From Candidatus Doudnabacteria bacterium (GTDB taxonomy: Bacteria > Patescibacteriota > Doudnabacteria > UBA920): DNA of 64,000 nucleotides. Below, in pieces: positions 1 through 64,000 of this stretch. Position numbers and translations under genes: made by a program. The stretch covers positions 85,347 to 149,346 of the forward strand of contig JACRDK010000004.1 in the NCBI GenBank assembly GCA_016218585.1, in the 5' to 3' direction. Below the pieces are notes generated by a model. That model had not been told where the DNA came from. It did no database searches and saw nothing but the letters and a program-made list of their open reading frames with translations. Positions within the stretch are counted from its first letter, which is position 1. Each line of letters opens with the position of its first letter.

Positions 1-382
1 CTCCGTTATAGTTTCCCCTTTCAACCTTATATCCGTCGTTAGAAGTTTGGCTCGAATCAAGCCTGTATTGTGATGCCTGTTCGTAAGTCAATTCCGATGC
101 AGTATTGCTATTTACGTCGTACAAAAACAAACGGGTTTCAACATTTACCGGTTTATAATAGGGATCTGTCGTGGTTGCCGGCTGAGGATTTTGTCTTAAG
201 TAGCCATCAACAATTTGGTATTTTGTTTGCCCATAGTAATATGCATTATCTCCTGTAGCATAAATAAAATTATGCTGCGGTTTTTTATTCCAACCGGGAA
301 GGTAAATCGCCATAGCCAGAACAATAATCATTATTATGGGTATAGACAAAGCCAGTATAAGCGGCAAATTTTTTTTGTTCAT
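1..382 (-). CDS. Hypothetical membrane-anchored protein, partial (runs off the window start); N-terminal TM helix then Tyr/Gly-rich soluble part
   Basis: Own translation of the minus strand from ATG at 382: MNKKNLPLILALSIPIIMIIVLAMAIYLPGW... reads about 127 codons with no stop to the window edge. The overlapping + strand ORFs 70..258 and 215..397 are shorter and low-complexity. Confidence 0.5.
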   Translation of the reverse strand, partial: MNKKNLPLILALSIPIIMIIVLAMAIYLPGWNKKPQHNFIYATGDNAYYYGQTKYQIVDGYLRQNPQPATTTDPYYKPVNVETRLFLYDVNSNTASELTYEQASQYRLDSSQTSNDGYKVERGNYNG

Positions 383-441
383 AAATCTTTTATTTAAGGT
401 TGTATTAGCTTAATTATACCATATTCTGTATAATAAGATTT

Positions 442-1128
442 ATGGAAGAACGCGTACAAAAATTTATTAGCCAGGCCGGAGTTGCCAGCCGCAGAAAAGC
501 CGAGGAATTCATTAAATCCGGCCAGGTTCTTATTAATGGCCGAAAGGCTAAGCTAGGAGATAAAGTAAACCCCTCTACTGACATTGTTAAAGTTTACGGT
601 AAAACTGTAAAACCAAACCAGCAGCTGGTTTATATTATGATAAACAAGCCAAAAGGATATGTGGTAAGCAAAAGCGATCCCCAGCACAGAAAAACCGTAT
701 TTGAATTATTACCGGAAGATCTGCGCACTAAGGTCTGGAATGTTGGCAGACTGGATGCCGATACTGAAGGTTTGCTAATATTAACCAACGACGGCGAACT
801 TACCCAGGAACTCTCGCATCCCAAATATGAACACGAAAAAGAATACGAAGTTTCCCTACAGGAATCCCCTAGCGAAAGCCAGTTGGAGCAACTGCGCAGC
901 GGCGTAGAAATAGCAACCGGCACAACTTATCCGGCCCAGGTGAAACAGCGGGACGGGAAAGTGCGAATTACTATTCATGAAGGCAAGAAGCGCCAGGTTC
1001 GCCGCATGTTCACCACAGTTGGACTTACTATTACCAATCTCAAGCGCATCCGCATAAATAAGCTCTTACTTCCTAAAGAGCTGCCAGCGGGCCAATTTAA
1101 ACTTATAAGCAAAGAAGAAATTCTGTAA
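442..1128 (+). CDS. RNA pseudouridine synthase, RsuA/RluB family (S4 domain plus PseudoU_synth_2)
   Basis: N-terminal S4-like RNA-binding motif (RVQKFISQAGVASRRKAEEFI), KPKGYVVS and GRLDADTEGLLILTNDGEL catalytic motif. Confidence 0.85.
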   Translation: MEERVQKFISQAGVASRRKAEEFIKSGQVLINGRKAKLGDKVNPSTDIVKVYGKTVKPNQQLVYIMINKPKGYVVSKSDPQHRKTVFELLPEDLRTKVWNVGRLDADTEGLLILTNDGELTQELSHPKYEHEKEYEVSLQESPSESQLEQLRSGVEIATGTTYPAQVKQRDGKVRITIHEGKKRQVRRMFTTVGLTITNLKRIRINKLLLPKELPAGQFKLISKEEIL

Positions 1129-1152
1129 TTTATGATGTAGGATATAAGATTT

Positions 1153-1962
1153 ATGATTTTGAAAAAATCAAATTTTGTAATAATTTTGTCGGCGGTGATT
1201 CTACTAATCATCGCTTTGCTTTTTATTCATCCCAAAAAACCCGTTAGCAGATTTTCAAGCCAATCCAATACAGACAAAAATCCGACAGAAAACACTTCAC
1301 CAGATGTTCCGGCAGAAAAATTATCAGCCCCGCTGCCCCAGCCGCCTGAAGCTCCGGCGGATAGCGGGCGGGTAATTCCTAAATCTTTAAATTTGAGCGT
1401 TCTTTTCACATCTCAGGCGCCAACTGGTAATTGGGATGAACTTCATGAAGAAACTTGCGAAGAGACCGCCTCATTAATGGCAAATTTTTACTTTAACGGA
1501 CTGCCAGCCGGAAAAACTGGAATCTCTAGCGATATAGCGGAAACGGAACTGGCGAAACTAGTGAGTTGGCAAAAAAGCCGCTTTGGATATTACAAAGACA
1601 CGACAGCTGCGGAAACAGCCAAGTTTATTGAGGAAGTCTATGGCTTAAAAACCATGCTGCTGGAAAATTTCTCGGAAGCTGACTTAAAAAATACTCTGGC
1701 GCAGAATCGACTGGTTATAATACCCGAGAGCGGACAGGCGCTTGGCAACCCGCATTACACTCCTCCGGGGCCGATTTATCATATGCTGCTAGTTAAAGGA
1801 TATGATGAAAATGGAAATTTTATTACCAATGACCCCGGAACTAAATTTGGCCAAAATTATATTTATTCATTTAAGATTTTGTTTGAAAGCGCCGCAGATT
1901 GGGACCATACAACAAACAATATAAACCTAAAACAAAAAGTCGCCATAGTTGTCTGGAAATAA
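1153..1962 (+). CDS. Membrane-anchored protein with Pro-rich linker and possible C39-like (C39_2/YvpB-like) peptidase domain
   Basis: N-terminal TM, PxxP linker, then Q...C(EETASLMANFY) ... H arrangement reminiscent of C39_2; weak. Confidence 0.4.
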   Translation: MILKKSNFVIILSAVILLIIALLFIHPKKPVSRFSSQSNTDKNPTENTSPDVPAEKLSAPLPQPPEAPADSGRVIPKSLNLSVLFTSQAPTGNWDELHEETCEETASLMANFYFNGLPAGKTGISSDIAETELAKLVSWQKSRFGYYKDTTAAETAKFIEEVYGLKTMLLENFSEADLKNTLAQNRLVIIPESGQALGNPHYTPPGPIYHMLLVKGYDENGNFITNDPGTKFGQNYIYSFKILFESAADWDHTTNNINLKQKVAIVVWK

Positions 1963-1965
1963 TTA

Positions 1966-2010
1966 AAAACCGTCCCCCTTTTTCGCTAGAATGGGCGGGA
2001 CGGTTTTTTA
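1966..2010. terminator. Bidirectional rho-independent terminator between convergent genes
   Basis: AAAAACCGTCCC ... GGGACGGTTTTTT hairpin with A-tract upstream and T-tract downstream. Confidence 0.6.
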
Positions 2011-2017
2011 ATTTGAA

Positions 2018-3763
2018 CTAGTTTTCCTGTTCGCCAATTTGCTGGCGCCACATTGCATAATACAAACCTTTTTGATCCAGCAAATCCTGATGTCGGCCTG
2101 ACTCGGCAAGTTTGCCTTTCTCCAAAACATATATCCTGTCGGCATGCATAATGGTAGACAATCGGTGAGCAATTAAAACCGTAATTTGTTCCTGGTTTAC
2201 GGAAAGTTGTTTTATAGTTTCTGTAATCTGTAGTTCAGTTAAAGAATCCAGGGCGGAAGTTGCCTCATCAAACACTAATAGTTGAGGATTGCGCAAAAGC
2301 GCTCTGGCAATAGACAGCCTTTGTTTTTCTCCGCCGGAAACTTTTACCCCACCTTCTCCAATTACCGTATCAAGCCCTTGCGACGCTCTCTGCATTAAAG
2401 TTTGCGCCGCTGCCCTGTCCAAAGCTTTAAACAGCTCCTCATCGGAAGCCTCAGCATTGGCAAATTTTAAGTTATCACGGATTGTGCCGGCAAATAGCTG
2501 GGTGTCCTGGGTAACCAAGCCAATTTGGCCTCTTAAACTTTCCAAGTCAGCGCTGGTTAAATCTATATCGTTATAGCTAATTGCTCCTTCGGCCGGACGA
2601 TACAGCCCAACCAACAACTTAACTAATGTCGTCTTGCCGCTGCCGGACGGACCAACAAAAGCCACTGTCTCCCCGCTTGCAGCCTTAAAGCTTACCTTGT
2701 CTAACGCCGGACGATTGGCGGTTAAATGCTTAAAAGATACATTATTAAAACTAATACTCTCCAACTTGCCGATATTTTTCGGATCTTTTGGTTTTGGCTC
2801 TTTTGGCGTACTTAAAATATCTTTAAAATTCTGCAAAGAAGCCTGTGCCTCGCGGTAGGAGTTAACTACATTACCCAGTTCCTGTAAAGGATTAAATAAA
2901 AAGAAGGAATAAATCCATAGAGAGAAAAACTCGCCCAAAGTTAATGCTTTGGTAAAAACTAAATACATCATGGTAAACAGAATAACCGTGCGCAAAAAAT
3001 TAATTACCGTTCCCTGAATAAAGCTTAACGTTCTTAGATATTTTATTTTTTCCAGTTCCAGCCCTAATATGGCTTCGGTAGTATTATTCAGGCGGCTAAT
3101 TTCCGCTCCCGAAAGCCCCATAGATTTCACCAGTTCAATGTTGCGCAGGCTCTCAGTGGTGGACCCAGCCAAGGCGGTTGTTTGGGCAATAATCTTTATT
3201 TGTACAGTTTTAATCTTGCCGCTTAAAAAAGCGGACAAAAAGCCTAAAATTGGCACCATGGCCAAATATACCGCGGCAATTACCCAGCTAACGGAAAAGG
3301 CATAAACTATTACAAATACAAAACCAATCAAGGTAAAAAATAAAACATTTACCGCGTTGGTAATTAAAGTCTGCACATCCAAGCGAACACGCTGCAATTT
3401 TTCCAGGGTCTCCCCGCTTCTCTGGTCTTCAAATACCTGATACGGCATTTCCAAAGAATGGGCTAGCCCATCGGTGTACATTTTTGCGCCAACTCTCTGA
3501 GTTACCGTGTTAACATAATAGTCCTGAAAATTTTTGGCAATGCGGGAAACCAAAGCCGTTCCCATAGACAATAAAAGCAGCCAGCCGACCCCGTGAAAAA
3601 ATTGAGTTCGGCTAAGCTCATTAAACTTGGTGGCGTAATTATCCATTATCAAACGGAAAATATATGGATCAAGCAAAGAAAATATTTGGTTGACCGCAGC
3701 TAAAAAAAGCGCTAACGCTAAAAGTTTCCAGTATTTTTTTACATACTTGGTTAATATAGACAT
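2018..3763 (-). CDS. ABC transporter permease/ATP-binding fusion protein (exporter type, MsbA/LmrA-like)
   Basis: 6-TM N-domain; Walker A GPSGSGKTT, signature LSGGEKQRLSIARAL, Walker B LVFDEATSALD. Confidence 0.85.
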   Translation of the reverse strand: MSILTKYVKKYWKLLALALFLAAVNQIFSLLDPYIFRLIMDNYATKFNELSRTQFFHGVGWLLLLSMGTALVSRIAKNFQDYYVNTVTQRVGAKMYTDGLAHSLEMPYQVFEDQRSGETLEKLQRVRLDVQTLITNAVNVLFFTLIGFVFVIVYAFSVSWVIAAVYLAMVPILGFLSAFLSGKIKTVQIKIIAQTTALAGSTTESLRNIELVKSMGLSGAEISRLNNTTEAILGLELEKIKYLRTLSFIQGTVINFLRTVILFTMMYLVFTKALTLGEFFSLWIYSFFLFNPLQELGNVVNSYREAQASLQNFKDILSTPKEPKPKDPKNIGKLESISFNNVSFKHLTANRPALDKVSFKAASGETVAFVGPSGSGKTTLVKLLVGLYRPAEGAISYNDIDLTSADLESLRGQIGLVTQDTQLFAGTIRDNLKFANAEASDEELFKALDRAAAQTLMQRASQGLDTVIGEGGVKVSGGEKQRLSIARALLRNPQLLVFDEATSALDSLTELQITETIKQLSVNQEQITVLIAHRLSTIMHADRIYVLEKGKLAESGRHQDLLDQKGLYYAMWRQQIGEQEN

Positions 3764-3831
3764 AAAAAATTATTACTTATGATATAAAAAGAGTCTGCCC
3801 TAATTTTATAAAGGCCAACTCCGGAGAATCT

Positions 3832-5109
3832 TCATTTTATCAGAAACTGGCCAAAAATTGTAGCCACAACTGCCACGGCAATAAATACCGCCGAACCTCT
3901 TAAAAACCACTTGGCAAAACCTTTAGAAATATAAGCTTCTCCCATAATTTCCGGATTTTCAGAAAAACGTATAAGAAAATAAAACAGCACCGGCAATATA
4001 GCGCCGTTTAAATAATTTGCGGCTAAGGTAAGGCCAAACAGGTTAATACTCGGAAACAAAGCAATAAACAAACCTAAAACAATTTGCAAAATAAAGAAAG
4101 TATAAAACACCCGGCCCTTTCCAAAGCTGGCATTTAAGGTTCTTTCGTACCCGAATAGCTCAGTAAAAACATAAGCGGTGGCCAATGGCACAACCGTGAG
4201 GCCTAATAAAGAAGCGGCGAAAAGTCCGGTAGCAAACAAAATGTAAGAAAAATTCCCAGCAAGAGGCTTAATTGCCATAGCAGCAGTTTGCGCATCGGAA
4301 ATAATTGTGTGGTTGGCAAACAAGGTATAGGTTACGGCAATCGCTATCATCCAGGAAAAAATATTGGTTAAGATTGAACCAAAATAAACCTCTGCCCGCT
4401 CTTCTTTTAGTTGTTCCGGCTTTATGCCTTTGTCGGCCACAAAACTGTTTATAAAAAACTGCCCCCAAGCTGTAACCGTAGTTCCCAAAACCGCAATTAA
4501 AGCAAACCAGTAATGAGGATCTCCTATAAAGTTGCGTTCCGGCATAACCAAGCTTTGCTTTAATGCCTGCCCCCAATCGGGCTTGGCCAATACCGCCGAA
4601 ATAATATAAGTTGCGTAAAATAAAATAGTTATAAAAAAGATTCTTTGCAGATTTTTGTAGTTTAAAAAAACAACTGCCAAAATTAAGGCCAGACATACTA
4701 AAACTAACAGCCCCTGCCAGTGCAGCCAGGCAATCCACCACGGCAAATTAAACAACTGGACCGCCGACTTTAACCCGGTAACGTCCTGCAATATTACGCT
4801 CTGATTAGCAACAAAATAAACCAAAAATAAAACCACGGAAACTCTAACGCCATAGTTCTCTCTAATTAAATCGCCAAGGCCCTTGCCGGTGACAATTGCA
4901 ATGCGGGCGCCGATTTCCTGGGTAACCGCCAGTAATAAAGTGGTTAAAATAACAAAATACTGGGAACTCATCCCGTACATTGAGGCCGCTACGGAATATG
5001 TAGCCACTCCAGAGGCGTCATTGTCAGCCATGGCCGTAATTAATCCGGGACCCAAAACTGCCAGGAAAATTAGAAGCCTGGGTTTATTTTTTTGCCAAAA
5101 ATTTTTCAT
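3832..5109 (-). CDS. mntH: NRAMP family divalent metal (Mn2+/Fe2+) transporter
   Basis: N-terminal GPGLITAMADNDASGVATYSVAASMYG motif typical of NRAMP; polytopic membrane protein. Confidence 0.75.
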   Translation of the reverse strand: MKNFWQKNKPRLLIFLAVLGPGLITAMADNDASGVATYSVAASMYGMSSQYFVILTTLLLAVTQEIGARIAIVTGKGLGDLIRENYGVRVSVVLFLVYFVANQSVILQDVTGLKSAVQLFNLPWWIAWLHWQGLLVLVCLALILAVVFLNYKNLQRIFFITILFYATYIISAVLAKPDWGQALKQSLVMPERNFIGDPHYWFALIAVLGTTVTAWGQFFINSFVADKGIKPEQLKEERAEVYFGSILTNIFSWMIAIAVTYTLFANHTIISDAQTAAMAIKPLAGNFSYILFATGLFAASLLGLTVVPLATAYVFTELFGYERTLNASFGKGRVFYTFFILQIVLGLFIALFPSINLFGLTLAANYLNGAILPVLFYFLIRFSENPEIMGEAYISKGFAKWFLRGSAVFIAVAVVATIFGQFLIK

Positions 5110-5210
5110 ACAAAACTATATTTACTAAATACGAATGAATGCTAATACACTAATACTTTGACCCTGTAGATGATAAAGATTATTAGTATGAATTAGTATT
5201 TAGTAAAGTT

Positions 5211-6425
5211 CTAAGCGCTCGGGAATAATTGCCGCATTACGTCGTCAATAGTTACTACGCCAACCAACTTTTTTTCTTTATCTAATACAGCTGCGGTATA
5301 CAAATTATACTTTGTCATTAACTGGATAATTTTCTCAATTTTATCGCCGGGCTTTAAAAAAGCATACGAAGGGAAACGCTTGGCTAAATCGCCAATTTTT
5401 TCCTGAGATTTTGCCAAAAGCAACCTCCTTAAAGAAACAACGCCAATAAATCTGGACTCTTCATAAGTCACATAGACATAAGGCAAAGACCTCATCCCGT
5501 CGGAAACCTTTCTTATTTCTTCGACAACCTGGGCAATAGTCCACTCAGGCCTTACGGCTAAAAAATCCAGAGTCATCAATCCCCCGGCGGTATTGTCCGG
5601 GTAATTCAATAACTTTTTAACGCTCTGCGCTCTGCTGCCTTTTACCTCGGACAAAAACTGGTTTGCCTCATCCCCCGATAAAGTTTTAACTAAGTCCACA
5701 AATTCGTCGCTGGACATTTGCGACATAATTTTCCCGGCGCGCTCCGGACCCAAATACTTTACCAAAACAGTCTGTAATTTTGGATCGACTTCTTCCAATA
5801 CTTTAGCTGCTTCAGTGGAATCCAGGGAAGCCAAAAGGCTGCTGCCAAATTTTACATCCAAGTCTTCCACAATATTAGCTAAGTCTGCCGGATGCAAATG
5901 GCTCAAATCTTCCGCAACGGTGTTCAATTCCAGCCCCTTTTTACTGTCTACCAGAGTTGCCTGGCGCCAGTCTATTAAAGACACAGAAAAAGGCTTGCCG
6001 AAAATTGAGCCGGCGAGCCCTAAGCGTCTTAATATTCCTTTAAAGCTGGAGTCTATTCCCAGCACGCAAACTTTATTTTCAAAATTTCCAATTCTCAAAT
6101 CATTCACCCGGACAACCCTGGTTCCGGCCACATCCACAATCTGCTTATCCAATACCTGTTTTTTTAAATAAACAAACTGAACTGCGGGCAATTCATTTTG
6201 CGCCACCTTATTAAACAAATTTTTCAGCGAGATTTCGCTGCTATTAAAATTTGCCACATATTCATACGGGACAAACTTTCTGCCCTGATGGGTTTTAATT
6301 ACTAAAAACTCCAGCGGGGCAAAGGAGTCTGCCTTTGGCGCAATTAGAATGTCTTCCAATTTGCCAACTGAAACATCGGAGCTGTCGGTAATGGTGTTAT
6401 TTAACAATTCGCTGATATACGGCAT
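5211..6425 (-). CDS. Soluble MgtE-N-terminal-domain plus tandem CBS domain protein (no channel domain)
   Basis: AGGLMT motif of MgtE_N, C-terminal CBS pair (VGVVTIDDVMRQL), no TM segments. Confidence 0.6.
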   Translation of the reverse strand: MPYISELLNNTITDSSDVSVGKLEDILIAPKADSFAPLEFLVIKTHQGRKFVPYEYVANFNSSEISLKNLFNKVAQNELPAVQFVYLKKQVLDKQIVDVAGTRVVRVNDLRIGNFENKVCVLGIDSSFKGILRRLGLAGSIFGKPFSVSLIDWRQATLVDSKKGLELNTVAEDLSHLHPADLANIVEDLDVKFGSSLLASLDSTEAAKVLEEVDPKLQTVLVKYLGPERAGKIMSQMSSDEFVDLVKTLSGDEANQFLSEVKGSRAQSVKKLLNYPDNTAGGLMTLDFLAVRPEWTIAQVVEEIRKVSDGMRSLPYVYVTYEESRFIGVVSLRRLLLAKSQEKIGDLAKRFPSYAFLKPGDKIEKIIQLMTKYNLYTAAVLDKEKKLVGVVTIDDVMRQLFPSA

Positions 6426-6525
6426 AAGCGCAAATTAAAAAATGCAAAATAAATAGCTTTTGCTAAAATATATAATCTTATCTTCTGCTTAATTTTAACA
6501 CACAAATTAAGGTTATGCCACAAAA

Positions 6526-6861
6526 TTACTCACTAATAGCCTTCTTCCCTATTATTGAGACCAGAGTAACTATAATTGATCCCCAAAAGGCCGGCCAAAA
6601 ACCGGCAACTGCAAAACCTTTAACAAAACTGGCGGCCCAAAACATAAGGGCGTTAATCACCAAAAAAAACAAACCAAAAGTAACTATGCTCAATGGCAAG
6701 GTCAATATTTTTAGCAAAGCCCCAAGCGTTATATTTAGCAACCCCAAAACTAGCGCCACTAAAACCGCCACCCAAAAACTGGCAATGGTAATGCCGGGCA
6801 CAATGGAAGCAGCCGCTAATACCCCTAAAGCTGTAAACAACACTCTTAAAACAAATTTCAT
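6526..6861 (-). CDS. Phage holin family protein (DUF360/Phage_holin_4_2-like small membrane protein)
   Basis: 111 aa, 3-4 TM helices, Gly/Ala-rich pattern typical of YvlD/DUF360; preferred over the overlapping + strand ORF 6515..6892. Confidence 0.55.
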   Translation of the reverse strand: MKFVLRVLFTALGVLAAASIVPGITIASFWVAVLVALVLGLLNITLGALLKILTLPLSIVTFGLFFLVINALMFWAASFVKGFAVAGFWPAFWGSIIVTLVSIIGKKAISE

Positions 6862-7014
6862 AGTAATAGAATTAATTGTTACTATATTATAGCATTTTTT
6901 AGCGGTTTTGGGGATCGGGGAATAAATAACAAAAACCCTTATATCTGCTTGACAAAATCCTAAAAAAATATTAGTATTAGTTAGATAAACTAACTATTTG
7001 TAAAACTAACTAAT

Positions 7015-7434
7015 ATGAACTTGAAAAAAAATACGGAAGAGATTGTTGGCGCTTTCCTGGCTGTGTTTCGGGAGCTGAAAAAAAAGCTTTCTTATGGCAA
7101 CCCGCTTTTTCATTTACCTCTGGCCCAAATGGAAGCCTTGCGTTTTGTCCACGAAACAAAGCAGCCGGCGATGAAAGAAATATCCGACCATTTTGGCATT
7201 ACTCCCCCGTCGGCCACCGCCCTTATTAACCACTTGGTAAATTTAGGGTATGTGACCAGAATAGCCAACGGCAAAGACCGCCGGGGCATACGAATAAGCT
7301 TAACCGCTAAAGGCCTAAACATTTTTAACAAGGCCAGCAAACAGCATTGCCAAAGATTGGAAAAATTACTTAGCAAACTTAGCGAAAAAGAAAAGCAGGA
7401 GTTTTTAAAAATATTAAATAAGATGATTAATTAA
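7015..7434 (+). CDS. MarR family transcriptional regulator
   Basis: Winged-HTH motif MKEISDHFGITPPSATALINHLVNLGYVTRIANGKDRRGIRISLTAKG. Confidence 0.8.
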   Translation: MNLKKNTEEIVGAFLAVFRELKKKLSYGNPLFHLPLAQMEALRFVHETKQPAMKEISDHFGITPPSATALINHLVNLGYVTRIANGKDRRGIRISLTAKGLNIFNKASKQHCQRLEKLLSKLSEKEKQEFLKILNKMIN

Positions 7435-7439
7435 AGATT

Positions 7440-8954
7440 ATGACAAAAAACCTATCCAAACCAATTATTGTATCTGTTGCGGGAATTTTGCTTGTATTAG
7501 GAACCGGCGCTTACGCGGAAACTAAGCTGCAAAAAAAACCGAATTATGATTACGTCGAAGCCAAACAAGAAAACCTGCAAACCGGGGTAAAAACCGACGG
7601 CACTGTAAAAGCTGCCGAAAATTTAAGCTTGTCCTTCCAAAAAGGCGGACAAATTTCTGTCATCAAGGTTAAAGTTGGCGACAAAGTAAAAAAAGGAACA
7701 GCTTTAATTTCTCTGGATGCCAAAGATTCTTTAGCCGCGGTTAACCAGGCGAACGCCGCTGTCTCCGCCGCCCAAGCTTCTTATAACAAGCTACTTAACG
7801 GAGCCACCAACGCCGATGCGGAAGTTGCGGAAGTAGCCCTAACCAACGCAAAGCAAACCTTGGAAAATACAACTCAGCAGCAGCAAACTCTGGTTGATAA
7901 TGCTTATAAAAATTTATTAAATGCCGGCCTGGCAGCTACCCCCGGCAGCGGCAACAGCGCCGGAGCGGCTGCTTTTGTTTCCGGAAGCTATACCGGAACG
8001 CAACAAGGCAGCTATACCGTAAGCGTCTACGCCACCGGCAGCGGCTTGCGCTTTAGATATTCAGGACTGGAAGACGGCGACGGAATTGTTGATATAACTC
8101 CCCAACCACTGGGGAAAAAAGGATTGTTCATTCAATTCTCCTCTACTTCCGTCCCCACTAACAACACCTGGACTGTTAACCTGCCTAACACGCAAGGCGT
8201 TGGCTATACTTCATACCTAACCGCTTACCAGGCGGCTCAGCAAAACCAACAGTCAGCCGTCAATGCCGCTCAAAATGCGGTAAACTCCGCTCAAGCAGCT
8301 TTGGACTTAAAAAAGTCAGCGGCCAGACCGGAAGATCTTCAGGCTGCTCAGGCTCAAATAAGCTCAGCCAGGGCTTTGTTGCAATTAGCACAAAACTCTT
8401 ATACCAATAGCATAATCACTGCTCCGATTGATGGAGTTATTACTTCTGTTGACGCAAAAATTGGTGAAACAGCTACCGTAGGAAAGAGCGTTGTGTCTAT
8501 GATTTCTGATCAGCAATTCCAAGTAGAAACCTACCTCTCTGAAAATGAAGTCGGCCAAGTTAAACCCGATGACACCGTTAAAATTACTTTGGATGCTTAC
8601 GGCGACCAGACGGTTTTTGACGCTTCAATAATTACAATAGATCCGGCAGCCACAATTATTAACGGCATTCCCGCTTACAAATTAACCTTGCAGTTCACAC
8701 AAGAAGACAACCGCATTAAAGCCGGTATGGGAGCAAATATTATTGTTGCCGGCCAACAAAAATCCAATATTCTTACAATCCCTCAAAATTCCATTATTAA
8801 ACAAAACGACCAAACTTTTGTTTTAGTTAAAAACCAGCAAGGCCAACCAACGCTTACTGCGGTGCAAACCGGCAGCTTAGGCTTAAACGGCCGGGAAGAA
8901 ATATTAAGCGGACTGGCCCAGGGACAACTGGTCGCCAGCTTCAGCGGAAAATAA
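7440..8954 (+). CDS. Efflux pump periplasmic adaptor (HlyD/membrane fusion protein family), long coiled-coil form
   Basis: N-terminal TM anchor, biotin-lipoyl-like VKVGDKVKKGTALISLD, Ala/Gln-rich coiled coils, beta-barrel IITAPIDGVITSV. Confidence 0.6.
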   Translation: MTKNLSKPIIVSVAGILLVLGTGAYAETKLQKKPNYDYVEAKQENLQTGVKTDGTVKAAENLSLSFQKGGQISVIKVKVGDKVKKGTALISLDAKDSLAAVNQANAAVSAAQASYNKLLNGATNADAEVAEVALTNAKQTLENTTQQQQTLVDNAYKNLLNAGLAATPGSGNSAGAAAFVSGSYTGTQQGSYTVSVYATGSGLRFRYSGLEDGDGIVDITPQPLGKKGLFIQFSSTSVPTNNTWTVNLPNTQGVGYTSYLTAYQAAQQNQQSAVNAAQNAVNSAQAALDLKKSAARPEDLQAAQAQISSARALLQLAQNSYTNSIITAPIDGVITSVDAKIGETATVGKSVVSMISDQQFQVETYLSENEVGQVKPDDTVKITLDAYGDQTVFDASIITIDPAATIINGIPAYKLTLQFTQEDNRIKAGMGANIIVAGQQKSNILTIPQNSIIKQNDQTFVLVKNQQGQPTLTAVQTGSLGLNGREEILSGLAQGQLVASFSGK

Positions 8955-8963
8955 TTATACTTT

Positions 8964-9662
8964 ATGTCTAATACTCTTAAACAGACCGAAGAAAAAATTG
9001 AAACTGCCGCCAAAGAGGCCGTAGAAAAAATTGAAGTTGCGGAAAAAAAACTTATCCATAATCCGTGGGTCAGAAGCGCTGCTGCAATTATTGTAGTTGC
9101 TGCGGTAGTGGCCGGCGGCTTGTATTGGCAGGAGTCCAGCACCAGGGTAAGCATCGACAAGTCGCAAATCTCCGCCCCGTTAATTGCTCTGTCCCCTTCC
9201 AAGGCTGGGCAGCTAAACCAAATTTACGTCAACGAAGGCGACAGCATAAAAAGCAATGCCGCGGTTGCGCAAGTTGGCGATGAATTAATAAAAAGCAAAA
9301 CCAGCGGCGTAGTTGTGGAAGTAAAAAATAATATTGGCAAAAATATTAATCCGGGCGAAACCGTGGTCAACATTATTGACCCAAAAGAAACCAGAGTAGT
9401 TGGGACAATTGAGGAAAACAAAGGCTTGGATAAATTAAAAGTTGGCCAGTTAGCCAGCTTTACCGTGGACGCTTTTGGCTCCAAAACTTACGAAGGCGTT
9501 GTTGATGAAATTAGCCCAACCTCAAAAGCCTCCGGCGTCGTTTTTAATATCTCCGACAAACGCGCTACCCAAGAATTTGAAATTAAAGTCCGTTTCAACC
9601 AGGATAAATATCCGGAATTAAAAAACGGAATGTCCGCCAAACTGACAATCTACATAAAATAG
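8964..9662 (+). CDS. HlyD/EmrA-like membrane fusion protein
   Basis: TM anchor; lipoyl-like VNEGDSIKSNAAVAQV; beta-barrel SGVVVEV; operonic with the downstream MFS pump. Confidence 0.6.
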   Translation: MSNTLKQTEEKIETAAKEAVEKIEVAEKKLIHNPWVRSAAAIIVVAAVVAGGLYWQESSTRVSIDKSQISAPLIALSPSKAGQLNQIYVNEGDSIKSNAAVAQVGDELIKSKTSGVVVEVKNNIGKNINPGETVVNIIDPKETRVVGTIEENKGLDKLKVGQLASFTVDAFGSKTYEGVVDEISPTSKASGVVFNISDKRATQEFEIKVRFNQDKYPELKNGMSAKLTIYIK

Positions 9663-9687
9663 TTTTAATTAAATCGGCAAACCGACT

Positions 9688-11196
9688 ATGGCAAACGAAA
9701 TTCAAACAGATACAAAACTGCAAAAAGACTCCTCCCTAAAATGGTGGATTCTTTTGACTGTTATTGTCGGCACTTTTTTGGGCCGGCTTGACCAGACCAT
9801 TGTTAACCTGGCGCTGCCTAATATAATCAGCGACTTCGGCATATCGGTTTCCGCTGCCGGCTGGATTGCAACGGCTTATATTTTAGCCAATGCCGTGTTC
9901 GTACCAATTTGGGGCAAGCTCGGCGATACTTTGGGCCGCAAAAAAGTTTATATTCTTGGCTTCTCGATTTTTATTTTGGGTTCGGTCTTAGCCGGGTTAT
10001 CCTGGAATTTAAGCTCGATGATAATTTTTCGCGTCATCCAGGCCATAGCGGGCAGCGCCGACTACCCCACTGCTATGGCTATTTTGGCGGTTACATTCCC
10101 AACGGAAAAAGAACGCGCCCAGGCTTTGGGAATCTGGTCCGCCTCTTTTGCCGCTGCGGCTGTATTTGGCCCCCTGCTCGGCGGACCGCTAATTGATAAT
10201 TTTGGCTGGCGATCGGTTTTTTTAATCAACTTGCCAATTGGAATTTTGGGTTTGGTAATGGCTATGAAGTTTATTAAGGAATCCACCTCCGGACAAAAAA
10301 ATCCGGTGTTCGATTGGTGGGGCGCCGTTACTTTAGGAGTTTCTTTAACTTCCCTGGTTTTGGTTTTAGACAAAGGCACTGACTGGGGCTGGCTATCGCT
10401 TAACGCTTGGCTCTGCTATTTTGCCATGGCTGCCTTTGCTTACATTTTTGTAATGATTGAACATAAAGCCAAAGAACCAATTGTCGATTTGAAATTCTTT
10501 AAAATTGGCGCTTTTGTCAACACGCTTATAAACAACTTTATTGTGTTTATGGGTATGATGGGCGGATTATTTTTAATCCCCGTCTTTTCTCAAACCTATA
10601 TGGGCTATAACGCCACCGAAGCCGGCATGCTGTTTATTCCTATGGCCGCGGCATTAATGGCCGCCGCCCCGATTGGCGGAATGCTTACCGGCCGAGTGCA
10701 GCCGCGTTATGTTATTGCCGCCAGCACATTTGTTGCCGCCATTGGGTTATACATGTTCTCCTTCCTCGACGCAAAATCCGGAGCCATTGATATTATCCTG
10801 CCGCTAATTGTAATGGCGTTTGGCATGGGTTTTGGCATGGCCCAGCGCACCAATATTATCGCCTCAGTCGTAGATCCTCATGAGATAGGCATCGCCTCCT
10901 CCATTCTTGCTTTAGCCAGAAATATTGCCGGGGCATTTGGCATTGCGTTCTTTGCCACAATATTAACCAATGTTACCGCCAGCAATGTTTTAAAGCTTGG
11001 CCAACACAGCACAATTCATTCTACCAATCCGGCGGACTACCAAACTTTTATTGGTTTGATAATCTTAAAAGCTCAGGTTGATGCTTATAAAGTCGTCTTC
11101 CTTACGGCAGCCGCGCTGTTGCTAATTGGGGCTGTGAGCGCTCTTTGGATTAAAGTGAACAAGGTTCGAGACGATGTAGAAGTTTTTGTTGAATAA
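9688..11196 (+). CDS. MFS transporter, DHA2 (EmrB/QacA) drug:H+ antiporter family, 14 TMS
   Basis: GRLDQTIVNLALPNIISDFG and motif-A-like GKLGDTLGRKKV; about 14 hydrophobic segments. Confidence 0.85.
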   Translation: MANEIQTDTKLQKDSSLKWWILLTVIVGTFLGRLDQTIVNLALPNIISDFGISVSAAGWIATAYILANAVFVPIWGKLGDTLGRKKVYILGFSIFILGSVLAGLSWNLSSMIIFRVIQAIAGSADYPTAMAILAVTFPTEKERAQALGIWSASFAAAAVFGPLLGGPLIDNFGWRSVFLINLPIGILGLVMAMKFIKESTSGQKNPVFDWWGAVTLGVSLTSLVLVLDKGTDWGWLSLNAWLCYFAMAAFAYIFVMIEHKAKEPIVDLKFFKIGAFVNTLINNFIVFMGMMGGLFLIPVFSQTYMGYNATEAGMLFIPMAAALMAAAPIGGMLTGRVQPRYVIAASTFVAAIGLYMFSFLDAKSGAIDIILPLIVMAFGMGFGMAQRTNIIASVVDPHEIGIASSILALARNIAGAFGIAFFATILTNVTASNVLKLGQHSTIHSTNPADYQTFIGLIILKAQVDAYKVVFLTAAALLLIGAVSALWIKVNKVRDDVEVFVE

Positions 11197-11222
11197 ACCT
11201 GTAAATTGAGGTAAAATTAGGT

Positions 11223-12536
11223 ATGAAAAAAATTATAATTTATCTTGTTTTCGTATTAAATTTAGCTGCTGTTATTTATTTGTGGTTCACCGGAACTTCG
11301 CACTACTTGCTAACCTCAGGCACTCAAAGCGGAATATTAATCGCCTTTGGCCGGTTGTTTGGCCTGTTGGGCGAATTTTTTATTTTATTGCAGTTAATTT
11401 TAATTGGGCGCATAACTTTTGTTGAACAGCAATTCGGCCATGACCGCTTAAACCAGCTTCACCGCTGGGTCGGCTATGGAATTGCTTTATTTTTTTTAGG
11501 CCATCCCCTACTGCTCACTTTGGGTTACGGACAAGCCAGCCAAACCGCCTTCATTCCCCAATTTTTAGATTTTTTAAAAAATTGGGAAGATGTTTTTAAA
11601 GCCTTGCTTGGGCTTATTCTTTTTATCATAGTTATTGTCACATCAATTATTATTGTAAAAAAACGTTTGCGTTACGAAACCTGGCACTTTACCCATATGG
11701 TTATGTATATAGCCATTGCCCTGGTTTTTGGCCACCAGACTAACAGCGGAGATTTAACCTCCGGCAGCCCGCTGTATTACTGGATGACGCTTAATTTTTT
11801 TGTCTTTGGATTAATTTTAATTTTTCGCTGGCTCAGACCGCTTTACCGTTTTTATCAACAGCAATTTTATATTGAAAAAATTGTTCCGGAAACTCCGGGT
11901 GTTTTTTCCATTTATTTAAAAGGGCGCGACCTTAAAAAATACAAATTCTACCCCGGCCAGTTTGCGAACTTAACATTCCTTCAAAGAGGAATGTGGTTTA
12001 CCCATCCCTTCTCTTTTTCCGCCGCCCCTAACGGAGAGTACTTAAGATTTTCCATTAAAGCCTCGGGCGATTTTACCAACAAAATAAACTCGCTAAAACC
12101 CGGCAGCAAAGTAATTATCGACGGGCCTTTGGGAGTATTTACGCCCGCCTCCGCAGTAAAAGATAAATTTTTGTTAATTGCCGGCGGCATCGGCATTACG
12201 CCGATTAGAGCCTTAGCCGAACATTTTGCCAAAGAAGGAAAAAATATTTTCCTGCTTTATGGCATGAGAACTCACCAAGATATTACCTTTAAAGACGAGT
12301 TGGAAAAACTCCAATTAAAATATCATTTTATATTGTCCGAGGTTATTGTCGCCCCCGGCAACGGCTTTGGCCAAGGGCGAATTAATCGCGAAACCATTAA
12401 ACAGCAGGTGCCGGATTTTTTAGAACGCGACATATATCTTTGCGGACCCACGCCAATGATGAAAGGCATACTTGCTGAGCTGAAAGCATTGGGAATGCCA
12501 AAAAAACAAATACATTACGAAAAATTTAACTACTAG
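11223..12536 (+). CDS. Ferric reductase-like transmembrane domain fused to FAD-binding and NAD(P)-binding domains (bacterial NOX/ferric reductase homologue)
   Basis: 6 TM with paired His; HPFSFS FAD motif; GGIGITP NAD(P) motif; CGP near C-terminus. Confidence 0.7.
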   Translation: MKKIIIYLVFVLNLAAVIYLWFTGTSHYLLTSGTQSGILIAFGRLFGLLGEFFILLQLILIGRITFVEQQFGHDRLNQLHRWVGYGIALFFLGHPLLLTLGYGQASQTAFIPQFLDFLKNWEDVFKALLGLILFIIVIVTSIIIVKKRLRYETWHFTHMVMYIAIALVFGHQTNSGDLTSGSPLYYWMTLNFFVFGLILIFRWLRPLYRFYQQQFYIEKIVPETPGVFSIYLKGRDLKKYKFYPGQFANLTFLQRGMWFTHPFSFSAAPNGEYLRFSIKASGDFTNKINSLKPGSKVIIDGPLGVFTPASAVKDKFLLIAGGIGITPIRALAEHFAKEGKNIFLLYGMRTHQDITFKDELEKLQLKYHFILSEVIVAPGNGFGQGRINRETIKQQVPDFLERDIYLCGPTPMMKGILAELKALGMPKKQIHYEKFNY

Positions 12537-12538
12537 TA

Positions 12539-12634
12539 CCGTTTCATTTTAATAATGTCGTTCGCTAATGTTTGAAAACCCATCAAAAGATTGTTATTCA
12601 GAGAATCTTGATAGCTAAATTTAAAATGAAACGG
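12539..12634 (+). promoter_or_regulatory. Long structured leader/terminator element: 13-bp perfect inverted repeat enclosing about 70 nt with an internal hairpin
   Basis: CCGTTTCATTTTA (12539-12551) and TAAAATGAAACGG (12622-12634) perfectly complementary; internal AAGATTG...AATCTT hairpin; lies between the reductase stop and the next gene's RBS. Confidence 0.4.
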
Positions 12635-12711
12635 CACTAGCCTGCCCTGAAACAAAACTCCTTATTTCCCGATATAACCACTGTAAGCAAATAATTAATA
12701 AGGAGTAATTT

Positions 12712-14223
12712 ATGCAGAAAAAAACATTTGCCGTAATGGCGGCAACAATGTTAATGCTTTTGGGGCAAATGCTGCCTCAAACGCTACAAACAGCCTTTGC
12801 CTCGGCTAGCATTCCGGCAGCAGCGACAGTAAACGTCAGCTCGGACAGCAAAACAGCGAGCTCAATAGCCTTGCCCGCAATTATAATAACCGAAGGCGCA
12901 GCGGCTGATGTTGCCATTGGCACATACACCTGGGCTTTGCCCGCTGGCTTTGTTCTTGATACCACAAGCTCAACCGACGTGGTTTATGCAGGAGCAGGTC
13001 TTACCGGCTCGAGCACAGTGAGTTTCGTTGATTCAACTCACTTTAGCATTAATGTTACCGCCACTTCCACGGCCGCTGGAAGCATTACTATTGGCGCAGT
13101 AAACCCGATTAAAGTTAGAGTAACAAACGGCACCCCTTTAGCAACAACCGGTAAAATAACTTTAAGCAGCGGCAGCATTGCCGGAATAACCAATACTTCT
13201 GCTTTTGTAAACTTAGCGCAGGTTCCGGGAGCTGCCACAAAATTAGCATTTAGCCAGCAACCTCCGGCAACTCTAACCGCCAGCACCACTTTGTTTAATG
13301 CTTCAGTAGCGGTGCAGGATCAATTTGGCAATTTAGTAAGCTCCGACAACGGACGCGCCATTAATCTGACGCCGTCTGTAATTAGCTCTTCTCCTTTGGG
13401 AGCAATTTCCGGACAAATAAACATTAATACAACAAATGGCGTAGCAAGCTTTACAAACTTGTCATACAACCAAACAGGAATTATCCAATTGGTGGCGCAA
13501 AGCTCGGGACTAACCACTGCAACCAGCAATGCGATTACTGTTTCCGCCTCAACCGTCACCCCAACTCCAATTCCAACTAATGTAGATTTGCCAAATGGCG
13601 TGTTGGTAAAATTCCCCGGCGACTCGACCATCTATATGGTTGTAAACGGAACCTTAAGACCATTTACTTCTGCCGCAATTTTTAATGCCAGAGGCAAAAA
13701 GTTCCGCGATGTAAAAGAAATTGCCAAAGACTGGTTTAAACATTTCCGTGTTGGCAGACCGGTTGGCGATTCAGATGATGACAACATCCCAACTCCAATT
13801 GTTACCATAACTTTGCCGAGCACAACTCCGGTAAGCAGCATTTCCAGCAGCACTTTAGCCGGACTCCCTAACGGCACTGTAGTTAAAGTTGCAGGCAATC
13901 CGACGGTTTATTTAGTAACCAACGGCCAACTGCAGCCAATTCCTTCTCTGAACGTTTTCCATTCCTGGAAAAAACGTTTTGAAGACATTAAAGAAATTCC
14001 CGCTTCTATCTTAAATACACTACCCTTGGGTTCCCCGGCAACTTTTGCCGACGGCACTCTATTAAAAGGCCCGGGACATACAATTTATGTAGTAAAAGGC
14101 GGACAGCTTTATGGAATTCCCAGCATGAGCGTATTAGCAAAAAACGGCTGGTCCTTAAACAGCGTTTTACAAGTCCAAGCTCAAGACCTTACTTCCCTAA
14201 CAACAGGCGGAGTAGAAAACTAA
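12712..14223 (+). CDS. Secreted Ser/Thr-rich surface protein with three C-terminal ~50-aa repeats
   Basis: Signal peptide MQKKTFAVMAATMLMLLGQ; Ser/Thr-rich beta-rich region; three repeats of the form G(D/N)xT(I/V)Y(M/L/V)V(V/T/K)(N/G)G(T/Q)L(R/Q/Y)P(F/I)xSxxVF. Confidence 0.5.
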   Translation: MQKKTFAVMAATMLMLLGQMLPQTLQTAFASASIPAAATVNVSSDSKTASSIALPAIIITEGAAADVAIGTYTWALPAGFVLDTTSSTDVVYAGAGLTGSSTVSFVDSTHFSINVTATSTAAGSITIGAVNPIKVRVTNGTPLATTGKITLSSGSIAGITNTSAFVNLAQVPGAATKLAFSQQPPATLTASTTLFNASVAVQDQFGNLVSSDNGRAINLTPSVISSSPLGAISGQININTTNGVASFTNLSYNQTGIIQLVAQSSGLTTATSNAITVSASTVTPTPIPTNVDLPNGVLVKFPGDSTIYMVVNGTLRPFTSAAIFNARGKKFRDVKEIAKDWFKHFRVGRPVGDSDDDNIPTPIVTITLPSTTPVSSISSSTLAGLPNGTVVKVAGNPTVYLVTNGQLQPIPSLNVFHSWKKRFEDIKEIPASILNTLPLGSPATFADGTLLKGPGHTIYVVKGGQLYGIPSMSVLAKNGWSLNSVLQVQAQDLTSLTTGGVEN

Positions 14224-14239
14224 ACAAAAAAATTATAAA

Positions 14240-14270
14240 ACCCTTCCGATTAACTTCGGGAGGGTTTTAT
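14240..14270 (+). terminator. Rho-independent terminator
   Basis: AAACCCTTCCGATTAACTTCGGGAGGGTTTTAT hairpin plus U-tract. Confidence 0.6.
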
Positions 14271-14474
14271 AATACCTAGTTAAAATGGAACAGGGTTAAG
14301 TGACACTGAAAAATTCTATGTATTAAACACATGTAAACATTGATATTTTAGGCTTTGAGATCTTTAAAAAAACTGTCTTTTTGGCAGTTTTTTTCAGAAA
14401 AAAATTGTAAAGGCTAATAGTTGTTCATAATATGTTAATATACAATTATGTAAGCAATAAAATGTCCAAAATTT

Positions 14475-15995
14475 ATGTTTAGTGATAAAGTATACCAATT
14501 ATATAAGCCTTTCCGAAATCATTTACGTCATGTGGCTGTAGAAAATGCTTTCTTTGTGATTTGGGCATATGCCAATTTTTTTCAATTTGATACACCATTT
14601 CCAAAAAATATTGAAGTACACCAGGAAATACACAAAACAAAAAACTTACCCAATAGACCTCTGCACGAATGGGAGTTATCTTTGTTGGCAAGAGAAATAG
14701 TAATTAATGGGCAATCCTCGCTATCATTTGCTACAAAGAGCTTTCAAAATTGGATGTATTTTTCTGATGCCATAAACAAGTTAAAAGACTTTGAAAATAA
14801 AGCTTGGCCTGTTTTTGGAGGAATGAACAATATTCAAAAAGAAATCAGAAGAATAAGCCACCGTCAATTTCCTTGGCAGGCAAGAATCAATACTTCATTT
14901 TTTCTTAGGTATTATAAAATTTACAATAATCCCCTAATAAGCAAAATAATTGAAGAAAAAATTGGTATGACCTTACAGCAATGGTATACCATCGGAACAG
15001 CTTTGTTTGGCGCCACCTTAACTAATCCAAAATTTAACATTGACACTGAAATTTCAATATCCAATATAACAATGATAGAATTTAATAAATTTCTAAATCA
15101 TACATCAATTGGCCTTGATGACTTAAAAAAACTAATAAAAAAAGAAGTCTACTTTGATGATAGATTTATATACAGTTTTAATCCCCTAGAATACTACCCT
15201 TTAATTAACATAGGGCTATATTACTACTGTCCAATTCCAACCCTTTTAGCGTGGCGTATTACCTCAGGAATATATTTTGATTTAATTAATGAAAAAAGTT
15301 TTGGGCATCCTTTTGGTTTTGCTTACCAGAATTATATCGAAGAGATTACTAAAGTAGTTTTAGATAAGAAACAATATTCTGTTCATCCCGAACAAAAATA
15401 CATAGTAAATGGCGGTTCTCAAGATAGTATCGATTTAATAGTTAGTCAAAATAATTCGGCTTTATTCATTGAAGCCAAAGCTAAAAGACTTACCGTTAAA
15501 TCAAAAAGCGAGCTAGTTTCTGATTCAAATTATGACAAAGATTTAAATACTTTAGCAGATGATGTTGCTCAAGCATATGCAACGATAGATGATTATTTAG
15601 GAGGCTGTTATAAACATTTTCCTTATACAAATGAGATCAAAATTTATCCATTAATTGTTACCTTAGAAGAATGGTATTTATTAGGCGAGGATGTAAAAGC
15701 ACTAAGAGAAAAGGTTAAAATCAAAATTACCCAAAAAGGCTTAGCACTTGAATATTTGGACTCTATGCCTTACACTGTTTGCTCCACCGTCAATTACGAA
15801 GCATTTGTTCAAATTCTGAATAAACATTCAATTGTGGAGGTTATGGATTTATGGCTCGACCCCGAACGATATGGACATAATTTTGGACAATTTCTATCTA
15901 CCAACTATAAAAGAGAGTATAAATTTATTGACGACTATTTCCCTGGCGAGTTTGAAAAAATATATCCTAAGGGAATCATTTCAGAATCTATTTAG
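14475..15995 (+). CDS. Hypothetical protein (506 aa) in AT-rich islet; C-terminal region with a PD-(D/E)xK-like nuclease motif
   Basis: No recognised family; motif SIDLIVSQNNSALFIEAKAK (D-x12-E-A-K) resembles the PD-(D/E)xK core; local GC clearly lower than neighbours. Confidence 0.4.
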   Translation: MFSDKVYQLYKPFRNHLRHVAVENAFFVIWAYANFFQFDTPFPKNIEVHQEIHKTKNLPNRPLHEWELSLLAREIVINGQSSLSFATKSFQNWMYFSDAINKLKDFENKAWPVFGGMNNIQKEIRRISHRQFPWQARINTSFFLRYYKIYNNPLISKIIEEKIGMTLQQWYTIGTALFGATLTNPKFNIDTEISISNITMIEFNKFLNHTSIGLDDLKKLIKKEVYFDDRFIYSFNPLEYYPLINIGLYYYCPIPTLLAWRITSGIYFDLINEKSFGHPFGFAYQNYIEEITKVVLDKKQYSVHPEQKYIVNGGSQDSIDLIVSQNNSALFIEAKAKRLTVKSKSELVSDSNYDKDLNTLADDVAQAYATIDDYLGGCYKHFPYTNEIKIYPLIVTLEEWYLLGEDVKALREKVKIKITQKGLALEYLDSMPYTVCSTVNYEAFVQILNKHSIVEVMDLWLDPERYGHNFGQFLSTNYKREYKFIDDYFPGEFEKIYPKGIISESI

Positions 15996-16143
15996 GATAT
16001 TGACTACCAGATGTTTTTAGTGTATAATTTTAACACAATAAATGTTTGACACAGCAAACATTTAAGTAGGCTCTTACAAACCTGTGTAAGAGTTTTTTGT
16101 TCCCCCTTGTAACTTTCAACTTTATAACTTGAAACTTACTCAT

Positions 16144-16219
16144 GGCGGCTATGGTATAATGGTTATTACATCGCTCTGTGGCAGCGAGAATTCGGGTTCA
16201 ATTCCCGATAGCCGCCCCA
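16144..16219 (+). tRNA. tRNA-His (anticodon GTG), with encoded G(-1) and CCA
   Basis: Hand-folded: G(-1), acceptor GCGGCTA/TAGCCGC, anticodon arm TCGCT-CTGTGGC-AGCGA (GUG), T-arm TCGGG-TTCAATT-CCCGA, discriminator C73, CCA. Confidence 0.85.
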
Positions 16220-16220
16220 A

Positions 16221-16253
16221 TCAAAAAATCCACCCTAAAGGTGGATTTTTTGA
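16221..16253. terminator. Bidirectional hairpin terminator
   Basis: AAAAAATCCACCCTAAAGGTGGATTTTTT. Confidence 0.6.
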
Positions 16254-16256
16254 TTG

Positions 16257-16811
16257 TTATGCTTCTACATCTTGTTTATCGAGAATAAGCTCAAATAGTT
16301 GTTGCTTAATTTCCTCTATATTATATTCTCGCTGATTCTTAATTCTTAATAGAGATAAATTCGCATTCTTAAAAATACATCCAACCTCTTCATCCCGTTC
16401 AATGCGATTTTCCCTATCATGGGAACGATCATCTAATTCTACGGCCAACAAAGGTTTTCTGCTTTCCAAATCGCAAATTAAAAAATCAACAGACTTTTGG
16501 TTAATATGTTTCCATGCGCCTATCCAGCTTTGTCCACGAATTTTGTAATCTAAGAATGCGTCCAAATGCACCTGAGGAAATACAAAATATTGACCATCAA
16601 CTAAATTTAACAATATGCTATAAAACTCATTCTCAGAAGCCGTCATTACTGAATTTTTGACCCTATATTCGTACTTCCGAGCACGTTTTTGACCAATAAT
16701 CGCTGACAAAATAGCCATAACTACTAGAAGCGCAAAAAGCAACAGCAGCATATGACCACCTTGTGTGGTAAATAAACTAGTTATGATCTCCCAAAAATTT
16801 ATTTTTATCAT
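16257..16811 (-). CDS. Membrane-anchored DUF2726 (restriction-endonuclease-like fold) protein
   Basis: N-terminal TM; SENEFYSIL, FLICD and AVELDDRSH motifs typical of DUF2726/NERD-like PD-(D/E)xK proteins. Confidence 0.6.
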   Translation of the reverse strand: MIKINFWEIITSLFTTQGGHMLLLLFALLVVMAILSAIIGQKRARKYEYRVKNSVMTASENEFYSILLNLVDGQYFVFPQVHLDAFLDYKIRGQSWIGAWKHINQKSVDFLICDLESRKPLLAVELDDRSHDRENRIERDEEVGCIFKNANLSLLRIKNQREYNIEEIKQQLFELILDKQDVEA

Positions 16812-16870
16812 AATTTTGTTTTATTAACAGATATAATTTATAGCTACTTATTATTATTATTGATAAGATT

Positions 16871-17305
16871 TTGCTATACTTAATCAATCTTAACATTAAA
16901 TTGGACTTTATGACTAATCCGACTAAAATGCAAATTAATGAAGACGAATTAAAACAAAAACTTACTCCCGAGCAATATAAGATTTTGCGGGAAAAAGGAA
17001 CTGAAGCGCCTTTTTCTTCTCCCCTGCTAAATGCCCACGACGGGATGTTTGCCTGCGCCGTCTGCGGCCAGGAATTATTTTCCGCCGACACCAAATTTGA
17101 TTCCGGCACCGGCTGGCCAAGCTTTGACCAAGCTATCCCCGGAGCAGTAGAATTTAAAGCAGATAAAGAATATGGGATGGAACGAACAGAGGTAATTTGT
17201 TCCAAATGCGGTTCTCACTTAGGCCACGTGTTTAACGACGGCCCAACTGATACGACAGGCAAGCGCTTTTGCATTAACGGCGCCTGTTTAATTAACAAAA
17301 AATAA
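16871..17305 (+). CDS. msrB: Peptide-methionine (R)-S-oxide reductase MsrB
   Basis: Two CxxC zinc motifs ([18 protein letters not shown]) and GTGWPSF; SelR fold. Confidence 0.9.
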
Positions 17306-17320
17306 ATCTGATATTAAAAA

Positions 17321-17366
17321 ATGTAGTTAGCCGATTCATCGGCTCATAAATGAGCTAACTACAACA
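17321..17366 (+). terminator. Nested hairpin terminator after msrB
   Basis: GTAGTTAGC CGATTCATCGG ... GCTAACTAC. Confidence 0.5.
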
Positions 17367-17444
17367 ATCAAACAACCGTTTTGAAATAAGCTCAATCTAT
17401 TTTAAAAGCCTTTTTGATTAAAAGAGGCTTTTTAAATTTCAAAA

Positions 17445-17684
17445 CTAAAATATTAATCTGGCAATTACTACAGCGCCAATTAGCATCCATATAATATTCA
17501 GCCACAGCGGCTGACGGTCTTTTTTGCTGTAAGCCGCCATTGCAATACCCAATGACCCGGTAAAATTTAGTAATTGATACGGTAAGCCGCCCGGAACAAG
17601 GTAAGAAAAGCTAACCAAAAAATAAGCTCCCAAAATTGCAACTACCCCATACCAGCCAAAAACTTGAATATACTTATTTCTCAT
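17445..17684 (-). CDS. Small hypothetical membrane protein (2-3 TM)
   Basis: 79 aa, hydrophobic segments; coupled to upstream ORF by a 4-nt overlap. Confidence 0.4.
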   Translation of the reverse strand: MRNKYIQVFGWYGVVAILGAYFLVSFSYLVPGGLPYQLLNFTGSLGIAMAAYSKKDRQPLWLNIIWMLIGAVVIARLIF

Positions 17685-18010
17685 TTAATTCCTTTTAATT
17701 GTTTCTTTAATTTCTCAGCCCAGGTTTTCCCGGCGTCCCCGCCCCAAAGCAGCCAGGCAATATAGCCGTTAGATGGTTTTTCCTTGTTAAAAAAATTCTT
17801 GCCTTTTTTGTCCACCTCGTGCCTGGCAAAATATGAGACCATCCGGTAAATAGTATCCGGACTAACTGTTTGCCTGTTTTTTAACTCCCTGGCTCTGGCC
17901 CAGCCTACCGCAGTGCCGCCGCGTTTAAATTTGTGGTGAAGCTCAAGCCCTTTAGCCGCCTCTTTTGCCACGGTAACCGGCGGTTTTAAATTGATTGTTA
18001 TTTTAGCCAT
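17681..18010 (-). CDS. Hypothetical basic protein (109 aa)
   Basis: ORF with good coding periodicity; translationally coupled to the downstream gene; family not recognised. Confidence 0.4.
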   Translation of the reverse strand: MAKITINLKPPVTVAKEAAKGLELHHKFKRGGTAVGWARARELKNRQTVSPDTIYRMVSYFARHEVDKKGKNFFNKEKPSNGYIAWLLWGGDAGKTWAEKLKKQLKGIK

Positions 18011-18014
18011 TAAA

Positions 18015-18812
18015 TTATTTGGTTACTGATAAATCTTTTACTGTTTCGGCCAACACCTTCACACTGCCGGAAACATGTTTTCCCTGTACTCTAATTGTAT
18101 CACTCAAATTAAAAAGTGATAAACTTAAAGTCTTCCCCGATTTATTTTGCAGCTTGGCCTTGGTAATATCTACCCCATAAATTACATTGCCATTGCCAAT
18201 AACCGTTATGGCTCCGTCGCTCTTCATAGTAAGCGTGCCGGTAAAATCTATATTTATTAGGCGCAAAGTGCCATTTACTTCCCTGGCCGCAATAACAGTT
18301 GTGCTGCGGTCCCACGCTCCTTTAACTGTCATGCTCATGCCCAATTCTAAATCTTTAAAAGTAGATGAGCTGCCATTCTTTTTAAACACGGTTAAACTGT
18401 CGGTCTTAATAGTTTGATTGCCATACTTAGAGCTTTGCAAAGTAAAACTCTGGCTCCAAGGGTCAATTTCTGTTATTTTGCCGCTAAAGCTGCCATTATG
18501 CGTATACAGCGACATATTGCGCAAAGAACTTGCACTAATGCTGTTGTCGCCCCAAAGTATTCCTTTAACTTCCACCTTGTCCCCCACTAAAATTTCCGTC
18601 AACCGCATGGGCGCGCCATTTTTCCTGGTAAGCGTTGCTTGGCCAACTTCGGCTGAATATTTTGCTCCGTTGCTGCTGGCAAGCACAACCGTGCTGCCGC
18701 TTATTTTCTGGGCGTAGCCGGTTATGGTTTTTGTCCCTGTTGCCAAAATTATTCCGGGCAACACAAAAAACATTACAACGGCCCCGCAGGCCAAACTGTA
18801 TATTTTTTTCAT
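18015..18812 (-). CDS. Secreted beta-rich protein with DUF5666-like repeats
   Basis: Signal peptide then repeated V(x)VKG...S(I/F)TL...G...(T/V)VxVxxxT motifs. Confidence 0.45.
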   Translation of the reverse strand: MKKIYSLACGAVVMFFVLPGIILATGTKTITGYAQKISGSTVVLASSNGAKYSAEVGQATLTRKNGAPMRLTEILVGDKVEVKGILWGDNSISASSLRNMSLYTHNGSFSGKITEIDPWSQSFTLQSSKYGNQTIKTDSLTVFKKNGSSSTFKDLELGMSMTVKGAWDRSTTVIAAREVNGTLRLINIDFTGTLTMKSDGAITVIGNGNVIYGVDITKAKLQNKSGKTLSLSLFNLSDTIRVQGKHVSGSVKVLAETVKDLSVTK

Positions 18813-18861
18813 TTTATTTCGCGTTAATTTTTATTTCGCCGCGGGCATTTGGACCCGCAGT

Positions 18862-20772
18862 TTAATTTTTATATGATAAAAACTCCACAATCCTATTGTC
18901 CAATAAAATATCGCTTTGCAGCACCGGGCGCTTTAAGTACAAGCCTCCTAAAGTACGGCAGCGTGACAGCGCCACATACAACTGGCCATGGGCAAAGGTA
19001 CCGCCGGCCAAATCCACATAAACTTTGTCAAAAGTTTTTCCCTGGCTTTTATGAATAGTTAAAGCCCAGGCGGGTTTTAACGGATACTGGGTAAATTCAC
19101 CCACGGTTTTAGATTCCACTTTTTGCGTATGCTTGTCCAAATAAAAATTATACATTTCCCAGGTATGCCTGCCAACATAAACTTTTTCTCCGGTTTCCAG
19201 CCCCACTCTAATAAGCAGGTCATTCCCCTCCGGAAATTTAAAACCATTTTCCGAACCGTCTTCCTCCAAATATTCTAAAGCGTCGTCCATTACGTCCCGG
19301 GATTTTACAAAGCCCAAAACCTTTCCCATTGTCCCGTTAACCCATCGCTTTTTTGGATCATTGTTTAGCATCATAACCTGAGCGCCAACTTTTAGCTTAA
19401 GATTTGTTTCCCCGGGCGCGGTTTTGCCTTCCAGTTTTCCGGAAGCATAGCCTTGGAAAACTTTTGCCTGCCCTGGCAGCTGGTTTAAATAATAATCGTT
19501 AACCTGGGAAGCGCGGGAATTAGTCGGGGTTAAATACACCGCAAACTGTTCAAAAGTAAATTTATCGCCTTCTTGTTCGCTTCTGCTATTTAAAACTTCC
19601 AAATGTTCGGTGCTGGCGGCATTGTTGCGCACGGCATTTAAAATTTCCAAAAAGCCCCGGTCTTTTTGCCGATACACGGTTTTTAATTCCATTAACTTAA
19701 AATTTCCGCTTTGAAAACTTCTGGAGTCAAAAAAATATGGGCTCTTATATTCGGCAAACAAGCCGCCGGCGGTAAAATCTTTATCAATAGGCGGCAACTG
19801 GTAAAGGTCGCCAATAAACACCATTTGCACGCCGCCAAACGGCAAATTTCCGGCAGGGCCATTCAGCCTTAAAAATCTGTCCACGCAGTCCAGCAAGTCG
19901 GCGCGCACCATGGAAATTTCGTCTATTACTACCGTACTCAAACGCTGTAATAATTCTTTTTTCCCTCCGCCGGAGGAAATTTTTTTAACCCGACCAATGG
20001 TAATGTCCGGGCCAAACCCGCAAAAAGAATGAATGGTTTGCCCGCCAACATTTACCGCAGCCACGCCGGTTGGCGCCAGCACCACGGTGTTTTTGTTGGT
20101 GTGTGTTTTAAAATATTTAAGCAGCGTAGATTTTCCGGTCCCCGCTTCTCCGGTTAAAAAAATGTTCTCGCGGGTCTCTTCCATTAATTTAAAGCTTGCC
20201 AACATTTCCGGATTGGAAGTTATGTCTATTTCTTCCATGTCTTCTTCCCTGTCATGTTTTGCTGGCTTAAGATGTTCCCCAATGTCTTCCTGCTCATATT
20301 CCACAATATCTTCTATAAGCTGCAATAGCCTTGACCGGATTATGCTTCTTTGCAAATCAACAACTTTGGATAATCTTAATATAAATTTTCGAAAAGTTTC
20401 ATTTTTTGCTAAAAGATATTTCTTATATTCCCGAATAAAAATTTCGTCAGTTTCGGGGGTTGCTGCGCGGCTTGCAGTTTCCAATTTCTTTTTTTTATAT
20501 TCTTCATCGCGCTGTTTTACGGCTTCATAATCCCAGCCCGGAATATTTGGAAAACTCAAAGCCAGCCGTCCGCGAATTCCGTTCGGTCGGCGGCCCAGGA
20601 GCTGCGCCATGGAATCCAAAAAACTTTCAAAGTCGTAATTCTCCTCTAAACATTTTTTGTATTCCGCGTTCAGTAAATTACTCTCCTCTTCATTCCAGCG
20701 CATGCCGGCTTTGGGAAAGTCTTTGCGTATTTGCTCTATTTTAGAAACAGGTTTTTGTTGTGAGTCCTCCAT
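18862..20772 (-). CDS. PIF1/RecD-like superfamily-1 DNA helicase (AAA_30 plus UvrD_C_2-type) with an acidic ~190-aa N-terminal extension
   Basis: Walker A FLTGEAGTGKST, VLAPTGVAAVNVGGQTIHSF, Walker B VVIDEISMV, C-terminal YVALSRCRTLGGLYL motif. Confidence 0.75.
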   Translation of the reverse strand: MEDSQQKPVSKIEQIRKDFPKAGMRWNEEESNLLNAEYKKCLEENYDFESFLDSMAQLLGRRPNGIRGRLALSFPNIPGWDYEAVKQRDEEYKKKKLETASRAATPETDEIFIREYKKYLLAKNETFRKFILRLSKVVDLQRSIIRSRLLQLIEDIVEYEQEDIGEHLKPAKHDREEDMEEIDITSNPEMLASFKLMEETRENIFLTGEAGTGKSTLLKYFKTHTNKNTVVLAPTGVAAVNVGGQTIHSFCGFGPDITIGRVKKISSGGGKKELLQRLSTVVIDEISMVRADLLDCVDRFLRLNGPAGNLPFGGVQMVFIGDLYQLPPIDKDFTAGGLFAEYKSPYFFDSRSFQSGNFKLMELKTVYRQKDRGFLEILNAVRNNAASTEHLEVLNSRSEQEGDKFTFEQFAVYLTPTNSRASQVNDYYLNQLPGQAKVFQGYASGKLEGKTAPGETNLKLKVGAQVMMLNNDPKKRWVNGTMGKVLGFVKSRDVMDDALEYLEEDGSENGFKFPEGNDLLIRVGLETGEKVYVGRHTWEMYNFYLDKHTQKVESKTVGEFTQYPLKPAWALTIHKSQGKTFDKVYVDLAGGTFAHGQLYVALSRCRTLGGLYLKRPVLQSDILLDNRIVEFLSYKN

Positions 20773-20837
20773 AAACTGCTATTTTCTTTATAGTAAACAT
20801 TCGTTCACCCTTTGTCAACAGGCCGGTTGTGGATAAC

Positions 20838-21254
20838 CTAACCTAACATCTTTTTCACAATAAAAGGAGCAAAAAATATAACCGCCAAAACCAGCGGCCA
20901 AAGCCTGCCTTTAAAAAGATTATAATCTGCCAGCATATAGCCCCAGCTTCTCCCGCCCAAAAGCCCCAGGCCAAATTCAAACACCAAGGTAAGGCCAAGC
21001 CAAATTCCGCCGGTTAAAAATAATTTGCCAGCGCTAAACCCGCCAAGATCATTCTTAAAAAATAAATAAGTGTAGAGCAAAAAGAAAACTGATAAAATAA
21101 AAAAGCCAATTACATTTGCGCCAAGCTCCCCCGCTTTTGCTTTATACCAACTTTCGCGAAGCGCGCCGTTTATTATCGGCACCGGAATGAACGCCGCCCA
21201 CATTAAAAAGATTTTTAACATGTTATACTTTCCCCGGCTGAATGGCTCCTTCAA
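20838..21254 (-). CDS. Hypothetical 4-TM membrane protein
   Basis: 138 aa, four hydrophobic helices; overlaps upstream gene by 32 nt. Confidence 0.4.
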   Translation of the reverse strand: MKEPFSRGKYNMLKIFLMWAAFIPVPIINGALRESWYKAKAGELGANVIGFFILSVFFLLYTYLFFKNDLGGFSAGKLFLTGGIWLGLTLVFEFGLGLLGGRSWGYMLADYNLFKGRLWPLVLAVIFFAPFIVKKMLG

Positions 21255-22113
21255 TTAGTTCTTTGGTAAAACCCACGGGCACTTGGCCGGTGCGGGCGTA
21301 ATTATACAAAGCTAACTTAAAAATTGAATCCAGCGTGGTGGAAACAATGGAAAGAACTATCATAATAGCAATAAATAAACCTAAGCCAATAAAAAATGCC
21401 GCCAGTGAATGGAAAATTATTACCATGCCAACAAATAAAGCTGTGAGCAAAAAAATCAGCAAAGCAAAAAATAAACCAACGCCAAAATTTACAATAATGG
21501 TTTCACCCCAGGTTTTTCGAATCATGGCTGCGGATTCTTTAAAGGAATCTTTTATTCCCGTGTTGCCAATTACCAAGGAAGGCAGGCTAAAGTAAGTTAA
21601 AATATTCCATGCCGCCCCAAAAAGTGAGGCAACAATTCTACCTATTAGTTTGGATTTATCGGCAATAATCCGCAAGACAATGCCAACGGTTGCGGAAATA
21701 AAGGACCAAATAAATATTTTATTAAAATTATTTGCGGCGCCATTCATACCATCATGAAAACCCAAGTCTTGTCCGGAGAACCGGCCTTGCACAATTATAA
21801 ACAGCCCCGTCTCAAAAAAGTTTACAATAAAGAAAACCACTAAATAATAAACGAACAAGGTGCTGTACATAACCACGTCGCTAATTTTGCCGTCTTTTGG
21901 CACATCCCAGGTTTGCACATTGCCGTGTAAAATAAAAACAAAAAAGGCAATCCCCATAATCAGCACGGCGAAAATCGTAGTAATTGTCGAAAGTACCGGA
22001 AACCACATAATTTCCTTGTCCTGCTTAAGTACGGCCCAAGACTCCTTAACAATCATCTTGCTGGCTTGAAACTTTCCCAGCTTCACCGGCACTGACGCAT
22101 TTTCTATTGGCAT
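21223..22113 (-). CDS. Hypothetical polytopic membrane protein (DUF4013/GPDPase-membrane-domain-like)
   Basis: 296 aa, 6-7 TM; no catalytic motifs recognised. Confidence 0.4.
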   Translation of the reverse strand: MPIENASVPVKLGKFQASKMIVKESWAVLKQDKEIMWFPVLSTITTIFAVLIMGIAFFVFILHGNVQTWDVPKDGKISDVVMYSTLFVYYLVVFFIVNFFETGLFIIVQGRFSGQDLGFHDGMNGAANNFNKIFIWSFISATVGIVLRIIADKSKLIGRIVASLFGAAWNILTYFSLPSLVIGNTGIKDSFKESAAMIRKTWGETIIVNFGVGLFFALLIFLLTALFVGMVIIFHSLAAFFIGLGLFIAIMIVLSIVSTTLDSIFKLALYNYARTGQVPVGFTKELIEGAIQPGKV

Positions 22114-22143
22114 TTGATTAGATTTAATATTATTCTAAATATA

Positions 22144-22476
22144 TTATATCATTTTTTTCTTTGGTTTTGGCATAGGCAAAATAGCAGCCGTTTGGGAAAC
22201 TAACTCACTAATAAACTTCCTGTCTTCCAATAAATCTCCCGGCACATGGATAGATGGCTTAGCTCCCGGGTAAGCAATTCCCTCCTCATAATTCTTTCCC
22301 ATTATTTTTTTGCCCTCCGGGGTAATTTTAACAAAAACTTCGTCGTTGCATACTAAAGCCACCACTTTGTCTTGGCAGTACAAAGCATACTCGCCAAACA
22401 TTTTCCGCGCTCGTACATTTGCCAAACCGCTTAGTTGGTCAAGCAAATAATCCATTGTAGATTGTTTAGTGGCCAT
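22144..22476 (-). CDS. TfoX/Sxy N-terminal domain protein (competence regulator family)
   Basis: MFGEYALYCQDKVVALVCNDEVFVK matches the TfoX_N core. Confidence 0.7.
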   Translation of the reverse strand: MATKQSTMDYLLDQLSGLANVRARKMFGEYALYCQDKVVALVCNDEVFVKITPEGKKIMGKNYEEGIAYPGAKPSIHVPGDLLEDRKFISELVSQTAAILPMPKPKKKMI

Positions 22477-22517
22477 AATTTATTCTTTAACTTACTTTAA
22501 TTATAGCACTTAAAAAC

Positions 22518-22588
22518 AACTGGACAATTCCTGCCTACCGCAGGCAGGCGCGCGCCTGTCTGTCGAAGCAAAAATTGTCCAGTTGGAT
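22518..22588 (-). terminator. Long nested GC-rich hairpin downstream of the Zn-ribbon gene
   Basis: AACTGGACAATT ... CCTGCCTACCGCAGGCAGG ... AATTGTCCAGTT. Confidence 0.55.
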
Positions 22589-22612
22589 AAGTTTATGATA
22601 GTGCTTTATAAG

Positions 22613-23161
22613 CTACTTTTTCTTTTTGTCTTTAACTGCCGGTTTCTTTTTAGCAGCAGGTTTCGCCAAAATTTTTGGGGCCTCTGCTTTTTTTGCAGGA
22701 GAGGCTTTGACTACCGGAACCGGAGCCACAAAAGCAACTTTGCTTGAGCTGCCGGCTAATTTTTCCATGCTGGTAATTAATCTGTCCAGTTTACCGGTAA
22801 TTTCCGAAAGCTGTCTTTTTATATCATCGTTGGCGGACGGAGGAATACTTTGGCGCGGAGTGGACTGATAGCTTGGCCTGCCTCCAAAAGGTTTTCTGTC
22901 TCCCCTGTCGCCAAAATCACGGCGAGGACCTCTGTCGTCGCTTTCCGCTCGCTTAATGCTAAAACAGGCATTGCAATACACCGGCTTTTCGCCTGTTGGT
23001 TTAAAAGGTACCTCGCACGGCTTACCGCAATTGCTGCAGGTAGCTTGATGCATGTCGCGAGGACGGTCATCACCCCAGCTCTTTTTTCCAAATGAAGGCC
23101 TGCCGTTGCCGTGTCCTTTAAAACCTCCGCCTCTATTCCCGCCACCCTGAAAATTTCCCAT
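22613..23161 (-). CDS. Gly/Arg-rich (RGG-like) protein with CxxC...CxxC zinc ribbon and Lys/Ala/Pro-rich histone-H1-like tail
   Basis: GNRGGGFKGHGNGR; CSNCGKPCEVPFKPTGEKPVYCNAC; C-terminal AKKAEAPKILAKPAAKKKPAVKDKKKK. Confidence 0.5.
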   Translation of the reverse strand: MGNFQGGGNRGGGFKGHGNGRPSFGKKSWGDDRPRDMHQATCSNCGKPCEVPFKPTGEKPVYCNACFSIKRAESDDRGPRRDFGDRGDRKPFGGRPSYQSTPRQSIPPSANDDIKRQLSEITGKLDRLITSMEKLAGSSSKVAFVAPVPVVKASPAKKAEAPKILAKPAAKKKPAVKDKKKK

Positions 23162-23288
23162 AAATTTCTACTTCTTCCCGGCAGCTAGCTGCCTTTATAA
23201 TTTGAATAATGAACTGCTATTCTAGCACTATCTATACTATAACACAATCCCTTTGTCTATGCTTATCAAAAAAATAAACACAAAATTC

Positions 23289-23864
23289 CTAAACTTTCTC
23301 AAAAATCGCGCAATACATCCCTCCGCCAAAATCATCAACCATCTGCTTTAATTTGAAACCCGCTTGTTGCACTTCGTCTATCACCACATTTTTATATACT
23401 CCATGGCCGCCGTAGCTTGCAGGAATGCCTTTAGGCGTGGACATTTTTAAATACCACCTTGGCTCAAAGTCAATAATTGCCAATTGTCCTCCCGGTTTTA
23501 AATGGGAATAAAATGCCGCGTTTTGTTTTGCGCTTTGGGTAAAATGATGATAAACCTTGCACATAAAAATTGCGTCGAACATTTTATCAGGCAAGTTCGG
23601 GCTGTCTTCCCCCGCTTTCGCGGTGTGTAAATTTTTTAGTCCCAATTTTACAGCTTTTGTATTTAATTTATTCAACTTTTCAGCATCGTGTTCGGTGGAA
23701 AAAACAAAACCACTATCGTCAACCGTTTTGGCAACCGCAAAAGACATTAGCCCCTTACCCGCGCCAATTTCCACAACACTTTGGCCAGTGATTATATTCA
23801 ACAGGCTAATTATTTTTTGAGCCTCTTTATTGTGAGTAAAAAAATCCCAGGTACTAAATATCAT
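23289..23864 (-). CDS. Class I SAM-dependent methyltransferase
   Basis: Motif I VVEIGAGKGLMSFAVAK, LKPGGQLAIIDF. Confidence 0.8.
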   Translation of the reverse strand: MIFSTWDFFTHNKEAQKIISLLNIITGQSVVEIGAGKGLMSFAVAKTVDDSGFVFSTEHDAEKLNKLNTKAVKLGLKNLHTAKAGEDSPNLPDKMFDAIFMCKVYHHFTQSAKQNAAFYSHLKPGGQLAIIDFEPRWYLKMSTPKGIPASYGGHGVYKNVVIDEVQQAGFKLKQMVDDFGGGMYCAIFEKV

Positions 23865-23900
23865 AAATATTATCTTTATGACAATATTGAAAAAATAAAC

Positions 23901-24050
23901 TATTTAGTGTCAGTGATAAACACAACCCCGTCTTTAAATGCTGGTTTAACTACCGGCATGCAATCAGCCATCTCAACAAAAACCTCATCTGGGTTTTCAA
24001 CTTCTAATGAGATAGTATTTAAATGCTCAATAAATTCTACTAATTTCATA
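23901..24050 (-). CDS. Possible small ORF (~49 aa) between the methyltransferase and the restriction-modification genes
   Basis: Own translation: MKLVEFIEHLNTISLEVENPDEVFVEMADCMPVVKPAFKDGVVFITDTK; not in the ORF track (<60 aa); no recognisable domain. Confidence 0.25.
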
Positions 24051-24071
24051 CCGAATAATTAAATTTATTTT

Positions 24072-25031
24072 TCAAAATAACTTGTTGAAGCCAGCTGTAT
24101 TAATAAAGAAATTGCCAGTATTCAACTTCAGTGCATTATTTATATCTACTTTTTGACTTTCAATTTTATTTAATGGGCTTTCGCCATCATCAAATTCATT
24201 ATTTTTCAGAATGCTTTTTTTAATTGCATTTTTTAATTTTAAATTCTTAGAAAACAATAAATTGAAATACGCACCATCTAAAAATGAAACCTGATGGAAT
24301 TTTGAATTTACTAATTTATTCTTTAGTATATCAATTAATTCTTTAATCTGTTTGTTTTGAGCCCCTCCACTTATACTAATGTGTTTGGCTTCCAAAAAAT
24401 ATATATCTTTACCATTTTTAACACATAAATCCATTTTTTTATTTTGTGAGTCTTTGCCAATCTGGACTTTAAAGTTTTTTAAAATTCCATTCAGGGTAAA
24501 ATCACCTTTAAACTTTGAAACGCTTTTTTTGTTTTTAATAAAGGTTTCGAATTTTTCCGTGTATAAATAACCTTTTGATTTTAAAATCTTTATTAATTTC
24601 TCTTCCCCTGCTTGTCCTTTTTTGCGGGACGAAGTCTTATCAATTAAGGCCTGAATCCACTCTCCAGGTACAATATCATTTAAATCTCGTTTTTCAAGAT
24701 AAAGTTTGGTGATTTTCTCTAAAGCTTGAAGATTTTTAGAAGCCACTTCAACGGTTGCATCACAAGCATTAATAAAGCACCCAAATTCAGAAAACTGGGC
24801 ATTTTTTTCAAGTAAAATAGCAAGGTTGTGATAAATGTTCTTCTCAACTTTTTTTACTTCTTTACTTTTTTGTTTATTTAGTTCTTTGAGAGTAATTAAT
24901 TGATTTTTGATTTCTTGTGTTTTTTTTGCATACAAACTCAAATCCTTATGTTTTTCTATAAACATGTAAGATTCATCTAGTACTGGCTCAGGGTGATTCG
25001 AACAATGTTTGAGCAATTGTAAATTATTCAT
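24072..25031 (-). CDS. Putative Type II restriction endonuclease (PD-ExK) partner of the adjacent methyltransferase
   Basis: Overlaps methyltransferase by 8 nt; Lys-rich AT-rich gene; DLCVKNGKDIYFLEAK fits D-x13-E-x-K. Confidence 0.45.
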   Translation of the reverse strand: MNNLQLLKHCSNHPEPVLDESYMFIEKHKDLSLYAKKTQEIKNQLITLKELNKQKSKEVKKVEKNIYHNLAILLEKNAQFSEFGCFINACDATVEVASKNLQALEKITKLYLEKRDLNDIVPGEWIQALIDKTSSRKKGQAGEEKLIKILKSKGYLYTEKFETFIKNKKSVSKFKGDFTLNGILKNFKVQIGKDSQNKKMDLCVKNGKDIYFLEAKHISISGGAQNKQIKELIDILKNKLVNSKFHQVSFLDGAYFNLLFSKNLKLKNAIKKSILKNNEFDDGESPLNKIESQKVDINNALKLNTGNFFINTAGFNKLF

Positions 25032-26205
25032 TTGCTAATTTTAATGGTAAAACATTTAAATTCTCATACTTGTTGATAATATTATTAAAATAAATGTGAT
25101 TAATTAATTTATACGCAAAATCAAAAGATATTCTTTTTCTATCTTTATCCCTGTAGTTGGTTAGAAATAAAGAACAATAATCCTGCCTTAACTGCTCAAG
25201 ATTCTTATTGAATAAATTAATAATTTTATTTTGAATAGTAACTGGCAGTGGTTCACTAAAAACTAAATATATCATATGGCGGGATGTTGATTTGCTAATC
25301 AAACACTCCACTCCATAGTTTTTTATATTTTCAAGGGCAATCTTCCCCTTATCAGTACCGCTATCAATTGCCTTCAAAAGCATGACATTAGATTTAGTTA
25401 ATTCAGCAAGTTGTTTTGTAACATAAATGTCAACCCTTTGATCAATGTGGTTATATGCTGCTTTTAACTTAATATCCCCTTTCTGATTGTTTATCATTTC
25501 TTCTGTAAGTCTGTATACTCCTAAATTATTATCTTGGTTTTTTATTTTGCTTACAAATTCTCCTCCAATAATCCATCCATATTTTCTTTCTAGTTTAATC
25601 AAAATATCTTTACCCTCAGGATAAATATGTGTTTTAATCTCAAAACCTTCCTTAAAATAATTAGTTTTCTTTACATAATAAAAAGCAATAACGTTATAAG
25701 TGGTATCTGCAAATACCTGCTGTTTGAAATAATTAATTTCAACTATCTCAAACTTGGAGAAAAAAATATCCCTTATACTTTTTGAATTTTCTGCTGAAAG
25801 AAAATTGATTGGAACAATTACTATTCCCTCGTCACTGTCCATAATAGACTGTAATGCTATTTGATATAAATCTTCAAACTGAAATTTAGAAAAATATTTA
25901 AACTTTGTTTCTTTGGTAGCTTTATTTACATTAAGATAGGGGGGGTTCGTAATTACAAATTTAAATTTAAGCGGTGATAAAATATTGTCATTAAATTTAA
26001 TAGTTTTTTTATTTATATATTTTTTATCAATGTCAAAACCCCTGACATTTTTTGCCCCATTATTTTTGGCCCAAACTAACAAGTCCCCATTTCCTGCAAA
26101 TGGGTCAATAACTTCTTTACCTACAACTCTTTTTTCTAGCCCTTTTAATATATAATCTGAGTTGGTTGTAAAAAACTGTCCTAATTGTTTTTTGTTTCCA
26201 GCCAT
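25024..26205 (-). CDS. N6-adenine DNA methyltransferase, gamma class (TaqI/Eco57I-like)
   Basis: GQFFTT (motif X), DPFAGNGDLL (motif I FxGxG), NPPY (motif IV) in gamma order. Confidence 0.8.
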   Translation of the reverse strand: MAGNKKQLGQFFTTNSDYILKGLEKRVVGKEVIDPFAGNGDLLVWAKNNGAKNVRGFDIDKKYINKKTIKFNDNILSPLKFKFVITNPPYLNVNKATKETKFKYFSKFQFEDLYQIALQSIMDSDEGIVIVPINFLSAENSKSIRDIFFSKFEIVEINYFKQQVFADTTYNVIAFYYVKKTNYFKEGFEIKTHIYPEGKDILIKLERKYGWIIGGEFVSKIKNQDNNLGVYRLTEEMINNQKGDIKLKAAYNHIDQRVDIYVTKQLAELTKSNVMLLKAIDSGTDKGKIALENIKNYGVECLISKSTSRHMIYLVFSEPLPVTIQNKIINLFNKNLEQLRQDYCSLFLTNYRDKDRKRISFDFAYKLINHIYFNNIINKYENLNVLPLKLANE

Positions 26206-26427
26206 ACTTGCTATTTCCTTAATTTCATAGTATACAATCGTTCACCTAACGTCAAAATATAAATTTATTAGGGTTTACTCAATTTTTTGTTAACTTATCC
26301 ACAGTCAAGCTACCAAAATATTTAAACTTTCTTCTTATAATTTTACCTTAATGTAGATCAAATTACAACAAAACCCGCGTTTAGCGGGTTTTGTTTGGTT
26401 ATATACTATAGTCAATCACCTTTTCAA

Positions 26428-26874
26428 CTAGGCTTTAAAAATATTACCTTCTTTAAAAGAATCTTTGACTCCTTCTGGATTTTCTTTTAACTCTTTTCTC
26501 ACAGTAAACCATTCAATCATTCTTTTTGATAGCATGTCGAGTTCTGCGTTCGAAAGCTCCGCAGAACTTTGCGGAATATCAAAACGTTCAGCCAAACCCA
26601 TTCTAAAATTCCACAGATTTTCTATTTCGTTTTTTATATCGGCCTCATAAGGTATTTCTTTATCATTCAAAAACTTTTGCCTTACTACAGCTAACAATTG
26701 AAGGTCGGTTGATGCTGCTATCAATATATTTCTACGTTCGTCCTTCTTTAGAACTTCAGAAACATCTTTTTCATAGAGAGATTCTGTATCCTCATATTCT
26801 TCCAAAAACTTTTCTGGGGAAAGAGCTTTAATTCTCTCAACTAAAATTTTTATATTGTCTTTACTAAAACTCAT
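26428..26874 (-). CDS. Hypothetical acidic protein (148 aa)
   Basis: ORF only; AT-rich; followed by hairpin AAAACCCGCGTTTAGCGGGTTTT (26372-26396). Confidence 0.35.
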   Translation of the reverse strand: MSFSKDNIKILVERIKALSPEKFLEEYEDTESLYEKDVSEVLKKDERRNILIAASTDLQLLAVVRQKFLNDKEIPYEADIKNEIENLWNFRMGLAERFDIPQSSAELSNAELDMLSKRMIEWFTVRKELKENPEGVKDSFKEGNIFKA

Positions 26875-26914
26875 ATTGGTTGCGCTTTAATTTTCATATT
26901 AGAAATTCAATAAA

Positions 26915-27217
26915 TTAAAATTCTGCTATTTTATAAACCAGCCACAATAACACCACTTGTTGAATTAGTAGAAACCCGACACCAAGGGGAAAGTAGGCTT
27001 TGCGGGTTTTGTGGTGAAAAAAGTACATCCCCAAAAAAATTCCCAAAGAGCCAAATGCCGCGGACATTAAAAAGAAGTTTACTTCCGGCAACCGCTCGCT
27101 GTCATTAACGCTTTTTCTTTTATCTATCCCCACCATTATAAAAGCGGCAACGTTTATTATTGCTAAAGCCAAATAAATTAAATTAAAATAATTTTCCATA
27201 ATTACTTTTTCTTCCAT
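26915..27217 (-). CDS. DUF1294 domain membrane protein
   Basis: GIDKRKS...RLPE...GSLGIFLGMYFFHHKTRK matches DUF1294 signature. Confidence 0.75.
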   Translation of the reverse strand: MEEKVIMENYFNLIYLALAIINVAAFIMVGIDKRKSVNDSERLPEVNFFLMSAAFGSLGIFLGMYFFHHKTRKAYFPLGVGFLLIQQVVLLWLVYKIAEF

Positions 27218-27804
27218 TCCTTAATTAATTTATTCTGCAGTTTTTTTGGGAGCAAGTATTTTTTTACATTGCTTTGCCGCTGGCGGAACATTTCCGAAAG
27301 GGTTATAGCCGCAGTAACAGAGAGATTAAAGCTTTGCACAAAACCCTGCATTGGAATATAAATATGCGCGTCGGAAAGATCTATTGCCTCTTTACTTAAG
27401 CCTCGGTGTTCATTGCCAAACACCAGCGCGGTCTTTGGTCCTTTAAGGTCTGTTTTATACAAACTTTTTGCCTTCTCGTCTAAAACCGTGGCAAAAATTT
27501 TGTATCCCTGTTTTTTTAATTTTTTATAACATTCGCGCGCGGAAGAAAATATTTCAAACTCCAGCCATTTGTTAGCGGAAGAAGAAGTCGCCTTCCCAAC
27601 TTTGCGCGGGTTAAACCTCTCCCCTTTGTCAAAAATATAATATACCTTGCCAATGCCAAAACCTTCACAGCTCCGCAAAACCGCCGCCGCATTATGCGGG
27701 TCATGTATATCTTCCAATACTACTATCCCCTCCTGCCTGGCCGTGGCCACAGTTTTAATTTTATTTAACCTTGCTTCGCTTATCATAATTATTATCCCCA
27801 CCAT
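27202..27804 (-). CDS. SpoU/TrmH family RNA 2'-O-methyltransferase
   Basis: HDPHNAAAVLRSCEGFG, ALVFGNEHRGLS, IPMQGFVQSFNLSVTAAI (SPOUT motifs). Confidence 0.8.
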   Translation of the reverse strand: MVGIIIMISEARLNKIKTVATARQEGIVVLEDIHDPHNAAAVLRSCEGFGIGKVYYIFDKGERFNPRKVGKATSSSANKWLEFEIFSSARECYKKLKKQGYKIFATVLDEKAKSLYKTDLKGPKTALVFGNEHRGLSKEAIDLSDAHIYIPMQGFVQSFNLSVTAAITLSEMFRQRQSNVKKYLLPKKLQNKLIKEWKKK

Positions 27805-27854
27805 AGGCTAATTCGTGCGAATTAGCCTATGGTGGATTTTGGCTTTTTTAATAT

Positions 27855-28409
27855 TTAAGACTTTAATAACATAGAAAATTTTTCCCGAAACTTTTTAACC
27901 TTTGGGCTTATAACCACGGCGCAGTATGGGTTGCCGGGATTGTTTAAATAATAATTCTGATGATAGTTTTCCGCCAAGTAAAATTTTTCTAAAGGGCGAA
28001 TTTCGGTAACAATTGGCGAACTATAAATTTTTTCCGCTTCAACTTCTTTAATTACTTCTTCGGCAACTTGCTTCTGCTGCGGCGAGCTATAAAATATAGC
28101 CGAGGCATACTGAGCTCCCACGTCATTGCCCTGCCTGTCTTTGGTAGTCGGATCGTGCACCGCAAAAAATACTTCCAATAATTGTTTAAAGGAAATTACG
28201 CTTGAATCAAATTCTATTTTGGCAACTTCTACGTGTCCCGTATTACCGCCACAAACCTGTTCATAACTCGGGTTTTCCAAACTGCCGCCAGTGTATCCAG
28301 GCAAAACCGAACTTACACCTTTTAAGTTTTGAAACACCGCTTCCGTGCACCAAAAGCAACCGGCACCAAGAACGGCTATTTCTGTTTGTTGATTTTGATT
28401 ATTCATCAT
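27855..28409 (-). CDS. msrA: Peptide-methionine (S)-S-oxide reductase MsrA
   Basis: GAGCFWCTEAVF active-site motif, GY(T)GG. Confidence 0.9.
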   Translation of the reverse strand: MMNNQNQQTEIAVLGAGCFWCTEAVFQNLKGVSSVLPGYTGGSLENPSYEQVCGGNTGHVEVAKIEFDSSVISFKQLLEVFFAVHDPTTKDRQGNDVGAQYASAIFYSSPQQKQVAEEVIKEVEAEKIYSSPIVTEIRPLEKFYLAENYHQNYYLNNPGNPYCAVVISPKVKKFREKFSMLLKS

Positions 28410-28418
28410 AAATAGAAA

Positions 28419-28970
28419 TTAATACACTTTTACTTTAATTATAGCCTCAATAGCTTGCTGTGGGGCGGCTTCCTTTTTTAAACGATAACCATAAAGACCA
28501 CCTTTTTCATCTTTTTCCAAAAATTCTGGATTATACATGGCAACTGCCCCTTTTTCATGGGCAGCTGCATAAGTCAGTAACGGATTTTGATCGTTATCAT
28601 AACGACTTGTTAACTCTGAATATGGGGCGCAAAAAATGATTCCATTTTTACTATAGGTTCCTGTTTGAGCAACTACTTTGGCATCAGATGCGGCAAATCC
28701 GCTATAAAGATATTTCTCTGCTTCTAGTCCTTGCTTTTTCAAATATGCAACAAACCTTTCTATTTTATCAACACTGTCATATCCTTTGGACAAATCCACG
28801 TTGCCTGTTTTTATAACTTTTTTTACTTCACTCTCCTGTTTTTCTTTTGGCTGATTAACAAGTGCGCAATCGGATGCATGTCCAGCATGGTTCGGGTAAC
28901 CGCATGATGGGCAAACAGATCCGGTTTCGTTTTGATTCATTTGATTTATATTAATTATCTCTTTGTTCAT
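28419..28970 (-). CDS. Hypothetical protein with N-terminal CxxC...H...C motif
   Basis: ORF only; CPSCGYPNHAGHASDC. Confidence 0.35.
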   Translation of the reverse strand: MNKEIININQMNQNETGSVCPSCGYPNHAGHASDCALVNQPKEKQESEVKKVIKTGNVDLSKGYDSVDKIERFVAYLKKQGLEAEKYLYSGFAASDAKVVAQTGTYSKNGIIFCAPYSELTSRYDNDQNPLLTYAAAHEKGAVAMYNPEFLEKDEKGGLYGYRLKKEAAPQQAIEAIIKVKVY

Positions 28971-29021
28971 CTACCATCCCTGCCGGCAGGCAGGTACTCA
29001 CTACTCACTACTCACAACCAT

Positions 29022-29525
29022 CTACCTTCCTACCTGATAATAGATATTCGTTCCATTTGGTCCCACGGCAGAAGCTTTTAATACTCCCTGGCCTGCGCCA
29101 ACAGTGGGCTGATTTATACTAGGCAAAGTAATTGGTTCGCTCTCATTTTCCATATTCATATATACCACACAGTGCCCGTCCGCGCTATATTTGTATTTAT
29201 AATTTGTTTTTTCCGAGCTGCCGGTTTTTGGATCAACCGGTAAAAAAGAAGCGTATTGGGCATACTGCGGATATTTAGTTGTTAGTTCAGGCACCAAGTC
29301 CGCTAAGTCATAATCCCCGGCTCCGGCATTGGGCGCGTAGCAGGAAGAAGAATATAACAAACGGCCAATCTGCGCCATATCGGTTTTTCGTTTGGCGTCG
29401 CGCGCCTTTAGCCTGGCTGGCTGTACTGCGACTATTATTATCCCGGCCAACAGGCCAATTATAGCAATTACCACCACCAGTTCAATTATAGTAAAACCTT
29501 GGCTAGTTGTTAGTTTTTTGTTCAT
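29022..29525 (-). CDS. Type IV pilin / pseudopilin (prepilin-type N-terminal cleavage/methylation domain)
   Basis: QGFTIIELVVVIAIIGLLAGIII class-III signal peptide. Confidence 0.8.
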   Translation of the reverse strand: MNKKLTTSQGFTIIELVVVIAIIGLLAGIIIVAVQPARLKARDAKRKTDMAQIGRLLYSSSCYAPNAGAGDYDLADLVPELTTKYPQYAQYASFLPVDPKTGSSEKTNYKYKYSADGHCVVYMNMENESEPITLPSINQPTVGAGQGVLKASAVGPNGTNIYYQVGR

Positions 29526-29589
29526 AGTTGTTAGTTTTTACTTGTATACCCACATCCTTGTATCCTTGTATCCTTAAATACTTACCCCC

Positions 29590-29901
29590 TTACTTCTTCC
29601 ATCGATATTTTTCCATATCCAAGCTAAAGTCTCTTTCTATTTTTATTCCTTCTTTTTCCAATAACTGTTTTTGCAAATCTTTTGTCGCTGTCCAGTTCCC
29701 CTTTATACTAATAACTCCCCCATTGTTAACAACCCGCCACCAGGGAACTTTTTCTGCTGTTGTATCGATGCTGCGCAAAATTCCGCCAACCTGCCTGGCC
29801 GCCCGAGGGCTTCCGGCGGCCGCGGCCGCCTGGCCATAACTAACTACTTTGCCTTTGGGAACTTTTTGCAAAAATTTTATTACATTTTCTTTAAAACCCA
29901 T
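29590..29901 (-). CDS. Alkyltransferase-like (ATL) protein: MGMT DNA-binding domain lacking the acceptor cysteine
   Basis: HTH SYGQAAAAAG...; PWWRVV in place of canonical PCHRVV (Trp replaces Cys, as in ATL proteins). Confidence 0.65.
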   Translation of the reverse strand: MGFKENVIKFLQKVPKGKVVSYGQAAAAAGSPRAARQVGGILRSIDTTAEKVPWWRVVNNGGVISIKGNWTATKDLQKQLLEKEGIKIERDFSLDMEKYRWKK

Positions 29902-30439
29902 AAGCCCTAAGCTCCGCTCTTAACTGTTTGTAATTTGGCGCCGCCTTTGCTACTTCCGCCCAAAATTTTCGGCTATGGTTAAATTCTTTTAAATGGCAAA
30001 CCTCATGCACTACTAAATAGTCCAGCAGTTCAGAGCGCAAATGAACAATCCGGTAATTAAAATTTAAATTCCCTTTCCTACTGCAACTGCCCCAACGGGT
30101 TTTTTGGTTCTTAATTGATATGCGTTGGTAATTAACCCCATAAAATTCCGCCCACTGTTTTACTTTGGCTTGCGCCAAACTTAAAGCCTGGTGTTTAAAC
30201 TTTTTATACTCGCCTCTCACCGCTTTGGCTTTCGGCTTAACCGGATGGGTCTTAAAGTATTCCAGCGCTCGCTTTATCCAGGACAGCTTAGCCGCAACAA
30301 ACTTTTCAGCTGCTCTAATAGCCATACCGGATGGCAGGGTTAATGTAACCGTAGAATCGCAAGCAACCGCCAAGCGCATTTTACGCGCGCGGCGGCTTAC
30401 TTTAATTTGATACGGGACAGAATTATTGTCTTTCAACAT
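29891..30439 (-). CDS. YgjP-like metal-dependent hydrolase (DUF45/M48-like, HExxH)
   Basis: VHEVCHLKEFNHSRKFW motif. Confidence 0.75.
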   Translation of the reverse strand: MLKDNNSVPYQIKVSRRARKMRLAVACDSTVTLTLPSGMAIRAAEKFVAAKLSWIKRALEYFKTHPVKPKAKAVRGEYKKFKHQALSLAQAKVKQWAEFYGVNYQRISIKNQKTRWGSCSRKGNLNFNYRIVHLRSELLDYLVVHEVCHLKEFNHSRKFWAEVAKAAPNYKQLRAELRAYGF

Positions 30440-30444
30440 TCAAA

Positions 30445-30906
30445 TTATTTAAAAATTACGGGAATTTCCAGAGCCGCGTCGTTTTGCGGCAGGCCGGATG
30501 GGTTATCTTTTTTCAAAATTAAGCTGCCGTTGTTCTTGTAACCGGGTTTAACAAATTGTAAAATGGCTTCAAAAGGCACAAAGTTTTCCGTCATCCAATC
30601 CCCGTTGGCTTTGGCAATCCCTTGGGCAATAATTTTACCGTCCCAATCGGTTAAGATTACCGGGAAGCTGGCTTCAAAAAACCACGTCCCCTTAGCCTCG
30701 CCGGTAATTGTCAGCGGGCTGGAGATTTCCTGATGCTCTTTAATATTTAAATTTCTAATATTTTCATTGGCGGCATTAACAGTATTATTTACGGACTGAT
30801 TTTCAACCTTACTCCCTTTCTTGCCGGAAAAAAGCCAAATCCCGCCGGCAACCAACAAAATTACAGAAACAAAAATTAAAGCTCTGTGTTTTGGCTGAAA
30901 AATCAT
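30445..30906 (-). CDS. Membrane-anchored Gmad2 immunoglobulin-like domain protein
   Basis: TM anchor; SPLTITGEAKGTWFFEASFPV...GDWMTENFVPF. Confidence 0.55.
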   Translation of the reverse strand: MIFQPKHRALIFVSVILLVAGGIWLFSGKKGSKVENQSVNNTVNAANENIRNLNIKEHQEISSPLTITGEAKGTWFFEASFPVILTDWDGKIIAQGIAKANGDWMTENFVPFEAILQFVKPGYKNNGSLILKKDNPSGLPQNDAALEIPVIFK

Positions 30907-30911
30907 AAAGG

Positions 30912-31523
30912 TTAAGACATTTTAATTTTACGATATCGCCACAAAAATAAACTCGCCGCAAAAATTGCTCCCAGGGTGTCGGCCAACATATCTTTTTGCG
31001 CATCCCAAATATCTCCTTGGCTGCCCAAAAAAGCAATTCCCGCGCTGCCGCCGTTAGTTATGGCGAATATCCATTCAATTAATTCATAGCCCATAGCTAC
31101 AAAGCCAATGGCAAAAACCGGAAACAAAAATAGCATGATTTTATTTTTTACCAGCTGCTTCATATATAAAAGCTCGGCAATGGCATAAGCATAAAAACCA
31201 ACGGTAAAGTGCGCCACGCGGTCGTAATGATTGCGCTCAAATCCGAACAAGTTAGTAACAAAGCCAAACGGCACGCGTTCAAAGGTATAATATCCGCCAA
31301 TAGTATGCATAAACAGCAACACGCTCATTAAAATATAGGACAGCGGAGAAAATTTAATTCCCTTGGCGTACATAACAGCTAAAGCAATGGCGATGGCGGA
31401 AATGGGAACATTTTCCGCCCACCAGTCCGCCCGGTCATAGGGATTTATGGCGCAAACAACAAACAATATTATATAGAGGACAAATAAGATTTTTGCCGTA
31501 GTGTCGGTTTTAAAAAAATTCAT
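30912..31523 (-). CDS. DUF2238 (YjdF-like) membrane protein
   Basis: HTIGGYYTFERVPFG...FGFERNHYDRVAHFTVGF. Confidence 0.7.
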   Translation of the reverse strand: MNFFKTDTTAKILFVLYIILFVVCAINPYDRADWWAENVPISAIAIALAVMYAKGIKFSPLSYILMSVLLFMHTIGGYYTFERVPFGFVTNLFGFERNHYDRVAHFTVGFYAYAIAELLYMKQLVKNKIMLFLFPVFAIGFVAMGYELIEWIFAITNGGSAGIAFLGSQGDIWDAQKDMLADTLGAIFAASLFLWRYRKIKMS

Positions 31524-31738
31524 ATTTTTTCTTCGGCTGTGTAGCCGACTGTTTTAATTATGCCTTTTATTTTTTCCAGGCTTATTTTGCTTTCATCAAA
31601 CTCCACCGAGATTTGGGCTTTAGCATAGCTAGTGTCCGCCTTAATAACTCCGTCCGTGTCTTCCAACTCCCCGTCTATATTCATAGAACAGGAAGAACAG
31701 TGCATGCCATTTATTTTTAAAATTACTGTCTGTATCAT
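31520..31738 (-). CDS. copZ: Copper chaperone CopZ (HMA domain)
   Basis: GMHCSSCSMNI MxCxxC motif, 72 aa ferredoxin-like. Confidence 0.85.
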   Translation of the reverse strand: MIQTVILKINGMHCSSCSMNIDGELEDTDGVIKADTSYAKAQISVEFDESKISLEKIKGIIKTVGYTAEEKI

Positions 31739-31900
31739 AGCAATTCTTAGTAAAACGTTTTTATAAAAAATAAAGCTTGTAAATTTCTAATTACTAATTA
31801 TTCTAATTTCTAAACAAACCCTAATTCCTAATATCCAATAAAATAAAGGCGAATTAGACATTTAATCATTGGAGATTATTTAGATTAATTAGAAATTAGG

Positions 31901-32932
31901 TTAATTAACATTAATTGTCCCTCTATACATTCCCATACTGCACATAAAGGCAATTTGAGTTGGTTTGCTTGGGCTATGAAAAGTTACCTCGCCGCTGCTG
32001 CCCAGCGGAACAACTTTTTGTACCCCCAATGAAGGGATGGTGAAATCCTGAACGCAGCTGGAACCGCCTTGATTCACTAATTTTATTTTTATATCTGAAT
32101 CTTTTGGCACGGAAAAACTGTTTGGGCTATAACCGGAAGCGCCTATGGTAAGAGTAATGTTTGAATTAGTTTCCCCAACCGCGGTTTGGTTGCCGCTTGG
32201 GCAATAGGCAATGGCGCAAAAAGCTCTGCTTCCAATATCCGTAAGGCTAATTGGCTTGCCGGTTAGCGCCAGCGCGTTATTTAAATTAAACAAAGACAAC
32301 AATATTATGGCAAAAGCGGCGGCGCGAAAAAACTTTTTATGCCAAAAGTCTCCCAAACGAGTGGCAAAATATCCGAGCAAAAAAAAGATCGGGCTGGTTC
32401 CCAAAACAAACGCATACATTATCCCCGCTCCCCTAATAGCGCTGCCGCTGGCTATTGCCAAAGCCATCATGGCCTGGGTTGTACCGCACGGAATGAACAC
32501 CGTAAAAGCCCCCAAAATTGCCGGCGCAAAAATATCTTTACTCTTTGACTGTTTTCTAACCAACCGAGTTAAAAACTTTGGCGGCTGAATTATGAAATAG
32601 CGGAAAAACGGGTGCACGTCTAACAAAGCCATAGCGGTGCCAAACATAAAAATCACCACGGCAAATTGCATAACCAATTTTACAGTGAGCGATAAAGCGA
32701 ACAACGAACCAAACCAGCCAAGAAGCAAGCCTAAAATTGTATAAGCCACAAGCTTCGCCAGCAAAAACCACAAAATTGGCGCAGCTGTTCCTTTTTGCGC
32801 TTCACCCTTTAGCCGCTCCTCTTCCCGCTGAGCAATGGTTGAAGCAAGCAGCCCGCCCTGTACGGCAAGGCAAGTAAGCCCTCCGGTTAGCAGGCCTGTT
32901 AAAAATATTGCGATAAAGGACGTATTTTGCAT
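31901..32932 (-). CDS. Membrane protein: DsbD_2/CcdA-like transmembrane domain fused to a C-terminal cupredoxin-like domain
   Basis: N-terminal FLTGLLTGGLTCLAVQGG; 6-7 TM; C-terminal beta domain with CxxxC...C...M (CAIAYCP, SSCVQDF, FMCSMGMY). Confidence 0.5.
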   Translation of the reverse strand: MQNTSFIAIFLTGLLTGGLTCLAVQGGLLASTIAQREEERLKGEAQKGTAAPILWFLLAKLVAYTILGLLLGWFGSLFALSLTVKLVMQFAVVIFMFGTAMALLDVHPFFRYFIIQPPKFLTRLVRKQSKSKDIFAPAILGAFTVFIPCGTTQAMMALAIASGSAIRGAGIMYAFVLGTSPIFFLLGYFATRLGDFWHKKFFRAAAFAIILLSLFNLNNALALTGKPISLTDIGSRAFCAIAYCPSGNQTAVGETNSNITLTIGASGYSPNSFSVPKDSDIKIKLVNQGGSSCVQDFTIPSLGVQKVVPLGSSGEVTFHSPSKPTQIAFMCSMGMYRGTINVN

Positions 32933-32946
32933 TTAACTAATTTAAA

Positions 32947-33417
32947 TTATTTTTGTTTAATTTTTTTATATAACATGGCAATGGTTAGCAACAGCGCCAC
33001 CCAAACTAAGACAACCGTAATAACGCACATTAACGAATACCAAACAAACTGATGACCATAACCTGACATCATGCCAAACGGAGCAGCCGACATCATGTTA
33101 AAACCATATTGCTGATTTCTTAGCGCCGGGACAGACGAGGTAAAAGTCATTACCGGGTAACTGGGTTTAATTAATCCATACATGTCTTTTTGTTCGTCGG
33201 AAGTCAACTGGCCATTTTGCAATTTTTCCATATAGCCCTCTATTTTTTGAGCATTAGCATCCTGGCTTATTGTTACCGCTCCGCTGCCCGATTGTACTCT
33301 GGTCGTATTCATCATGCCATAACCCGGAACCAGAGCCGCCGCCATTGTGGCCCCTGCCGGCAATAAAATAGCTGCCGCTAAAACTAATCCTAAGAAACTT
33401 TGTTTTTTGGTTGTCAT
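32947..33417 (-). CDS. Met-rich membrane-anchored protein, possible copper-binding accessory protein
   Basis: Signal/anchor plus MMNTT, FNMMSAAPFGMMSGYGH Met motifs, C-terminal TM. Confidence 0.4.
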   Translation of the reverse strand: MTTKKQSFLGLVLAAAILLPAGATMAAALVPGYGMMNTTRVQSGSGAVTISQDANAQKIEGYMEKLQNGQLTSDEQKDMYGLIKPSYPVMTFTSSVPALRNQQYGFNMMSAAPFGMMSGYGHQFVWYSLMCVITVVLVWVALLLTIAMLYKKIKQK

Positions 33418-33491
33418 ATTTTTCTTTTTAATTGTGTTTGTTCTTAATTTACTTATTATCCTTACATACTTATGTCCCTATATACTTACAA

Positions 33492-35795
33492 TTATATTTT
33501 AACACGTTTTAAACGTAGTGAGTTAACCACCACGGAAACAGAAGAAAGAGCCATGGCCAGCCCCGCAAACATTGGGTTTAAGTGCCAACCGAACAACGGA
33601 TAAAACAAACCAGCGGACAGCGGAATGCCAACGACATTGTACGCAAAAGCCCAAAATAAATTTTGTTTAATGGTGCTTAAAGTTTTTTGCGACAAGCGGA
33701 TTGCCCCCAAAATTTTCGTTATATCCCCTTTAAGCAAAGTAATATCCGCCGACTCAATGGCAATGTCGGTGCCGGTTGCCATAGCAATGCCAATATTGCT
33801 TTGAGCCAAAGCCGGCGCGTCATTTATGCCGTCTCCGGCCATTGCCACAACCAAGCCCTGCGCCTGGAGCTGTTTTATTTTTATTGCTTTATCCTGCGGC
33901 AGCGCCCCGGCTAAAACTTCATCTATGCCGATTTGCCTGGCAGCATACTCAGCCGTCTGCTTGTTGTCGCCGGTTAGCATAATTACTTTAATATTTAATT
34001 TATGCAACTGCCTCACTGTTTCTTTGGCCACTTCTTTAATTTTATCGGCAATAATAATTATCCCTAAAACCGCGTGCTCATCCATAACCAAAACCGGAGT
34101 CTTCCCCTGGCCGGTAAATTCGCTGAGTTGATTATTATCAAAATTTAATTTCAAATCTTCCGCTAATTTCGGGCTGCCGACAAAATATTTTTTACCACTA
34201 ATTATCCCTTTCACTCCCCGCCCCTCCAAATTTTCAAAGTCTGTTACTGGTGATAATTTTATATTTTCTTCTTTAGCTTTATTTGCCACGGCATCCGCCA
34301 ATGGGTGCTCAGATTTATTTTCCAGCGACCCTGCAATCTGCAGTAAACTTGCTACTTGATGCTTGCTACTTGATACTTTGATATCAGCGACGGTCGGCTT
34401 CCCTTCCGTTAAGGTTCCGGTTTTGTCCACGACCAATACATTTATGCTTCTAAGCTTTTCCATTGCTTCCGCATTCTTTACTAAAATTCCGTTTTGCGCC
34501 CCTTTGCCAACGCCAACTATTATGGCGGTGGGAGTAGCCAGGCCCAAGGCGCATGGACAGGCAATTACCAAAATACTGACGAAAGACAATATTCCTAACG
34601 ACACGTTTTGGCCAACCAGCAACCATAGCAATAAAGACAACAGCGCAATACCTAAAACTACCGGCACAAAAATTGCGGAAATTTTATCCGCCAACTTTTG
34701 GATTGGCGCTTTAGACCCTTGCGCTTCCCCCACCATTTTTATAATGTGGGCCAGCAGCGTTTCGCCACCGACTTTGGTTGCGCGAAAAATAAAGCTTCCC
34801 TGCTTATTCAGCGTTCCGCCTATTACTTCATCTCCCGCCTGCTTGGTTGCGGGCATGGCTTCCCCGGTAACCATTGCTTCATCTATAGAAGATTTACCTT
34901 CTATAATTACTCCGTCTACCGGCAACTTTGCGCCCGGCTTCACAATTATCAAATCGCCAATTTTAACCTGCTCAACGGAAATTTCTTTTTCTCCTTCAGG
35001 CAATTTTATTATGGCGGTCTTAGCCTGGAGATTCATTAATTTTTCCAAAGCCTGCCCGGTTTTAATTTTGCTTCTTATTTCCAAATATTTTCCTAAGGTA
35101 ATAAAACTCACCACCACAATGGTCACGTCAAAATATGTTTCTCCGGGTAAATTTAAAGTCTTAACCAGATTGGGAAACAACACCACTGCGGCGCTATATG
35201 CATAGGCCGACAGCGTGCCTAAACCTACCAAAGTATCCATATTGGCAGCGCCAAAGCGAACAAAATTCCACAAGCCTTTTAAAAATGGCCGCCCAATCCA
35301 AAATAAAATAATTGTAGCTAAAACTAATAAAATTTTAGAATATACTTCGCCCATTAAAAAGAAACCCGGCAAACCGCTAAAGCCCGCAGCCACAACGTCC
35401 CAGAGCATTGCCAAAAACACTAAACCCGCTACGGGCAAAGCAAAATATAATTTGTGCTTATAACTATTTAGCTCTTTTAGTTTTTCTTCCTTGCTTTGAT
35501 TCAAACCCAAATGCTGGCTGTGATCCATACCGCTCATTACGCTGCCGTCCGGCATAACGTGGCTGCTTGGGTGCGAGGGTTCTTGTTCAAGTAAAAATTT
35601 ATACCCCAACGGTTCAATCTTCTCGGACAAATCCTGCAGGCTCGCCTGTTTTGGATCATATTCCACTTCGGCCGTTTCGGTGCCGTAGTTTACTTCCGCT
35701 CCGGCAACCCCAATCGTTTTTTTTAGAGTTCGCTGAATAACATTAGCGCAAGAAGCGCAATGCATTCCGGCAATTGGAATTTTAACTTTTTTCAT
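33492..35795 (-). CDS. copA: Copper-translocating P1B-type ATPase
   Basis: N-terminal HMA GMHCASCAN; CPC in TM6; DKTGTLT; GDGINDAPAL; HP motif. Confidence 0.9.
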   Translation of the reverse strand: MKKVKIPIAGMHCASCANVIQRTLKKTIGVAGAEVNYGTETAEVEYDPKQASLQDLSEKIEPLGYKFLLEQEPSHPSSHVMPDGSVMSGMDHSQHLGLNQSKEEKLKELNSYKHKLYFALPVAGLVFLAMLWDVVAAGFSGLPGFFLMGEVYSKILLVLATIILFWIGRPFLKGLWNFVRFGAANMDTLVGLGTLSAYAYSAAVVLFPNLVKTLNLPGETYFDVTIVVVSFITLGKYLEIRSKIKTGQALEKLMNLQAKTAIIKLPEGEKEISVEQVKIGDLIIVKPGAKLPVDGVIIEGKSSIDEAMVTGEAMPATKQAGDEVIGGTLNKQGSFIFRATKVGGETLLAHIIKMVGEAQGSKAPIQKLADKISAIFVPVVLGIALLSLLLWLLVGQNVSLGILSFVSILVIACPCALGLATPTAIIVGVGKGAQNGILVKNAEAMEKLRSINVLVVDKTGTLTEGKPTVADIKVSSSKHQVASLLQIAGSLENKSEHPLADAVANKAKEENIKLSPVTDFENLEGRGVKGIISGKKYFVGSPKLAEDLKLNFDNNQLSEFTGQGKTPVLVMDEHAVLGIIIIADKIKEVAKETVRQLHKLNIKVIMLTGDNKQTAEYAARQIGIDEVLAGALPQDKAIKIKQLQAQGLVVAMAGDGINDAPALAQSNIGIAMATGTDIAIESADITLLKGDITKILGAIRLSQKTLSTIKQNLFWAFAYNVVGIPLSAGLFYPLFGWHLNPMFAGLAMALSSVSVVVNSLRLKRVKI

Positions 35796-35796
35796 A

Positions 35797-36063
35797 TTAT
35801 TTGTTTTTTAGCTTGTAAATTTTTACCATTTCTTTTACGGCCTTCTGGCTTTGGCCGTGGGTAAACTGATGTGGGACGTGTTCGGTTAAGTGATTTTCCA
35901 ACAAATCCGCATTAAAGCTCTGCAAGGACTTCTCCACAGCCAGGCTCTGCGTTATTATGTCCACACAATATTTGTCGGCTTCTACCATTTTTTCTATGCC
36001 CACCACCTGCCCGGCAATGCGGTGCAAATGGCTTATTAACTTCTTTTTATACTTTTCTTGCAT
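35797..36063 (-). CDS. csoR: CsoR family copper-sensing repressor
   Basis: HRIAGQVVGIEKMVEADKYCVDIITQ... with the conserved Cys/His copper ligands. Confidence 0.85.
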   Translation of the reverse strand: MQEKYKKKLISHLHRIAGQVVGIEKMVEADKYCVDIITQSLAVEKSLQSFNADLLENHLTEHVPHQFTHGQSQKAVKEMVKIYKLKNK

Positions 36064-36102
36064 AAATCTTATATCTTAATTCATAAATCTTAAATTTACT
36101 AT

Positions 36103-36118
36103 ATACCCCCCTAGGGTA
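36103..36118. promoter_or_regulatory. Candidate CsoR operator
   Basis: ATACCCCCTAGGGTAT pseudo-palindrome about 40 bp upstream of the csoR start, resembling CsoR boxes (TACCC-N-GGGTA). Confidence 0.5.
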
Positions 36119-36438
36119 TGTTGTCAACTAACAATTAAAATATGTGGTTACTAAAAGCATACTAATATTGTTTTGATGTTAACATGATAAAATGCTAAAA
36201 TATCCATATGAACCCCGTAAAAAATTCCATTCTACGGGGAATAATAAAGGTTACTCGGAGTTTAAACTTACGAGGTATTGTACCCAAGGAGCAGACTGCT
36301 TTTCGCAGCTTAAGCTCGCGAGGTATTGAACCTGTATTACTTCCTCGGCTCGCTTGCCTTGCAAGCAAGGCAGCTCGCTCTACGTCGCTAATAAACAGCA
36401 TTTTTACAAGTCCATGAATGTTTTAAAACAGAAAAAAT

Positions 36439-37266
36439 ATGTCAATTTCTAACGGGGTGAATGACCCAATTATTTGTTTTGGCCAACAACCCTGCGGTTT
36501 TTTCCCCAAACGCTACTTAGTGGGAAAAATTAATGCTGCCCGGGCTTTGCAAAAAGACATCGGCGGCAAGATAGTCTTTTTTTATCATGATTCAGATGCC
36601 GACTATAGGGAAACAATTACCGTAATGAAAGATCTGCAAACAGATGCGGAGGTCCGTTTAAATTTTATCCAGGAAAACAAACTGCAAAAAAAATTCTCGC
36701 CGCTTTACTTAAAAAGGATTCCGGCCGGATGGAAAGAAGAAATCTTAAAACAACTGCCCCGCTTTTTACCGCCAGCTCCACCTTATGAGGTTAACGGCAA
36801 ACCGGCAGACAGCCTAAAAGATATTTTTGAGCGAGTAAACGAAAAAACGGTAGCAGATTTTTGCCTGGAGATGTATAGAAAAATGCATTTGCTGGATGGC
36901 ATGGAAATAGTTCGCTCATCGGACAAAGATTTTAGGCTCGCCACCCCCGACATAAAGGGTGAATATTTTGCCGATCTCCCCTACCAGGGAGAAATTGTCC
37001 GCGCCAAGATTGAAAACAACAAAGCGGCGCTGCATGAAGGCGGCGGCAAATACACTTACTTTGATTTGCCGGAGAAAATTGAAAAGTGGCAAATCAACCC
37101 GGGAAAAGACGAAAGGTTTGCCTGGATGAATTCGGTTATTCATTGCACTCACTACATTGCCGGCAACTCGGAATACGAATATATTAAGCGTGAGCAATTC
37201 CCGGAAGTAAAATTTATGAAGCGTGAACAAATTGACCAGCCGGAAATGGCCTGGCTATCTAACTAA
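36439..37266 (+). CDS. Short BshC-like protein (bacillithiol cysteine-adding enzyme family, N-terminal Rossmann-like core only)
   Basis: ICFGQQPCGFFPKRYLVGKINAARAL aligns by eye to the BshC GGQQAGLLTGPLYTIHK motif; KIVFFYHDSDADYRE aligns to the PIFWVAGEDHDLDE block; 275 aa against about 540 for BshC. Confidence 0.45.
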   Translation: MSISNGVNDPIICFGQQPCGFFPKRYLVGKINAARALQKDIGGKIVFFYHDSDADYRETITVMKDLQTDAEVRLNFIQENKLQKKFSPLYLKRIPAGWKEEILKQLPRFLPPAPPYEVNGKPADSLKDIFERVNEKTVADFCLEMYRKMHLLDGMEIVRSSDKDFRLATPDIKGEYFADLPYQGEIVRAKIENNKAALHEGGGKYTYFDLPEKIEKWQINPGKDERFAWMNSVIHCTHYIAGNSEYEYIKREQFPEVKFMKREQIDQPEMAWLSN

Positions 37267-37280
37267 TTAATACCCTATTA

Positions 37281-38015
37281 ATGAAAACCACTATGTCCGC
37301 CAAAGGCGGATCCGCCTTTGGCGGAAGAATACTTGCAATTGGTGCCCACCCGGACGACTTGGAATTTGGCTGCGGCAGTTTGCTGGCCAAAGAAGCCTCT
37401 GCGGGCTCGCAAATAAAACTTTTAGTTCTGTCTAAAGGAGAGGCTGGAACCGCCGGCACGCCCGAAAGCCGCGCCGAAGAATCCCGGGCAGCCGCCAAAT
37501 TAATTGGCGCGGAAATTGAATTTCTGGAAATGGGCGGCGACTGTCATATAAAAAATACAGCCGAGAATGCTTTTGTTATTGCCAAGTACATTCGCGAATT
37601 TAAACCCGATGTCATTTTAGCGCCGCACACGGACGAGAACCAACACCCGGACCACGCGGAAGCCGGAAAAATGGCCCGCGATGCCGCCCGTTTTGCGCGC
37701 TATGGGGGTTTGGCCGAATTAAAAGGCTTAGCTACCCATAAAATTACCGCGCTCTATTATTACCCTGTTACTCAGGATTTTGCCGCTCCGGTTGATTTGG
37801 TGGTTGATACCACCGAAGTTTATGATACCTGGGTAAAAATGATAAATTGCCATAATACCCAGCTGCAAAATAAAGATTATGAGAGCCTGGTTACCGCCCG
37901 CGCCAAGGCGCTTGGCGTAGCCATTGGCACTAAGTCCGCACAAGGGTTATGGAAAAATGACCCTATCAGGCTAAATAATTTATCCGATCTTAACCTGTCA
38001 TCCAGAAATTATTAG
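37281..38015 (+). CDS. PIG-L/LmbE family N-acetylglucosaminyl deacetylase (BshB/MshB-like)
   Basis: ILAIGAHPDDLEFGCGSLLAK, HTDENQHPDH zinc-binding motifs. Confidence 0.8.
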   Translation: MKTTMSAKGGSAFGGRILAIGAHPDDLEFGCGSLLAKEASAGSQIKLLVLSKGEAGTAGTPESRAEESRAAAKLIGAEIEFLEMGGDCHIKNTAENAFVIAKYIREFKPDVILAPHTDENQHPDHAEAGKMARDAARFARYGGLAELKGLATHKITALYYYPVTQDFAAPVDLVVDTTEVYDTWVKMINCHNTQLQNKDYESLVTARAKALGVAIGTKSAQGLWKNDPIRLNNLSDLNLSSRNY

Positions 38016-38069
38016 AAAGAATCGGTATTATCCGTATCATTAGTATTAATCCCTATATCGGCATCATAT

Positions 38070-39200
38070 ATGAAAATTGGAATTGTCTGATATCCTTCCG
38101 TTGGTGGCAGCGGCATTGTGGCAACAAACTTAGGGCTAGAACTGGCGCTCCTGGGGCATCAGGTTCATTTTATTTCTTACGAATCGCCTTTTCGTTTGGA
38201 GAAAAAACATAAAAATATTTTTTTCCACAAAGTTCAAATTAACGAATACAGCCTGTTTAAATATCCGGACTACACCCTGCCGCTGGCCGTTGCCATTGAA
38301 GAAGTGCAAAAAAGATACGGGCTGGACGTAGTGCATGTGCATTACGCCGTGCCGCACGCCACCGCGGCGCTACTGGCTAAAAGAATTATGAGGCAAAATG
38401 GAATTCAACCGCCTAAAATAATTACCACTTTGCATGGAACCGACATTACCCTGCTGGCCAAAGATCCTGCTCTTTTTGAAATAATTAAATATTCGGTTGA
38501 AAGAAGCAACGGCGTAACTGCGGTATCACAAAATTTAAAAAATGATACAATAAAATTTTTAAAAACCGAAAAAGATATTGAGGTTATTTACAATTTTTAT
38601 TCTCCTCCGGCGCCAAAAAAAACCCACAACGCCATGCGCCGAGAACTTAAAATAAAAGACAGCGATGTTTTGGCTATTCATTTGTCTAATGTTCGTCCGG
38701 TAAAAAGAATTCCTGATTTGTTGAAAGTGGCGGCAAAAATGAAAACACAAAAAAACTTTAAACTGTTAATTTTAAGCGGCGGCGATTTTAAACCGTTTAA
38801 ACCGCTAGTTAAAAAACTTAAACTTGGCAAACAACTTATTGTTAAAGAAAATGTTAAAGATATTGAAAACTATTTAAATGCTGCCGACTTAGGGCTTTAC
38901 ACATCGGAAACAGAAAGTTTTGGCATGGGTATTTTGGAAACAATGAGTTATGAAAATCCCATTGTCAGCACTAATGTTGGCGGCGTGCCGGAAGTAATGG
39001 AAGAAGGAAAAAGCGGATTTTTGCTGGCGCTGGGCGATGTTTCCGGAATGGCAAACAAGGTAAAACTTTTGGTGAATAATGAAAATTTAAGAAAACAAAT
39101 GGGACAACACGCCAAAAAAATCGCCTGCGAAAAATTCTGCTCCAAAGTAGTCGTCCCCCAGTATTTGGAATACTACAAAAAAATAATAGAAGAAAAGTAG
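38070..39200 (+). CDS. GT4 glycosyltransferase, BshA-like (N-acetyl-alpha-D-glucosaminyl L-malate synthase family), interrupted by an in-frame TGA at 38088-38090; the ORF track starts at GTG 38118
   Basis: Own translation from ATG 38070: [34 protein letters not shown] matches the BshA N-terminus [22 protein letters not shown] with TGA at the conserved Cys; C-terminal GT4 motifs (E..G....E....G.P.V). Confidence 0.7.
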
Positions 39201-39224
39201 ACAACCCTGATATTAAAACTATAA

Positions 39225-39250
39225 AAACCCCCTTAAAGAAGGGGGTTTTA
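39225..39250 (+). terminator. Rho-independent terminator after the GT4 gene
   Basis: AAAAACCCCCTTAAAGAAGGGGGTTTTATT. Confidence 0.65.
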
Positions 39251-39253
39251 TTA

Positions 39254-39282
39254 TTGACAATTATGTCAATATATGATATAAT
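39254..39282 (+). promoter_or_regulatory. Perfect consensus sigma70 promoter with palindromic -35 region
   Basis: TTGACA (39254-39259), 17-nt spacer, TATAAT (39277-39282); -35 is part of the palindrome TTGACAATTATGTCAA; followed by RBS GGAGGA and ATG at 39313. Confidence 0.6.
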
Positions 39283-39309
39283 AATTACCTACTTCTGAGG
39301 AGGAGTATT

Positions 39310-39612
39310 GTGATGAAGGCCATCATTTTAGTATTTTTTTCGCTCTCCCTGCAGTGTACAGTAGGGCAGGAACCCGCCAAACCGGCACCACCGAGCGGTG
39401 TGACTGCTTCGCAGGGTGCAAAGCCGGCACCGGAGAAGAAGACCGGCAACGAACCGCTCGAGGCCTTGAGCCACGAAGAGGGATGTCGACGGGCAAGGTA
39501 TTTCTTCTACCGACCCGATCGATACCTCCAGCTCACCCGCATGAGCGGAAACGAAAACACGGTGCAGAACATGCTTCTGCACCAGATGACGGCAAACGGT
39601 TGCGACTGGTAG
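39310..39612 (+). CDS. Small secreted protein (100 aa), compositionally GC-rich relative to the genome
   Basis: Signal peptide MMKAIILVFFSLSLQCTVG; Pro/Ala-rich linker; two Cys (EEGC...ANGCDW); preceded by consensus promoter and strong RBS, followed by a terminator; chosen over the antisense ORF 39328..39648. Confidence 0.5.
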   Translation: MMKAIILVFFSLSLQCTVGQEPAKPAPPSGVTASQGAKPAPEKKTGNEPLEALSHEEGCRRARYFFYRPDRYLQLTRMSGNENTVQNMLLHQMTANGCDW

Positions 39613-39638
39613 AACCGGTCGCAGCCAACAACACAAAA

Positions 39639-39678
39639 AACGACGCAAGGGACCCTAAAGGCACCCTGCGTCGTTTTC
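39639..39678 (+). terminator. Rho-independent terminator
   Basis: ACGACGCAAGGGACCCTAAAGGCACCCTGCGTCGTTTTCATTT. Confidence 0.65.
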
Positions 39679-39685
39679 ATTTAAC

Positions 39686-40357
39686 TTATTTTTTCCACTC
39701 TACAATTTTCCCCATTTTAATTTCTATTTTATCCGCGGGGCGCAGATTTTTTATTTGCAGCTTATTTAAAATTTTATAATGTTTTATTTTATCCAGCTTT
39801 TGCGGTATTGCAAAAAGCTGCTCTGTGCTAGTTCGCCAGTTTATTGTTTCCCTTCCCTCTCTCTCTGAGGCAGAGGGATTAAGGGTGAGGGGGTGCTTGT
39901 CAAAAAAACTTAAATCAAAAATTTCCGAATATTCGCGCAATGTTTTTTGCCCGGTGTTTAAAAAATATTCATGGAAGTAAGACATAACCAATTCCCGCAA
40001 AGTTTTATAAACCGGCTCGCGAAAACGCAGTACGCCGTGATTAGTTTTACTTATGGCGCCAAAACAGCCAAATTTTTTATAAATTGCAACTACATGGTCA
40101 TCATCCCCGGGCTTGACCGAACGAAGATCAACCACAAGCGGCCTTGCCCCATGAAATTCCAAAATCGCCACAGCCAAGAGCGCGCCTTCCATACAATGTG
40201 CGGTTTTATGTTTTATAACCTGGCGCGGGGAATAACACGTCTCCCCGCTTTTCTCAAAGTTAAACTTTAACGAATTTAAAAAGCCCTGAATTTTTTGCGG
40301 CGAATTCAGTTTTTTAAAAAGTTTTATTTCCGCTTTTGTATACAATCCATTCTCCAT
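39686..40357 (-). CDS. Transglutaminase-like (Cys-His-Asp) domain protein, putative cysteine protease
   Basis: CMEGALLAVAILEFHGARPLVV...DDDHVVAIYK fits the transglutaminase-core pattern C.E.A...G.PAR.V...H.W.E.Y. Confidence 0.45.
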   Translation of the reverse strand: MENGLYTKAEIKLFKKLNSPQKIQGFLNSLKFNFEKSGETCYSPRQVIKHKTAHCMEGALLAVAILEFHGARPLVVDLRSVKPGDDDHVVAIYKKFGCFGAISKTNHGVLRFREPVYKTLRELVMSYFHEYFLNTGQKTLREYSEIFDLSFFDKHPLTLNPSASEREGRETINWRTSTEQLFAIPQKLDKIKHYKILNKLQIKNLRPADKIEIKMGKIVEWKK

Positions 40358-40392
40358 AAAAACATTCTGGTGTTCTGCAGAATATGAGAATA

Positions 40393-41295
40393 TTATTTTT
40401 TTATTGCGTGGCCGCCAAACTGCTTGCGCATAAGCGCCACAATTTTGTTGGAAAATTTATTTTGATTGGCCGGATCTTCCGACTCGCTGCGGACTTTTAA
40501 GCTGTCTTCTATTACCCGAACATCCACGCCCAATTCGTGGCCGGCGTTAACTGTCCATTCCCCTTCGCCGCTAGCTTTTATATAGCCTTTGGTTCCGGCA
40601 ATATCTTCCCCGTCAAAAATATTATAAACCAAATCTATGAGCCAGCTGCGCACTACGCTGCCCTGCTGGTAAACTTTAGTAACCTGCTTCAAATCCAAAT
40701 TAAAATCGCTGGCTTGCATTACCGCATAGCCTTCGCCAATGGCTTCCATCATTCCGTATTCAATGCCATTATGCACCATTTTTACAAAATGTCCGGCTCC
40801 GTTTTTCCCCATAAGCCCGTAATTTTCCCCGGAAGATAAAACTTTAAAAATAGGTTCTACCACGTGCCATTGTTCTTTTGGTCCGCCAACCATAAGCGCA
40901 AAGCCGTTCTCTTCGCCCCAAACGCCCCCGCTGGTGCCGCAGTCGTAAAATACCACGCCTTTGGCACTTAGCTCCGCGGCTCTCTTTATAGATTCTTTAT
41001 ATAAGCTGTTACCGCCGTCTATAACAATGTCCCCCGCGCGCAAGTGCGGCCCGATTTGCTTTTCAATAAATTCAGCGACTATTTCATGGGGCAACATTAT
41101 CCAAAAAATCCTGGGGCTTTGCGCCATGGCGCCAACAAGCTCGTCAACTTTTTCAAAAGTTTTAACTCCGGCTTTTGCGGCTTCCTCGCGCGGCTCCGGC
41201 GATCGATTCCAGGCCAATACCTCAAAATTATTTTTTTGTAATCTACGGGCAATTTGTATACCCATTTTTCCTAAACCAAAAATTGCAATTTTCAT
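40393..41295 (-). CDS. gnd: 6-phosphogluconate dehydrogenase, short (~300 aa, YqeC/GntZ-type) form
   Basis: MKIAIFGLGKMGIQIARRL Rossmann motif; 6PGD C-terminal domain. Confidence 0.8.
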   Translation of the reverse strand: MKIAIFGLGKMGIQIARRLQKNNFEVLAWNRSPEPREEAAKAGVKTFEKVDELVGAMAQSPRIFWIMLPHEIVAEFIEKQIGPHLRAGDIVIDGGNSLYKESIKRAAELSAKGVVFYDCGTSGGVWGEENGFALMVGGPKEQWHVVEPIFKVLSSGENYGLMGKNGAGHFVKMVHNGIEYGMMEAIGEGYAVMQASDFNLDLKQVTKVYQQGSVVRSWLIDLVYNIFDGEDIAGTKGYIKASGEGEWTVNAGHELGVDVRVIEDSLKVRSESEDPANQNKFSNKIVALMRKQFGGHAIKK

Positions 41296-41304
41296 AAATG
41301 TATA

Positions 41305-41314
41305 GACCGCGGAT
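41305..41314. repeat. Left inverted repeat (GACCGCGGAT) flanking the GxxExxY gene; CGCGGAT occurs twice on this flank
   Basis: Perfect reverse complement of ATCCGCGGTC at 41775-41784; ATCCGCG occurs 3 times on the right flank. Confidence 0.55.
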
Positions 41315-41331
41315 GCGCTGATAAACGCAGA

Positions 41332-41733
41332 TTACGCGGATTTTGTTTTTTGATTAATTATTCGCTTTATTAAAACACTTTTTCTAGTAAATATTGCTAG
41401 TAATCCTAATTCCAAACCGTTTGTTTTTAAATAAGTCATTACTTGATCAAAATATTTTTTGTGGAATTCCTCCGCAACCTTCAACTCAACAACTATGTTA
41501 ATTTTTTCTTCTTTAAATTTAACTAAAAAATCAATAAAGAACTTGGAAATTATTTTATCATCATATTTTAAATTGCAGTACAACTCTCTATCAAAAACCA
41601 AACCTAATTTTTCCAATTCACTCACAAACCCACGCTGATATTCTTTTTCCCGATAACCATAACCGAGCCTGTTATAAACATTATATAACGCTCCGATAAT
41701 CATTTTGGTTTGGTTCTGATATAAAAGTTGCAT
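41332..41733 (-). CDS. GxxExxY family protein (PD-(D/E)xK-fold, TIGR04256-like)
   Basis: IIGALYNVYNRLGYGYREKEYQRGFVSELEKLGL...ADFLV...IVVELK. Confidence 0.8.
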   Translation of the reverse strand: MQLLYQNQTKMIIGALYNVYNRLGYGYREKEYQRGFVSELEKLGLVFDRELYCNLKYDDKIISKFFIDFLVKFKEEKINIVVELKVAEEFHKKYFDQVMTYLKTNGLELGLLAIFTRKSVLIKRIINQKTKSA

Positions 41734-41753
41734 ATTTGCAGTTTTTATCCGCG

Positions 41754-42545
41754 CTATCCTGCCTGCATCCGCGTATCCGCGGTCTTTCTGACCTCAATAC
41801 ACATAAACAGCGGAATTTCCTTGCGGGCTTTGTCTTCCGCCAATTTTCTCGCGCCCTTGTCGCTGGTTTTATGGGAAATCCATTCTTCCAAGCGGCTTAC
41901 TACAAGTCCCGATTTATAAAAAGCTTTAAAATAAACCTGCAGCGGATGGTGAAAAGAATAAGTGAATTTTTTATTCCTCATTTCTTTTACTCCTTGGGTC
42001 ATATCCACGGCCTGGGTAATTTCCGACATATAGCCGTCTATTCTGCGGTACTGAACTTTTTGCTTTTCGTCATAATCCCAATTCGAAGCTCCGGGGACGC
42101 GAAAGGTAGGATGATTTAAAACCAGCACCGCCCTCCCCCCGGGTTTTAGCACCCGGGACATTTCGCCAATGGCCGCCGGCAAATTTTTCATATTTTGCAA
42201 AGCCAAGATGCAAATAGCTGCATCGAAGCGGTTATCAGCAATGCCGTTTAATTTCTCCGCCGACAAAACCAAATAACTTTCGTTCTTGCCGGATTGTGTT
42301 TTTGCCAAAGAAATTAATTCAGCGCCAATATCCACCCCCAAAACTTTAGCTCCAGCCTTTGCCAGTTCGCGCGAAAAATAACCTTGGCCGCAGCCAATAT
42401 CAATTATGTTTTCGCCAGGACTTATATTCAGCAGCCTTAGCAAATTTGGCTTTATTACTTTTTCCTGATAGGTATCTTCCCCTTCTTCTAGTAATTGGTT
42501 ATACCATCCGGCTACTTTACCCCAGGAAGTATTTGAATTGACCAT
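41754..42545 (-). CDS. Class I SAM-dependent methyltransferase (Methyltransf_11-like)
   Basis: IIDIGCGQGYFSRELAKAGAKVLGVDI motif I; LKPGGRAVLV. Confidence 0.8.
   Translation of the reverse strand: MVNSNTSWGKVAGWYNQLLEEGEDTYQEKVIKPNLLRLLNISPGENIIDIGCGQGYFSRELAKAGAKVLGVDIGAELISLAKTQSGKNESYLVLSAEKLNGIADNRFDAAICILALQNMKNLPAAIGEMSRVLKPGGRAVLVLNHPTFRVPGASNWDYDEKQKVQYRRIDGYMSEITQAVDMTQGVKEMRNKKFTYSFHHPLQVYFKAFYKSGLVVSRLEEWISHKTSDKGARKLAEDKARKEIPLFMCIEVRKTADTRMQAG
41775..41784. repeat. Right inverted repeat (ATCCGCGGTC) flanking the GxxExxY gene
   Basis: See left repeat; overlaps the last codons of the downstream methyltransferase ORF. Confidence 0.55.
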
Positions 42546-42681
42546 AATTTAAAAATAAATAAAATTGTATAAATGATATAATTGCCCAAAATTGCGCAAG
42601 ATTGTCCAGAATTGACCAAAAATTAAGTTGCAGAGGTTTAATTTTGTGCAATCTTATTTAATTCTGGGCAATTTTGGGCAA

Positions 42682-44160
42682 TTACTTTGTCCGCCACTCT
42701 CTTAAATCTTTTTTTATAAATTCATCAGCTTCTTTTGGTCCCGCGCTTTTTTGCTTATAGCTAAATACCGGCAAGTTTTTAAACTCAGGATTTTCCGTAA
42801 TGCTGTCTATAAATTTCCAGGAAGATTCTATTTCATCGCTGCGAATAAACAAGCGCTGGTCGCCTTCTATAAAGTCCAACAGCAACCGCTCATACGCCCC
42901 GGGCAGTTCGGTCATAAATGCCTGCTTGTAGCCAAAGCCGTAGTCGCCTTGGTGAATATCTACGCCAAAACCGGGAACTTTGTTGTTGATTTGCAAATGT
43001 ACCGATTCGTCCGGTTGAATGCGAAAAGTTAAAACATTCGCCGTGCAGTTGCGAAAAATACAGCGCGCCGGTTCTTTAAAATGCACCGTAACTTCCGCAA
43101 CTTTTTTATGCAGGGCTTTTCCAGTGCGCAAATAAAACGGCACACCCTGCCAGCGCGGCGTATTAATAAAAACTTTTAGCGCGGCAAAAGTTTCTGTTTG
43201 ACTGTCGGCCTTAACTTCTTTTTTGTATCCCGCATACTGCCCTTTAATAACAGACTGCCTTAACTCCCCTGCTGGCAGCTGCAAAGCTTTTAAAATTTTT
43301 AGCTTCTCGTTGCGAATATCTTCGGTGGTTAAATTATATGGCTCGTTCATGGTAATTAAAGACAGCATTTGCAAAATATGGTTTTGCACAAAATCTTTAA
43401 TCGCTCCGGTCTGGTCGTAATATTCAGCGCGCTTGGCTGTAGTGTCATTCTCCAAAACGCTAATTTCCACATGGTCAATATTTTTGTTATTCCAAAGCGG
43501 CTCAAAAATGCCGTTAGCAAAGCGGACCACCATTAAATTTTGCACTGTTTCCTTGCCTAAATAATGGTCTATGCGGTAAATTTGTTCTTCTTCAAAAAAC
43601 TTCTTTAAAAGCTTATTCAAAGCACTGGCTGACTTATAATTAAAACCAAACGGCTTTTCCACCAAAACTCGAACTTTCCTCTCATGGGCTTTGCAGGACA
43701 TAAGCAGGCCGGAATTTTTTAAAATGTGCGCGATGCCGGAAAAATACTGCGGGCTGGTTGCAAAGTAATACAAGCGATTATAGCAAACGTGCTTGTTTGG
43801 CTGGTCGTGGTCGGATAAAAGCTTTGCCAAACCGGTAAAAGAAGCGACGTCATCAAAATTTCCCTGATAATAAGTTAAGCGCTTTAAAAAAGACTGTTTA
43901 ACCTTTGTCGGCAGTTTTTTTAGCACAGTTGATTTTTTTAAAACAAAATCAAAATAAGATTTTGCGTTTAACTCTTTACGGCCAACGCAAACCAGCCTAA
44001 AACTCTTAGGCAGCATCCCATGCTCTTCCATGCGCAACAAAGCCGGCAATAAATAATCGGCCGAAAGGTCTCCGGTCGCGCCAAAAATTGTTAAAATTGT
44101 CGGCGCTATTTGTTTGCCCGACAAACGTTTTTGAGTATCTTCTACTAAGCTTTTTTTCAT
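42682..44160 (-). CDS. zwf: Glucose-6-phosphate 1-dehydrogenase
   Basis: GATGDLSADYLLPAL NADP site, EKPFG, RIDHYLGKE active-site motif. Confidence 0.9.
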   Translation of the reverse strand: MKKSLVEDTQKRLSGKQIAPTILTIFGATGDLSADYLLPALLRMEEHGMLPKSFRLVCVGRKELNAKSYFDFVLKKSTVLKKLPTKVKQSFLKRLTYYQGNFDDVASFTGLAKLLSDHDQPNKHVCYNRLYYFATSPQYFSGIAHILKNSGLLMSCKAHERKVRVLVEKPFGFNYKSASALNKLLKKFFEEEQIYRIDHYLGKETVQNLMVVRFANGIFEPLWNNKNIDHVEISVLENDTTAKRAEYYDQTGAIKDFVQNHILQMLSLITMNEPYNLTTEDIRNEKLKILKALQLPAGELRQSVIKGQYAGYKKEVKADSQTETFAALKVFINTPRWQGVPFYLRTGKALHKKVAEVTVHFKEPARCIFRNCTANVLTFRIQPDESVHLQINNKVPGFGVDIHQGDYGFGYKQAFMTELPGAYERLLLDFIEGDQRLFIRSDEIESSWKFIDSITENPEFKNLPVFSYKQKSAGPKEADEFIKKDLREWRTK

Positions 44161-44203
44161 ATATTTTCCTTAATTTTAGCACAATCCCAAACCTGCACAA
44201 GCG

Positions 44204-46867
44204 CTATATTTTTGCGGCCTTACGATAAATTAACTTGCGAATTTCATCCACTAAAATTATGGAGAAAGCCAAAACAAAAACCGCAACCCATTCGCCAAAA
44301 GCAAGCGGCTTGGTTTCTAACAGATGATTAAACCACGGCGTGCTGACCGCCACAAATTGAAAAACTAAATTTATGCCGATAGCCAGCCAAACATAAACAT
44401 TGCCAAAAATCCTTTTGTTAAAAACGCTTTTGAACCTGAATCTGCAGTTAAGCGAGTTATACCATTGAAACATTGCAAGCAGCGTAAGCGCCATAGTTTG
44501 AGCCTTAATTGCATCGGCCAAATAATAAACATGATATATATAGAGGGCGCCTAGTGCCATAGTCAGGCCAATAAGCCCAATATGAATCAACATTTGTCGG
44601 TCTATAAAAAACTTAGACAGCCGGCCGCGATTATTTTTAAAAGAATCGCCTTCGTCTTTTTCCAATGCCAGGGCCGCGCCGGAGAGCGGGTCTGTAATTA
44701 AATTTAGCCACAAAATTTGCACCGCGGTTACCGGCACCGGAATCCGCAAAAACAAACTAAACACTACGGTAAGCAATTCTCCAAAAGAAGTTGAAAATAA
44801 AAACTGCAGGGCTTTCTTTATATTGGCGTACATTACCCGGCCTTCTTTTATGGCCGTAACTATGCTGCCCAAATTATCGTCTAATAAAACTATATCCGCC
44901 GCTTCCTTGGCCACTTCTGTTCCAATTTTGCCCATCGCCACCCCAAGGTCGGCCGCCATTAAAGACGGCGCGTCATTAACGCCGTCGCCGGTCATAGCAA
45001 CGGTTAACCCTAAAGCTTTATAGCCCTGAATGATCTTCATTTTGTCTTCGGGAGTAACGCGGGAAAATACCGAAACTTTGGATAATTTTTCTTTTAACTG
45101 CCCGGGAGAAAGTTCCGCGAGTTCCGTTCCTGTTAAAATTATATCCCCTTCCGAAAAAATTCCGGCTTCCACAGCAATAGTCTTGGCTGTATTTTTTAAA
45201 TCGCCGGTTATCATTACAACTTTAACCCCGGCTTCTTTAGCCATGCTTACCGACTTGGCCGCTTCCGGCCTTAACGCGTCCTCTATTCCCCAAAAACCTC
45301 CAAACACCAACTCATTAATATTATCCAGCGGATGGGTTTTGCTTAAATGCTTAAACCCGTAAGCCACCACGCGCAAACCTTTTTTTGCAAATTCTTCCAC
45401 TGCTTCTTCAAAAAGTTTTTGGTCGGCCGAAGTTTTGGCGTGGGTCAAGCCGTTTTCCACATAATGAGAGGCGTGATGCAAAATAACTTCAGGCGCGCCG
45501 GCAATGGCGCAAAAAACTTTTCCTTCATGTTCATAAAAAACAGCGCGAAATTTGTTTTTATATTCAAAAGGAATTTCCGCGGCTTCAACATACTTCTTTT
45601 CTTCCGTTTCTTTGGCAAATCCCAGTTTTTCTCCAAACACCAACATAGCGGCCTCGGTCGGATCGCCGGAAACCTTATAACCGCCGGTATCCTGCACAAA
45701 CTGCACCCCGGCTTTATTTGCCAAGCAAGCCACCAGCGCGCTCTGTTTTACGTCCGCAGACTGATTCTCGTTTTTTCCTCCAAACTGCGCTTCGCCCTTT
45801 GGCTCATAACCATTGCCGGTTACGGAATAAATTTTCTTTCCTGTATATAAATTTTTTATGACCATTTCATTTTTAGTCAGGGTACCGGTCTTGTCTACGG
45901 CAATTATATTCGCTTGGCCCAAAGCCTCCACAGCCTGCATTTTTTTTACCAAAGCGTTCTTTTTGCTCATGCGCCAAACGCCATGAGCCAAAATTAAAGT
46001 TAAAACCAAAGGTAGCCCTTCCGGAATTACAGAAACGCCTAAAGAAACAATTAAGGCAAACATATCTCTGGGAGATTGCCCGGCTTGTGTGCCAAGAATA
46101 AACAAAAAAACGGACATTGCCACTACCAAATAAATAATAAATTTGGAAAGTTTTTTTATATTTTTTTGCAGCGGCATTTCGCTTTCTGGCATTAGCAAAG
46201 TTTGGCTGATTTTTCCAACCTCGGTGTTTATGCCGGTTCCAACAACAACAGCCAGCCCGTCGCCACCCAAAATCGCTGTTCCCTTAAAAACCATATTATG
46301 CTGGGAAGAAATAGGCAAATTTTCATCTGCGAGCGGACCTTCTTTTTTATGGACCGCTGCCGATTCCCCGGTTAAGGCGGATTCATCTGTGCTTAAGTTA
46401 TGTGAAAAAAATACTCTGGCGTCCGCCACCGCGCGCTGCCCTTCCTTTAAAACCAAAATATCTCCCGGGACTATCTCGGCTTCCAAAACAATAACCTCCT
46501 CGCCTCCGCGCAATACCGAAGCCTCCGCCGTAGATAATTTTTTTAAACTCTGCAACATTCTGCCGGCTCTCCCCTCCTGTACCGCCCCAATTACCGCGTT
46601 AATCAACAGGACAGCCAAAATAATATAGGCATCGGTATTTTCCCGCAAATAAAAAATTATGGCTGCGCAAGCCACCAAAATATAAATTAATGGGCTTTGA
46701 AATTGTCGCAAAAAAATAACCAGCCAGCTTTCCGGCGGCTTTTCCGGCAAAATGTTTGCCCCATATTGCTTTAGGCGGGCGCTAACTTCTTGCGGAGTCA
46801 AACCTTTTTCCAGGTCGGTTTTCAGTTCCTGGGCAAGTTGTTGTTTTGTGTATTGATACCAATTCAT
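44204..46867 (-). CDS. P-type ATPase, type IIA/IIB Ca2+ (cation)-transporting
   Basis: Cation_ATPase_N; DKTGTLTKN; TGDLKNTA; TGDGVNDAPSL; 10 TM. Confidence 0.85.
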   Translation of the reverse strand: MNWYQYTKQQLAQELKTDLEKGLTPQEVSARLKQYGANILPEKPPESWLVIFLRQFQSPLIYILVACAAIIFYLRENTDAYIILAVLLINAVIGAVQEGRAGRMLQSLKKLSTAEASVLRGGEEVIVLEAEIVPGDILVLKEGQRAVADARVFFSHNLSTDESALTGESAAVHKKEGPLADENLPISSQHNMVFKGTAILGGDGLAVVVGTGINTEVGKISQTLLMPESEMPLQKNIKKLSKFIIYLVVAMSVFLFILGTQAGQSPRDMFALIVSLGVSVIPEGLPLVLTLILAHGVWRMSKKNALVKKMQAVEALGQANIIAVDKTGTLTKNEMVIKNLYTGKKIYSVTGNGYEPKGEAQFGGKNENQSADVKQSALVACLANKAGVQFVQDTGGYKVSGDPTEAAMLVFGEKLGFAKETEEKKYVEAAEIPFEYKNKFRAVFYEHEGKVFCAIAGAPEVILHHASHYVENGLTHAKTSADQKLFEEAVEEFAKKGLRVVAYGFKHLSKTHPLDNINELVFGGFWGIEDALRPEAAKSVSMAKEAGVKVVMITGDLKNTAKTIAVEAGIFSEGDIILTGTELAELSPGQLKEKLSKVSVFSRVTPEDKMKIIQGYKALGLTVAMTGDGVNDAPSLMAADLGVAMGKIGTEVAKEAADIVLLDDNLGSIVTAIKEGRVMYANIKKALQFLFSTSFGELLTVVFSLFLRIPVPVTAVQILWLNLITDPLSGAALALEKDEGDSFKNNRGRLSKFFIDRQMLIHIGLIGLTMALGALYIYHVYYLADAIKAQTMALTLLAMFQWYNSLNCRFRFKSVFNKRIFGNVYVWLAIGINLVFQFVAVSTPWFNHLLETKPLAFGEWVAVFVLAFSIILVDEIRKLIYRKAAKI

Positions 46868-46946
46868 GCTAAGACTAGAATTAAGAATCTTGAATCATGA
46901 ATTATGTTTTGCTTCTATATTCCTAACTCATGATTCTATTTTTAAA

Positions 46947-47978
46947 TTATTTTTCGGCTCCCGCCTGAAGACTGATGCGGTAAATATCAAGTAAGGCTAA
47001 AAAGACAGCCATTAAAATCGGTCCGAGCAAAAAACCAAGCGGACCAAAAAACTGCAAGCCGCCAATAACGCTAAACAAGACTAATAGCGGGTGAATGTTT
47101 GTTCTCGAGCCAATTAATTTTGGGCTTATAATATTATCAATCGTGCCCACGGCAATAGCTCCCCATATAGCCATGCCAACCGCCTGGCCGGTATGCCCTA
47201 CTATAAATAAATATATTACCGCCGGAATAATAGACAGCGAGGTGCCTAAGTTTGGGACTAAGGCCGCCAAGACCGTAAAAGCGCCCCAAAGAAAAGCTCC
47301 GGGAACTCCAAAAATTAAAAATCCCACAACCGCAACAGCACTCTGAGTCAAAGCAATTAAAAATGAACCCTTAACAAGACCGGTAACCGCCGCCTCAACT
47401 TTGGTAACTAAAATATCTTCGTTTTCGGCTGATAAAGGAAAAATAGAATAAACATAGCTTTTAACTTTTTTGCCGTCACGCAATAAATAATAAGCGGTAA
47501 AAAATATTAAAATTAAAGAAACAATAAAACTGGCTAAGTTGGAAAAGACAGCCGTTATTCCAACAAAGGCATTGGCCGCTAAACCGGAAATTTTTTGCGC
47601 CAGGTCGCTTAAAAATTTTAAAGCGTATTCCTGAGTTGGACCGGGCAAACTTTGTATAAAGGAAGTCTTGTCAAAAGATATGCTTCCCTGCTTATAGGAG
47701 TTAAACAAACTGTTAAGTTCATTAAATAACGTTTGCCCAAGCAAATATAATGGCACTATGATAATTAATAAAATAAGAAGAATGGTTAAAAAGGCTGCCC
47801 AGGATTCGCTTTTAATTTCCTTGCATAGCCTGGTGTAGACCGGAGAAAATAAAATTGCCAAAATTGCTCCTAAGGCTAAAAGTTTTAAAAATGGCAACCA
47901 AACAAAAAAGACCACGACCCCTACTAAGCCAAGCAGCAATAGAAAAGTAATTGTTTGTTGTTTTTGGTTTGTAATCAT
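46947..47978 (-). CDS. AI-2E family transporter (PerM/UPF0118)
   Basis: 8 TM permease with the AI-2E pattern; paralogue of the adjacent gene. Confidence 0.8.
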   Translation of the reverse strand: MITNQKQQTITFLLLLGLVGVVVFFVWLPFLKLLALGAILAILFSPVYTRLCKEIKSESWAAFLTILLILLIIIVPLYLLGQTLFNELNSLFNSYKQGSISFDKTSFIQSLPGPTQEYALKFLSDLAQKISGLAANAFVGITAVFSNLASFIVSLILIFFTAYYLLRDGKKVKSYVYSIFPLSAENEDILVTKVEAAVTGLVKGSFLIALTQSAVAVVGFLIFGVPGAFLWGAFTVLAALVPNLGTSLSIIPAVIYLFIVGHTGQAVGMAIWGAIAVGTIDNIISPKLIGSRTNIHPLLVLFSVIGGLQFFGPLGFLLGPILMAVFLALLDIYRISLQAGAEK

Positions 47979-47983
47979 AAAAA

Positions 47984-49021
47984 TTATTTAGTTACTAGTT
48001 CTTTGTCTTTGCCGGAATAAATATCCACCAAGGCCATAAACATGGCCATTAAAATTGGGCCGATTAAAAATCCTAAATAGCCAAACAAGACCAATCCTCC
48101 CAAAATACTCAGCAAGGTAACCAACGGATGCAAGTTAGTTTTATAACCAATTAGCTTAGGGCTGATAAAATTACCGATCCCTTGGATTGTTACAAATGCC
48201 CAAATTGTCATACCCACAGCCGCGCCCGTGTGTCCGGAAATAAACAAATAAGCAATTGCCGGAATTAAAGACAATAAAGTTCCAACGGTTGGCACTAAGG
48301 AAGCTAAAACCGTAAACACGCCCCAGAGCAGCGGCTGAGATACGCCGAAAATAATAAAGCCAACCGTAGAAGCGGCGCCTTGCAACAAGGCAACAGTAAA
48401 CGAGCCTTGGACCACGCCATTTATGGCCATTTCTAATTTTTTTACCAGCAAAGCTTCGTGGCTTTGTTCCAGAGGAAATATTCGTTCAATAAAAGCCCGC
48501 AACCTGCTGCCGTCTTTAAGTAAGTAATAAAAAGTAAAGGCTACCAAAATTACGTCCAAAATAAATCCGGCAATGTTAGCGGCAATATCGGTAAGGCTTT
48601 GAAAAGCGTTTCCGGCGAAGGCCGAAGCCTTTGCGGAAATATTATTTAAAATATTTTGCGCCACACCCTGAACCGGCCCGGACAAATGGCTAACAAAGTT
48701 ATTTAAATTGGCAGCTAGGGAACCCTGGCTCGCCTGCTGTGTATAGACATTTACAATTTCATTAAATACCAGCTGCCCAATGCCGTACACAGGAACAATA
48801 ACTAAAATTAATGCAATTATTAAAGTGATGGCGGAGGCCAAACTTTCCGACTTAATGTTCTTGGAAATTTTTAACTTAACCGGTGAAAATAGCACAGCCA
48901 AAATTCCGCCTAAGGCTATTAGCTCAAAAAACGGCAAAAACATTAAGGCCACAGTTAAGCCGACAATTGCGAACAGAATATAGAAGCTAATGTTTTGAAT
49001 TTTGTTTCCGGATGAGGCCAT
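47984..49021 (-). CDS. AI-2E family transporter (tandem paralogue)
   Basis: Same architecture as 46947..47978 with recognisable pairwise similarity (FGV...LLWG.FTVLA.LVP..GT.LS.IPA..YLFI.GHTG). Confidence 0.8.
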   Translation of the reverse strand: MASSGNKIQNISFYILFAIVGLTVALMFLPFFELIALGGILAVLFSPVKLKISKNIKSESLASAITLIIALILVIVPVYGIGQLVFNEIVNVYTQQASQGSLAANLNNFVSHLSGPVQGVAQNILNNISAKASAFAGNAFQSLTDIAANIAGFILDVILVAFTFYYLLKDGSRLRAFIERIFPLEQSHEALLVKKLEMAINGVVQGSFTVALLQGAASTVGFIIFGVSQPLLWGVFTVLASLVPTVGTLLSLIPAIAYLFISGHTGAAVGMTIWAFVTIQGIGNFISPKLIGYKTNLHPLVTLLSILGGLVLFGYLGFLIGPILMAMFMALVDIYSGKDKELVTK

Positions 49022-49217
49022 AAATATATTTAATTATCTCTCCGTTAAATTATAGCAAATAATTGACAAAAAGGCACTATTTATGCTATATTTTATACAT
49101 CTGCCCTAGAGGTTTTTGGGCAATTTTTATTTGATAAATTAGATTTAAGATTGGCGATTTAAGATTAAAGTCTTGTCCCTTCTATAATCTGTTAACTTTA
49201 ATCCATAATCTAATATT

Positions 49218-51056
49218 ATGAAAAGAGACAACATAAGAAATATTGCCATTATTGCCCACGTTGACCACGGCAAAACCACGCTGGTAGACGCCATGCTCAA
49301 ACAGACACAAACTGTGAAAGTCAACGACGACACCAAAGATTTAATAATGGACTCCATGGATTTGGAGCGTGAACGCGGAATTACCATTCGCGCCAAAAAC
49401 GCTTCCCTTATTTACAATGGCACCAAAATTAATATTGTAGACACTCCGGGACACGCCGACTTTGGCGGTGAAGTAGAACGCACCTTAAGAATGGCTGACG
49501 GTGTTTTGCTGTTGGTGGATGCTAAAGAAGGCCCAATGCCTCAAACTAAGTTCGTGCTTAAAAAAGCTTTGGAACTTGGCCTTAAAGCTATTGTGGTAAT
49601 AAACAAAGTAGATAAAGACGGCGCTGCTCCCGATGCAACCGTAGACAAAACTTTTGATTTATTTGTCAGCTTAAACGCCAGCCATGAGCAATTGGATTTC
49701 CCGATTATTTATGCTTCCGGTTTTAAGGGCTTGGCCGACACAGATTTAGACAGCTTAAAAACCAAAATCGCTTCCGGCGCCGAACCAGACGTCGCTCCCC
49801 TGTTTGACGCGATAATAAAATTTATTCCGGCTCCGGATGTAAAACCCGAAGATCCTTTTGCCATGCTCGTTTTAGCTTTAAAGTATGACAACTACAAAGG
49901 CAAGCTTGGTATTGGCAAGATTGTTTCCGGCGGCGTAAAAAAAGCGCAAAACATTGCGCGCATTAACCCGGCCGGGCAAGCAACAGTCGGCAAAGCCACT
50001 GCTTTGCAAATGTACGAAGGCTTGGCGCCAATTGACGTGGAAGAAGCCACAGCCGGCGATATTGTTGCCGTTGGCGGATTTGATGATATTTCCATTGGCG
50101 AAACTTTAACCGACCCAACCAGCCCAATCCATTTAGAGCCCGTGGAAATTGAACCGCCAACCATAAAAATGACTTTTGGCGTGAACACTTCCCCGTTTGC
50201 CGGCAAAGAAGGTAAATTTGTTACCTCCAGAAATTTGCGCGACCGCCTTTATAAAGAACTGGAAGTTAACGTGGCGCTTAAAGTTGAGCCTTCAGAAGAA
50301 GGCGCGGAAAGCTTTTTGGTTTCCGGACGCGGTGAATTACATTTGGGCGTGTTGATTGAAACTATGCGCAGAGAAGGTTTTGAATTGCAAGTTTCTCAGC
50401 CGCAAGTTATTTATCACGAAAAAGACGGGCAGAAAATGGAACCTTACGAAATGGTTACCATTGACGTTCCTTCCGAATACCAAGGCGCGGTCATTGAAAA
50501 TCTTGGACGACGCGGCGGCGAGTTATTGCATATGGATTCTTCCAACAATACCGAATTGCACGCGGAATATTTAATTCCAACACGCGGTCTTATTGGTTTA
50601 AAAAACCTGCTCCTTACCCAGACCCGCGGCACTGTTATTTTAAACAACTTGTTCGACAGCTATAAGCCGGTTCATGAAATTGACACTCACGTTAATGACC
50701 ACGGCAGCTTAATTTCTTCCGAAACAGGCGTGTCTAATGCTTACGGATTAAACAATGCCCAGGAACGCGGTATTTTGTTTATTGGCCCTGCCGTAGAAGT
50801 TTATGAAGGTATGGTTGTTGGTAAAAATGCTTTAAACAGCGATATTGAATTAAATGTTTGTAAGACCAAAAAACTTACCAACATTCGCTCCTCCGGCACC
50901 GACGAAGCAATTATTTTAACTCCTCCCCGCCCGGTAGAACTGGACTTTGCTCTTGAATACATTGGTCCGGATGAACTGGTGGAAGTTACCCCGCAATCAA
51001 TTAGAATCCGCAAAAAAATCCTTTCCGCGACCGAACGCAAACGCGCCGCGAGATAA
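49218..51056 (+). CDS. typA: Translational GTPase TypA/BipA
   Basis: [17 protein letters not shown]1, DTPGHADF G3, NKVD G4, EF-G-like domains. Confidence 0.95.
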
Positions 51057-51069
51057 AAATTATACAAAT

Positions 51070-51105
51070 GAAAACAGCGCTCAAGTCCTCCGGGTTCGAG
51101 CGCTG
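51070..51105. terminator. Bidirectional terminator after typA
   Basis: AACAGCGCTCAAGTCCTCCGGGTTCGAGCGCTGTTTTGTT. Confidence 0.65.
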
Positions 51106-51134
51106 TTTTGTTGCTTGACGGCCTGGTCATTGTG

Positions 51135-51530
51135 TTATCTGATGCCGCCGCTGAACATATTGGCCATTAGCTCGTCCCGATTAGGCCCGCCGAGCCCCGT
51201 TCTGCGAGCAGAAGCAGAACCGGCAGTGCATGGTTGAGATGGCGAAACACTCGCAGTGACAAGCGAGAAATCAACCTCGTCGGGCGAACAAAAAAAATAA
51301 AAGACCAGCTGCTGCGGAAGCATCCACGCATGTCCGTCTTCTATCATTTTGTGATAGAACAGCCAAAGATGATTTATGATTGAAGTCTTTGTCTGCTCAG
51401 TCATGTCTTCAAAACCATCCGTACGATACCATTGCCGAAACAACTCCTCACCAATTTCTAACTGACGATGTTTTGGGCAGTTTGGTTGAGCCGCCTCAAC
51501 CAATAGATCATAAACTTCCTTTTGGGTCAT
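51135..51530 (-). CDS. Hypothetical small protein B (131 aa) of a tandem GC-rich cassette
   Basis: ORF preceded on the minus strand by promoter-like TTTTTTTTGGTATGGTAA and RBS AGAAGGAGGGG; codon usage atypical (CGT, CAG, CTG-rich); C-terminal 40 aa low complexity, possibly read-through. Confidence 0.4.
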   Translation of the reverse strand: MTQKEVYDLLVEAAQPNCPKHRQLEIGEELFRQWYRTDGFEDMTEQTKTSIINHLWLFYHKMIEDGHAWMLPQQLVFYFFCSPDEVDFSLVTASVSPSQPCTAGSASARRTGLGGPNRDELMANMFSGGIR

Positions 51531-51600
51531 AAACCCCTCCTTCTGGATTCACAGACGATTTACCATACCAAAAAAAATAAAAATTGTCTATAAAAACAAT

Positions 51601-51625
51601 GGGCGTCGACATGCTGTCGACGCCC
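51601..51625 (-). terminator. Hairpin terminator separating the two tandem small genes
   Basis: GGGCGTCGACATGCTGTCGACGCCC. Confidence 0.6.
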
Positions 51626-51641
51626 ATTCTGATACCTAACG

Positions 51642-51950
51642 TTATCCGCCACCTACAAGGGAACCCCATTTAATAGGGCTGTTGCTGCCTGGCTTTGTCT
51701 GGGTTTGGATGAATTCATCGAGCCTGGATGTCGGCATCGCTTTGGTCAGATGGACCATACCGATAGTGCCGATTTGGCCGGCCAAGTCACTCTTGGCCTT
51801 TGCAGCGTAGTTGTCGAGGCTGGCAGTAGCACAGACGTGCCTGCCAAAAAGCCTGGCCTCTAGACCGAATTTTGCCAGCAGCGCCTTTGCTGTCTCAAAG
51901 AGGACGCCCTCTCTAAGAACAATGACTATAAGTACAGATCGTTCCTGCAT
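51642..51950 (-). CDS. Hypothetical small protein A (102 aa) of a tandem GC-rich cassette
   Basis: Same duplicated leader (TTTTTTTTGGTATGGTAAGG...GAGAAGGGGGG) upstream on the minus strand; MQERSVLIVIVLREGVLFETAKALLAKFGLEA...; family not recognised. Confidence 0.4.
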   Translation of the reverse strand: MQERSVLIVIVLREGVLFETAKALLAKFGLEARLFGRHVCATASLDNYAAKAKSDLAGQIGTIGMVHLTKAMPTSRLDEFIQTQTKPGSNSPIKWGSLVGGG

Positions 51951-51999
51951 AAGTCCCCCCTTCTCAATCCAACAGAGACCTTACCATACCAAAAAAAAT

Positions 52000-52027
52000 A
52001 AAGGCTGTCCAGAAAAGGACAGTCTTT
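52000..52027 (-). terminator. Hairpin terminator upstream of the cassette (downstream of holA)
   Basis: AAAGGCTGTCCAGAAAAGGACAGTCTTT; second hairpin CCCTCCCCTTATGAGGGGAGGG at 52081-52102. Confidence 0.55.
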
Positions 52028-52103
52028 AAATATTGCCATACGTTTTCTCCAAGAGATTAGCACTTAACAGCCTCTCCCTACCCTCCCCTTATGAGGGGAG
52101 GGG

Positions 52104-53150
52104 CTAAAACAGCTGCACTACAATTAAGTCCAACAAAACGCGCGGCGGGGTGCTGGAGGTTTTAAGCTCTTCATCCAGCGCTTTTAACTTATTTAAAAAA
52201 TCCAAAACTTTTTTATTGGCAAAACGGCTGGCAATTTTCTTCATAACAAACAAGCGGCCGCTTTTCCACCCGGTCATTTCCAAAATATCGCCTTCGGTTT
52301 TCTTTTGTTCAGTTAAATCCTGAATCATGGCAACATTACGGAATTGCTCAGCCAGCAATGCATTTAACTGGATAATTGCCGTTTTTTCGTCTGCGGTTGC
52401 CTGCTGGCGCAAAAATCCATGCATTAACTGAAGCGATTTTTGTTTATCGTTATCGGCAATGGCATTGGTAAGCTCAAATACATCCACTTCCCCATTTTCT
52501 GAAACTAAATTATTTACATCTTTTGCCTGAAGAACAGAACCGTTGGCAAAGGCAGCTAATTTTTTTAGCTCGGAATCGGCCTGCCATAAATTATAAACTT
52601 CTTGAACATCTATAATTTTTCCGCCAACTTTAGTTTCTTTTGCTGCATCGCGGCCCAAGCGAACGGCCAACGCTTCCAAAGCCTCGTTGTCCATTGAAAG
52701 TTTGTAATCCTGAGCGCGTTGTTTTAACCAGTTATTCAATTCTTCCCCGTGCGGCAAAGCAAACTGCCTAACTTCAACTTTTGGATTAGCCAACATTTTT
52801 TTATTGTCGGCATTTCTTTTGTCCAGTTTTTCCTCTAAAAAAATTATATGATTTTTGCCGCCAGCCAAAGAATTTACAATGGCCTCGTCTGCAAATTTGG
52901 CGGCCATATTTCTTAAGACGTAAATTTTTTGCTTAGAAAACAGGTCCTGGCCGGCCAAATCCTCGGCCATAGGCATATTCTCGGCATCACTAAAAATTTC
53001 AGGCTTAATGCCCAATTTTTGCTCTAAAACGGCCACTTGTTGCTGTTTCTCAAAGTCATTTGGGCCTAAAAACAAATATAACATAACTCCCTTGAAAATA
53101 TTAGATAAATATGGTAAAATATCAAAGACTTGAAAATTTGCTACCCTCAC
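52104..53150 (-). CDS. holA: DNA polymerase III delta subunit
   Basis: Length and pattern typical of holA; likely true start at internal MLYLFLGP; moderate. Confidence 0.6.
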   Translation of the reverse strand: MRVANFQVFDILPYLSNIFKGVMLYLFLGPNDFEKQQQVAVLEQKLGIKPEIFSDAENMPMAEDLAGQDLFSKQKIYVLRNMAAKFADEAIVNSLAGGKNHIIFLEEKLDKRNADNKKMLANPKVEVRQFALPHGEELNNWLKQRAQDYKLSMDNEALEALAVRLGRDAAKETKVGGKIIDVQEVYNLWQADSELKKLAAFANGSVLQAKDVNNLVSENGEVDVFELTNAIADNDKQKSLQLMHGFLRQQATADEKTAIIQLNALLAEQFRNVAMIQDLTEQKKTEGDILEMTGWKSGRLFVMKKIASRFANKKVLDFLNKLKALDEELKTSSTPPRVLLDLIVVQLF

Positions 53151-53152
53151 AT

Positions 53153-53228
53153 GGGTCGGTAGCTCAGCTGGTAGAGCAGTAGCCTCTTAAGCTATTTGTC
53201 GTGGGTTCGACCCCCACCCGACCCACCA
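53153..53228 (+). tRNA. tRNA-Lys (anticodon CTT) with encoded CCA
   Basis: Hand-folded cloverleaf: GGGTCGG/CCGACCC acceptor, D-arm GCTC..GAGC, anticodon arm GTAGC-CTCTTAA-GCTAT, T-arm GTGGG-TTCGACC-CCCAC. Confidence 0.85.
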
Positions 53229-53432
53229 CGTCGTTCGCGAACGACGTGGCCCACCATGCACCATTCGCTCGTTTTCAGACGACTAGTTCATCATAGAATA
53301 ATGACATCACTAATTGATGTCATTTTTTATTAGGCGCCCAATGGTGCTCCCGGCAACCTGCCCGTCCTGTCTACCGATAGGCAGGCGGCAGGCAGGGATT
53401 CGTCTTCTGGTATACGATTCAGATTCTAAATT

Positions 53433-53508
53433 TCTGGTGCACCCGGCAAGATTCGAACTTGCTACCTTCCCGATGTACATCGGGACGCTCCCCGCCCGCA
53501 CGACTCGT
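53433..53508 (-). ncRNA. tRNA-like 3' element (hairpin plus T-arm plus 7-nt acceptor strand plus ACCA) lacking a canonical 5' half
   Basis: Reverse complement ends ...CCCGATGTACATCGGGAAGGTA GCAAG TTCGAAT CTTGC CGGGTGC A CCA; matching 5' acceptor strand GCACCCG lies 136 nt upstream at 53638-53644, on the other side of tRNA-Arg. Confidence 0.35.
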
Positions 53509-53583
53509 CTGGTGACCTCGGCAGGAATCGAACCTACATCACTGGTTTCGAAGACCAGTGCTCTATCCATTGAGCTACGAGGC
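53509..53583 (-). tRNA. tRNA-Arg (anticodon TCG) with encoded CCA
   Basis: Reverse complement GGCCTCGTAGCTCAATGGATAGAGCACTGGTCTTCGAAACCAGTGATGTAGGTTCGATTCCTGCCGAGGTCACCA folds as a cloverleaf. Confidence 0.8.
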
Positions 53584-53708
53584 CGTCAGGCGAGTCGAGC
53601 GGATATCCAAATGCCTGTCCGCCTCGGGCGGAAGCTTACGGGTGCATTTATCCCAATAATTATAGCTTAAGCCGAAAGTTTGCGCTACATAGGCCCAATT
53701 ACAAAAAT

Positions 53709-53745
53709 ACCCGCCCCAGCTTAAGTTGAGGCGGGTATTTATTTG
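53709..53745. terminator. Bidirectional hairpin terminator
   Basis: AAATACCCGCCCCAGCTTAAGTTGAGGCGGGTATTTATTT. Confidence 0.6.
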
Positions 53746-53749
53746 AGAC

Positions 53750-54064
53750 CTATTGGGAAACTGAGTTATCAAAGGGATTGACGGTAACAGAATTTGAGGG
53801 TTCAAAATTTTGCGCGTTCTTTATCCTGTTAACTACAAGGTCATACTTGGTAAAGTCTATTCTCACACCCTGATCTTTTATTGCCACCTGTGGTTCGCTG
53901 CGAAAATCCATAATTATTTTTACCGATGTTTGAATTTCAAATATTTCCGCCGCTATAATTAACAAAAAAACTACAAAAAATAGCCAGCTCAAATTACGGC
54001 CAAGTTTATTGGTAAAATTTTTAAAAGCAATTATATTGATATTAATTTTATTTAAATTAGCCAT
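53750..54064 (-). CDS. Hypothetical membrane-anchored protein, last gene of the pilus assembly operon (PilP-like position)
   Basis: 104 aa, single N-terminal TM; operonic with pilO. Confidence 0.4.
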   Translation of the reverse strand: MANLNKININIIAFKNFTNKLGRNLSWLFFVVFLLIIAAEIFEIQTSVKIIMDFRSEPQVAIKDQGVRIDFTKYDLVVNRIKNAQNFEPSNSVTVNPFDNSVSQ

Positions 54065-54065
54065 A

Positions 54066-54617
54066 TTATTTGCTTAAGTAAAAATTGGCGGTTAAGTTTG
54101 CCGACACTGTTCCCCTGTCGGCGCTGCTTAGGCTTACGCTAGTTAAATTGGTGACAAATCCAAGATTTTCCAAAACTTCAATATAATTAACAACCTGCTC
54201 CAAACTGCCGTTTAAGTTTATGCCATAAGGAACCATGGCTATAGATGTGGCTGTTTTGGCTTTGGCTGCTGTAGCCACTGTACCGCTTATGCCGGACAAT
54301 TGCATTTGCACTCCGACTTTGTCCGCCCAAGTTTCTAAGGTTTCAATTTCTTTTACTAAGGCAACATCCTTGCTAAAAAAATTGTCCGGTTGGTACTGTT
54401 TTTTTGCTAAAGTCTGCAAATCCTGTTGAGCCTTTAAGTAACTGGCTTTTTCTGCTTTCAGCAAAGCCAATTCCTGCCTTTGTTTTGCCATTGAGTCTAC
54501 AATCTTTTGGTTTGACTCATCCAATATTCCAAAAATAAACAAAAACATAACCAAACTGACCGCCAACCAGGAGGTAAATAAAATTATAACTTTATTTTTT
54601 GCGGAAAATTTTCCCAT
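54066..54617 (-). CDS. pilO: Type IV pilus assembly protein PilO-like
   Basis: N-terminal TM, coiled coil (QRQELALLKAEKASYLKAQQDLQ), position after pilN. Confidence 0.6.
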   Translation of the reverse strand: MGKFSAKNKVIILFTSWLAVSLVMFLFIFGILDESNQKIVDSMAKQRQELALLKAEKASYLKAQQDLQTLAKKQYQPDNFFSKDVALVKEIETLETWADKVGVQMQLSGISGTVATAAKAKTATSIAMVPYGINLNGSLEQVVNYIEVLENLGFVTNLTSVSLSSADRGTVSANLTANFYLSK

Positions 54618-54618
54618 A

Positions 54619-55173
54619 TTATTTTAACAGGCTATCCTGGATGCTAAAGGTAAAATGAAACGGTGAATTATTTGGCTTTGCAACATTTTCTAATGGATAG
54701 TCAACATTATAAAATTCTGCGCTATCTTTAAGAATATTATTATATAGCTGAATAACGGTTTCGCGGCTGGAACTCAAACCATTTATAGTGATGGTCTTTT
54801 TAACCGGCTCAACAACAAAAGTATTTATTTTTGTGCCCGGCGGCGGCAAAACCACAAAGGCCTTTATAACCTTTGACCATTTAGGCGAAGAGTTTGCCAA
54901 ATTTTGGAAATCTGAAACCGTATCATTTACCGCTTTAATTTTTTTCTTAATATCAGCATTCTCCTGTTTGCTTACCTGGCCTTGCAAGTCTGCAATTTCC
55001 GCCTTATAAACCCCGGCTTCAATTTGTAAATAAAACTTTGTGCCAAACTGGGCCATAAGAACTAAAATAAAACTAAAAGCCGTAGCCCAAACCAAAACCC
55101 ACAAACTATGAAGCATAACTTCATAGTGCAGCTCTCTCTGTTTATTTTTTGGCAACAGGTTAATTAATTTCAT
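54619..55173 (-). CDS. pilN: Type IV pilus assembly protein PilN-like
   Basis: INLLPKNKQRE N-terminus, single TM, typical PilN start. Confidence 0.65.
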   Translation of the reverse strand: MKLINLLPKNKQRELHYEVMLHSLWVLVWATAFSFILVLMAQFGTKFYLQIEAGVYKAEIADLQGQVSKQENADIKKKIKAVNDTVSDFQNLANSSPKWSKVIKAFVVLPPPGTKINTFVVEPVKKTITINGLSSSRETVIQLYNNILKDSAEFYNVDYPLENVAKPNNSPFHFTFSIQDSLLK

Positions 55174-55179
55174 ATAAAT

Positions 55180-56247
55180 TTAGTAAACATCAAAGTTCAT
55201 CCCCCGATGAGCCAAGCCGATAGCGGTAACATAGCCCAGGCTATCCAGGCTTTCCATTTGCGGGGTTTTTAAGCCCGGCAAATTTTGCCAGGGATTTGCC
55301 AGCTCAACCTTAGCCACTCCCGCCTCCTGCATTTGTGGGGCTAAAAAGTCAATTAAATTTTTAAGCTTGGCGCTGCCGCCGGCCAAAATAATGCTGCTTA
55401 CTTGTTTTTCGGAATGTTCATTATGGAATTTTAAAATATTTTTTATTTCGGCGCTTAAGTTATTCAACACCGGCAAAACCACCGTGCGGATATTTGGATA
55501 TTCCGTGGTATTAGAGATTCCAACTTTTCTTTTTATTTCTTCGGCCTTGCTGCTGGAAACCCCCATTGTCCTGGCAATACTTTCGGTAAAAGCATTTCCG
55601 CCAATAGGAATGGTTGAGGTAAATTGCAAATTACCCTCCTCCACCATAATTAAGCTGCTGCGGCTGGCGCTAATGTCTACAATCAATACGGTTTCTTTGC
55701 TGTCCTGCGGGATAACAGCTCTATGGCAACTTTGCGACTCAACTTCTAAAGCTACTACTTTTAAACCGGCGCGCTCTAATGTTTCCAAAAATCCATCCAC
55801 AAACTGTTTTGGCGAGGCAACCATTAAAATATTCATTTTATCCCCTGTTTCGCCAATCTTTTGCCAATCTAAATAAACCTGGTCTATAGGCAGCGGGATA
55901 AAGCTTTCCGCTTCAAATGGTACGGCATTCTCCGCTTCTTTTTCACTCATTAAGGGAATCTGAATTACTCTAACAAAAGATTTTGATTCCGGCAGGCTGG
56001 CCACGACAAAATTAGTATCAATTTTTCCAAATTGAGGCTTTTGCAAAATTTGCTTAACTAGGAAATTAAAAGTTTTTCCGTCGGTGACAGCGTCGTTAAT
56101 TATCATCCCCTTGGGCAACGACACTTCGCCAAATCCTTTTAAAATAGATTCTTTTTTGTTTCCGTGAAATTGGGCAATTTTTAAGGTGGCGTTGCTAACA
56201 TCCAATCCAAATGCCGGTAAATTTTTAGACAAAAAGTTAAATTTCAC
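55180..56247 (-). CDS. pilM: Type IV pilus assembly protein PilM (actin-like ATPase fold)
   Basis: FGLDVSNATLKIAQ start, ILAGGSAKLKNL C-terminal motif. Confidence 0.8.
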   Translation of the reverse strand: MKFNFLSKNLPAFGLDVSNATLKIAQFHGNKKESILKGFGEVSLPKGMIINDAVTDGKTFNFLVKQILQKPQFGKIDTNFVVASLPESKSFVRVIQIPLMSEKEAENAVPFEAESFIPLPIDQVYLDWQKIGETGDKMNILMVASPKQFVDGFLETLERAGLKVVALEVESQSCHRAVIPQDSKETVLIVDISASRSSLIMVEEGNLQFTSTIPIGGNAFTESIARTMGVSSSKAEEIKRKVGISNTTEYPNIRTVVLPVLNNLSAEIKNILKFHNEHSEKQVSSIILAGGSAKLKNLIDFLAPQMQEAGVAKVELANPWQNLPGLKTPQMESLDSLGYVTAIGLAHRGMNFDVY

Positions 56248-56342
56248 AATTTTTTTCTCCAGATTAAATATAACAGGAATATTTAAAAAAATGAAGCTCT
56301 GCTAGCATCCTATATCCTAGATACTAAATTCTAAATGCTATT

Positions 56343-57551
56343 TTATTGAATTGTCTGGCTAATGCTATATATAGGGGCAATAAGCGCCATTGCCAAAAAT
56401 CCCACCACGCCTCCAATAAACAAAAGCAATAAAGGCTCGATAATTGAAGACAGGTTTTTTAAGGTTACGTCCACCTCTTCTTCATAATGGCCGGCGAGTT
56501 GCTCCAAAATTTCCTGAACAGTGCCGGATTCCTCCCCCACCTGTATCATTTGTACGACTAAGACCGGAAATAAATTTTCATTTTTGCTTAGGGATTCCGT
56601 TAACGGCTTGCCTAATTTAACATCAACAGCGGATTGTTTAACCAAATCTTTATAGGGTATATTGTCCAGGGAGTCGGCAGCCACATCCAAAGCCTGAACA
56701 ATAGGAATGCCGCTTTTAAGCAGCGAGCTCAAAATTCTGGAGAAGCGCGCTAAATTTATTTTCTTGATAATGGTATTTATAACCATAAACCGCAACAGGA
56801 AGTTATCTGCCAAAACCCGGCCGGTGTATGTTCTAAGAAATGCAATAAACGCTATAACAAAACCAATTAAACCTGCAATTACTAAAAACGCGTGAGCACT
56901 CATAAAATCAGCAAACACCATTACCACTTTAGTGGTAATGGGCAAATCGCCGCCAAAATCTTTAAAAACAGAAGTAAGGTTAGGCAAAACAAAAATTGAC
57001 ATCAGTACGCCAATTATTAACATCGCGACTACAATTACAGCGGGATAAATCATTGCTCCCTTAGTTTTGCTTCTAAGATCCGCCTCGCGATGAAGCTGAA
57101 TGCTTAAATATTCAAGGCTCTTGTCCAAGTTACCGGACACCTCCCCTACTTTAATCATGCTGAAAAAAATGTTGGAAAATACATTCGGATATTTTTCCAA
57201 AGCTTCCGAAAGGCCTTTCCCCTGCTCTACCTGATTATAAATATCGGTTAAAATATTTTTAAATTTTACATTTTTGGTTTGCTTAACTTGAATTTGCAAG
57301 CCGCGGCTTATGGAAATTCCGGCTTTGAGCATTACACTCAAATTTTCCACAAAATTAATTTTTTCATCCAAAGAAACGGTGGAAATATTTCTTAAAAAAT
57401 CCACCACAGACTTTTTTTGCTGCTCTTCAATATGCGTAAGCAACAGCCCCTGCTCCTTTAGGATATGTCCGGCAGCGGTAATATTTGGGGCCTGTATGCT
57501 GGATGTTTCCTTCTGCCCCGCTTTAGTTATGGCTGTATAGGTAAATTCCAT
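56343..57551 (-). CDS. pilC: Type IV pilus platform protein PilC (GspF family)
   Basis: Two T2SSF repeats, ~400 aa, 3 TM. Confidence 0.85.
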   Translation of the reverse strand: MEFTYTAITKAGQKETSSIQAPNITAAGHILKEQGLLLTHIEEQQKKSVVDFLRNISTVSLDEKINFVENLSVMLKAGISISRGLQIQVKQTKNVKFKNILTDIYNQVEQGKGLSEALEKYPNVFSNIFFSMIKVGEVSGNLDKSLEYLSIQLHREADLRSKTKGAMIYPAVIVVAMLIIGVLMSIFVLPNLTSVFKDFGGDLPITTKVVMVFADFMSAHAFLVIAGLIGFVIAFIAFLRTYTGRVLADNFLLRFMVINTIIKKINLARFSRILSSLLKSGIPIVQALDVAADSLDNIPYKDLVKQSAVDVKLGKPLTESLSKNENLFPVLVVQMIQVGEESGTVQEILEQLAGHYEEEVDVTLKNLSSIIEPLLLLFIGGVVGFLAMALIAPIYSISQTIQ

Positions 57552-57729
57552 AAAACTACAGAAATACTGATTAAACTAATCTACAGAAAACTACAGAATA
57601 TATAAACATATTTTACTGGTTTTACAAATGGCAAACTTTTTAAATCATTAAGTCTTTAAAAAAGCAAAAAAAGATTTTAAAACACGGCTTCTGTAGGTTT
57701 CCGTAGTGCCCCATTGTAGCTTCTTGATT

Positions 57730-59508
57730 CTATTCTTTGCTTACCCTGACAATTTCTTCAATGGTGGTAATCCCTTTTAGGGCTTTTATAAAACCATCTT
57801 CCCACATAAGCACCATACCTTCTTTTTCTCCCTGCTCCTGAATTTCCTGGGCGCTTTTGTGCGCCATGATCATTTGCGCCACGGTATGGGTAACTTCTAA
57901 AATTTCATGCAAGCCCATTCGGCCTTTATAACCGGTATGGCCGCATTTGTCGCAGCCTTGGCCTTTATAAAACTTTAAATCTTTTAGGGTTTTAGTTTTT
58001 GCCGGAACCTGGCCTTCGCGAATTAAAATTGGCAAAAGCTTATCCATATGAAATTGCTTTGAGAGCGAGTCAATCACCGCATCATCAATTTTCATTTCCG
58101 CTTGGCAGTCTTTACAAATAACGCGCACCAAACGCTGAGCCAATACGGCGTTGACTGTTGAAGCTATTAAATAAGGTTCAACGCCAATATCCAACAAGCG
58201 AGGAAGAGCGGCGGCCGAGCTGTTTGTGTGCAGCGTGCTAAACACTATATGTCCGGTCATGGCCGCGTGAACCGCTTCTTCAGCGGTTTCCCGATCGCGA
58301 ATTTCACCAATCATAATAATGTTTGGGTCTTGGCGCAACAAAGCCCTTAAACCGATGTCAAAAGTTAAACCAATTTTAGGATTAACCTGCATCTGGTTAG
58401 CTCCGACAATGCGATATTCTACCGGATCTTCAATGGTAGAAATGTTTACCGACTTGGTATTTAACATAGACAAAACAGTATACAAAGTGGTGGATTTTCC
58501 GCTTCCGGTAGGGCCGGTGACCAACAACATGCCGTGCGGTTTTTTTATGTTCCGGCTAATGGTATCGAGCGAAGCTTGCTCAAAACCCAATTCTTCCAAA
58601 GTCATGGCTTTAGCAGATTCGTCCAACAAACGTATAACCACCTTTTCTCCGTCAAAAATAGGTATGGTGGAAACGCGCAAAGAAAACTTATAACCGTCTT
58701 TTTCAATTTTAAAGCGGCCATCCTGAGGCAAGCGATGTTCGTCAATTTTCAAATTTGAAAGTACTTTAATGCGCGCCACGATTGCCGCCTGGATTACTTT
58801 AGGCAGCGTCATTACATCGTGCAATACACCGTCAATGCGATAGCGAACCACCACTGAACTTTCCTGCGGTTCAATGTGAATATCTGAAGCTTTTTCAAAA
58901 ACAGCATACTCAAGCAATGTGTCTACCACGCGAATCACGGGAATTTCTTCCGCCATTTTTTTCAACGAATCGTCAGCGCTGCTCTCCCCTTCCGGAGAAG
59001 AAACAAGCGGCTTGCTTTCCGGGGTAAACAAATGTTTGATTTCTTTTTCCAAAGAAGAATGATACTTGGAAAGGCCAAAATCCAAGCTGGTTTTCCCAAT
59101 CAAAAAAGTTTTTATATTTAGTCCGGTTTTCTTTTGAATAAACTCTTTTGTCTGTATGTCTTCCGGGTCTGTCATGGCCAAAGACAAATCGTCCTTGGTT
59201 TTGGCAAAACTAATTACCTGATGCCTATGTGCAATTGGCTCTGGGACCAAATTAAGCACGTCCTGGGCAATTTGCTGGGTAGTTAAATCCAATACAGGCA
59301 CGCCTAACAGGGCGGACTTAATTTGTAAAAGTTTGGCTTCATTAAGAACTTTTTTTTCTACAAGAAAATCTTCCCAAGGCGTCGGCACCTTAAGCTGCAT
59401 TCTTTCTTTTTCCAGTGTTTCTATTTTATCGGCGCTTAAAACTTTGTTTTCTTTTAAGGCCAAATTTAACTGCTGCTTATCCATAAATGCGCGTTTAGAA
59501 AGCCACAA
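57730..59508 (-). CDS. pilB: Type IV pilus assembly ATPase PilB (GspE family)
   Basis: Walker A GPTGSGKSTTLY, TIEDPVEY, tetracysteine CKDC...CDKCGHTGYKGR. Confidence 0.9.
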   Translation of the reverse strand: MWLSKRAFMDKQQLNLALKENKVLSADKIETLEKERMQLKVPTPWEDFLVEKKVLNEAKLLQIKSALLGVPVLDLTTQQIAQDVLNLVPEPIAHRHQVISFAKTKDDLSLAMTDPEDIQTKEFIQKKTGLNIKTFLIGKTSLDFGLSKYHSSLEKEIKHLFTPESKPLVSSPEGESSADDSLKKMAEEIPVIRVVDTLLEYAVFEKASDIHIEPQESSVVVRYRIDGVLHDVMTLPKVIQAAIVARIKVLSNLKIDEHRLPQDGRFKIEKDGYKFSLRVSTIPIFDGEKVVIRLLDESAKAMTLEELGFEQASLDTISRNIKKPHGMLLVTGPTGSGKSTTLYTVLSMLNTKSVNISTIEDPVEYRIVGANQMQVNPKIGLTFDIGLRALLRQDPNIIMIGEIRDRETAEEAVHAAMTGHIVFSTLHTNSSAAALPRLLDIGVEPYLIASTVNAVLAQRLVRVICKDCQAEMKIDDAVIDSLSKQFHMDKLLPILIREGQVPAKTKTLKDLKFYKGQGCDKCGHTGYKGRMGLHEILEVTHTVAQMIMAHKSAQEIQEQGEKEGMVLMWEDGFIKALKGITTIEEIVRVSKE

Positions 59509-59703
59509 AATGCTCTAAAAATTAGATTCTGCGGATTTTTGTAGATAAAAAATTTATTTCTGCAATATTTTGTTTCATTTCTTCTAACTAGACTAAGATA
59601 TTATACCACAAAAGTTCTGAGCAACCAAATTTTGTCAGGGAAAAGGCCATTGCAACTAAAATTTCCAACAATTAACCGCGATTTGATAAATCAAATCGCG
59701 GTT

Positions 59704-59800
59704 TTCTATCTTTCTATCTTTCTATCTTTCTATCTTTCTATCTTTCTATCTTTCTATCTTTCTATCTTTCTATCTTTCTATCTTTCTATCTTTCTATCTT
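59704..59800. repeat. Perfect microsatellite (TTCTATCT)x~12
   Basis: About 97 bp of uninterrupted 8-bp tandem repeat between the sugar transferase stop and the pilB upstream region; preceded by perfect palindrome ACCGCGATTTGA-TAAA-TCAAATCGCGGT (59674-59701). Confidence 0.9.
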
Positions 59801-61102
59801 TCATCGTCCTTGCCAGGTAAAAATATAATAAACTGTTTTTAAAATTATTTCCAAATCAAACAAAAAGCTTCGATGCTTTATATAATATAAATCGTACTGA
59901 AGTTTTAACTTGGTTTCTTCCACGCTGCCGGCATATATGTTTAACTGGGCCCAACCGGTGAGTCCCGGCTTAACCAAATGCCGTTCGTCATAAAAAGGAA
60001 TTTTTTGTTTTAATTCTTCCACAATGTGCGGCTGTTCCGGGCGAGGACCAACCAAACTCATAGTGCCTAGCAACAAATTTATAAACTGGGGCCATTCGTC
60101 AATCCGGCTTTTGCGCAAAAACTTCCCCACGCCGGTAATTCTTGGATCATTAACCGAAGTCCAGGTATTAGTAGCTCCCCCGCTCATGGTGCGGTATTTA
60201 TAAACTTTAAAAATTTCCCCTTTCTTGCCAATGCGTTCCTGGATAAACAGCACGGGTCCGCGGCTGGACAGCTTAATTAACAAAGCACAAAAAGGAAAGC
60301 TAATGGCAAAACCCAAAAAACCTACCAGTCCGAAAATCAAATCAACGAGTCTTTTTATTAAATTATAAAATCTCTTTTCCTGATAGTTAATGTTTTCCAG
60401 GAACCAAATTTCATTAATTTGAGAAAGATAAACCCGCCGGAGCAATTGTTCGTAAAAATTCTTATGGTTATAAAATTTTACTCCCAGCGTCCTAAGCTTA
60501 TATAGATTTTCCGAAACTTGAGGATTGGCATGCAAATTATCCGGCAAAATAATATTGGCATTTTTTTCAAATGAACTGAGTTCCAGATTCTTTTCATTTA
60601 CATGGCCCAAAACTTTATAACCCAAATAACCCTGATGCTTAATTTCTGTCTCCAATTCAACCAGCTCGTTGTTAAATGAAAACAAATAAACCCCTTCTAT
60701 AAAACGGCTTTTTAAAAAATATTTAACAAGCAGGTGCCAAACTAAAATTAAAACAAAAGCTACCCCGACATTTATTAACAAAAATCTCCTGGGGGTTAAA
60801 ATTAAGTTCGGCTGCAGGTAAAAATACATTACGGCAATTAAAAAATTAATTACCATAGCCGAGATTAAATTAAAAAACAAACTGGAATAACGGCGGAAGG
60901 AAGGAGTCTCAAATAAACCATGAATAAAAAACACTAAAAGCCAAAAAGCATAAATTATGGTGAACGTATTAAAATACGCCGGGTTTTGCTGGACATCGGA
61001 AATTCTCCCAAAACGCAACAAGGCCGAAATGTATAGGCCGGCATAAAGCAAAATTACATCCGGCACCAGAACTAACCAAAAAATAATAGTTTTTTTATTC
61101 AC
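59801..61102 (-). CDS. Polyprenyl-phosphate sugar phosphotransferase (WbaP/bacterial sugar transferase family)
   Basis: C-terminal LVGPRPEQPHIVEE and GLTGWAQLN motifs; N-terminal TM bundle. Confidence 0.85.
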   Translation of the reverse strand: MNKKTIIFWLVLVPDVILLYAGLYISALLRFGRISDVQQNPAYFNTFTIIYAFWLLVFFIHGLFETPSFRRYSSLFFNLISAMVINFLIAVMYFYLQPNLILTPRRFLLINVGVAFVLILVWHLLVKYFLKSRFIEGVYLFSFNNELVELETEIKHQGYLGYKVLGHVNEKNLELSSFEKNANIILPDNLHANPQVSENLYKLRTLGVKFYNHKNFYEQLLRRVYLSQINEIWFLENINYQEKRFYNLIKRLVDLIFGLVGFLGFAISFPFCALLIKLSSRGPVLFIQERIGKKGEIFKVYKYRTMSGGATNTWTSVNDPRITGVGKFLRKSRIDEWPQFINLLLGTMSLVGPRPEQPHIVEELKQKIPFYDERHLVKPGLTGWAQLNIYAGSVEETKLKLQYDLYYIKHRSFLFDLEIILKTVYYIFTWQGR

Positions 61103-61111
61103 GTATGTAAT

Positions 61112-61651
61112 TTAAATTTTTAAATCTTTTAGCTTAGGAAACTCCGCGTCGCGCTTAGCCACAATCGGATTCTGCTCCGGCCAGGCTATGTTTAAATCTG
61201 GGTCATTCCAAACTATTCCTTTTTCAGCCTGAGGATTATATTCCGCAGTAGTTTTATACATAACTTTTGCCGTATCGGAAAGGACAACGAAGCCGTGAGC
61301 AAAGCCATCCGGGACATAAAATGCTTTGCCATCCCCCTCTGCAAGCTCTACCCCCTGCCATTTGCCATAAGTGGGTGAACCAGGCCTTATATCCACGCCT
61401 ACATCCCAAATTTTGCCTTCTATGGCGCGCACCAACTTGCCTTGGCCAAATGGAGCCGTTTGGAAATGCAAGCCCCTCAATACCCCTTTTAAGGAAAAAG
61501 AGAAATTATCTTGAACGAAATCGGGCAAACCAAACTCAGTAAATACGGTTTTTTTATAGCTTTCAATAAAATAGCCCCTATTGTCCGAATAAACATCAGA
61601 CTTAATAAGCAGCAACCCTTGAATTTCAAATTGTTGAGAAGTAGCAGGCAT
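61112..61651 (-). CDS. rfbC: dTDP-4-dehydrorhamnose 3,5-epimerase
   Basis: RGLHFQ and cupin fold motifs. Confidence 0.85.
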   Translation of the reverse strand: MPATSQQFEIQGLLLIKSDVYSDNRGYFIESYKKTVFTEFGLPDFVQDNFSFSLKGVLRGLHFQTAPFGQGKLVRAIEGKIWDVGVDIRPGSPTYGKWQGVELAEGDGKAFYVPDGFAHGFVVLSDTAKVMYKTTAEYNPQAEKGIVWNDPDLNIAWPEQNPIVAKRDAEFPKLKDLKI

Positions 61652-61661
61652 TAAATTTGGT

Positions 61662-62417
61662 TTAATTAAATAAAACCCTTATTTCTAATATGGCCTTAGC
61701 CAGCCAGTAGCCCGGATAGCTGGAACGATTATGGGCAATAAGCCTAGCTTGCTTATTTAAAAAAGCCTTAAACCTGGCTTTATTATAATTTGGAAGGCGG
61801 TATAACGTAAAGGCCTCTTGAAAATTATGCATATCCCCCAATTTGCCCATTCTCAGCCATAGGTCGTAATCTTCGGCAAAGTCATCTTCGTCTTTTACAA
61901 AGCCGCCCGCCTCAATAGCCGCCTCTCTGCGAAACATGACAGTGGAAGTAAAAAAGTTATTCCTCAACAACATTGTCCGTCTAATATTTTTGTCTTCCTG
62001 TGGCCTAATTCTTAATTTATAATTCCTAATTCCTAATTTTACTTTTATTCCCCCGCCGCACAGAACCGCTTCTTTATGGCTATCTAAATACGCAACCTGT
62101 TTTTTTAACTTATCTTTATCAATCCACTCATCATCATCGTCCAAATATGCGACATATTCACCTGTCGATGCCAATAAAGCTTCCTGCCTGCTGGCAGTAA
62201 TTCCTATTGATTTCGCATGTGTGATAATTTTTAAATTTTTAAATTTTTCTGCTTTTAAATTCTCCAATATTTCTTTTGTGTTGTCTGTGCTGCCGTCGTC
62301 AACCACGACTATTTCGTAGTCTTTAAAGCTTTGTTGTTCCACGCTCAAAATCGCCTGCCAAAGCTCGGCAGAGCGATTTTTTGTCAAAATGTTTATAGAA
62401 ATTTTTGCGCTGCTCAT
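61662..62417 (-). CDS. Family 2 glycosyltransferase
   Basis: [20 protein letters not shown] (DxD). Confidence 0.8.
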
Positions 62418-63379
62418 GACTTCATTTTAACTATTCCTTCAAAATAAGCAATAGTCTTAGCAAGGCCGTCATGCAGTTGGATCTTTGGACTCCACCCCAG
62501 ATTATTTTGAGCCAATGCTATGTTAGGCCGCCGTTGCTTAGGGTCATCTTTTGGCAAATCTTTAAAAATAATTTTGCTTTTGGAACCAGTTAACTTAATT
62601 ACCAGATTAGCTAACTGTAAAATTGTAAACTCTTTAGGGTTTCCTAAATTAACCGGTCCATAAAAATTCGACTTGCCCATAACTTTAACTATTCCTGAAA
62701 TTAAATCATCTACATACTGAAAGCTTCTGGTCTGCTGACCTTTACCATAAATAGTAATTGGTTTACCTTGCAAGGCTTGAACTATAAAATTAGAGACAAC
62801 ACGCCCGTCATCCGGGTCCATATTTGGGCCGTAGGTGTTAAAAATTCTAATAATCTTTGCCTCGACTCCATACATTCTTCGAAAATCGGAACATAGTGTC
62901 TCCCCTGCCCTTTTACTTTCGTCATAGCAACTACGAATTCCAATAGTATTAACGTTACCCCAATAGCTTTCAGTTTGAGGGTGCACCAATGGATCGCCGT
63001 AAATTTCCGAGGTTGAAGCAAACAAAAATTTTGCCTGATTTTTTCTAGCCAGTTCCAATAAGTTCCAACACCCCCAAACGTTAGCCTGAAAAGTTGCAAG
63101 CGGATTTTTTTGATAATGCGGAGGGGAAGCCGGGGAAGCTAAGTGATAAATTTCACTAACTTTTAAATTTAATGGCTTTACTACATCATGAACTTTAAAA
63201 ATAAACCTTGGATTCTTTAAAAAAGGTTTAATATTAATTTTTCGTCCGGTATGCAAATTATCAACGCACACTACATTGTGCCCTGCTTCTAAAAGCGCTG
63301 AGCATAAATGGGAACCTAAAAATCCTGCTCCGCCGGCAACTAAAACTGTTTTTTTAATTTTTGACTTTTTTAGGATCAT
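62414..63379 (-). CDS. NAD-dependent UDP-glucuronate decarboxylase (UXS-like short-chain dehydratase/epimerase); probable start at ATG 63379 (MILKKS)
   Basis: [10 protein letters not shown] Rossmann motif, YxxxK active site region; ORF-track start 63418 would overlap ugd by 65 nt. Confidence 0.75.
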
Positions 63380-64000
63380 TTGGATTCTTATGCTTATTAC
63401 GTAAAAAATATTCCTCACTTAGTCCGCTCTTTTTTAATAGCTTTCTATTTACTTCTCTCATTGCCTTTAAAAGCGGCATTTTGACTTTCTTTTTTTCGGC
63501 AAACTCCAATATGGCATTAACATCTTTTGGAAAACAGGAACCGCCATAGCCGCGATAGCCTCCATGTGCCACATCTAAATGAGACGGGCTAATGCGCTTA
63601 TCTTCGCCAACTGCCAGCCTTACCTCTTCATAATTTAAACCCAGACCCCGACAAAGCTCAAAAAATTCATTGGCAAAAACCACCTTTAAGGACAAGAAGG
63701 TATTAGCCATATACTTCACTGTCTCGGCTTCGGTTGCAGGCATTGTTTCTGAATAGGAAGATTTTGGCAGAAGTTTTAAAACATCTACGGCAACGGTTTT
63801 GCTCTTGGATGTATAACCAACAATTTGCCTGTCCGGGTGAATAAAATCCTGATAAGCAGAAACTTCTTTTAAAAATTCTGGATTAAACAAAAATTTATGC
63901 TTAGGGTATTTTTTTTGCAAATTTTCGGTTGTACCAGGAACAACCGAAGACTTAATAACAATGGTTTTGGAATTTTCCAGAACCTGGATTGCGGCTTCCA
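63354..64000 (-). CDS. ugd: UDP-glucose 6-dehydrogenase, C-terminal part (gene continues beyond window end)
   Basis: GGSCFPKD catalytic Cys motif; reading frame open to position 64000. Confidence 0.8.

Follow-up and report, generated by a model that had tools for sequence, protein, structure and literature searches.

The stretch of DNA analyzed here (64 kb, hereafter the window) carries between bshA and its convergent neighbor a short segment that looks out of place, namely a small GC-rich ORF with its own promoter and flanking hairpins. Is this segment a recently acquired foreign insertion encoding a secreted toxin, bacteriocin, or signaling peptide, as an earlier note on the same DNA had suggested, or does it belong to the locus in some other way? 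The segment and its two neighbors comprise the following features.

38118–39200, plus strand: bshA (N-acetylglucosaminyl-malate synthase), the left anchor; TIGR03999, 395.7 bits against a cutoff of 273.7
39224–39249, no strand: T1, bidirectional terminator hairpin AAAACCCCCTT-AAAG-AAGGGGGTTTT with an 11-bp stem, −16.5 kcal/mol; 5′ boundary of the cassette
39252–39271, no strand: perfect 20-bp palindrome TATTGACA-ATTA-TGTCAATA with 8-nt arms, overlapping the −35 box
39254–39282, plus strand: sigma70-type promoter, with −35 TTGACA (39254–39259), a 17-nt spacer, extended −10 TG (39274–39275), and −10 TATAAT (39277–39282)
39297–39305, plus strand: Shine-Dalgarno sequence GAGGAGGAG, read from the sequence
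39313 (ATG) or 39310 (GTG) to the TAG at 39612, plus strand: the ORF, read from the sequence and the ORF list
39313–39366, plus strand: signal peptide, aa 1–18 (MKAIILVFFSLSLQCTVG), predicted signal peptidase I (SPase I) cleavage between G18 and Q19
39367–39471, plus strand: Pro/Ala/Lys-rich arm, aa 19–53, with two AKPAP motifs
39472–39612, plus strand: C-terminal domain, aa 54–99, and stop codon; three predicted helices, conserved C58 and C97
39598–39626, plus strand: stem-loop of 12–13 bp over the stop codon, followed by the CAACAACAC-A-rich linker
39637–39677, no strand: T2, bidirectional terminator, −22.4 kcal/mol on the plus and −28.1 kcal/mol on the minus strand, z about −6; 3′ boundary of the cassette
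39686–40357, minus strand: gene for a 223-aa protein conserved in CPR bacteria and DPANN archaea, the right anchor

The product of the ORF is identical to the NCBI entry "hypothetical protein HY918_00885" of Candidatus Doudnabacteria bacterium, and a second member of the family (P0002, 71% identity) is encoded on the ENA contig L001. The layout of L001 is that of the window: after the 3′ end of bshA come a terminator, a promoter identical to that of the window, and the ORF, and a second terminator separates the ORF from the convergent neighbor gene. Since only the ATG is present in this orthologue and the NCBI annotation gives 99 aa, the start was assigned to position 39313; thus, the ORF and stop codon of the earlier note stand, whereas its start at 39310 and its length of 100 aa do not. 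Between the two copies, substitutions are distributed over the three codon positions as 21/19/37, dS is 0.81, and dN/dS is 0.26 overall. Given this coding-type pattern, the gene, hereafter type A, is a genuine coding gene under purifying selection with a syntenic orthologue in L001. The alternative-frame ORFs of the window are broken in L001 and are not conserved.

No homologues outside the locus were found among approximately 15 billion proteins, where the type A family has two members only, and a profile scan of 1.84 billion representative proteins recovered the family itself and nothing else. Neither were matches obtained in genome, metagenome, and viral contigs, phages, and plasmids, nor in Pfam, NCBIfam, PHROGs, and PDB; no fold neighbor was found. 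Taken by itself, the type A gene is an ordinary lineage-restricted orphan encoding a small secreted protein.

The description of the ORF as GC-rich and foreign to its host in codon usage was borne out by windowed GC and codon recalculation. The GC content of the ORF is 0.567, and no other 303-nt segment of the 64 kb (mean 0.406, sd 0.058) is as GC-rich as the one starting at 39364 (GC 0.594); apart from this region, GC rises above 0.55 only in a tRNA cluster at 53315–53663. The GC3 value of the ORF is 0.67, compared to 0.41 ± 0.06 in the 50 long ORFs of the window, none of whose 1250 100-codon windows reaches 0.67, and its CAI-like index is 0.51 versus 0.705 ± 0.024. When the protein was recoded with host codon usage, GC was 0.489 ± 0.017, and the observed 0.569 was reached in none of 10,000 simulations. 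Therefore, the GC excess divides about evenly, with approximately one-half due to amino acid composition (Pro/Ala/Gly) and one-half to codon choice.

The regulatory elements of type A were found much as the earlier note had described them. The promoter matches the TTGACA-17-TATAAT consensus at 12 of 12 positions, is the sole such site in the window (mean of 0.075 in shuffled sequences), and is 100% identical in L001, where the GGAGGA core of the strong Shine-Dalgarno sequence is also present. The hairpin terminators reported on both sides of the ORF are both bidirectional, and T2 is common to the cassette and the convergent neighbor gene. The T1 and promoter block is identical to L001 at 78 of 82 positions and T2 at 41 of 43, compared to 223 of 300 for the ORF, which argues that the regulatory elements of type A are constrained. 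Elsewhere in the window, a near-consensus TTGACT-17-TATAAT precedes tRNA-His at 16000. The palindrome that overlaps the −35 box was confirmed and extends further than the earlier note had stated. It does not recur elsewhere in the window at up to two mismatches, is found among 81 loci only in L001, and is absent from the promoters of the other cargo types described below; it is possibly an operator specific to type A.

The same stretch could be read as mainly a structured or dual-function RNA in which the ORF is secondary. Relative to dinucleotide shuffles, both whole transcripts are much more stably folded (z of −6.3 and −8.3, against −0.6 ± 1.1 for controls), the coding sequences alone reach −2.4 and −5.6 relative to the same controls, and the pairing of the stop-codon hairpin survives three substitutions, all in its non-coding arm (U-A/U-G). 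However, the fold signal comes mostly from the 3′ hairpins (stop-codon hairpin and terminator), and the substitutions in the ORF are of the coding type, as given above. Further, 20% of column shuffles attain the count of five compensatory pairs seen in the coding sequence, its consensus energy is borderline (6%), and the structure conservation index is 0.5. In Rfam, sub-threshold hits were to terminator hairpins only, and only three tRNAs of the whole window pass the gathering threshold. An RNA gene is thus very improbable, and we read the 3′ hairpins as mRNA-stabilizing elements.

The organization of the locus was compared across related genomes using the neighbor protein as an anchor, with loci taken from 80 species-representative genomes and several metagenome contigs. 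This anchor is widespread: its relatives occupy at least 568 loci in species-representative genomes and comprise 1209 proteins at E ≤ 1e-60, with weak annotation matches to transglutaminase-like and vasohibin proteins. A total of 17 related loci, most of them on short metagenomic contigs, were compared. The two anchors are convergent in 14 of these 17 loci, with anchor identities of 57–100% across the 14; the contigs of the other three (L001, L083, and L089) end before a usable bshA match. The slot between the anchors takes the following forms.

Empty slot (L002, L004, L007, L009, L011, L018, L084): convergent anchors 19–73 nt apart, with a single hairpin
Type A slot: the window, L001, and L089 (partial)
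Type B slot (L082, L083, L085): cargo of 142–143 aa
Type C slot (L086, L090): cargo of 191–197 aa, counted from a TTG start
Other fillers (L005, L087, L088): non-cargo sequence

The view that the window gene is an insertion is supported by the seven relatives in which bshA and the neighbor gene are directly adjacent; the bshA gene nearest to that of the window (88% over 103 aa) belongs to one of them, the empty-site locus L084. All occupied slots share several features: the cargo has the same orientation, every cargo has an N-terminal signal peptide, exactly one promoter matching at least 10 of 12 positions with a 17-nt spacing directly follows the upstream terminator, and a 3′ terminator is present as well. 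The cargo proteins themselves are different. Types A and B have no similarity (BLASTP E = 30). The predicted model of type B, which has no Pfam match, is a FABP/lipocalin-like (calycin-type) barrel, at a pLDDT of 64 and an identity of at most 16%. Type C ends in a PEP-CTERM-like tail, which covers the full motif length and scores below the cutoffs of both families (PF07589, 18.4 bits versus 20.7; TIGR02595, 13.9 versus 16). In these loci, which include close as well as distant relatives, a single junction holds at least three unrelated genes for predicted secreted proteins, or nothing. Given the seven empty relatives and the alternative cargo, the window gene is one allele of a strain-variable slot.

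An artificial origin of the segment, either by chimeric assembly of the metagenome-derived genome or by contamination with a synthetic or vector cassette, might be suspected from its "textbook" consensus elements and the sharp GC jump at its boundaries. Against this, the order of genes and the junctions recur in the independent ENA assembly at 80% nucleotide identity, with divergence of the coding type, and the Logan contig L089 matches window positions 39448–43345 at 100% identity. Types B and C are each present in two or three independent assemblies, and plasmid and phage records contain no match. An artefact is hardly credible, and the chimera that the earlier note had wished to exclude is excluded by the recurring junctions.

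Despite their unrelated proteins, types A and B have regulatory frames that can be aligned. The T1 stem CCCCCTT/AAGGGGG is also present in the type B loci L082 and L083, with the one-base variant CCCCTTT/AAGGGG in L085, and is followed in both types by TTTTA(T/A)TATTGAC(A/T) and by similar −10 regions; the hairpins of the empty sites are unrelated in sequence to T1. On the 3′ side, both types share the succession of small hairpin, CAACAA linker, and T2 terminator, in the last of which a compensatory G-C to A-T change distinguishes them. An extra 5′ leader with a mini-ORF occurs in type B only. By these alignments the A and B frames appear homologous, though part of the likeness could have arisen as promoters and terminators converged on a consensus. 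The signal peptides of the two types are also alike (MK.[IV][IL]FV...GQ.P), which is weak evidence.

The rates of divergence differ between the cargo and its surroundings. In the two close pairs with measured flanks (types A and C), cargo dN is two to four times that of the flanks: 0.21 versus 0.075 for type A, and 0.20 versus 0.11 and 0.05 for type C. Type B is the opposite case, with dN 0.23 and dS 1.35 between L082 and L085, where the right flank has a dN of 0.28 and a dS of 2.08, and bshA a dN of 0.39 with saturated dS. This lower divergence relative to both flanks suggests that the type B cassette has spread laterally between lineages. Between bshA and the right flank, the correlation of identities is r = 0.56, with pairwise differences from −0.10 to +0.17 that are noisy at these divergences, and the trees of the two flanks are incongruent, in a small sample at high divergences. 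These observations are suggestive of recombination through the flanks and do not amount to proof of it. Neither an integrase, a transposase, an attC-like site, nor boundary repeats were seen among the ORFs of the slot and the repeats of 39150–39760; beyond the terminator stems, there are no direct or inverted repeats at the cassette boundaries.

The comparison of cargo types also bears on the origin of the atypical composition. One explanation would be a single transfer from a GC-richer donor, for example the host of the epibiont or a phage, with GC and codon bias persisting as an un-ameliorated relic. It accounts for the insertion relative to the seven empty-site relatives and for GC and codon usage far beyond the host range; the PEP-CTERM-like tail of type C, a motif typical of non-CPR Gram-negative bacteria, fits it as well, as does the slight net loss of GC in type B, where polarized synonymous changes are 10 S→W and 5 W→S (a small sample). 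On the other hand, all seven cargo genes of types A, B, and C have GC3 values of 0.65–0.69, versus 0.31–0.59 in the flanking genes. The two type A copies agree in GC3 (0.67) even at a dS of 0.81, and so do the type B copies at a dS of 1.35, where the flanks of one genome have values of 0.31–0.34. Under a two-state model of neutral decay, types A and B would require an ancestral GC3 above 1. The equal GC3 of diverged copies, together with this impossible ancestral value, disfavors a recent transfer: the cassette is older than the split at dS 0.8. Neither the approximately 15 billion proteins nor the scanned DNA collections contained a donor or other homologue, so that the earlier reading of horizontal transfer gains no donor outside the slot. 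Moreover, the frame of promoter and terminators resembles host DNA in being AT-rich, and a promoter of nearly the same sequence precedes tRNA-His. A one-off acquisition is a possible explanation, to which we assign a minor share of the probability. The GC3 excess points either to maintenance, through selection or biased repair, or to imports that recur from an unseen reservoir; slow amelioration of type B is possible in view of its few polarized changes. Such a persistent excess, found in three unrelated cargo families of AT-rich genomes, offers a test of transfer versus selection as the cause of atypical composition.

Most of these observations are brought together if positions 39224–39677 are the type A allele of a strain-variable, self-contained cassette in a hot spot that a clade of Doudnabacteria has between the 223-aa gene and bshA, which we consider the probable explanation. 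Cells would take up DNA and, by homologous recombination through the conserved flanks, gain such a cassette, lose it, or exchange it for another, as in the case of the minimal mobile elements (MMEs) of Neisseria. The type A gene would be strongly transcribed as a monocistron whose mRNA is stabilized by the 3′ hairpins, and its product would be exported by the Sec system and cleaved after G18 to give a protein of 81 aa. The mature protein, a flexible Pro/Ala/Lys arm with a small helical Cys-containing head, would then act outside the cell.

The features of the protein are in line with this scheme. The signal peptide noted earlier is cleavable-looking and, by inspection and conservation pattern, appears to have the properties of a Sec/SPase I substrate: an MK start, a hydrophobic core of 11–15 residues, and T and G at positions −3 and −1. 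Its parts are MK, AIILVFFSLSL, and QCTVG/QEP in the window, and MK, NVIFVIFFSTLLAAA, and G/QEP in L001 (a slash marks the cleavage site). The signal peptide is only 42% identical to that of the orthologue, conservation begins exactly at G18/Q19, and dN/dS switches at the same site from approximately 1 in the signal region to 0.10 in the arm and 0.17 in the C-terminal domain. A bacterial lipoprotein was considered and rejected: no lipobox of the form [LVI][ASTVI][GAS]C is present in the product, where the signal-peptide Cys lies in LSLQC with Q at −1, and this Cys is absent from P0002.

What had been described as a Pro/Ala-rich linker corresponds to the arm with its two AKPAP motifs and an internal direct repeat, GCCAAACCGGCACC/GCAAAGCCGGCACC. 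The arm is predicted to be disordered (AF2 pLDDT mostly below 50), and 31 of its residues (aa 20–50) are 90% identical between the orthologues. Helices are predicted in the C-terminal domain at residues 54–65, 68–78, and 81–94 with pLDDT of 75–81, in an AF2 model that was built on two sequences and has a mean pLDDT of 61.5; the C-terminus MTANGCDW is invariant in both orthologues. With regard to the proposed 2-Cys C-terminal module, C58 and C97 are indeed conserved, although the product has three Cys in all. A C58–C97 disulfide is putative, and a simple three-helix bundle would not require the two residues to lie near each other.

A Sec-dependent bacteriocin, secreted toxin, or quorum-sensing peptide directed at competitors or kin would also be small, of the exported type, strongly expressed, and strain-variable, with conserved Cys residues, and the faster evolution of the cargo relative to its neighbors (dN as given above) is a further point in its favor. 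However, the gene is monocistronic between two terminators, and no immunity, transporter, modification, sensor, or regulator gene is present in or next to the cassette. In particular, a class II bacteriocin immunity gene was not found at the locus, whose flanks, bshA and the CPR/DPANN gene, are adjacent in the empty-site genomes, and a toxin-antitoxin pair is not seen either, with one gene and alternative-frame ORFs that are lost in L001. The product contains neither a YGNGV nor a double-glycine motif and matches no family in the collections listed above, while the alternative occupants of the slot, a calycin-type barrel and a PEP-CTERM-like protein, are not bacteriocin-like. The bacteriocin, toxin, addiction, or signaling role advanced in the earlier note thus finds neither a partner gene nor a family match, and we regard it as improbable. 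By analogy with the other occupants of the slot, type A most likely serves as a strain-specific factor, outside the cell or on its surface, by which the bacterium interacts with a host or the environment, since these alternatives are of the lipid-binding and surface-anchored types; a bacteriocin or a toxin-antitoxin component is less likely than such a factor.

We also considered a stronger version of the hot-spot explanation, according to which the junction is a "plug-and-play" site. Its frame (terminator, promoter, possibly signal peptide, 3′ hairpin, linker, and terminator) would be kept while exoprotein modules are swapped and spread laterally, and a GC3 of approximately 0.67, in genomes with values of 0.31–0.59, would be maintained by selection or biased gene conversion. 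This version is rather doubtful; if it were true, episymbiotic CPR bacteria would vary their host-facing secretome without mobility genes.

The value of these results lies in the locus rather than in the type A gene alone. CPR bacteria (Patescibacteria) are regarded as epibionts, whose means of recognizing and exploiting their hosts are still little understood. They are also generally thought unable to make their own lipids, which provides a context for a cargo with a lipid-binding-type barrel. A hot spot that swaps exported and putatively strongly expressed proteins is a place to seek CPR factors of host interaction and niche specificity, and its conserved anchors make the slot easy to survey across metagenomes.

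Among known systems, small Sec-dependent secreted proteins and class II bacteriocins of Gram-positive bacteria, e.g., enterocin P, resemble type A by description in their N-terminal Sec-type signal peptide, mature length below 100 aa, conserved Cys, and strong stand-alone promoter. Type A differs from class II bacteriocins in its lack of an adjacent immunity gene and of the pediocin box or any family motif, in its long conserved Pro/Ala/Lys arm, and in having neither sequence nor structural homology to them. The calycin superfamily (FABP, lipocalin, and nitrobindin barrels) is a possible parallel for the type B cargo only, at the low identity and model confidence given above, and says nothing directly about type A. 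Integron gene cassettes, like the occupants of the slot, carry one gene each and differ from strain to strain at a chromosomal site that stays the same. This candidate was rejected, because the slot cassettes bring their own terminators and promoter (12/12 in type A) and occur singly and not in an array, with no attC-like site among the repeats of 39150–39760 and no integrase gene in or next to the slot.

The closest parallel is provided by the Neisseria MMEs, as defined in work of 2007 quoted in PMC3082526. In the terms of that quoted definition, both systems have two conserved flanking genes that enclose different, unrelated whole-gene cassettes or none, and both are devoid of an integrase, a transposase, and terminal repeats; the lower divergence of one cargo type (B) relative to its flanks is a further similarity. 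The slot is unlike the Neisseria elements in that it resides in an uncultivated CPR host, every cargo is predicted to be exported and has its own near-consensus promoter and terminators, and a homologous frame is present in two cargo types along with the anomalous GC3 of approximately 0.67. The locus is an MME-like hot spot and a new variation on that theme, with exclusively exported cargo, each furnished with its own promoter and terminators and with anomalous GC3.

The cassettes that relatives carry in the slot between bshA and the convergent gene for the 223-aa neighbour protein differ in architecture. In all three type B loci (L082, L083, and L085), whose cargo is unrelated to the GC-rich secreted-protein ORF of the window (type A), the gene is preceded by a 5' leader of approximately 90 nt that carries a mini-ORF of 9–14 codons:

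L082 ~4186-4215, with equivalent positions in L083 and L085, minus strand: leader mini-ORF, translated as MQIILFCAV or MRIILFCATCNTTF, each ending at a stop.

This mini-ORF is preceded by a strong Shine-Dalgarno sequence (AAGGAGG) and is enclosed in an 8-bp hairpin (AGACAGCA/TGCTGTCT), an arrangement that could reflect leader-peptide regulation. The type C cassettes (L086 and L090), with another unrelated cargo, include a second small ORF of 25–35 aa with a hydrophobic segment, located 3' of the main gene. The slot of L005 contains a different filler, 471 nt long and of normal GC content, which encodes a 31-aa hydrophobic ORF (MSPAEKNLHMIFDPILNGIGHILPFFIPLFG). Within the type A ORF itself, at window position 39448, ends a contig of an independent assembly with the same sequence (L089, Logan SRR12113407); heterogeneity at the slot, or a change in coverage there, could have caused this break.

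The gene on the far side of the slot belongs to a family common across CPR bacteria and DPANN archaea: 1209 proteins match at E <= 1e-60, and species-representative genomes hold no fewer than 568 loci.

39686-40357, minus strand: gene for the 223-aa neighbour protein, with relatives in loci L002-L081.
39846-39896, inside this gene: 17-aa in-frame insertion KHPLTLNPSASEREGRE, relative to the orthologue in L001, an ENA contig with a type A orthologue.

The search against Pfam yielded no assignment over cutoff for this protein, the only matches being weak ones to transglutaminase-like (DUF553) and vasohibin families. The DNA of the insertion is rich in CT/GA and contains the inverted repeat CCCTTCCCTCTCTCTCTGAGGCAGAGGGATTAAGGGTGAGGGGG.

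On the other side of the slot, genes for bacillithiol biosynthesis lie within window positions 36439-39200 of this Doudnabacteria genome. The bshA product scores above the TIGR03999 cutoff, and a bshB1-like deacetylase falls below its own (151.6 bits vs. 182.5).

36439-37266: upstream 275-aa ORF, N-terminus GQQPCGFFPKRY...

No family match was obtained for this ORF, the N-terminus of which appears similar to that of BshC.

Two further features lie near tRNA genes.

16000-16028, plus strand: near-consensus promoter TTGACT-17-TATAAT (11/12).
53336-53500: GC-rich stretch adjoining tRNA-Arg (53510-53584, minus strand).

The promoter lies approximately 115 nt upstream of tRNA-His (16145), showing that sigma70-consensus promoters are native to this genome, where they serve highly expressed genes. 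The GC-rich stretch received no call from ARAGORN or Rfam; it may be a tRNA that is unusual or carries an intron, or a different kind of RNA.

Finally, two small ORFs lie in the region 51135-52063, within the 1-kb bin that has the highest GC content in the window (0.48).

51642-51950, minus strand: 102-aa ORF.
51135-51530, minus strand: 131-aa ORF.

A 45-nt direct repeat occurs once upstream of each ORF (51972-52016 and 51551-51595; 80% identity). It includes the promoter-like element TTTTGGTATGGTAA, and a Shine-Dalgarno sequence comes after it. A perfect 14-bp hairpin (51598-51628) separates the two ORFs. This pair is another case of a single regulatory frame with differing cargo.

Follow-up and report, generated by a model that had tools for sequence, protein, structure and literature searches.

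The question raised by this locus is whether a small gene of the GxxExxY family, located inside a conserved operon and bordered on both sides by inverted repeats, belongs to an inserted cassette, and what would cause such a cassette to move. We analyzed the whole stretch of 64,000 nucleotides that carries the gene (the window) together with homologous loci from other genomes.

Repeats, nuclease gene and host operon in the window

Both repeats described by the initial annotation are present: GACCGCGGAT lies at positions 41305-41314 of the plus strand and its exact reverse complement, ATCCGCGGTC, at 41775-41784. The motif CGCGGAT also occurs twice on the left, as had been noted (41308 and 41335, plus strand), and its complement three times on the right (41747, 41767 and 41775). 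The perfect 10-bp repeat, which had been taken as evidence for a cassette, is weak when considered alone, because 63 perfect 10-nt inverted pairs separated by 300 to 600 nt exist in the 64-kb window. The total number of CGCGGAT motifs is at chance level (6 found versus 5.3 expected). What is beyond chance is neither this number nor the 10-nt pair alone but the clustering of the motif: five of the six copies are located within 480 nt, while dinucleotide-preserving shuffles (n=300) gave at most three within 500 nt. Ungapped extension of the inverted repeat reached 27 nt with 81% complementarity (41304-41330/41759-41785). Other long inverted pairs of the window (14265/14894, 25899/26344 and 48007/48420) lie inside large genes or across gene boundaries; considered as further elements, they were judged to be chance matches.

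The limits of the cassette were set at its outermost conserved termini, AGACC...GGTCT, which are common to the cassettes found at other loci, and the comparison with an empty site (L017, see below) agrees with them. The whole unit covers 482 bp of the minus strand (41304-41785) and consists of a 5′ arm (41734-41785), the GxxExxY ORF of 133 aa (41332-41733) and a 3′ arm (41304-41345). The two arms are mirror images of about 35-40 nt each, with four copies of the 7-base motif CGCGGAT per arm and AGACC or GGTCT at the ends. Read on the minus strand, the 5′ arm is composed of AGACC, CGCGGAT (41781-41775), A, CGCGGAT (41773-41767), a degenerate GCAGGAT (41762-41756), AG and CGCGGAT (41753-41747), followed by 13 nt and the ATG. 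The 3′ arm reads AAATCCGCG-TA-ATCTGCG-TTT-ATCAGCG-C-ATCCGCG-GTCT on the same strand, with its four heptamers spaced start-to-start by 9-10-8. Two of the left-flank heptamers are degenerate (CGCTGAT at 41316 and CGCAGAT at 41326), and the 3′ arm runs into the end of the GxxExxY ORF, covering its final three codons and its stop, so that K-S-A-stop falls in the left-hand repeats. The unit is single-copy in the 64-kb window, where tblastn detected no second GxxExxY gene and no ORF-less CGCGGAT hairpins were found. Searches against Rfam, PADLOC and PHROGs gave nothing useful, with no Rfam match in 41000-42900.

The ORF had been assigned to the GxxExxY family with a PD-(D/E)xK fold, and this assignment stands. 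Its profile matches are well above the curated cut-offs (TIGR04256, E 3e-25, 88.8 bits for a cut-off of 35; PF13366, PDDEXK_3, E 3e-24, 86.2 bits for a cut-off of 22), and the AlphaFold model concordantly gives a compact PD-(D/E)xK fold (pLDDT 92.5). All 31 homologues compared retain the catalytic residues D68, E83 and K85 without change, and likewise the E29 of the GxxExxY motif. The best solved matches in Foldseek were Cas4, the Hjc and RecU resolvases and the tRNA-splicing endonuclease EndA, none of them close, and no sequence relative of the protein was found in the PDB. On this model, the GxxExxY protein is a predicted PD-(D/E)xK nuclease in which the D/E/K active site is kept. The family is large, the GxxExxY/PF13366 profile search giving 12,677 clusters at 50% identity.

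The host operon was then compared with its relatives. In the window the genes are ordered zwf, MTase, GxxExxY and gnd, all four on the minus strand. The gene zwf (glucose-6-phosphate dehydrogenase, 42682-44160) is the first of a conserved zwf-MTase-gnd operon; the gene upstream of the cassette encodes a class I SAM methyltransferase (MTase, Methyltransf_11, 41754-42545), and the gene downstream a gnd-like 6-phosphogluconate dehydrogenase (40393-41295), whose ATG lies 8 nt past the cassette end. Relatives of the MTase were fetched at 80 loci, in alignments that reach only residue ~254. None of the 80 carries a GxxExxY gene, and three (L017, L014 and L015) keep the zwf-MTase-gnd synteny. In L017, the MTase stop precedes the gnd ATG by 4 nt, with neither the GxxExxY gene nor the repeats, while in L014 and L015 the MTase-gnd gap is filled by an unrelated ORF of 103 or 113 aa. 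The same junction is occupied in another genome, L002, by a GxxExxY gene whose product is 87% identical and which has the same arms. Orthologous loci thus exist with both cassette and repeats (L002) and without either (L017). The cassette had been thought to split gnd from zwf; the genes that it separates are instead MTase and gnd, the zwf-MTase-gnd order being kept where the cassette is missing.

The initial annotation had also proposed that the right repeat overlaps the last MTase codons and that the insertion remodelled the C-terminus of this protein. Indeed, the right-hand repeats encode the end of ORF 41754-42545, whose nine final codons fall in the 5′ arm together with the TAG stop (41754-41756). 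The native tail of the orthologues reads ...FMC(I/L)EL(K/Q)KI(K/N)x-stop, whereas the window protein ends in ...FMCIEVRK followed by TADTRMQAG-stop. The C-terminus was therefore remodelled, its native tail being replaced by nine residues read from the 5′ arm. Occupied (window, L002) and empty (L017) alleles of the MTase-gnd junction are present among relatives, and the window for its part has no cassette at two junctions occupied elsewhere, T2SF-pilM (56248-56342) and bshB-bshA-like (38016-38069). Judged from the aligned alleles, this comparison shows that, in a common ancestor of the window and L002, the cassette entered the stop-to-start junction between MTase and gnd and replaced the last codons of the MTase. 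No strain-level empty allele was found: look-ups of proteins identical to GxxExxY, gnd and MTase led only to the source contig. The identical GxxExxY protein carries an annotation from a Candidatus Doudnabacteria MAG.

Between the window and L002, the dN/dS value of the GxxExxY gene is 0.088, and those of zwf, MTase and gnd are 0.09-0.11. As judged from these rates, the GxxExxY protein is under purifying selection. Its dS (0.94) resembles that of the MTase (1.0), so the cassette appears to have been inherited vertically with the operon since the two lineages separated.

The same unit at other operon junctions

Sixteen homologous cassettes, with proteins of 42-100% identity, were found at at least 11 different operon junctions; the homologues located on their contigs were 42-88% identical, and the genome scan gave 11 loci. 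Besides occupying the MTase-gnd junction, the cassette follows T2SS-F and precedes pilM in L005; it precedes a thrS-like gene in L004 and L095, glmS in L097 and L099, thyA in L103 and wecG in L110; and it lies between two RNase T genes of a def-fmt cluster in L100, L102, L107 and L108 and between bshB-like and bshA-like genes in L104. At every such locus, C(G/A)C(N)GAT heptamers form an upstream array that opens with (G)ACC, and the downstream inverted array closes with GGT(C/A). All sixteen cassettes have four heptamers per arm, with a start-to-start spacing of 8-10-9 in the 5′ arm and the mirrored 9-10-8 in the 3′ arm. The heptamer itself varies (CGCGGAT, CGCAGAT, CACAGAT, CACTGAT, CACAAAT or CACGGAT); the variants of the two arms of one cassette are identical in eight of the 16 cases and one base apart in the other eight, and the variant tracks the clade of the GxxExxY gene. 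In the 488 kb of fetched DNA, mostly from CPR/Patescibacteria contigs, arrays of at least three copies were found only at GxxExxY genes or their remnants.

Because the same unit is found between unrelated genes in other bacteria, the cassette can be considered movable, and these sequence comparisons well support the view that the gene and its arms form one portable entity. The proposal that the gene is an inserted cassette is thereby supported, since other genomes have GxxExxY homologues bounded by the same termini and heptamer arrays at no fewer than 11 unrelated loci. The MITE-like mobile context that had been suggested with it holds only in part: the unit is portable and occupies many loci, but it has an ORF, is single-copy in the 64 kb and has no demonstrable target-site duplication.

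The arms are also unusually well preserved. In three pairs of cassettes, the 3′ arms are identical at 45/48, 48/48 and 44/48 positions (reported as 94-100% conserved), whereas identity at third codon positions in these pairs is just 65%, 63% and 58%; the values of 45/48 and 65% are those of the window and L002. In the 5′ arm, the heptamers are kept and the spacers drift. Since conservation of the 3′ arm exceeds that of synonymous sites and the 5′ heptamers are maintained, the arms are constrained at the sequence level and not merely for pairing. The arrangement of four 7-bp sites at each end, all in the same sense and at fixed distances, recalls the subterminal repeats to which proteins bind in transposons.

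The placement of the cassette between host genes is precise. At 10 of the 11 distinct loci, the 5′ arm contains or adjoins the end of a host ORF of the same orientation; the junctions there read TAA/CC, TGA/CC or TAG/ACC, some with an ATGA start/stop overlap. At all ten scorable loci, a co-oriented host ORF begins 2-10 nt past the 3′ arm. No candidate transposase adjoins any of the cassettes, and no GxxExxY homologue was detected in the phage collection.

Degenerate copies were observed as well. An internally deleted mini-copy (L005, 5150-5300) is located 2 kb from an intact cassette; its 5′ arm is intact, its ORF is reduced to a ...RRIIK tail and its 3′ arm has decayed. In L102, a solo 5′ arm is fused to the end of a host gene, and the cassette ORF is interrupted or truncated in three of the 16 copies (L096, L099 and L100). 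A mini-copy, a solo arm and interrupted ORFs are signs of the life cycle of a selfish element.

Hairpins with the cassette termini and without ORF were found at three loci (L140, L114 and L235). The contig L140, from IMG/VR, carries three of them, TAACCGCGGAT-nn-CGCGGAT-nn-CGCTGAT, loop, ATCCGTG-nn-ATCCGCG-nn-ATCCGCGGTTA, one of which directly adjoins an upstream stop codon. In Gemmatirosa megaplasmids, hairpins made of three CGCGGAT, a loop and three ATCCGCG are located just downstream of a GxxExxY gene (L114) or alone (L235). A search of viral contigs for CGCGGAT-N1-3-CGCGGAT gave mostly chance matches in high-GC coding sequence; the real arrays were restricted to L140, L157 and L179, and no GxxExxY gene lies beside these three. 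In the fetched DNA, which was Pfam-scanned in part, no PF05635 four-helix-bundle gene was identified.

More distant homologues extend the comparison. L238 encodes a 34%-identical protein; the gene lies on a contig of 61% GC, with rplI on one side and a pyrG-like gene on the other. Its 5′ end has three CGCGGAT and an ATGA overlap with the rplI stop, and its 3′ end reads ATCCGCG-cg-ATCCGCG-ccgcaacg-ATCCGCGGTA, with the next ATG 9 nt further on. By its sequence, this is the strongest distant case of shared CGCGGAT arms. Plasmid-borne homologues have a single CACGGAT/ATCCGTG pair (Treponema), GGATT and AATCC arrays (Persicobacter) or ATCNGTG units in the same orientation on both sides of the gene (Fusobacteria). 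Judged on the shared arrays, these loci show that the cassette architecture extends across phyla. The layout varies in distant relatives, with a complete hairpin beside the gene in Gemmatirosa and same-orientation units in Fusobacteria, an observation that speaks against a selfish cassette. Terminal extensions of distant family members resemble translated arrays, for example ...PRDPRRNDPR-stop.

The flanks of the insertions were examined for a target-site duplication, and none is definable at the window copy; the empty site of L017 is too diverged to fix the junction. TA is found on both sides of the L005 cassette (TA/GACC...GGTC/TA), not of the window copy, and is absent from most copies. A 160-bp ORF-less element of L014 likewise has TA flanks, which surround a 23-bp terminal inverted repeat.

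Expression, mobility and alternative explanations

A scan of the gene strand for promoters and terminators gave nothing above the shuffle level and no terminator-like T-run. Because no such signal stands out and the cassette is co-oriented with the host operon, the sequence makes it most likely that the gene is expressed by read-through. The RNA of the region 41290-41800 (minus strand) folds much better than its shuffles (MFE -128 kcal/mol, z = -5.6), with a closing stem of ~35 bp made from both arms. G-U pairing might have rendered the sense duplex of the arms more stable than the antisense duplex, and this asymmetry was sought: the sense duplex is the more stable in 7 of the 16 cassettes, which gives no RNA-specific signal. 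Since it is no more stable than its antisense counterpart, nothing specifically favours a role at the RNA level.

Taking these features together, we consider that the unit is probably a selfish nuclease cassette resembling the intervening sequences (IVS) of 23S rRNA and the REPIN/RAYT systems, whose own nuclease would drive its mobility and whose arms may pair in the transcript. The selfish element would be the promoter-less PD-(D/E)xK nuclease gene enclosed by its two heptamer-array arms. The nuclease would recognise the heptamer arrays at the cassette ends, or in the ORF-less hairpins made of the same heptamers, and the resulting break would allow host repair to copy the cassette into a new site. 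Enzymes with a PD-(D/E)xK fold hydrolyse DNA and cannot join strands, which is why host repair would have to complete the insertion. In the read-through transcript, the arms may form the ~35-bp stem, in the manner of the stems that bound the 23S rRNA IVS, and this stem could let RNase III excise the insert, or could otherwise spare the flanking genes. Counting against the selfish reading are the lack of a definable target-site duplication, the single copy in the window, the failure to find a strain-level empty allele and the apparently vertical inheritance since the split from L002.

The vertical inheritance that appears to have prevailed since the separation of the window and L002 is also what one would expect from a domesticated, essentially immobile partnership of nuclease and hairpin, in analogy to single-copy RAYTs with REPINs. 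The gene would then bring a benefit to the host or maintain the hairpins, and the main task of the arms would be that of structural signals, in RNA or in DNA, where the genes of an operon meet; they might for instance serve processing, stability or the coupling of translation. The dN/dS of 0.09, equal to that of the housekeeping neighbours, fits this explanation, as do the single copy in the window and the exact placement between an upstream stop abutting the 5′ end (with ATGA overlaps) and a downstream ATG 2-10 nt past the 3′ end; single copies, vertical inheritance and flanking inverted REPs are also features of RAYTs (PMC3337134). However, insertion at no fewer than 11 loci among close homologues and the empty orthologous sites demand repeated movement. 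Pseudogenised and deleted copies furthermore argue against a uniformly needed host function, and the window is devoid of a population of ORF-less CGCGGAT hairpins, so we regard domestication as plausible but less likely. Repeated movement could also be provided in trans, if the arms were a MITE-like element moved by an unrelated transposase (IS630-type with TA targets, or Y1/RAYT) and the GxxExxY gene a passive cargo in the loop. ORF-less hairpins with the same termini do exist, the TA flanks of L005 and of the 160-bp element of L014 are of the expected form, and a related contig (L045) has a Y1 transposase between perfect inverted repeats. Random cargo would not be expected, however, to co-occur strictly with the arrays across 34-100% identity and across phyla, nor the heptamer variant to follow the gene clade; most copies are without TA flanks, and a candidate transposase is missing beside all cassettes. 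Mobilization in trans, though plausible, is improbable on these grounds.

That no mobile element is involved at all appears highly improbable. The locus would then be explained by a local palindromic terminator, by an inverted repeat arisen by chance, or by a nuclease that pairs with the adjacent MTase for restriction-modification, and it is true that a 10-nt inverted pair is commonplace and that the nuclease gene adjoins a methyltransferase gene. The arms are conserved, however, at unrelated loci and in other phyla, the heptamer clustering was never reached in shuffles, and neither a promoter nor a terminator-like T-run was found on the gene strand. A terminator or a chance repeat is excluded by the comparative data. 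The restriction-modification reading fails because the MTase is of the small-molecule type (Methyltransf_11, BioC/UbiE-like) and is conserved in 80 loci without the GxxExxY gene; PADLOC gave no match.

The selfish nuclease cassette, which we retain as the probable explanation, would give a testable role to GxxExxY proteins, which are abundant, often multi-copy and functionally blank. It also supplies a defined candidate substrate, four CGCGGAT at 8-10-9 spacing, in a unit whose conservation spans a Patescibacteria genome of 40% GC and a contig of 61% GC. The annotated termini of family members and of their neighbours (MTADTQI..., ...NQKSA-stop, ...TADTRMQAG-stop) may be translated repeat, and streamlined CPR genomes appear to tolerate selfish inserts exactly at the stop/start junctions of operons. 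A wider proposal, which we advance tentatively and with considerable doubt, is that an unrecognised class of mobile elements, extending across phyla, has the GxxExxY/PF13366 proteins as its nucleases. The gene would sit in the loop of a 4 + 4 heptamer hairpin, its product would cut ORF-less hairpins or junctions, and repair would copy the element with the arms serving as homology. If true, this class would be the hydrolytic-nuclease counterpart of REPIN/RAYT, and it might also account for ORF-bearing rRNA intervening sequences and for similar DUF559 cassettes.

Comparison with known systems

No description of such a cassette was found in the searchable literature, where the GxxExxY family receives only passing mentions. 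The unit nevertheless ties together ORF-bearing rRNA intervening sequences, REPIN-like hairpins and free-standing homing nucleases, which are usually treated apart. One close parallel is with the 23S rRNA IVS of Leptospira and Coxiella: in both cases, a small ORF lies within terminal inverted repeats in an element of ~430-480 nt closed by a stem of ~28-35 bp, the element is inside a host transcript, and a sporadic distribution is followed by vertical inheritance. The IVS of Coxiella, 428-444 nt in length with a stem of 28 bp, is a substrate that RNase III cleaves (PMC4990558). The host of the cassette is, however, a protein-coding operon junction and not helix 9, 25 or 45 of 23S rRNA, and its cargo is a PD-(D/E)xK nuclease (PF13366) instead of the four-helix-bundle S23p protein. 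Unlike the IVS, the arms are built of four iterated heptamers; their stem is a predicted one, and cleavage by RNase III is suggested by analogy.

With REPIN/RAYT, the cassette shares a small nuclease-type gene placed between inverted short motifs, ORF-less doublets that form hairpins elsewhere, a motif variant specific to each gene clade, and a gene that is mostly single-copy and vertically inherited (PMC3337134, PMC3116915). The enzymes differ, since RAYT is an HUH/Y1 transposase that cuts and rejoins single-stranded DNA, whereas GxxExxY is a predicted hydrolytic PD-(D/E)xK nuclease (PF13366, not PF01797). In addition, the window has no large population of hairpins, and it is the gene itself that changes locus.

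Terminal inverted repeats, intergenic insertion beside genes, miniature deleted derivatives and co-transcription into hairpins are common to the cassette, to MITEs with their autonomous partners and to the Correia elements of Neisseria; RNase III binds or cleaves the hairpins of the Correia elements (PMC2649163, PMC10969869). In contrast to MITEs, the cassette has a conserved 133-aa ORF and occurs once in 64 kb. It has neither a DDE nor any other recognised transposase, a target-site duplication is not demonstrable, and its four subterminal heptamers at fixed spacing are distinctive. Free-standing homing endonuclease genes resemble it in that a small nuclease gene under purifying selection lies between conserved housekeeping genes, at a junction that is occupied in some relatives and empty in others; homing endonuclease genes are, however, without conserved terminal inverted repeats, whereas the ends of the cassette are more conserved than synonymous sites. 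The cassette therefore combines traits of known kinds of elements, IVS, REPIN/RAYT, MITE and homing nuclease, and is not categorically new.

Hairpins and inserts in the zwf-MTase-gnd operon

A 106-nt hairpin devoid of any ORF occupies the gap between zwf and the methyltransferase (MTase) gene (window 42579-42684), its first base lying at the zwf stop codon. Arms of 48 nt enclose a 10-nt loop (fold z = -5.8), and each arm is built of four to five tandem units of about 10 nt (ATTGCCCAAA / TGGGCAATTx). The hairpin is kept in L002, the relative's locus that carries the GxxExxY cassette; only the left-arm units are present in the orthologous locus L014.

In another relative (L015), zwf and the MTase gene of the orthologous operon are separated by an inserted DUF559 gene (2232-3000). 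Its product is a Vsr-like PD-(D/E)xK protein (E 2e-35), and G/C-rich palindromic motifs lie on both sides of the gene (TCTCCCTCCCC...GGGGAGGGA; CTCCCCCCAAAGGGGGAG). The same operon appears to host here a second type of cassette with a small nuclease gene. The following gap, between the MTase gene and gnd, is filled in L014 (3900-4220) and L015 (3784-4125) by an unrelated ORF of 103 or 113 aa, which gave no match in Pfam. The MTase-gnd gap is a hot spot for small inserts.

Iterated units in the spacers of the window

Three further intergenic hairpins have arms of iterated short units: TACTAAA-type at 5121-5207 (fold z = -3.6), CTAAT/ATTAG-type at 31775-31925 (fold z = -1.8) and GAAT/ATTC-type at 46874-46945 (fold z = -2.7). 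One-sided tandem arrays of 7-9-nt units were also found in many regions at or between genes, mostly in intergenic spacers (56307-56340, 49141-49170, 62004-62038, 36063-36095, 28995-29015 and 29554-29575). Their units, ATCCTAA, AGATTTA, CCTAATT, TAAATCT, TACTCAC and ATCCTTGT, often contain GAT or ATC. Short iterated units seem generally favoured in the spacers of this genome. A perfect microsatellite, (TTTCTATC) x 12.5, is located at 59703-59802 between the minus-strand genes 57730-59508 and 59801-61102, and could be a slippage-prone, phase-variable spacer.

Exactly at the junction of the bshB and bshA-like genes (38016-38069), a one-sided array comprises five units of about 9 nt, in the order AATCGGTATT ATCCGTATC ATTAGTATT AATCCCTAT ATCGGCATC. 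The same junction is occupied by a GxxExxY cassette in the homologous locus L104, and the array is possibly the footprint of a solo arm. The bshA-like glycosyltransferase gene (38070-39200) has an in-frame TGA at codon 7 (38088-38090; MKIGIV*YPSVGGSG), where the L104 orthologue encodes Cys; the TGA could be a sequencing error, mark the gene as a pseudogene or be recoded.

Two-domain proteins and mobile-element-like features

The representative library holds two-domain GxxExxY proteins of 250-275 aa (P0059-P0062, P0085), which are either read-through tandem cassettes or true fusions. In L014, a P-type ATPase gene directly precedes a 160-bp element (1015-1174) that lacks an ORF and is bounded by a perfect 23-nt terminal inverted repeat. 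It starts with TAGACC and ends with GGTCTA, an outer hexamer shared with several GxxExxY cassettes. The related CPR contig L045 encodes an IS200-like Y1 transposase (266-998; PF01797, E 3e-10), and a perfect 22-nt inverted repeat (AATGGGGACATGACCCATTAAT) flanks the gene. This is a RAYT/IS200-type element.

Follow-up and report, generated by a model that had tools for sequence, protein, structure and literature searches.

The roughly 1-kb gap between holA and typA in a Candidatus Doudnabacteria metagenome-assembled genome holds two small genes, ORF102 and ORF131, both on the minus strand. We think it likely, if some way from certain, that these are two real, independently transcribed mini-cassettes, lineage-specific accessory cargo of a hypervariable slot, with a leader that was copied locally. 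Each cassette would consist of a clade-type sigma-70 promoter, an untranslated region (UTR) with a strong Shine-Dalgarno (SD) site, a small ORF and an intrinsic terminator, and local copying of the promoter/UTR module from one cassette to the other would have placed two unrelated proteins under the same signals without co-transcription. All positions refer to the window, i.e., the entire 64-kb stretch of DNA that was analyzed, and the promoters, terminators and SD sites of both cassettes are consensus-level predictions from its sequence (Table 1).

Table 1. Predicted and annotated features at the holA-typA locus, with the additional cassette found elsewhere in the window
Feature	Coordinates	Strand	Properties
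Third cassette of similar style	39254..39680		gene at 39313..39612
typA/bipA, downstream core flank	49218..51056	+	convergent with cassettes; Pfam GTP_EFTU, BipA_C, EFG_C
Bidirectional terminator T2	51071..51109	.	exact 12-bp arms between A and U tracts; -24.0 / -22.2 kcal/mol per strand
ORF131 (HY918_00935)	51135..51530	-	131 aa
ORF131 codons 109-130, RRTGLGGPNRDELMANMFSGGI	51141..51206	-	similar to residues 82-103 of the L007 175-aa Flp-like protein
Third copy of 13-mer TTTATTTTTTTTG	51289..51301	-	inside ORF131, codons 77-81
SD site 2, AGAAGGAGGG	51535..51544	-	anti-SD duplex -12.7 kcal/mol
Promoter P2, duplicate of P1	51562..51590	-	promoter scan; -35 TAGACA, 17-nt spacer, TG-extended -10 TATGGT
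Terminator T1, AAUGGGCGUCGACA/UGUCGACGCCCAUU	51598..51628	-	perfect 14-bp stem, then U-rich tail; -25.9 kcal/mol, z -6.8
ORF102 (HY918_00940)	51642..51950	-	102 aa
SD site 1, AGAAGGGGGG	51955..51964	-	4 nt upstream of ORF102 ATG; anti-SD duplex -11.8 kcal/mol
Promoter P1	51983..52011	-	promoter scan; -35 TGGACA, 17-nt T-rich spacer, TG-extended -10 TATGGT
Terminator T0, AAAGACUGUCC...GGACAGCCUUU	51999..52028	-	terminator scan; followed by U tract; -13.8 kcal/mol, z -6.3
GC-rich hairpin CCCCUCCCC/GGGGAGGGG	52081..52102	-	directly after holA stop, no U tail; -19.5 kcal/mol, z only -1.2 vs. shuffles
holA (DNA polymerase III delta subunit), upstream core flank	52104..53084	-	Pfam DNA_pol3_delta_C, E 1.7e-17

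Two predicted transcription units with a duplicated leader

The original prediction described two minus-strand ORFs of these lengths between typA and holA, and both are present as stated. Their wider surroundings are chromosomal (holA, typA, pil genes and AI-2E transporters). For holA, which returned 240 homologs and a self match of 326 aa, the database homolog uses the ATG at 53084 (326 aa) and the longest ORF a GTG at 53150. ORF102 and ORF131 are spaced by 111 nt, within which lie both T1 and the full predicted promoter P2, and this combination of a strong terminator and a separate promoter divides the pair into separate transcription units rather than an operon. T1 corresponds to the second hairpin reported at the outset and proved stronger than had been stated.

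Alignment of the upstream regions, in which P1 was compared with P2 as well as with the promoter of a slot gene from a related locus (L007), revealed a shared module with 51 of 65 aligned columns identical (78%). The ~45-nt leader initially ascribed to both genes is real, and its length had been understated, as the module spans the whole distance from the -35 hexamer to the ATG. Its exact 22-nt core, TTTATTTTTTTTGGTATGGTAA, is found nowhere else in the 64-kb window, and exact matches to the 16-mer TTTTTTGGTATGGTAA are confined to these two leaders when either strand is searched. With two sites only in 64 kb, the exact module does not qualify as a promoter motif that is common in the genome. 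Extended -10 elements of the general TGGTAT type, by contrast, are typical of the clade, and relatives have T[T/G]GACA-N14-TG[C/G]TAT[A/G]TT as their typA promoters. The cassette promoters thus match the clade's own style, as exemplified by typA, and were not necessarily imported. The leader has no match in IMG/VR and none in the fetched related loci, and its single match in JGI metagenomes (L009) is an unrelated pilin-gene promoter from a GC-rich organism, at about the chance expectation. The idea that the leaders form structured RNAs or riboswitches was likewise rejected: the predicted 5' UTRs, ~25-30 nt per cassette, have no Rfam match, and shuffled sequences fold just as well (z -1.9 and -0.8). 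The Rfam gathering score is reached in the window only by three tRNAs, with only sub-threshold chance matches between 50900 and 52300.

Both SD sites are stronger than those of all 50 long host genes used for comparison, whose anti-SD duplex energies (mean -1.2 kcal/mol, best -7.7) have the same mean as random 20-mers, i.e., without SD enrichment. The SD pattern proposed earlier for the two leaders requires a small amendment, as copy 1, AGAAGGGGGG, is one G short of it. With SD sites strong on the cassettes and nearly absent from host genes, SD strength could offer a simple way of flagging recent or foreign genes in genomes of this kind. Many Parcubacteria are reported to lack the anti-SD tail of 16S rRNA (PMC9297842); if the host 16S rRNA also lacks this tail, both SD sites would be relics rather than functional signals, and the locus raises the question of whether the host ribosome still reads them.

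On the holA side, the 3' arm of T0 overlaps the -35 box of P1, and none of 200 shuffles folds as well; this predicted terminator insulates cassette 1 from holA read-through. The first hairpin of the original prediction, GACTGTCC...GGACAGTC, had its 3' arm misread, which is actually GGACAGCC, and the corrected fold is AAAGA-CUGUCC...GGACAG-CCUUU. At the other end, T2 is common to ORF131 and the convergent typA, and T1 and T2 both reach z <= -5 relative to shuffles. Together, the terminators would shield the cassettes from holA read-through as well as from convergent typA transcription. Across relatives, the terminator 3' of typA is kept in position but not in sequence and can therefore be assigned to neither host nor cargo.

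A hypervariable slot in the clade

Within this clade, the stretch between holA and typA behaves as a hypervariable slot. In a synteny sample of 12 related Doudnabacteria loci (within L001-L016), the order pilMNO - tRNA - holA -> [cargo] <- typA - AI-2E transporter is kept, and the cargo differs nearly every time. The variants are an MFS gene alone; a GTPase; a 253-aa gene; DUF2196 with MerR; MFS with a coiled-coil protein and DUF4342, with or without a 175-aa or a PaaX-like gene; an ECF sigma set with a 76-aa gene; a 269-aa gene with EamA; and a 223-aa gene with a cupredoxin. Neither ORF102 nor a complete ORF131 occurs in the 12 loci, where the only match is that of the 22-residue ORF131 tail in L007, so that the synteny comparison, with conserved flanks and varying cargo, agrees with the original picture of genes wedged between two core genes. 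Since the content of the gap differs across related genomes, it speaks for ordinary accessory-gene turnover and not for a new kind of system. The closest sampled relative has ~61% holA identity, and the orphan status of the two proteins described below may thus partly reflect poor sampling of the lineage.

Two other origins of the gap were considered and rejected. Its content is not a degraded copy of the relatives' cargo (MFS, coiled-coil, DUF4342, ECF sigma, etc.), as blastn and tblastx were empty apart from the 22-codon motif. It is not a tRNA-targeted island either: tRNA-Lys and tRNA-Arg sit beyond holA rather than at the gap edges, and no integrase, transposase or att-like repeat was seen in the flanking genes examined.

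Cassettes of like style are found in the same slot of relatives as well as elsewhere in the window. In L007, which comes from an independent metagenome (JGI 3300037810), the slot contains the 175-aa gene, inserted relative to L001. Its GC content is 53%, against 41% for the locus; it has a TGGACA-N17-TATTGT promoter, a GAAGGAG SD site and a terminator of its own, and it is followed by a second promoter of the TGGTAT type. The 76-aa slot gene of L003 has a GC3 of 64% and an SD value of -11.8, and a similar third cassette of the window lies at 39254..39680 (Table 1). Such GC-rich genes with strong SD sites in the same slot of deep relatives could be old vertical residents under special selection and not the product of recent transfer.

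Two orphan proteins of atypical composition

Both small ORFs are probably real protein-coding genes. After shuffling, the ORF102 frame would stay open with a probability of 0.0086 and the ORF131 frame with one of 0.00075, and each ORF begins 4-5 nt after a perfect SD site and ends 14-26 nt before a predicted terminator. Against a window mean of 40.6%, the GC content of ORF102 (52.4%) lies above that of all 50 long ORFs of the window, and its GC3 of 56.3% exceeds the host maximum of 49.7% among the same 50; ORF131, at 47.7%, falls among the higher host values and is not an outlier by GC alone. The GC content of about 50% first attributed to both genes therefore sets ORF102 apart from the host but not ORF131. 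The accompanying claim of a divergent codon choice holds for both, which fall far outside the host range (synonymous codon use z -6.4 for ORF102 and -4.75 for ORF131, with none of 252 host chunks as low) and make synonymous choices worse than uniform under the host codon table. The two genes are not paralogs (BLASTP E 11), and the DNA identity of the ORF bodies, 48%, is at baseline.

At the level of sequence, both proteins are orphans. As had been suspected, neither belongs to a recognized family: Pfam, NCBIfam, PHROGs and PADLOC gave no significant match (one insignificant PHROG match, E 0.01), with no PADLOC defense family at E <= 1 for either protein. PDB sequence searches returned nothing for both, no DNA or protein matches were found in INPHARED phages, PLSDB plasmids (blastn) or IMG/VR (protein scans), and in 5.8 billion clusters ORF102 and ORF131 each retrieved only itself. 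When ORF102 was searched exhaustively with HMMER in 1.84 billion representative proteins, the query and one spurious repetitive protein came back.

The single-sequence AF2 model of ORF102 (pLDDT 73.6, pTM 0.64) features a beta-alpha-beta-beta-alpha-beta arrangement plus a helix, suggesting that the gene probably encodes a compact cytoplasmic ferredoxin-like alpha/beta protein. Foldseek searches of PDB and BFVD with this model yielded only generic ferredoxin-like folds (E at least 0.015, TM 0.4-0.5). Kinship with the N-domain of the L007 protein or with the Cas2-like PaaX_M domain of the L002 slot gene was rejected (z 1.3-2.4; no alignment).

The AF2 model of ORF131 is of low confidence (pLDDT 48.9), with residues 3-80 helical and 81-131 predicted to be disordered, and a fold search with it gave only noise. 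The 13-mer TTTATTTTTTTTG is present in three copies in the window when either strand is counted, all at the holA-typA locus, and the copy within ORF131 sits at the junction of the helical and disordered parts, where it may represent a recombination or fusion scar; the T8 run at this copy is a slippage-prone site. Further downstream, the last 22 residues resemble part of the L007 175-aa protein (Table 1) with a pairwise BLASTP E of 5e-6, a tblastn E of 0.007 and a Smith-Waterman z of 8.6-9.1 (0 of 2000 shuffles as good), and identity by codon position decreases in the order 2 > 1 > 3, with four synonymous differences. Judged from these alignments, the tail is probably homologous to the stretch of the L007 slot protein that comes just before its Flp-like membrane part. 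ORF131 would then probably be a chimeric or truncated derivative in which a helical N-domain is joined at the internal T-tract repeat to an L007-like tail, and its disordered C-half, its T8 run and the missing L007 membrane part indicate that it may be a decaying remnant. As another lineage has a relative of the tail in a gene that occupies this very slot, the gap appears to have been assembled piecemeal, which argues against a single acquisition.

Alternative explanations and known systems

The original prediction envisaged a horizontally acquired two-gene module. What stands of this is the non-core and foreign-like character of the genes (GC3, codons and SD sites) and their location in an insertion-prone slot; what does not is the single module, as the two are independent units. 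A quite different account would have them as native, vertically inherited, fast-evolving small genes, in which the strong promoter and SD site, the G/C-ending codons and the tight terminators reflect adaptation to very high expression rather than transfer. It is consistent with promoters that fit the clade consensus, e.g., that of the typA promoters of relatives, and that can be vertically conserved, the 48 nt before the typA ATG being nearly identical between the window and L001, as well as with the recurrence of GC-rich, strong-SD small genes in the slot of the deep relatives L007 and L003 and at the third cassette of the window, and with the relation of the ORF131 tail to the L007 slot gene. 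We nonetheless hold it to be unlikely, if deserving of some weight. Scored with the host table, the synonymous choices of both genes fare worse than uniform usage; ORF102 has turned up in no relative and not among the 1.84 billion representative proteins; slot cargo is unrelated between lineages; and neither an SD site nor a shifted GC3 marks the small genes at 27202..33417, which we assume to be pilin-like. That the frames are unexpressed, non-functional DNA, left over from earlier cargo or a foreign insertion and now decaying, strikes us as improbable. The missing homologs of ORF102 and of the ORF131 N-domain would fit, as would the disordered C-half of ORF131, its internal T-tract repeat and its stop where L007 continues into the Flp-like membrane segment; yet both frames are open beyond chance and neatly placed between SD site and strong terminator, ORF102 is predicted to fold confidently from its single sequence, and in blastn and tblastx only the 22-codon motif resembles the relatives' cargo.

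A toxin-antitoxin, toxin-immunity or anti-defense pair acquired as one module, of which toxin/immunity and anti-defense roles had been suggested originally, would account for two small neighbors on one strand of a variable slot that have identical expression signals and look foreign in composition. We do not think that ORF102 and ORF131 are a toxin-antitoxin pair, and rate any such module as very improbable, as a full promoter and a strong terminator stand between the genes where an operon would be expected, the PADLOC, Pfam, NCBIfam and PHROGs searches gave nothing significant, no toxin or antitoxin fold emerged from either model (ORF102 matching only generic ferredoxin-like folds and the poor ORF131 model nothing), and the tail of ORF131 probably goes back to a slot gene of pilin-like type. 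The step in GC from ~40% to ~52% over ~1 kb could, in a metagenome-assembled genome, also betray an assembly chimera with reads of a GC-richer organism joined into a Doudnabacteria contig. This is hardly credible given that both flanks are syntenic with relatives, that the junctions fall at natural terminators, that the promoters are clade-typical and that the independent metagenome of L007 has a related cassette in the same slot.

Two self-contained mini-cassettes with a locally copied leader thus remain our preferred reading, and our best guess for their products is that both would be small accessory or regulatory proteins, constitutively co-expressed at a high level. A bolder proposal, to which we give distinctly little credence, is that Doudnabacteria carry a class of such mini-cassettes that arise or move by promoter copying, with TTTATTTTTTTTG marking the joints, as "chromosomal morons" from an unsampled pool (CPR phages or the host of the episymbiont). 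The three cassettes of the window, the two of relatives and a single protein motif in common are suggestive of such a class and too thin a basis for mobility or mechanism. The locus offers a compact example of accessory-gene turnover in reduced CPR genomes, in which incoming genes bring all their expression signals with them and promoter modules are reused. It adds two orphan families, one of them confidently foldable, and its practical value is modest; no new type of system is indicated.

The cassettes combine foreign-like codon use and translation signals with a moron-like layout. Morons, of which HK97 gene 15 is an example, are accessory genes of prophages that form transcription units of their own (Cumby, Davidson & Maxwell 2012, PMC3594210). 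As in phage morons, each small gene has its own predicted promoter directly upstream and its own predicted factor-independent terminator directly downstream, GC content and codon use are unlike those of neighboring genes, and the cassettes are extra DNA relative to syntenic relatives; unlike phage morons, they lie between chromosomal core flanks with no phage or prophage context, and their promoters look native to the clade. Type II toxin-antitoxin systems also comprise two small, adjacent, same-strand genes in a variable region, but here the genes are separate predicted units and not a co-transcribed operon, in which the two genes usually overlap or lie a few nt from each other, and no known family or matching fold was found. 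Integron gene cassettes are promoterless, bounded by attC sites and arrayed beside an integrase; here each cassette has its own predicted promoter, the scanned neighbors are not integrases, and the repeated 13-mer TTTATTTTTTTTG lacks the imperfect inverted repeat of attC sites.

The likeness to Flp/Fap type IVb prepilins, which carry a processing motif G/XXXXE[YF] followed by a hydrophobic helix, is confined to the last 22 residues of ORF131, which align up to the SG/QALVEY motif of the L007 175-aa protein, labeled "Flp pilus assembly pilin Flp" in IMG. The L003 76-aa protein from the same place carries SG/QDIIEF, the motif having been recognized by eye in both proteins. Unlike a prepilin, ORF131 ends ...MFSGGIR*, 2-3 residues before the cleavage motif and membrane helices would begin, and Flp profiles (Pfam Flp_Fap, NCBIfam) match neither ORF131 nor the L007 175-aa protein, its C-half or the L003 76-aa protein. 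Finally, chromosomal hypervariable slots, or genomic islets, are integration hotspots of accessory genes between conserved core genes. The gap resembles them in that flank order and orientation are the same in 12 of 12 relatives with cargo unrelated between lineages, and departs from typical examples in its very small size, ~1 kb with two genes, and in a turnover that seems to reuse or duplicate promoter modules.

Anatomy of the holA-typA gap

The gap between holA and typA carries two minus-strand cassettes, each composed of a promoter, a Shine-Dalgarno (SD) site, a small ORF (ORF102 of 102 aa or ORF131 of 131 aa) and a terminator, where promoters, SD sites and terminators are consensus-level predictions. 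Alignment of the two upstream regions bears out the duplicated leader of the original prediction, with 51 of 65 aligned columns identical between the -35 box and the ATG and an exact common core of 22 nt (TTTATTTTTTTTGGTATGGTAA); the repetition is real but the term "leader" is too narrow, as the repeated unit is a full promoter plus UTR. In the entire window the core 16-mer has exact matches at the two cassette sites only, and the 13-mer TTTATTTTTTTTG occurs in just three copies, namely in both promoters and in codons 77-81 of ORF131, where it sits exactly at the boundary between the helical and disordered parts of the modeled protein; ORF131 has a T8 run there (51290..51297). Over the ORF bodies DNA identity is only 48%, and a relationship between the two proteins was ruled out (E 11). 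For the first hairpin, the 3' arm originally given as GGACAGTC is incorrect and should read GGACAGCC.

Features of the holA-typA gap and its flanking genes (window coordinates)
Feature	Position	Strand	Remarks
typA	49218..51056	+	flank of gap
Bidirectional terminator T2, common to ORF131 and typA	51071..51109	both	-24.0 / -22.2 kcal/mol
ORF131	51135..51530	-	hypothetical protein HY918_00935 (protein database)
SD2 AGAAGGAGGG	51544..51535	-	SD site of ORF131
Promoter P2	51590..51562	-	-35 TAGACA, 17 nt, TG-extended -10 TATGGT
Terminator T1	51598..51628	-	14-bp perfect stem, -25.9 kcal/mol, z -6.8
ORF102	51642..51950	-	hypothetical protein HY918_00940 (protein database)
SD1 AGAAGGGGGG	51964..51955	-	SD site of ORF102
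Promoter P1	52011..51983	-	-35 TGGACA, 17 nt, TG-extended -10 TATGGT
Terminator T0	51999..52028	-	-13.8 kcal/mol, z -6.3
GC-rich hairpin touching holA stop	52081..52102	-	-19.5 kcal/mol; no better than shuffles
holA	52104..53084	-	flank of gap

Several lines of evidence indicate that ORF102 and ORF131 are real genes, the case for ORF131 being the weaker. Both frames start 4-5 nt past a perfect SD and end 14-26 nt ahead of a strong predicted terminator, and the probability of the frame staying open in shuffled sequence is 0.0086 for ORF102 and 0.00075 for ORF131; Rfam returned no family match in the cassette region. The single-sequence AlphaFold model of ORF102 (pLDDT 73.6, pTM 0.64) features a clean beta-alpha-beta-beta-alpha-beta topology followed by a helix, for which Foldseek retrieved only generic ferredoxin-like folds (acylphosphatase, ACT, RRM and MTH1187-like; E >= 0.015, TM 0.4-0.5), while ORF131 is modeled as four helices at residues 3-80 (pLDDT around 60-70) followed by a predicted disordered region at residues 81-131. 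In agreement with the original prediction, which recognized no family for either protein, nothing usable came out of searches by sequence family and by structure, or out of those against phages, plasmids and viruses, for ORF102 or ORF131, and inspection by eye found neither a signal peptide nor a membrane helix in either. Overall, the layout of predicted signals points to two co-regulated, separately transcribed small cytoplasmic proteins insulated from their neighbors.

Just upstream of holA, tRNA-Lys(CTT) (53153..53228, +) and tRNA-Arg(TCG) (53510..53584, -) lie head to head and together account for a local GC peak of ~54%; tRNA-like sequence is also found at this position in relatives.

Composition and Shine-Dalgarno strength

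Of the deviant composition (GC about 50%) originally ascribed to both genes, only the part concerning ORF102 holds: its GC of 52.4% and GC3 of 56.3% are higher than in all 50 long ORFs of the window, which serve as host genes, whereas the 47.7% GC of ORF131 falls at the top of the host range and is no outlier. The deviant codon choice is upheld for both, with synonymous codon z scores of -6.4 (ORF102) and -4.75 (ORF131) lying far beyond the host range (0/252 host chunks so low). A further anomaly, missed by the original prediction, is in the SD sites, whose strength we measured as the best anti-SD duplex within 20 nt upstream of the start codon. Across the 50 long ORFs the mean duplex energy is -1.2 kcal/mol versus -1.3 for random 20-mers, so that host genes show no SD enrichment, and the strongest host duplex reaches -7.7 kcal/mol; the cassette duplexes, at -11.8 (ORF102) and -12.7 kcal/mol (ORF131), are anomalous for this genome. 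A published survey of Parcubacteria found that only 48% of their 16S rRNAs have a detectable anti-SD motif (PMC9297842). Start codons of the host genes have A/T-rich surroundings, frequently TTTATG.

Other parts of the window also stand out. A low-GC island (24072..26205, -; 28% GC, GC3 about 0.24) differs from the host in composition as the cassettes do, but with the opposite sign. It carries genes for an Eco57I-like methylase (E 1.2e-7) and for a protein weakly matching a Tsp45I-like restriction enzyme (E 8e-4), and is probably an acquired restriction-modification pair. A 506-aa ORF (14475..15995, +; 31.5% GC, GC3 0.26) is another compositional outlier and has no Pfam match. Finally, short tandem repeats lie just upstream of the start codons of several small genes in the block 27202..33417, at about 28975..29000, 29530..29580 and 33420..33470 (-), with three copies of GTGAGTA preceding gene 28419..28970 and two to three copies of AAGGATAC preceding gene 29022..29525.

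The slot and its cassettes in relatives

With holA identity to the nearest relatives at only about 61%, the lineage is poorly sampled. Across 12 related Doudnabacteria loci the gene order is kept (pilB-pilC-pilM-N-O, tRNA, holA, then typA in the opposite orientation and an AI-2E transporter) and the cargo of the gap varies. The synteny comparison proposed with the original prediction thus yields conserved flanks, with ORF102 and full-length ORF131 in none of the relatives compared, and, one motif excepted, blastn and tblastx detected no similarity between the window's gap and the cargo of the relatives. As cargo differs, the ORFs are absent from relatives and cargo traces are lacking, the gap is a hypervariable slot.

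Cargo of the holA-typA gap in related loci
Locus	Cargo
L010, L011	MFS transporter only
L001	MFS, coiled-coil protein, DUF4342
L007	L001 set, 175-aa gene, 77-aa gene
L002	L001 set, PaaX-like gene
L003, L004	secreted protein, membrane protein, ECF sigma, 76-aa gene
L005, L006	a GTPase
L008	a 253-aa gene
L012	a 269-aa gene, EamA
L015	DUF2196, MerR/TipAS
L016	a 223-aa gene, cupredoxin

The excepted motif lies in the 175-aa gene of L007 (9275..9802), an insertion relative to L001 with a GC of 53.2% versus 41.1% for the locus. Its promoter (TGGACA-N17-TATTGT) has the same TTTTTGGTAT context as the window cassettes, it carries an SD (GAAGGAG) and its own predicted terminator, and it is followed by a second promoter, of the TGGTAT type, for the next gene, a tandem layout identical to that of the window. 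Residues 82-103 of its product (RRNGLGAPNKDTVMAKLLGSNI) match ORF131 residues 109-130 (pairwise BLASTP E 5e-6; tblastn against all fetched DNA E 0.007; Smith-Waterman z 8.6-9.1, with 0/2000 shuffles equaling it), and identity by codon position follows the order 2 > 1 > 3. Right past the motif, the L007 protein, labeled "Flp pilus assembly pilin" in IMG, goes on to SG/QALVEYAL and a pair of hydrophobic helices; in L003 a 76-aa SG/QDIIEFAL protein (GC3 64%, SD energy -11.8 kcal/mol) adjoins typA and is related to the L007 C-terminal half (E 5e-4). Neither Pfam nor NCBIfam profiles confirmed Flp membership of the ORF131, L007 or L003 proteins. ORF131 ends just short of where the Flp-like part would start, and is probably chimeric or truncated and derived from an older occupant of the slot. 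Beside typA, L003 3699..3929 (+) and L007 9554..9802 (+) both encode small two-helix membrane proteins that bear the Flp-like SG/Q..[IV]E[FY]AL motif and combine a high GC3 with a strong SD, the L007 segment being fused in frame behind a soluble N-terminal part of ~80 residues (about 100 counting the motif).

A third cassette of the same style is found in the window at 39254..39680 (+), convergent with the next gene, with promoter TTGACA-17-TGATATAAT, SD GAGGAGGAG (-11.5 kcal/mol) and its own predicted terminator. Its 99-aa ORF (39313..39612, HY918_00885; GC 57%, GC3 67%) has a signal-like N-terminus (MKAIILVFFSLSLQC), no Pfam or NCBIfam match, and forms a singleton cluster in the protein collection.

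Upstream of typA itself (49063..49135, +), ~10 nt separate promoter TTGACA...TGCTATATT from a small hairpin (TGCCC...GGGCA) that ends in a T tract, with a second, TATAAT-type promoter closer to the typA ATG. Promoter, hairpin and T tract are nearly base-for-base the same in L001, L007, L015, L016, L010 and L011, and the element, which has no Rfam family match, may represent an attenuator in the leader or else a very small RNA. The typA of L002 (5098..7017, -) carries an insert of ~26 residues (FAPPSPPGEEGMPEGQERSNLGNPDDDKNL) missing from the window and L001.

Origin and kinship to known systems

For the two genes, there are arguments both for a foreign and for an old, native origin. A foreign origin, in line with the horizontal acquisition originally suggested, is indicated by their codon use and GC3, by SD sites that are strong in a genome poor in them, by their absence from relatives and by the turnover of the slot; promoters that match the clade's own type and like GC-rich, strong-SD genes occupying the same slot in deep relatives both speak for an old native origin. 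We favor, as the probable reading, accessory cargo whose promoter modules were reused locally, and consider it rather unlikely that ORF102 and ORF131 are native fast-evolving genes.

Dead DNA, to be set beside the evidence for two real genes, appears improbable. A toxin-antitoxin or anti-defence pair, in line with the toxin/immunity or anti-defence role originally put forward, is highly improbable, as the predicted separate transcription of the two genes goes against a toxin-antitoxin system, which is defined by co-transcription, and searches for family or fold support found none, and an assembly chimera, to be set beside the conserved flanks, is scarcely credible.

Phage morons are recognized by their own promoter, their own terminator, deviant composition and their status as extra DNA between conserved genes (PMC3594210). 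The cassettes share all four features but differ in context, as they do not lie in a phage. Their setting is instead a classical example of a hypervariable slot between core genes. What is new here is the two orphan proteins, within an arrangement of the ordinary accessory-gene type whose only mildly unusual points are the contrast in SD strength and the pattern of a copied promoter.
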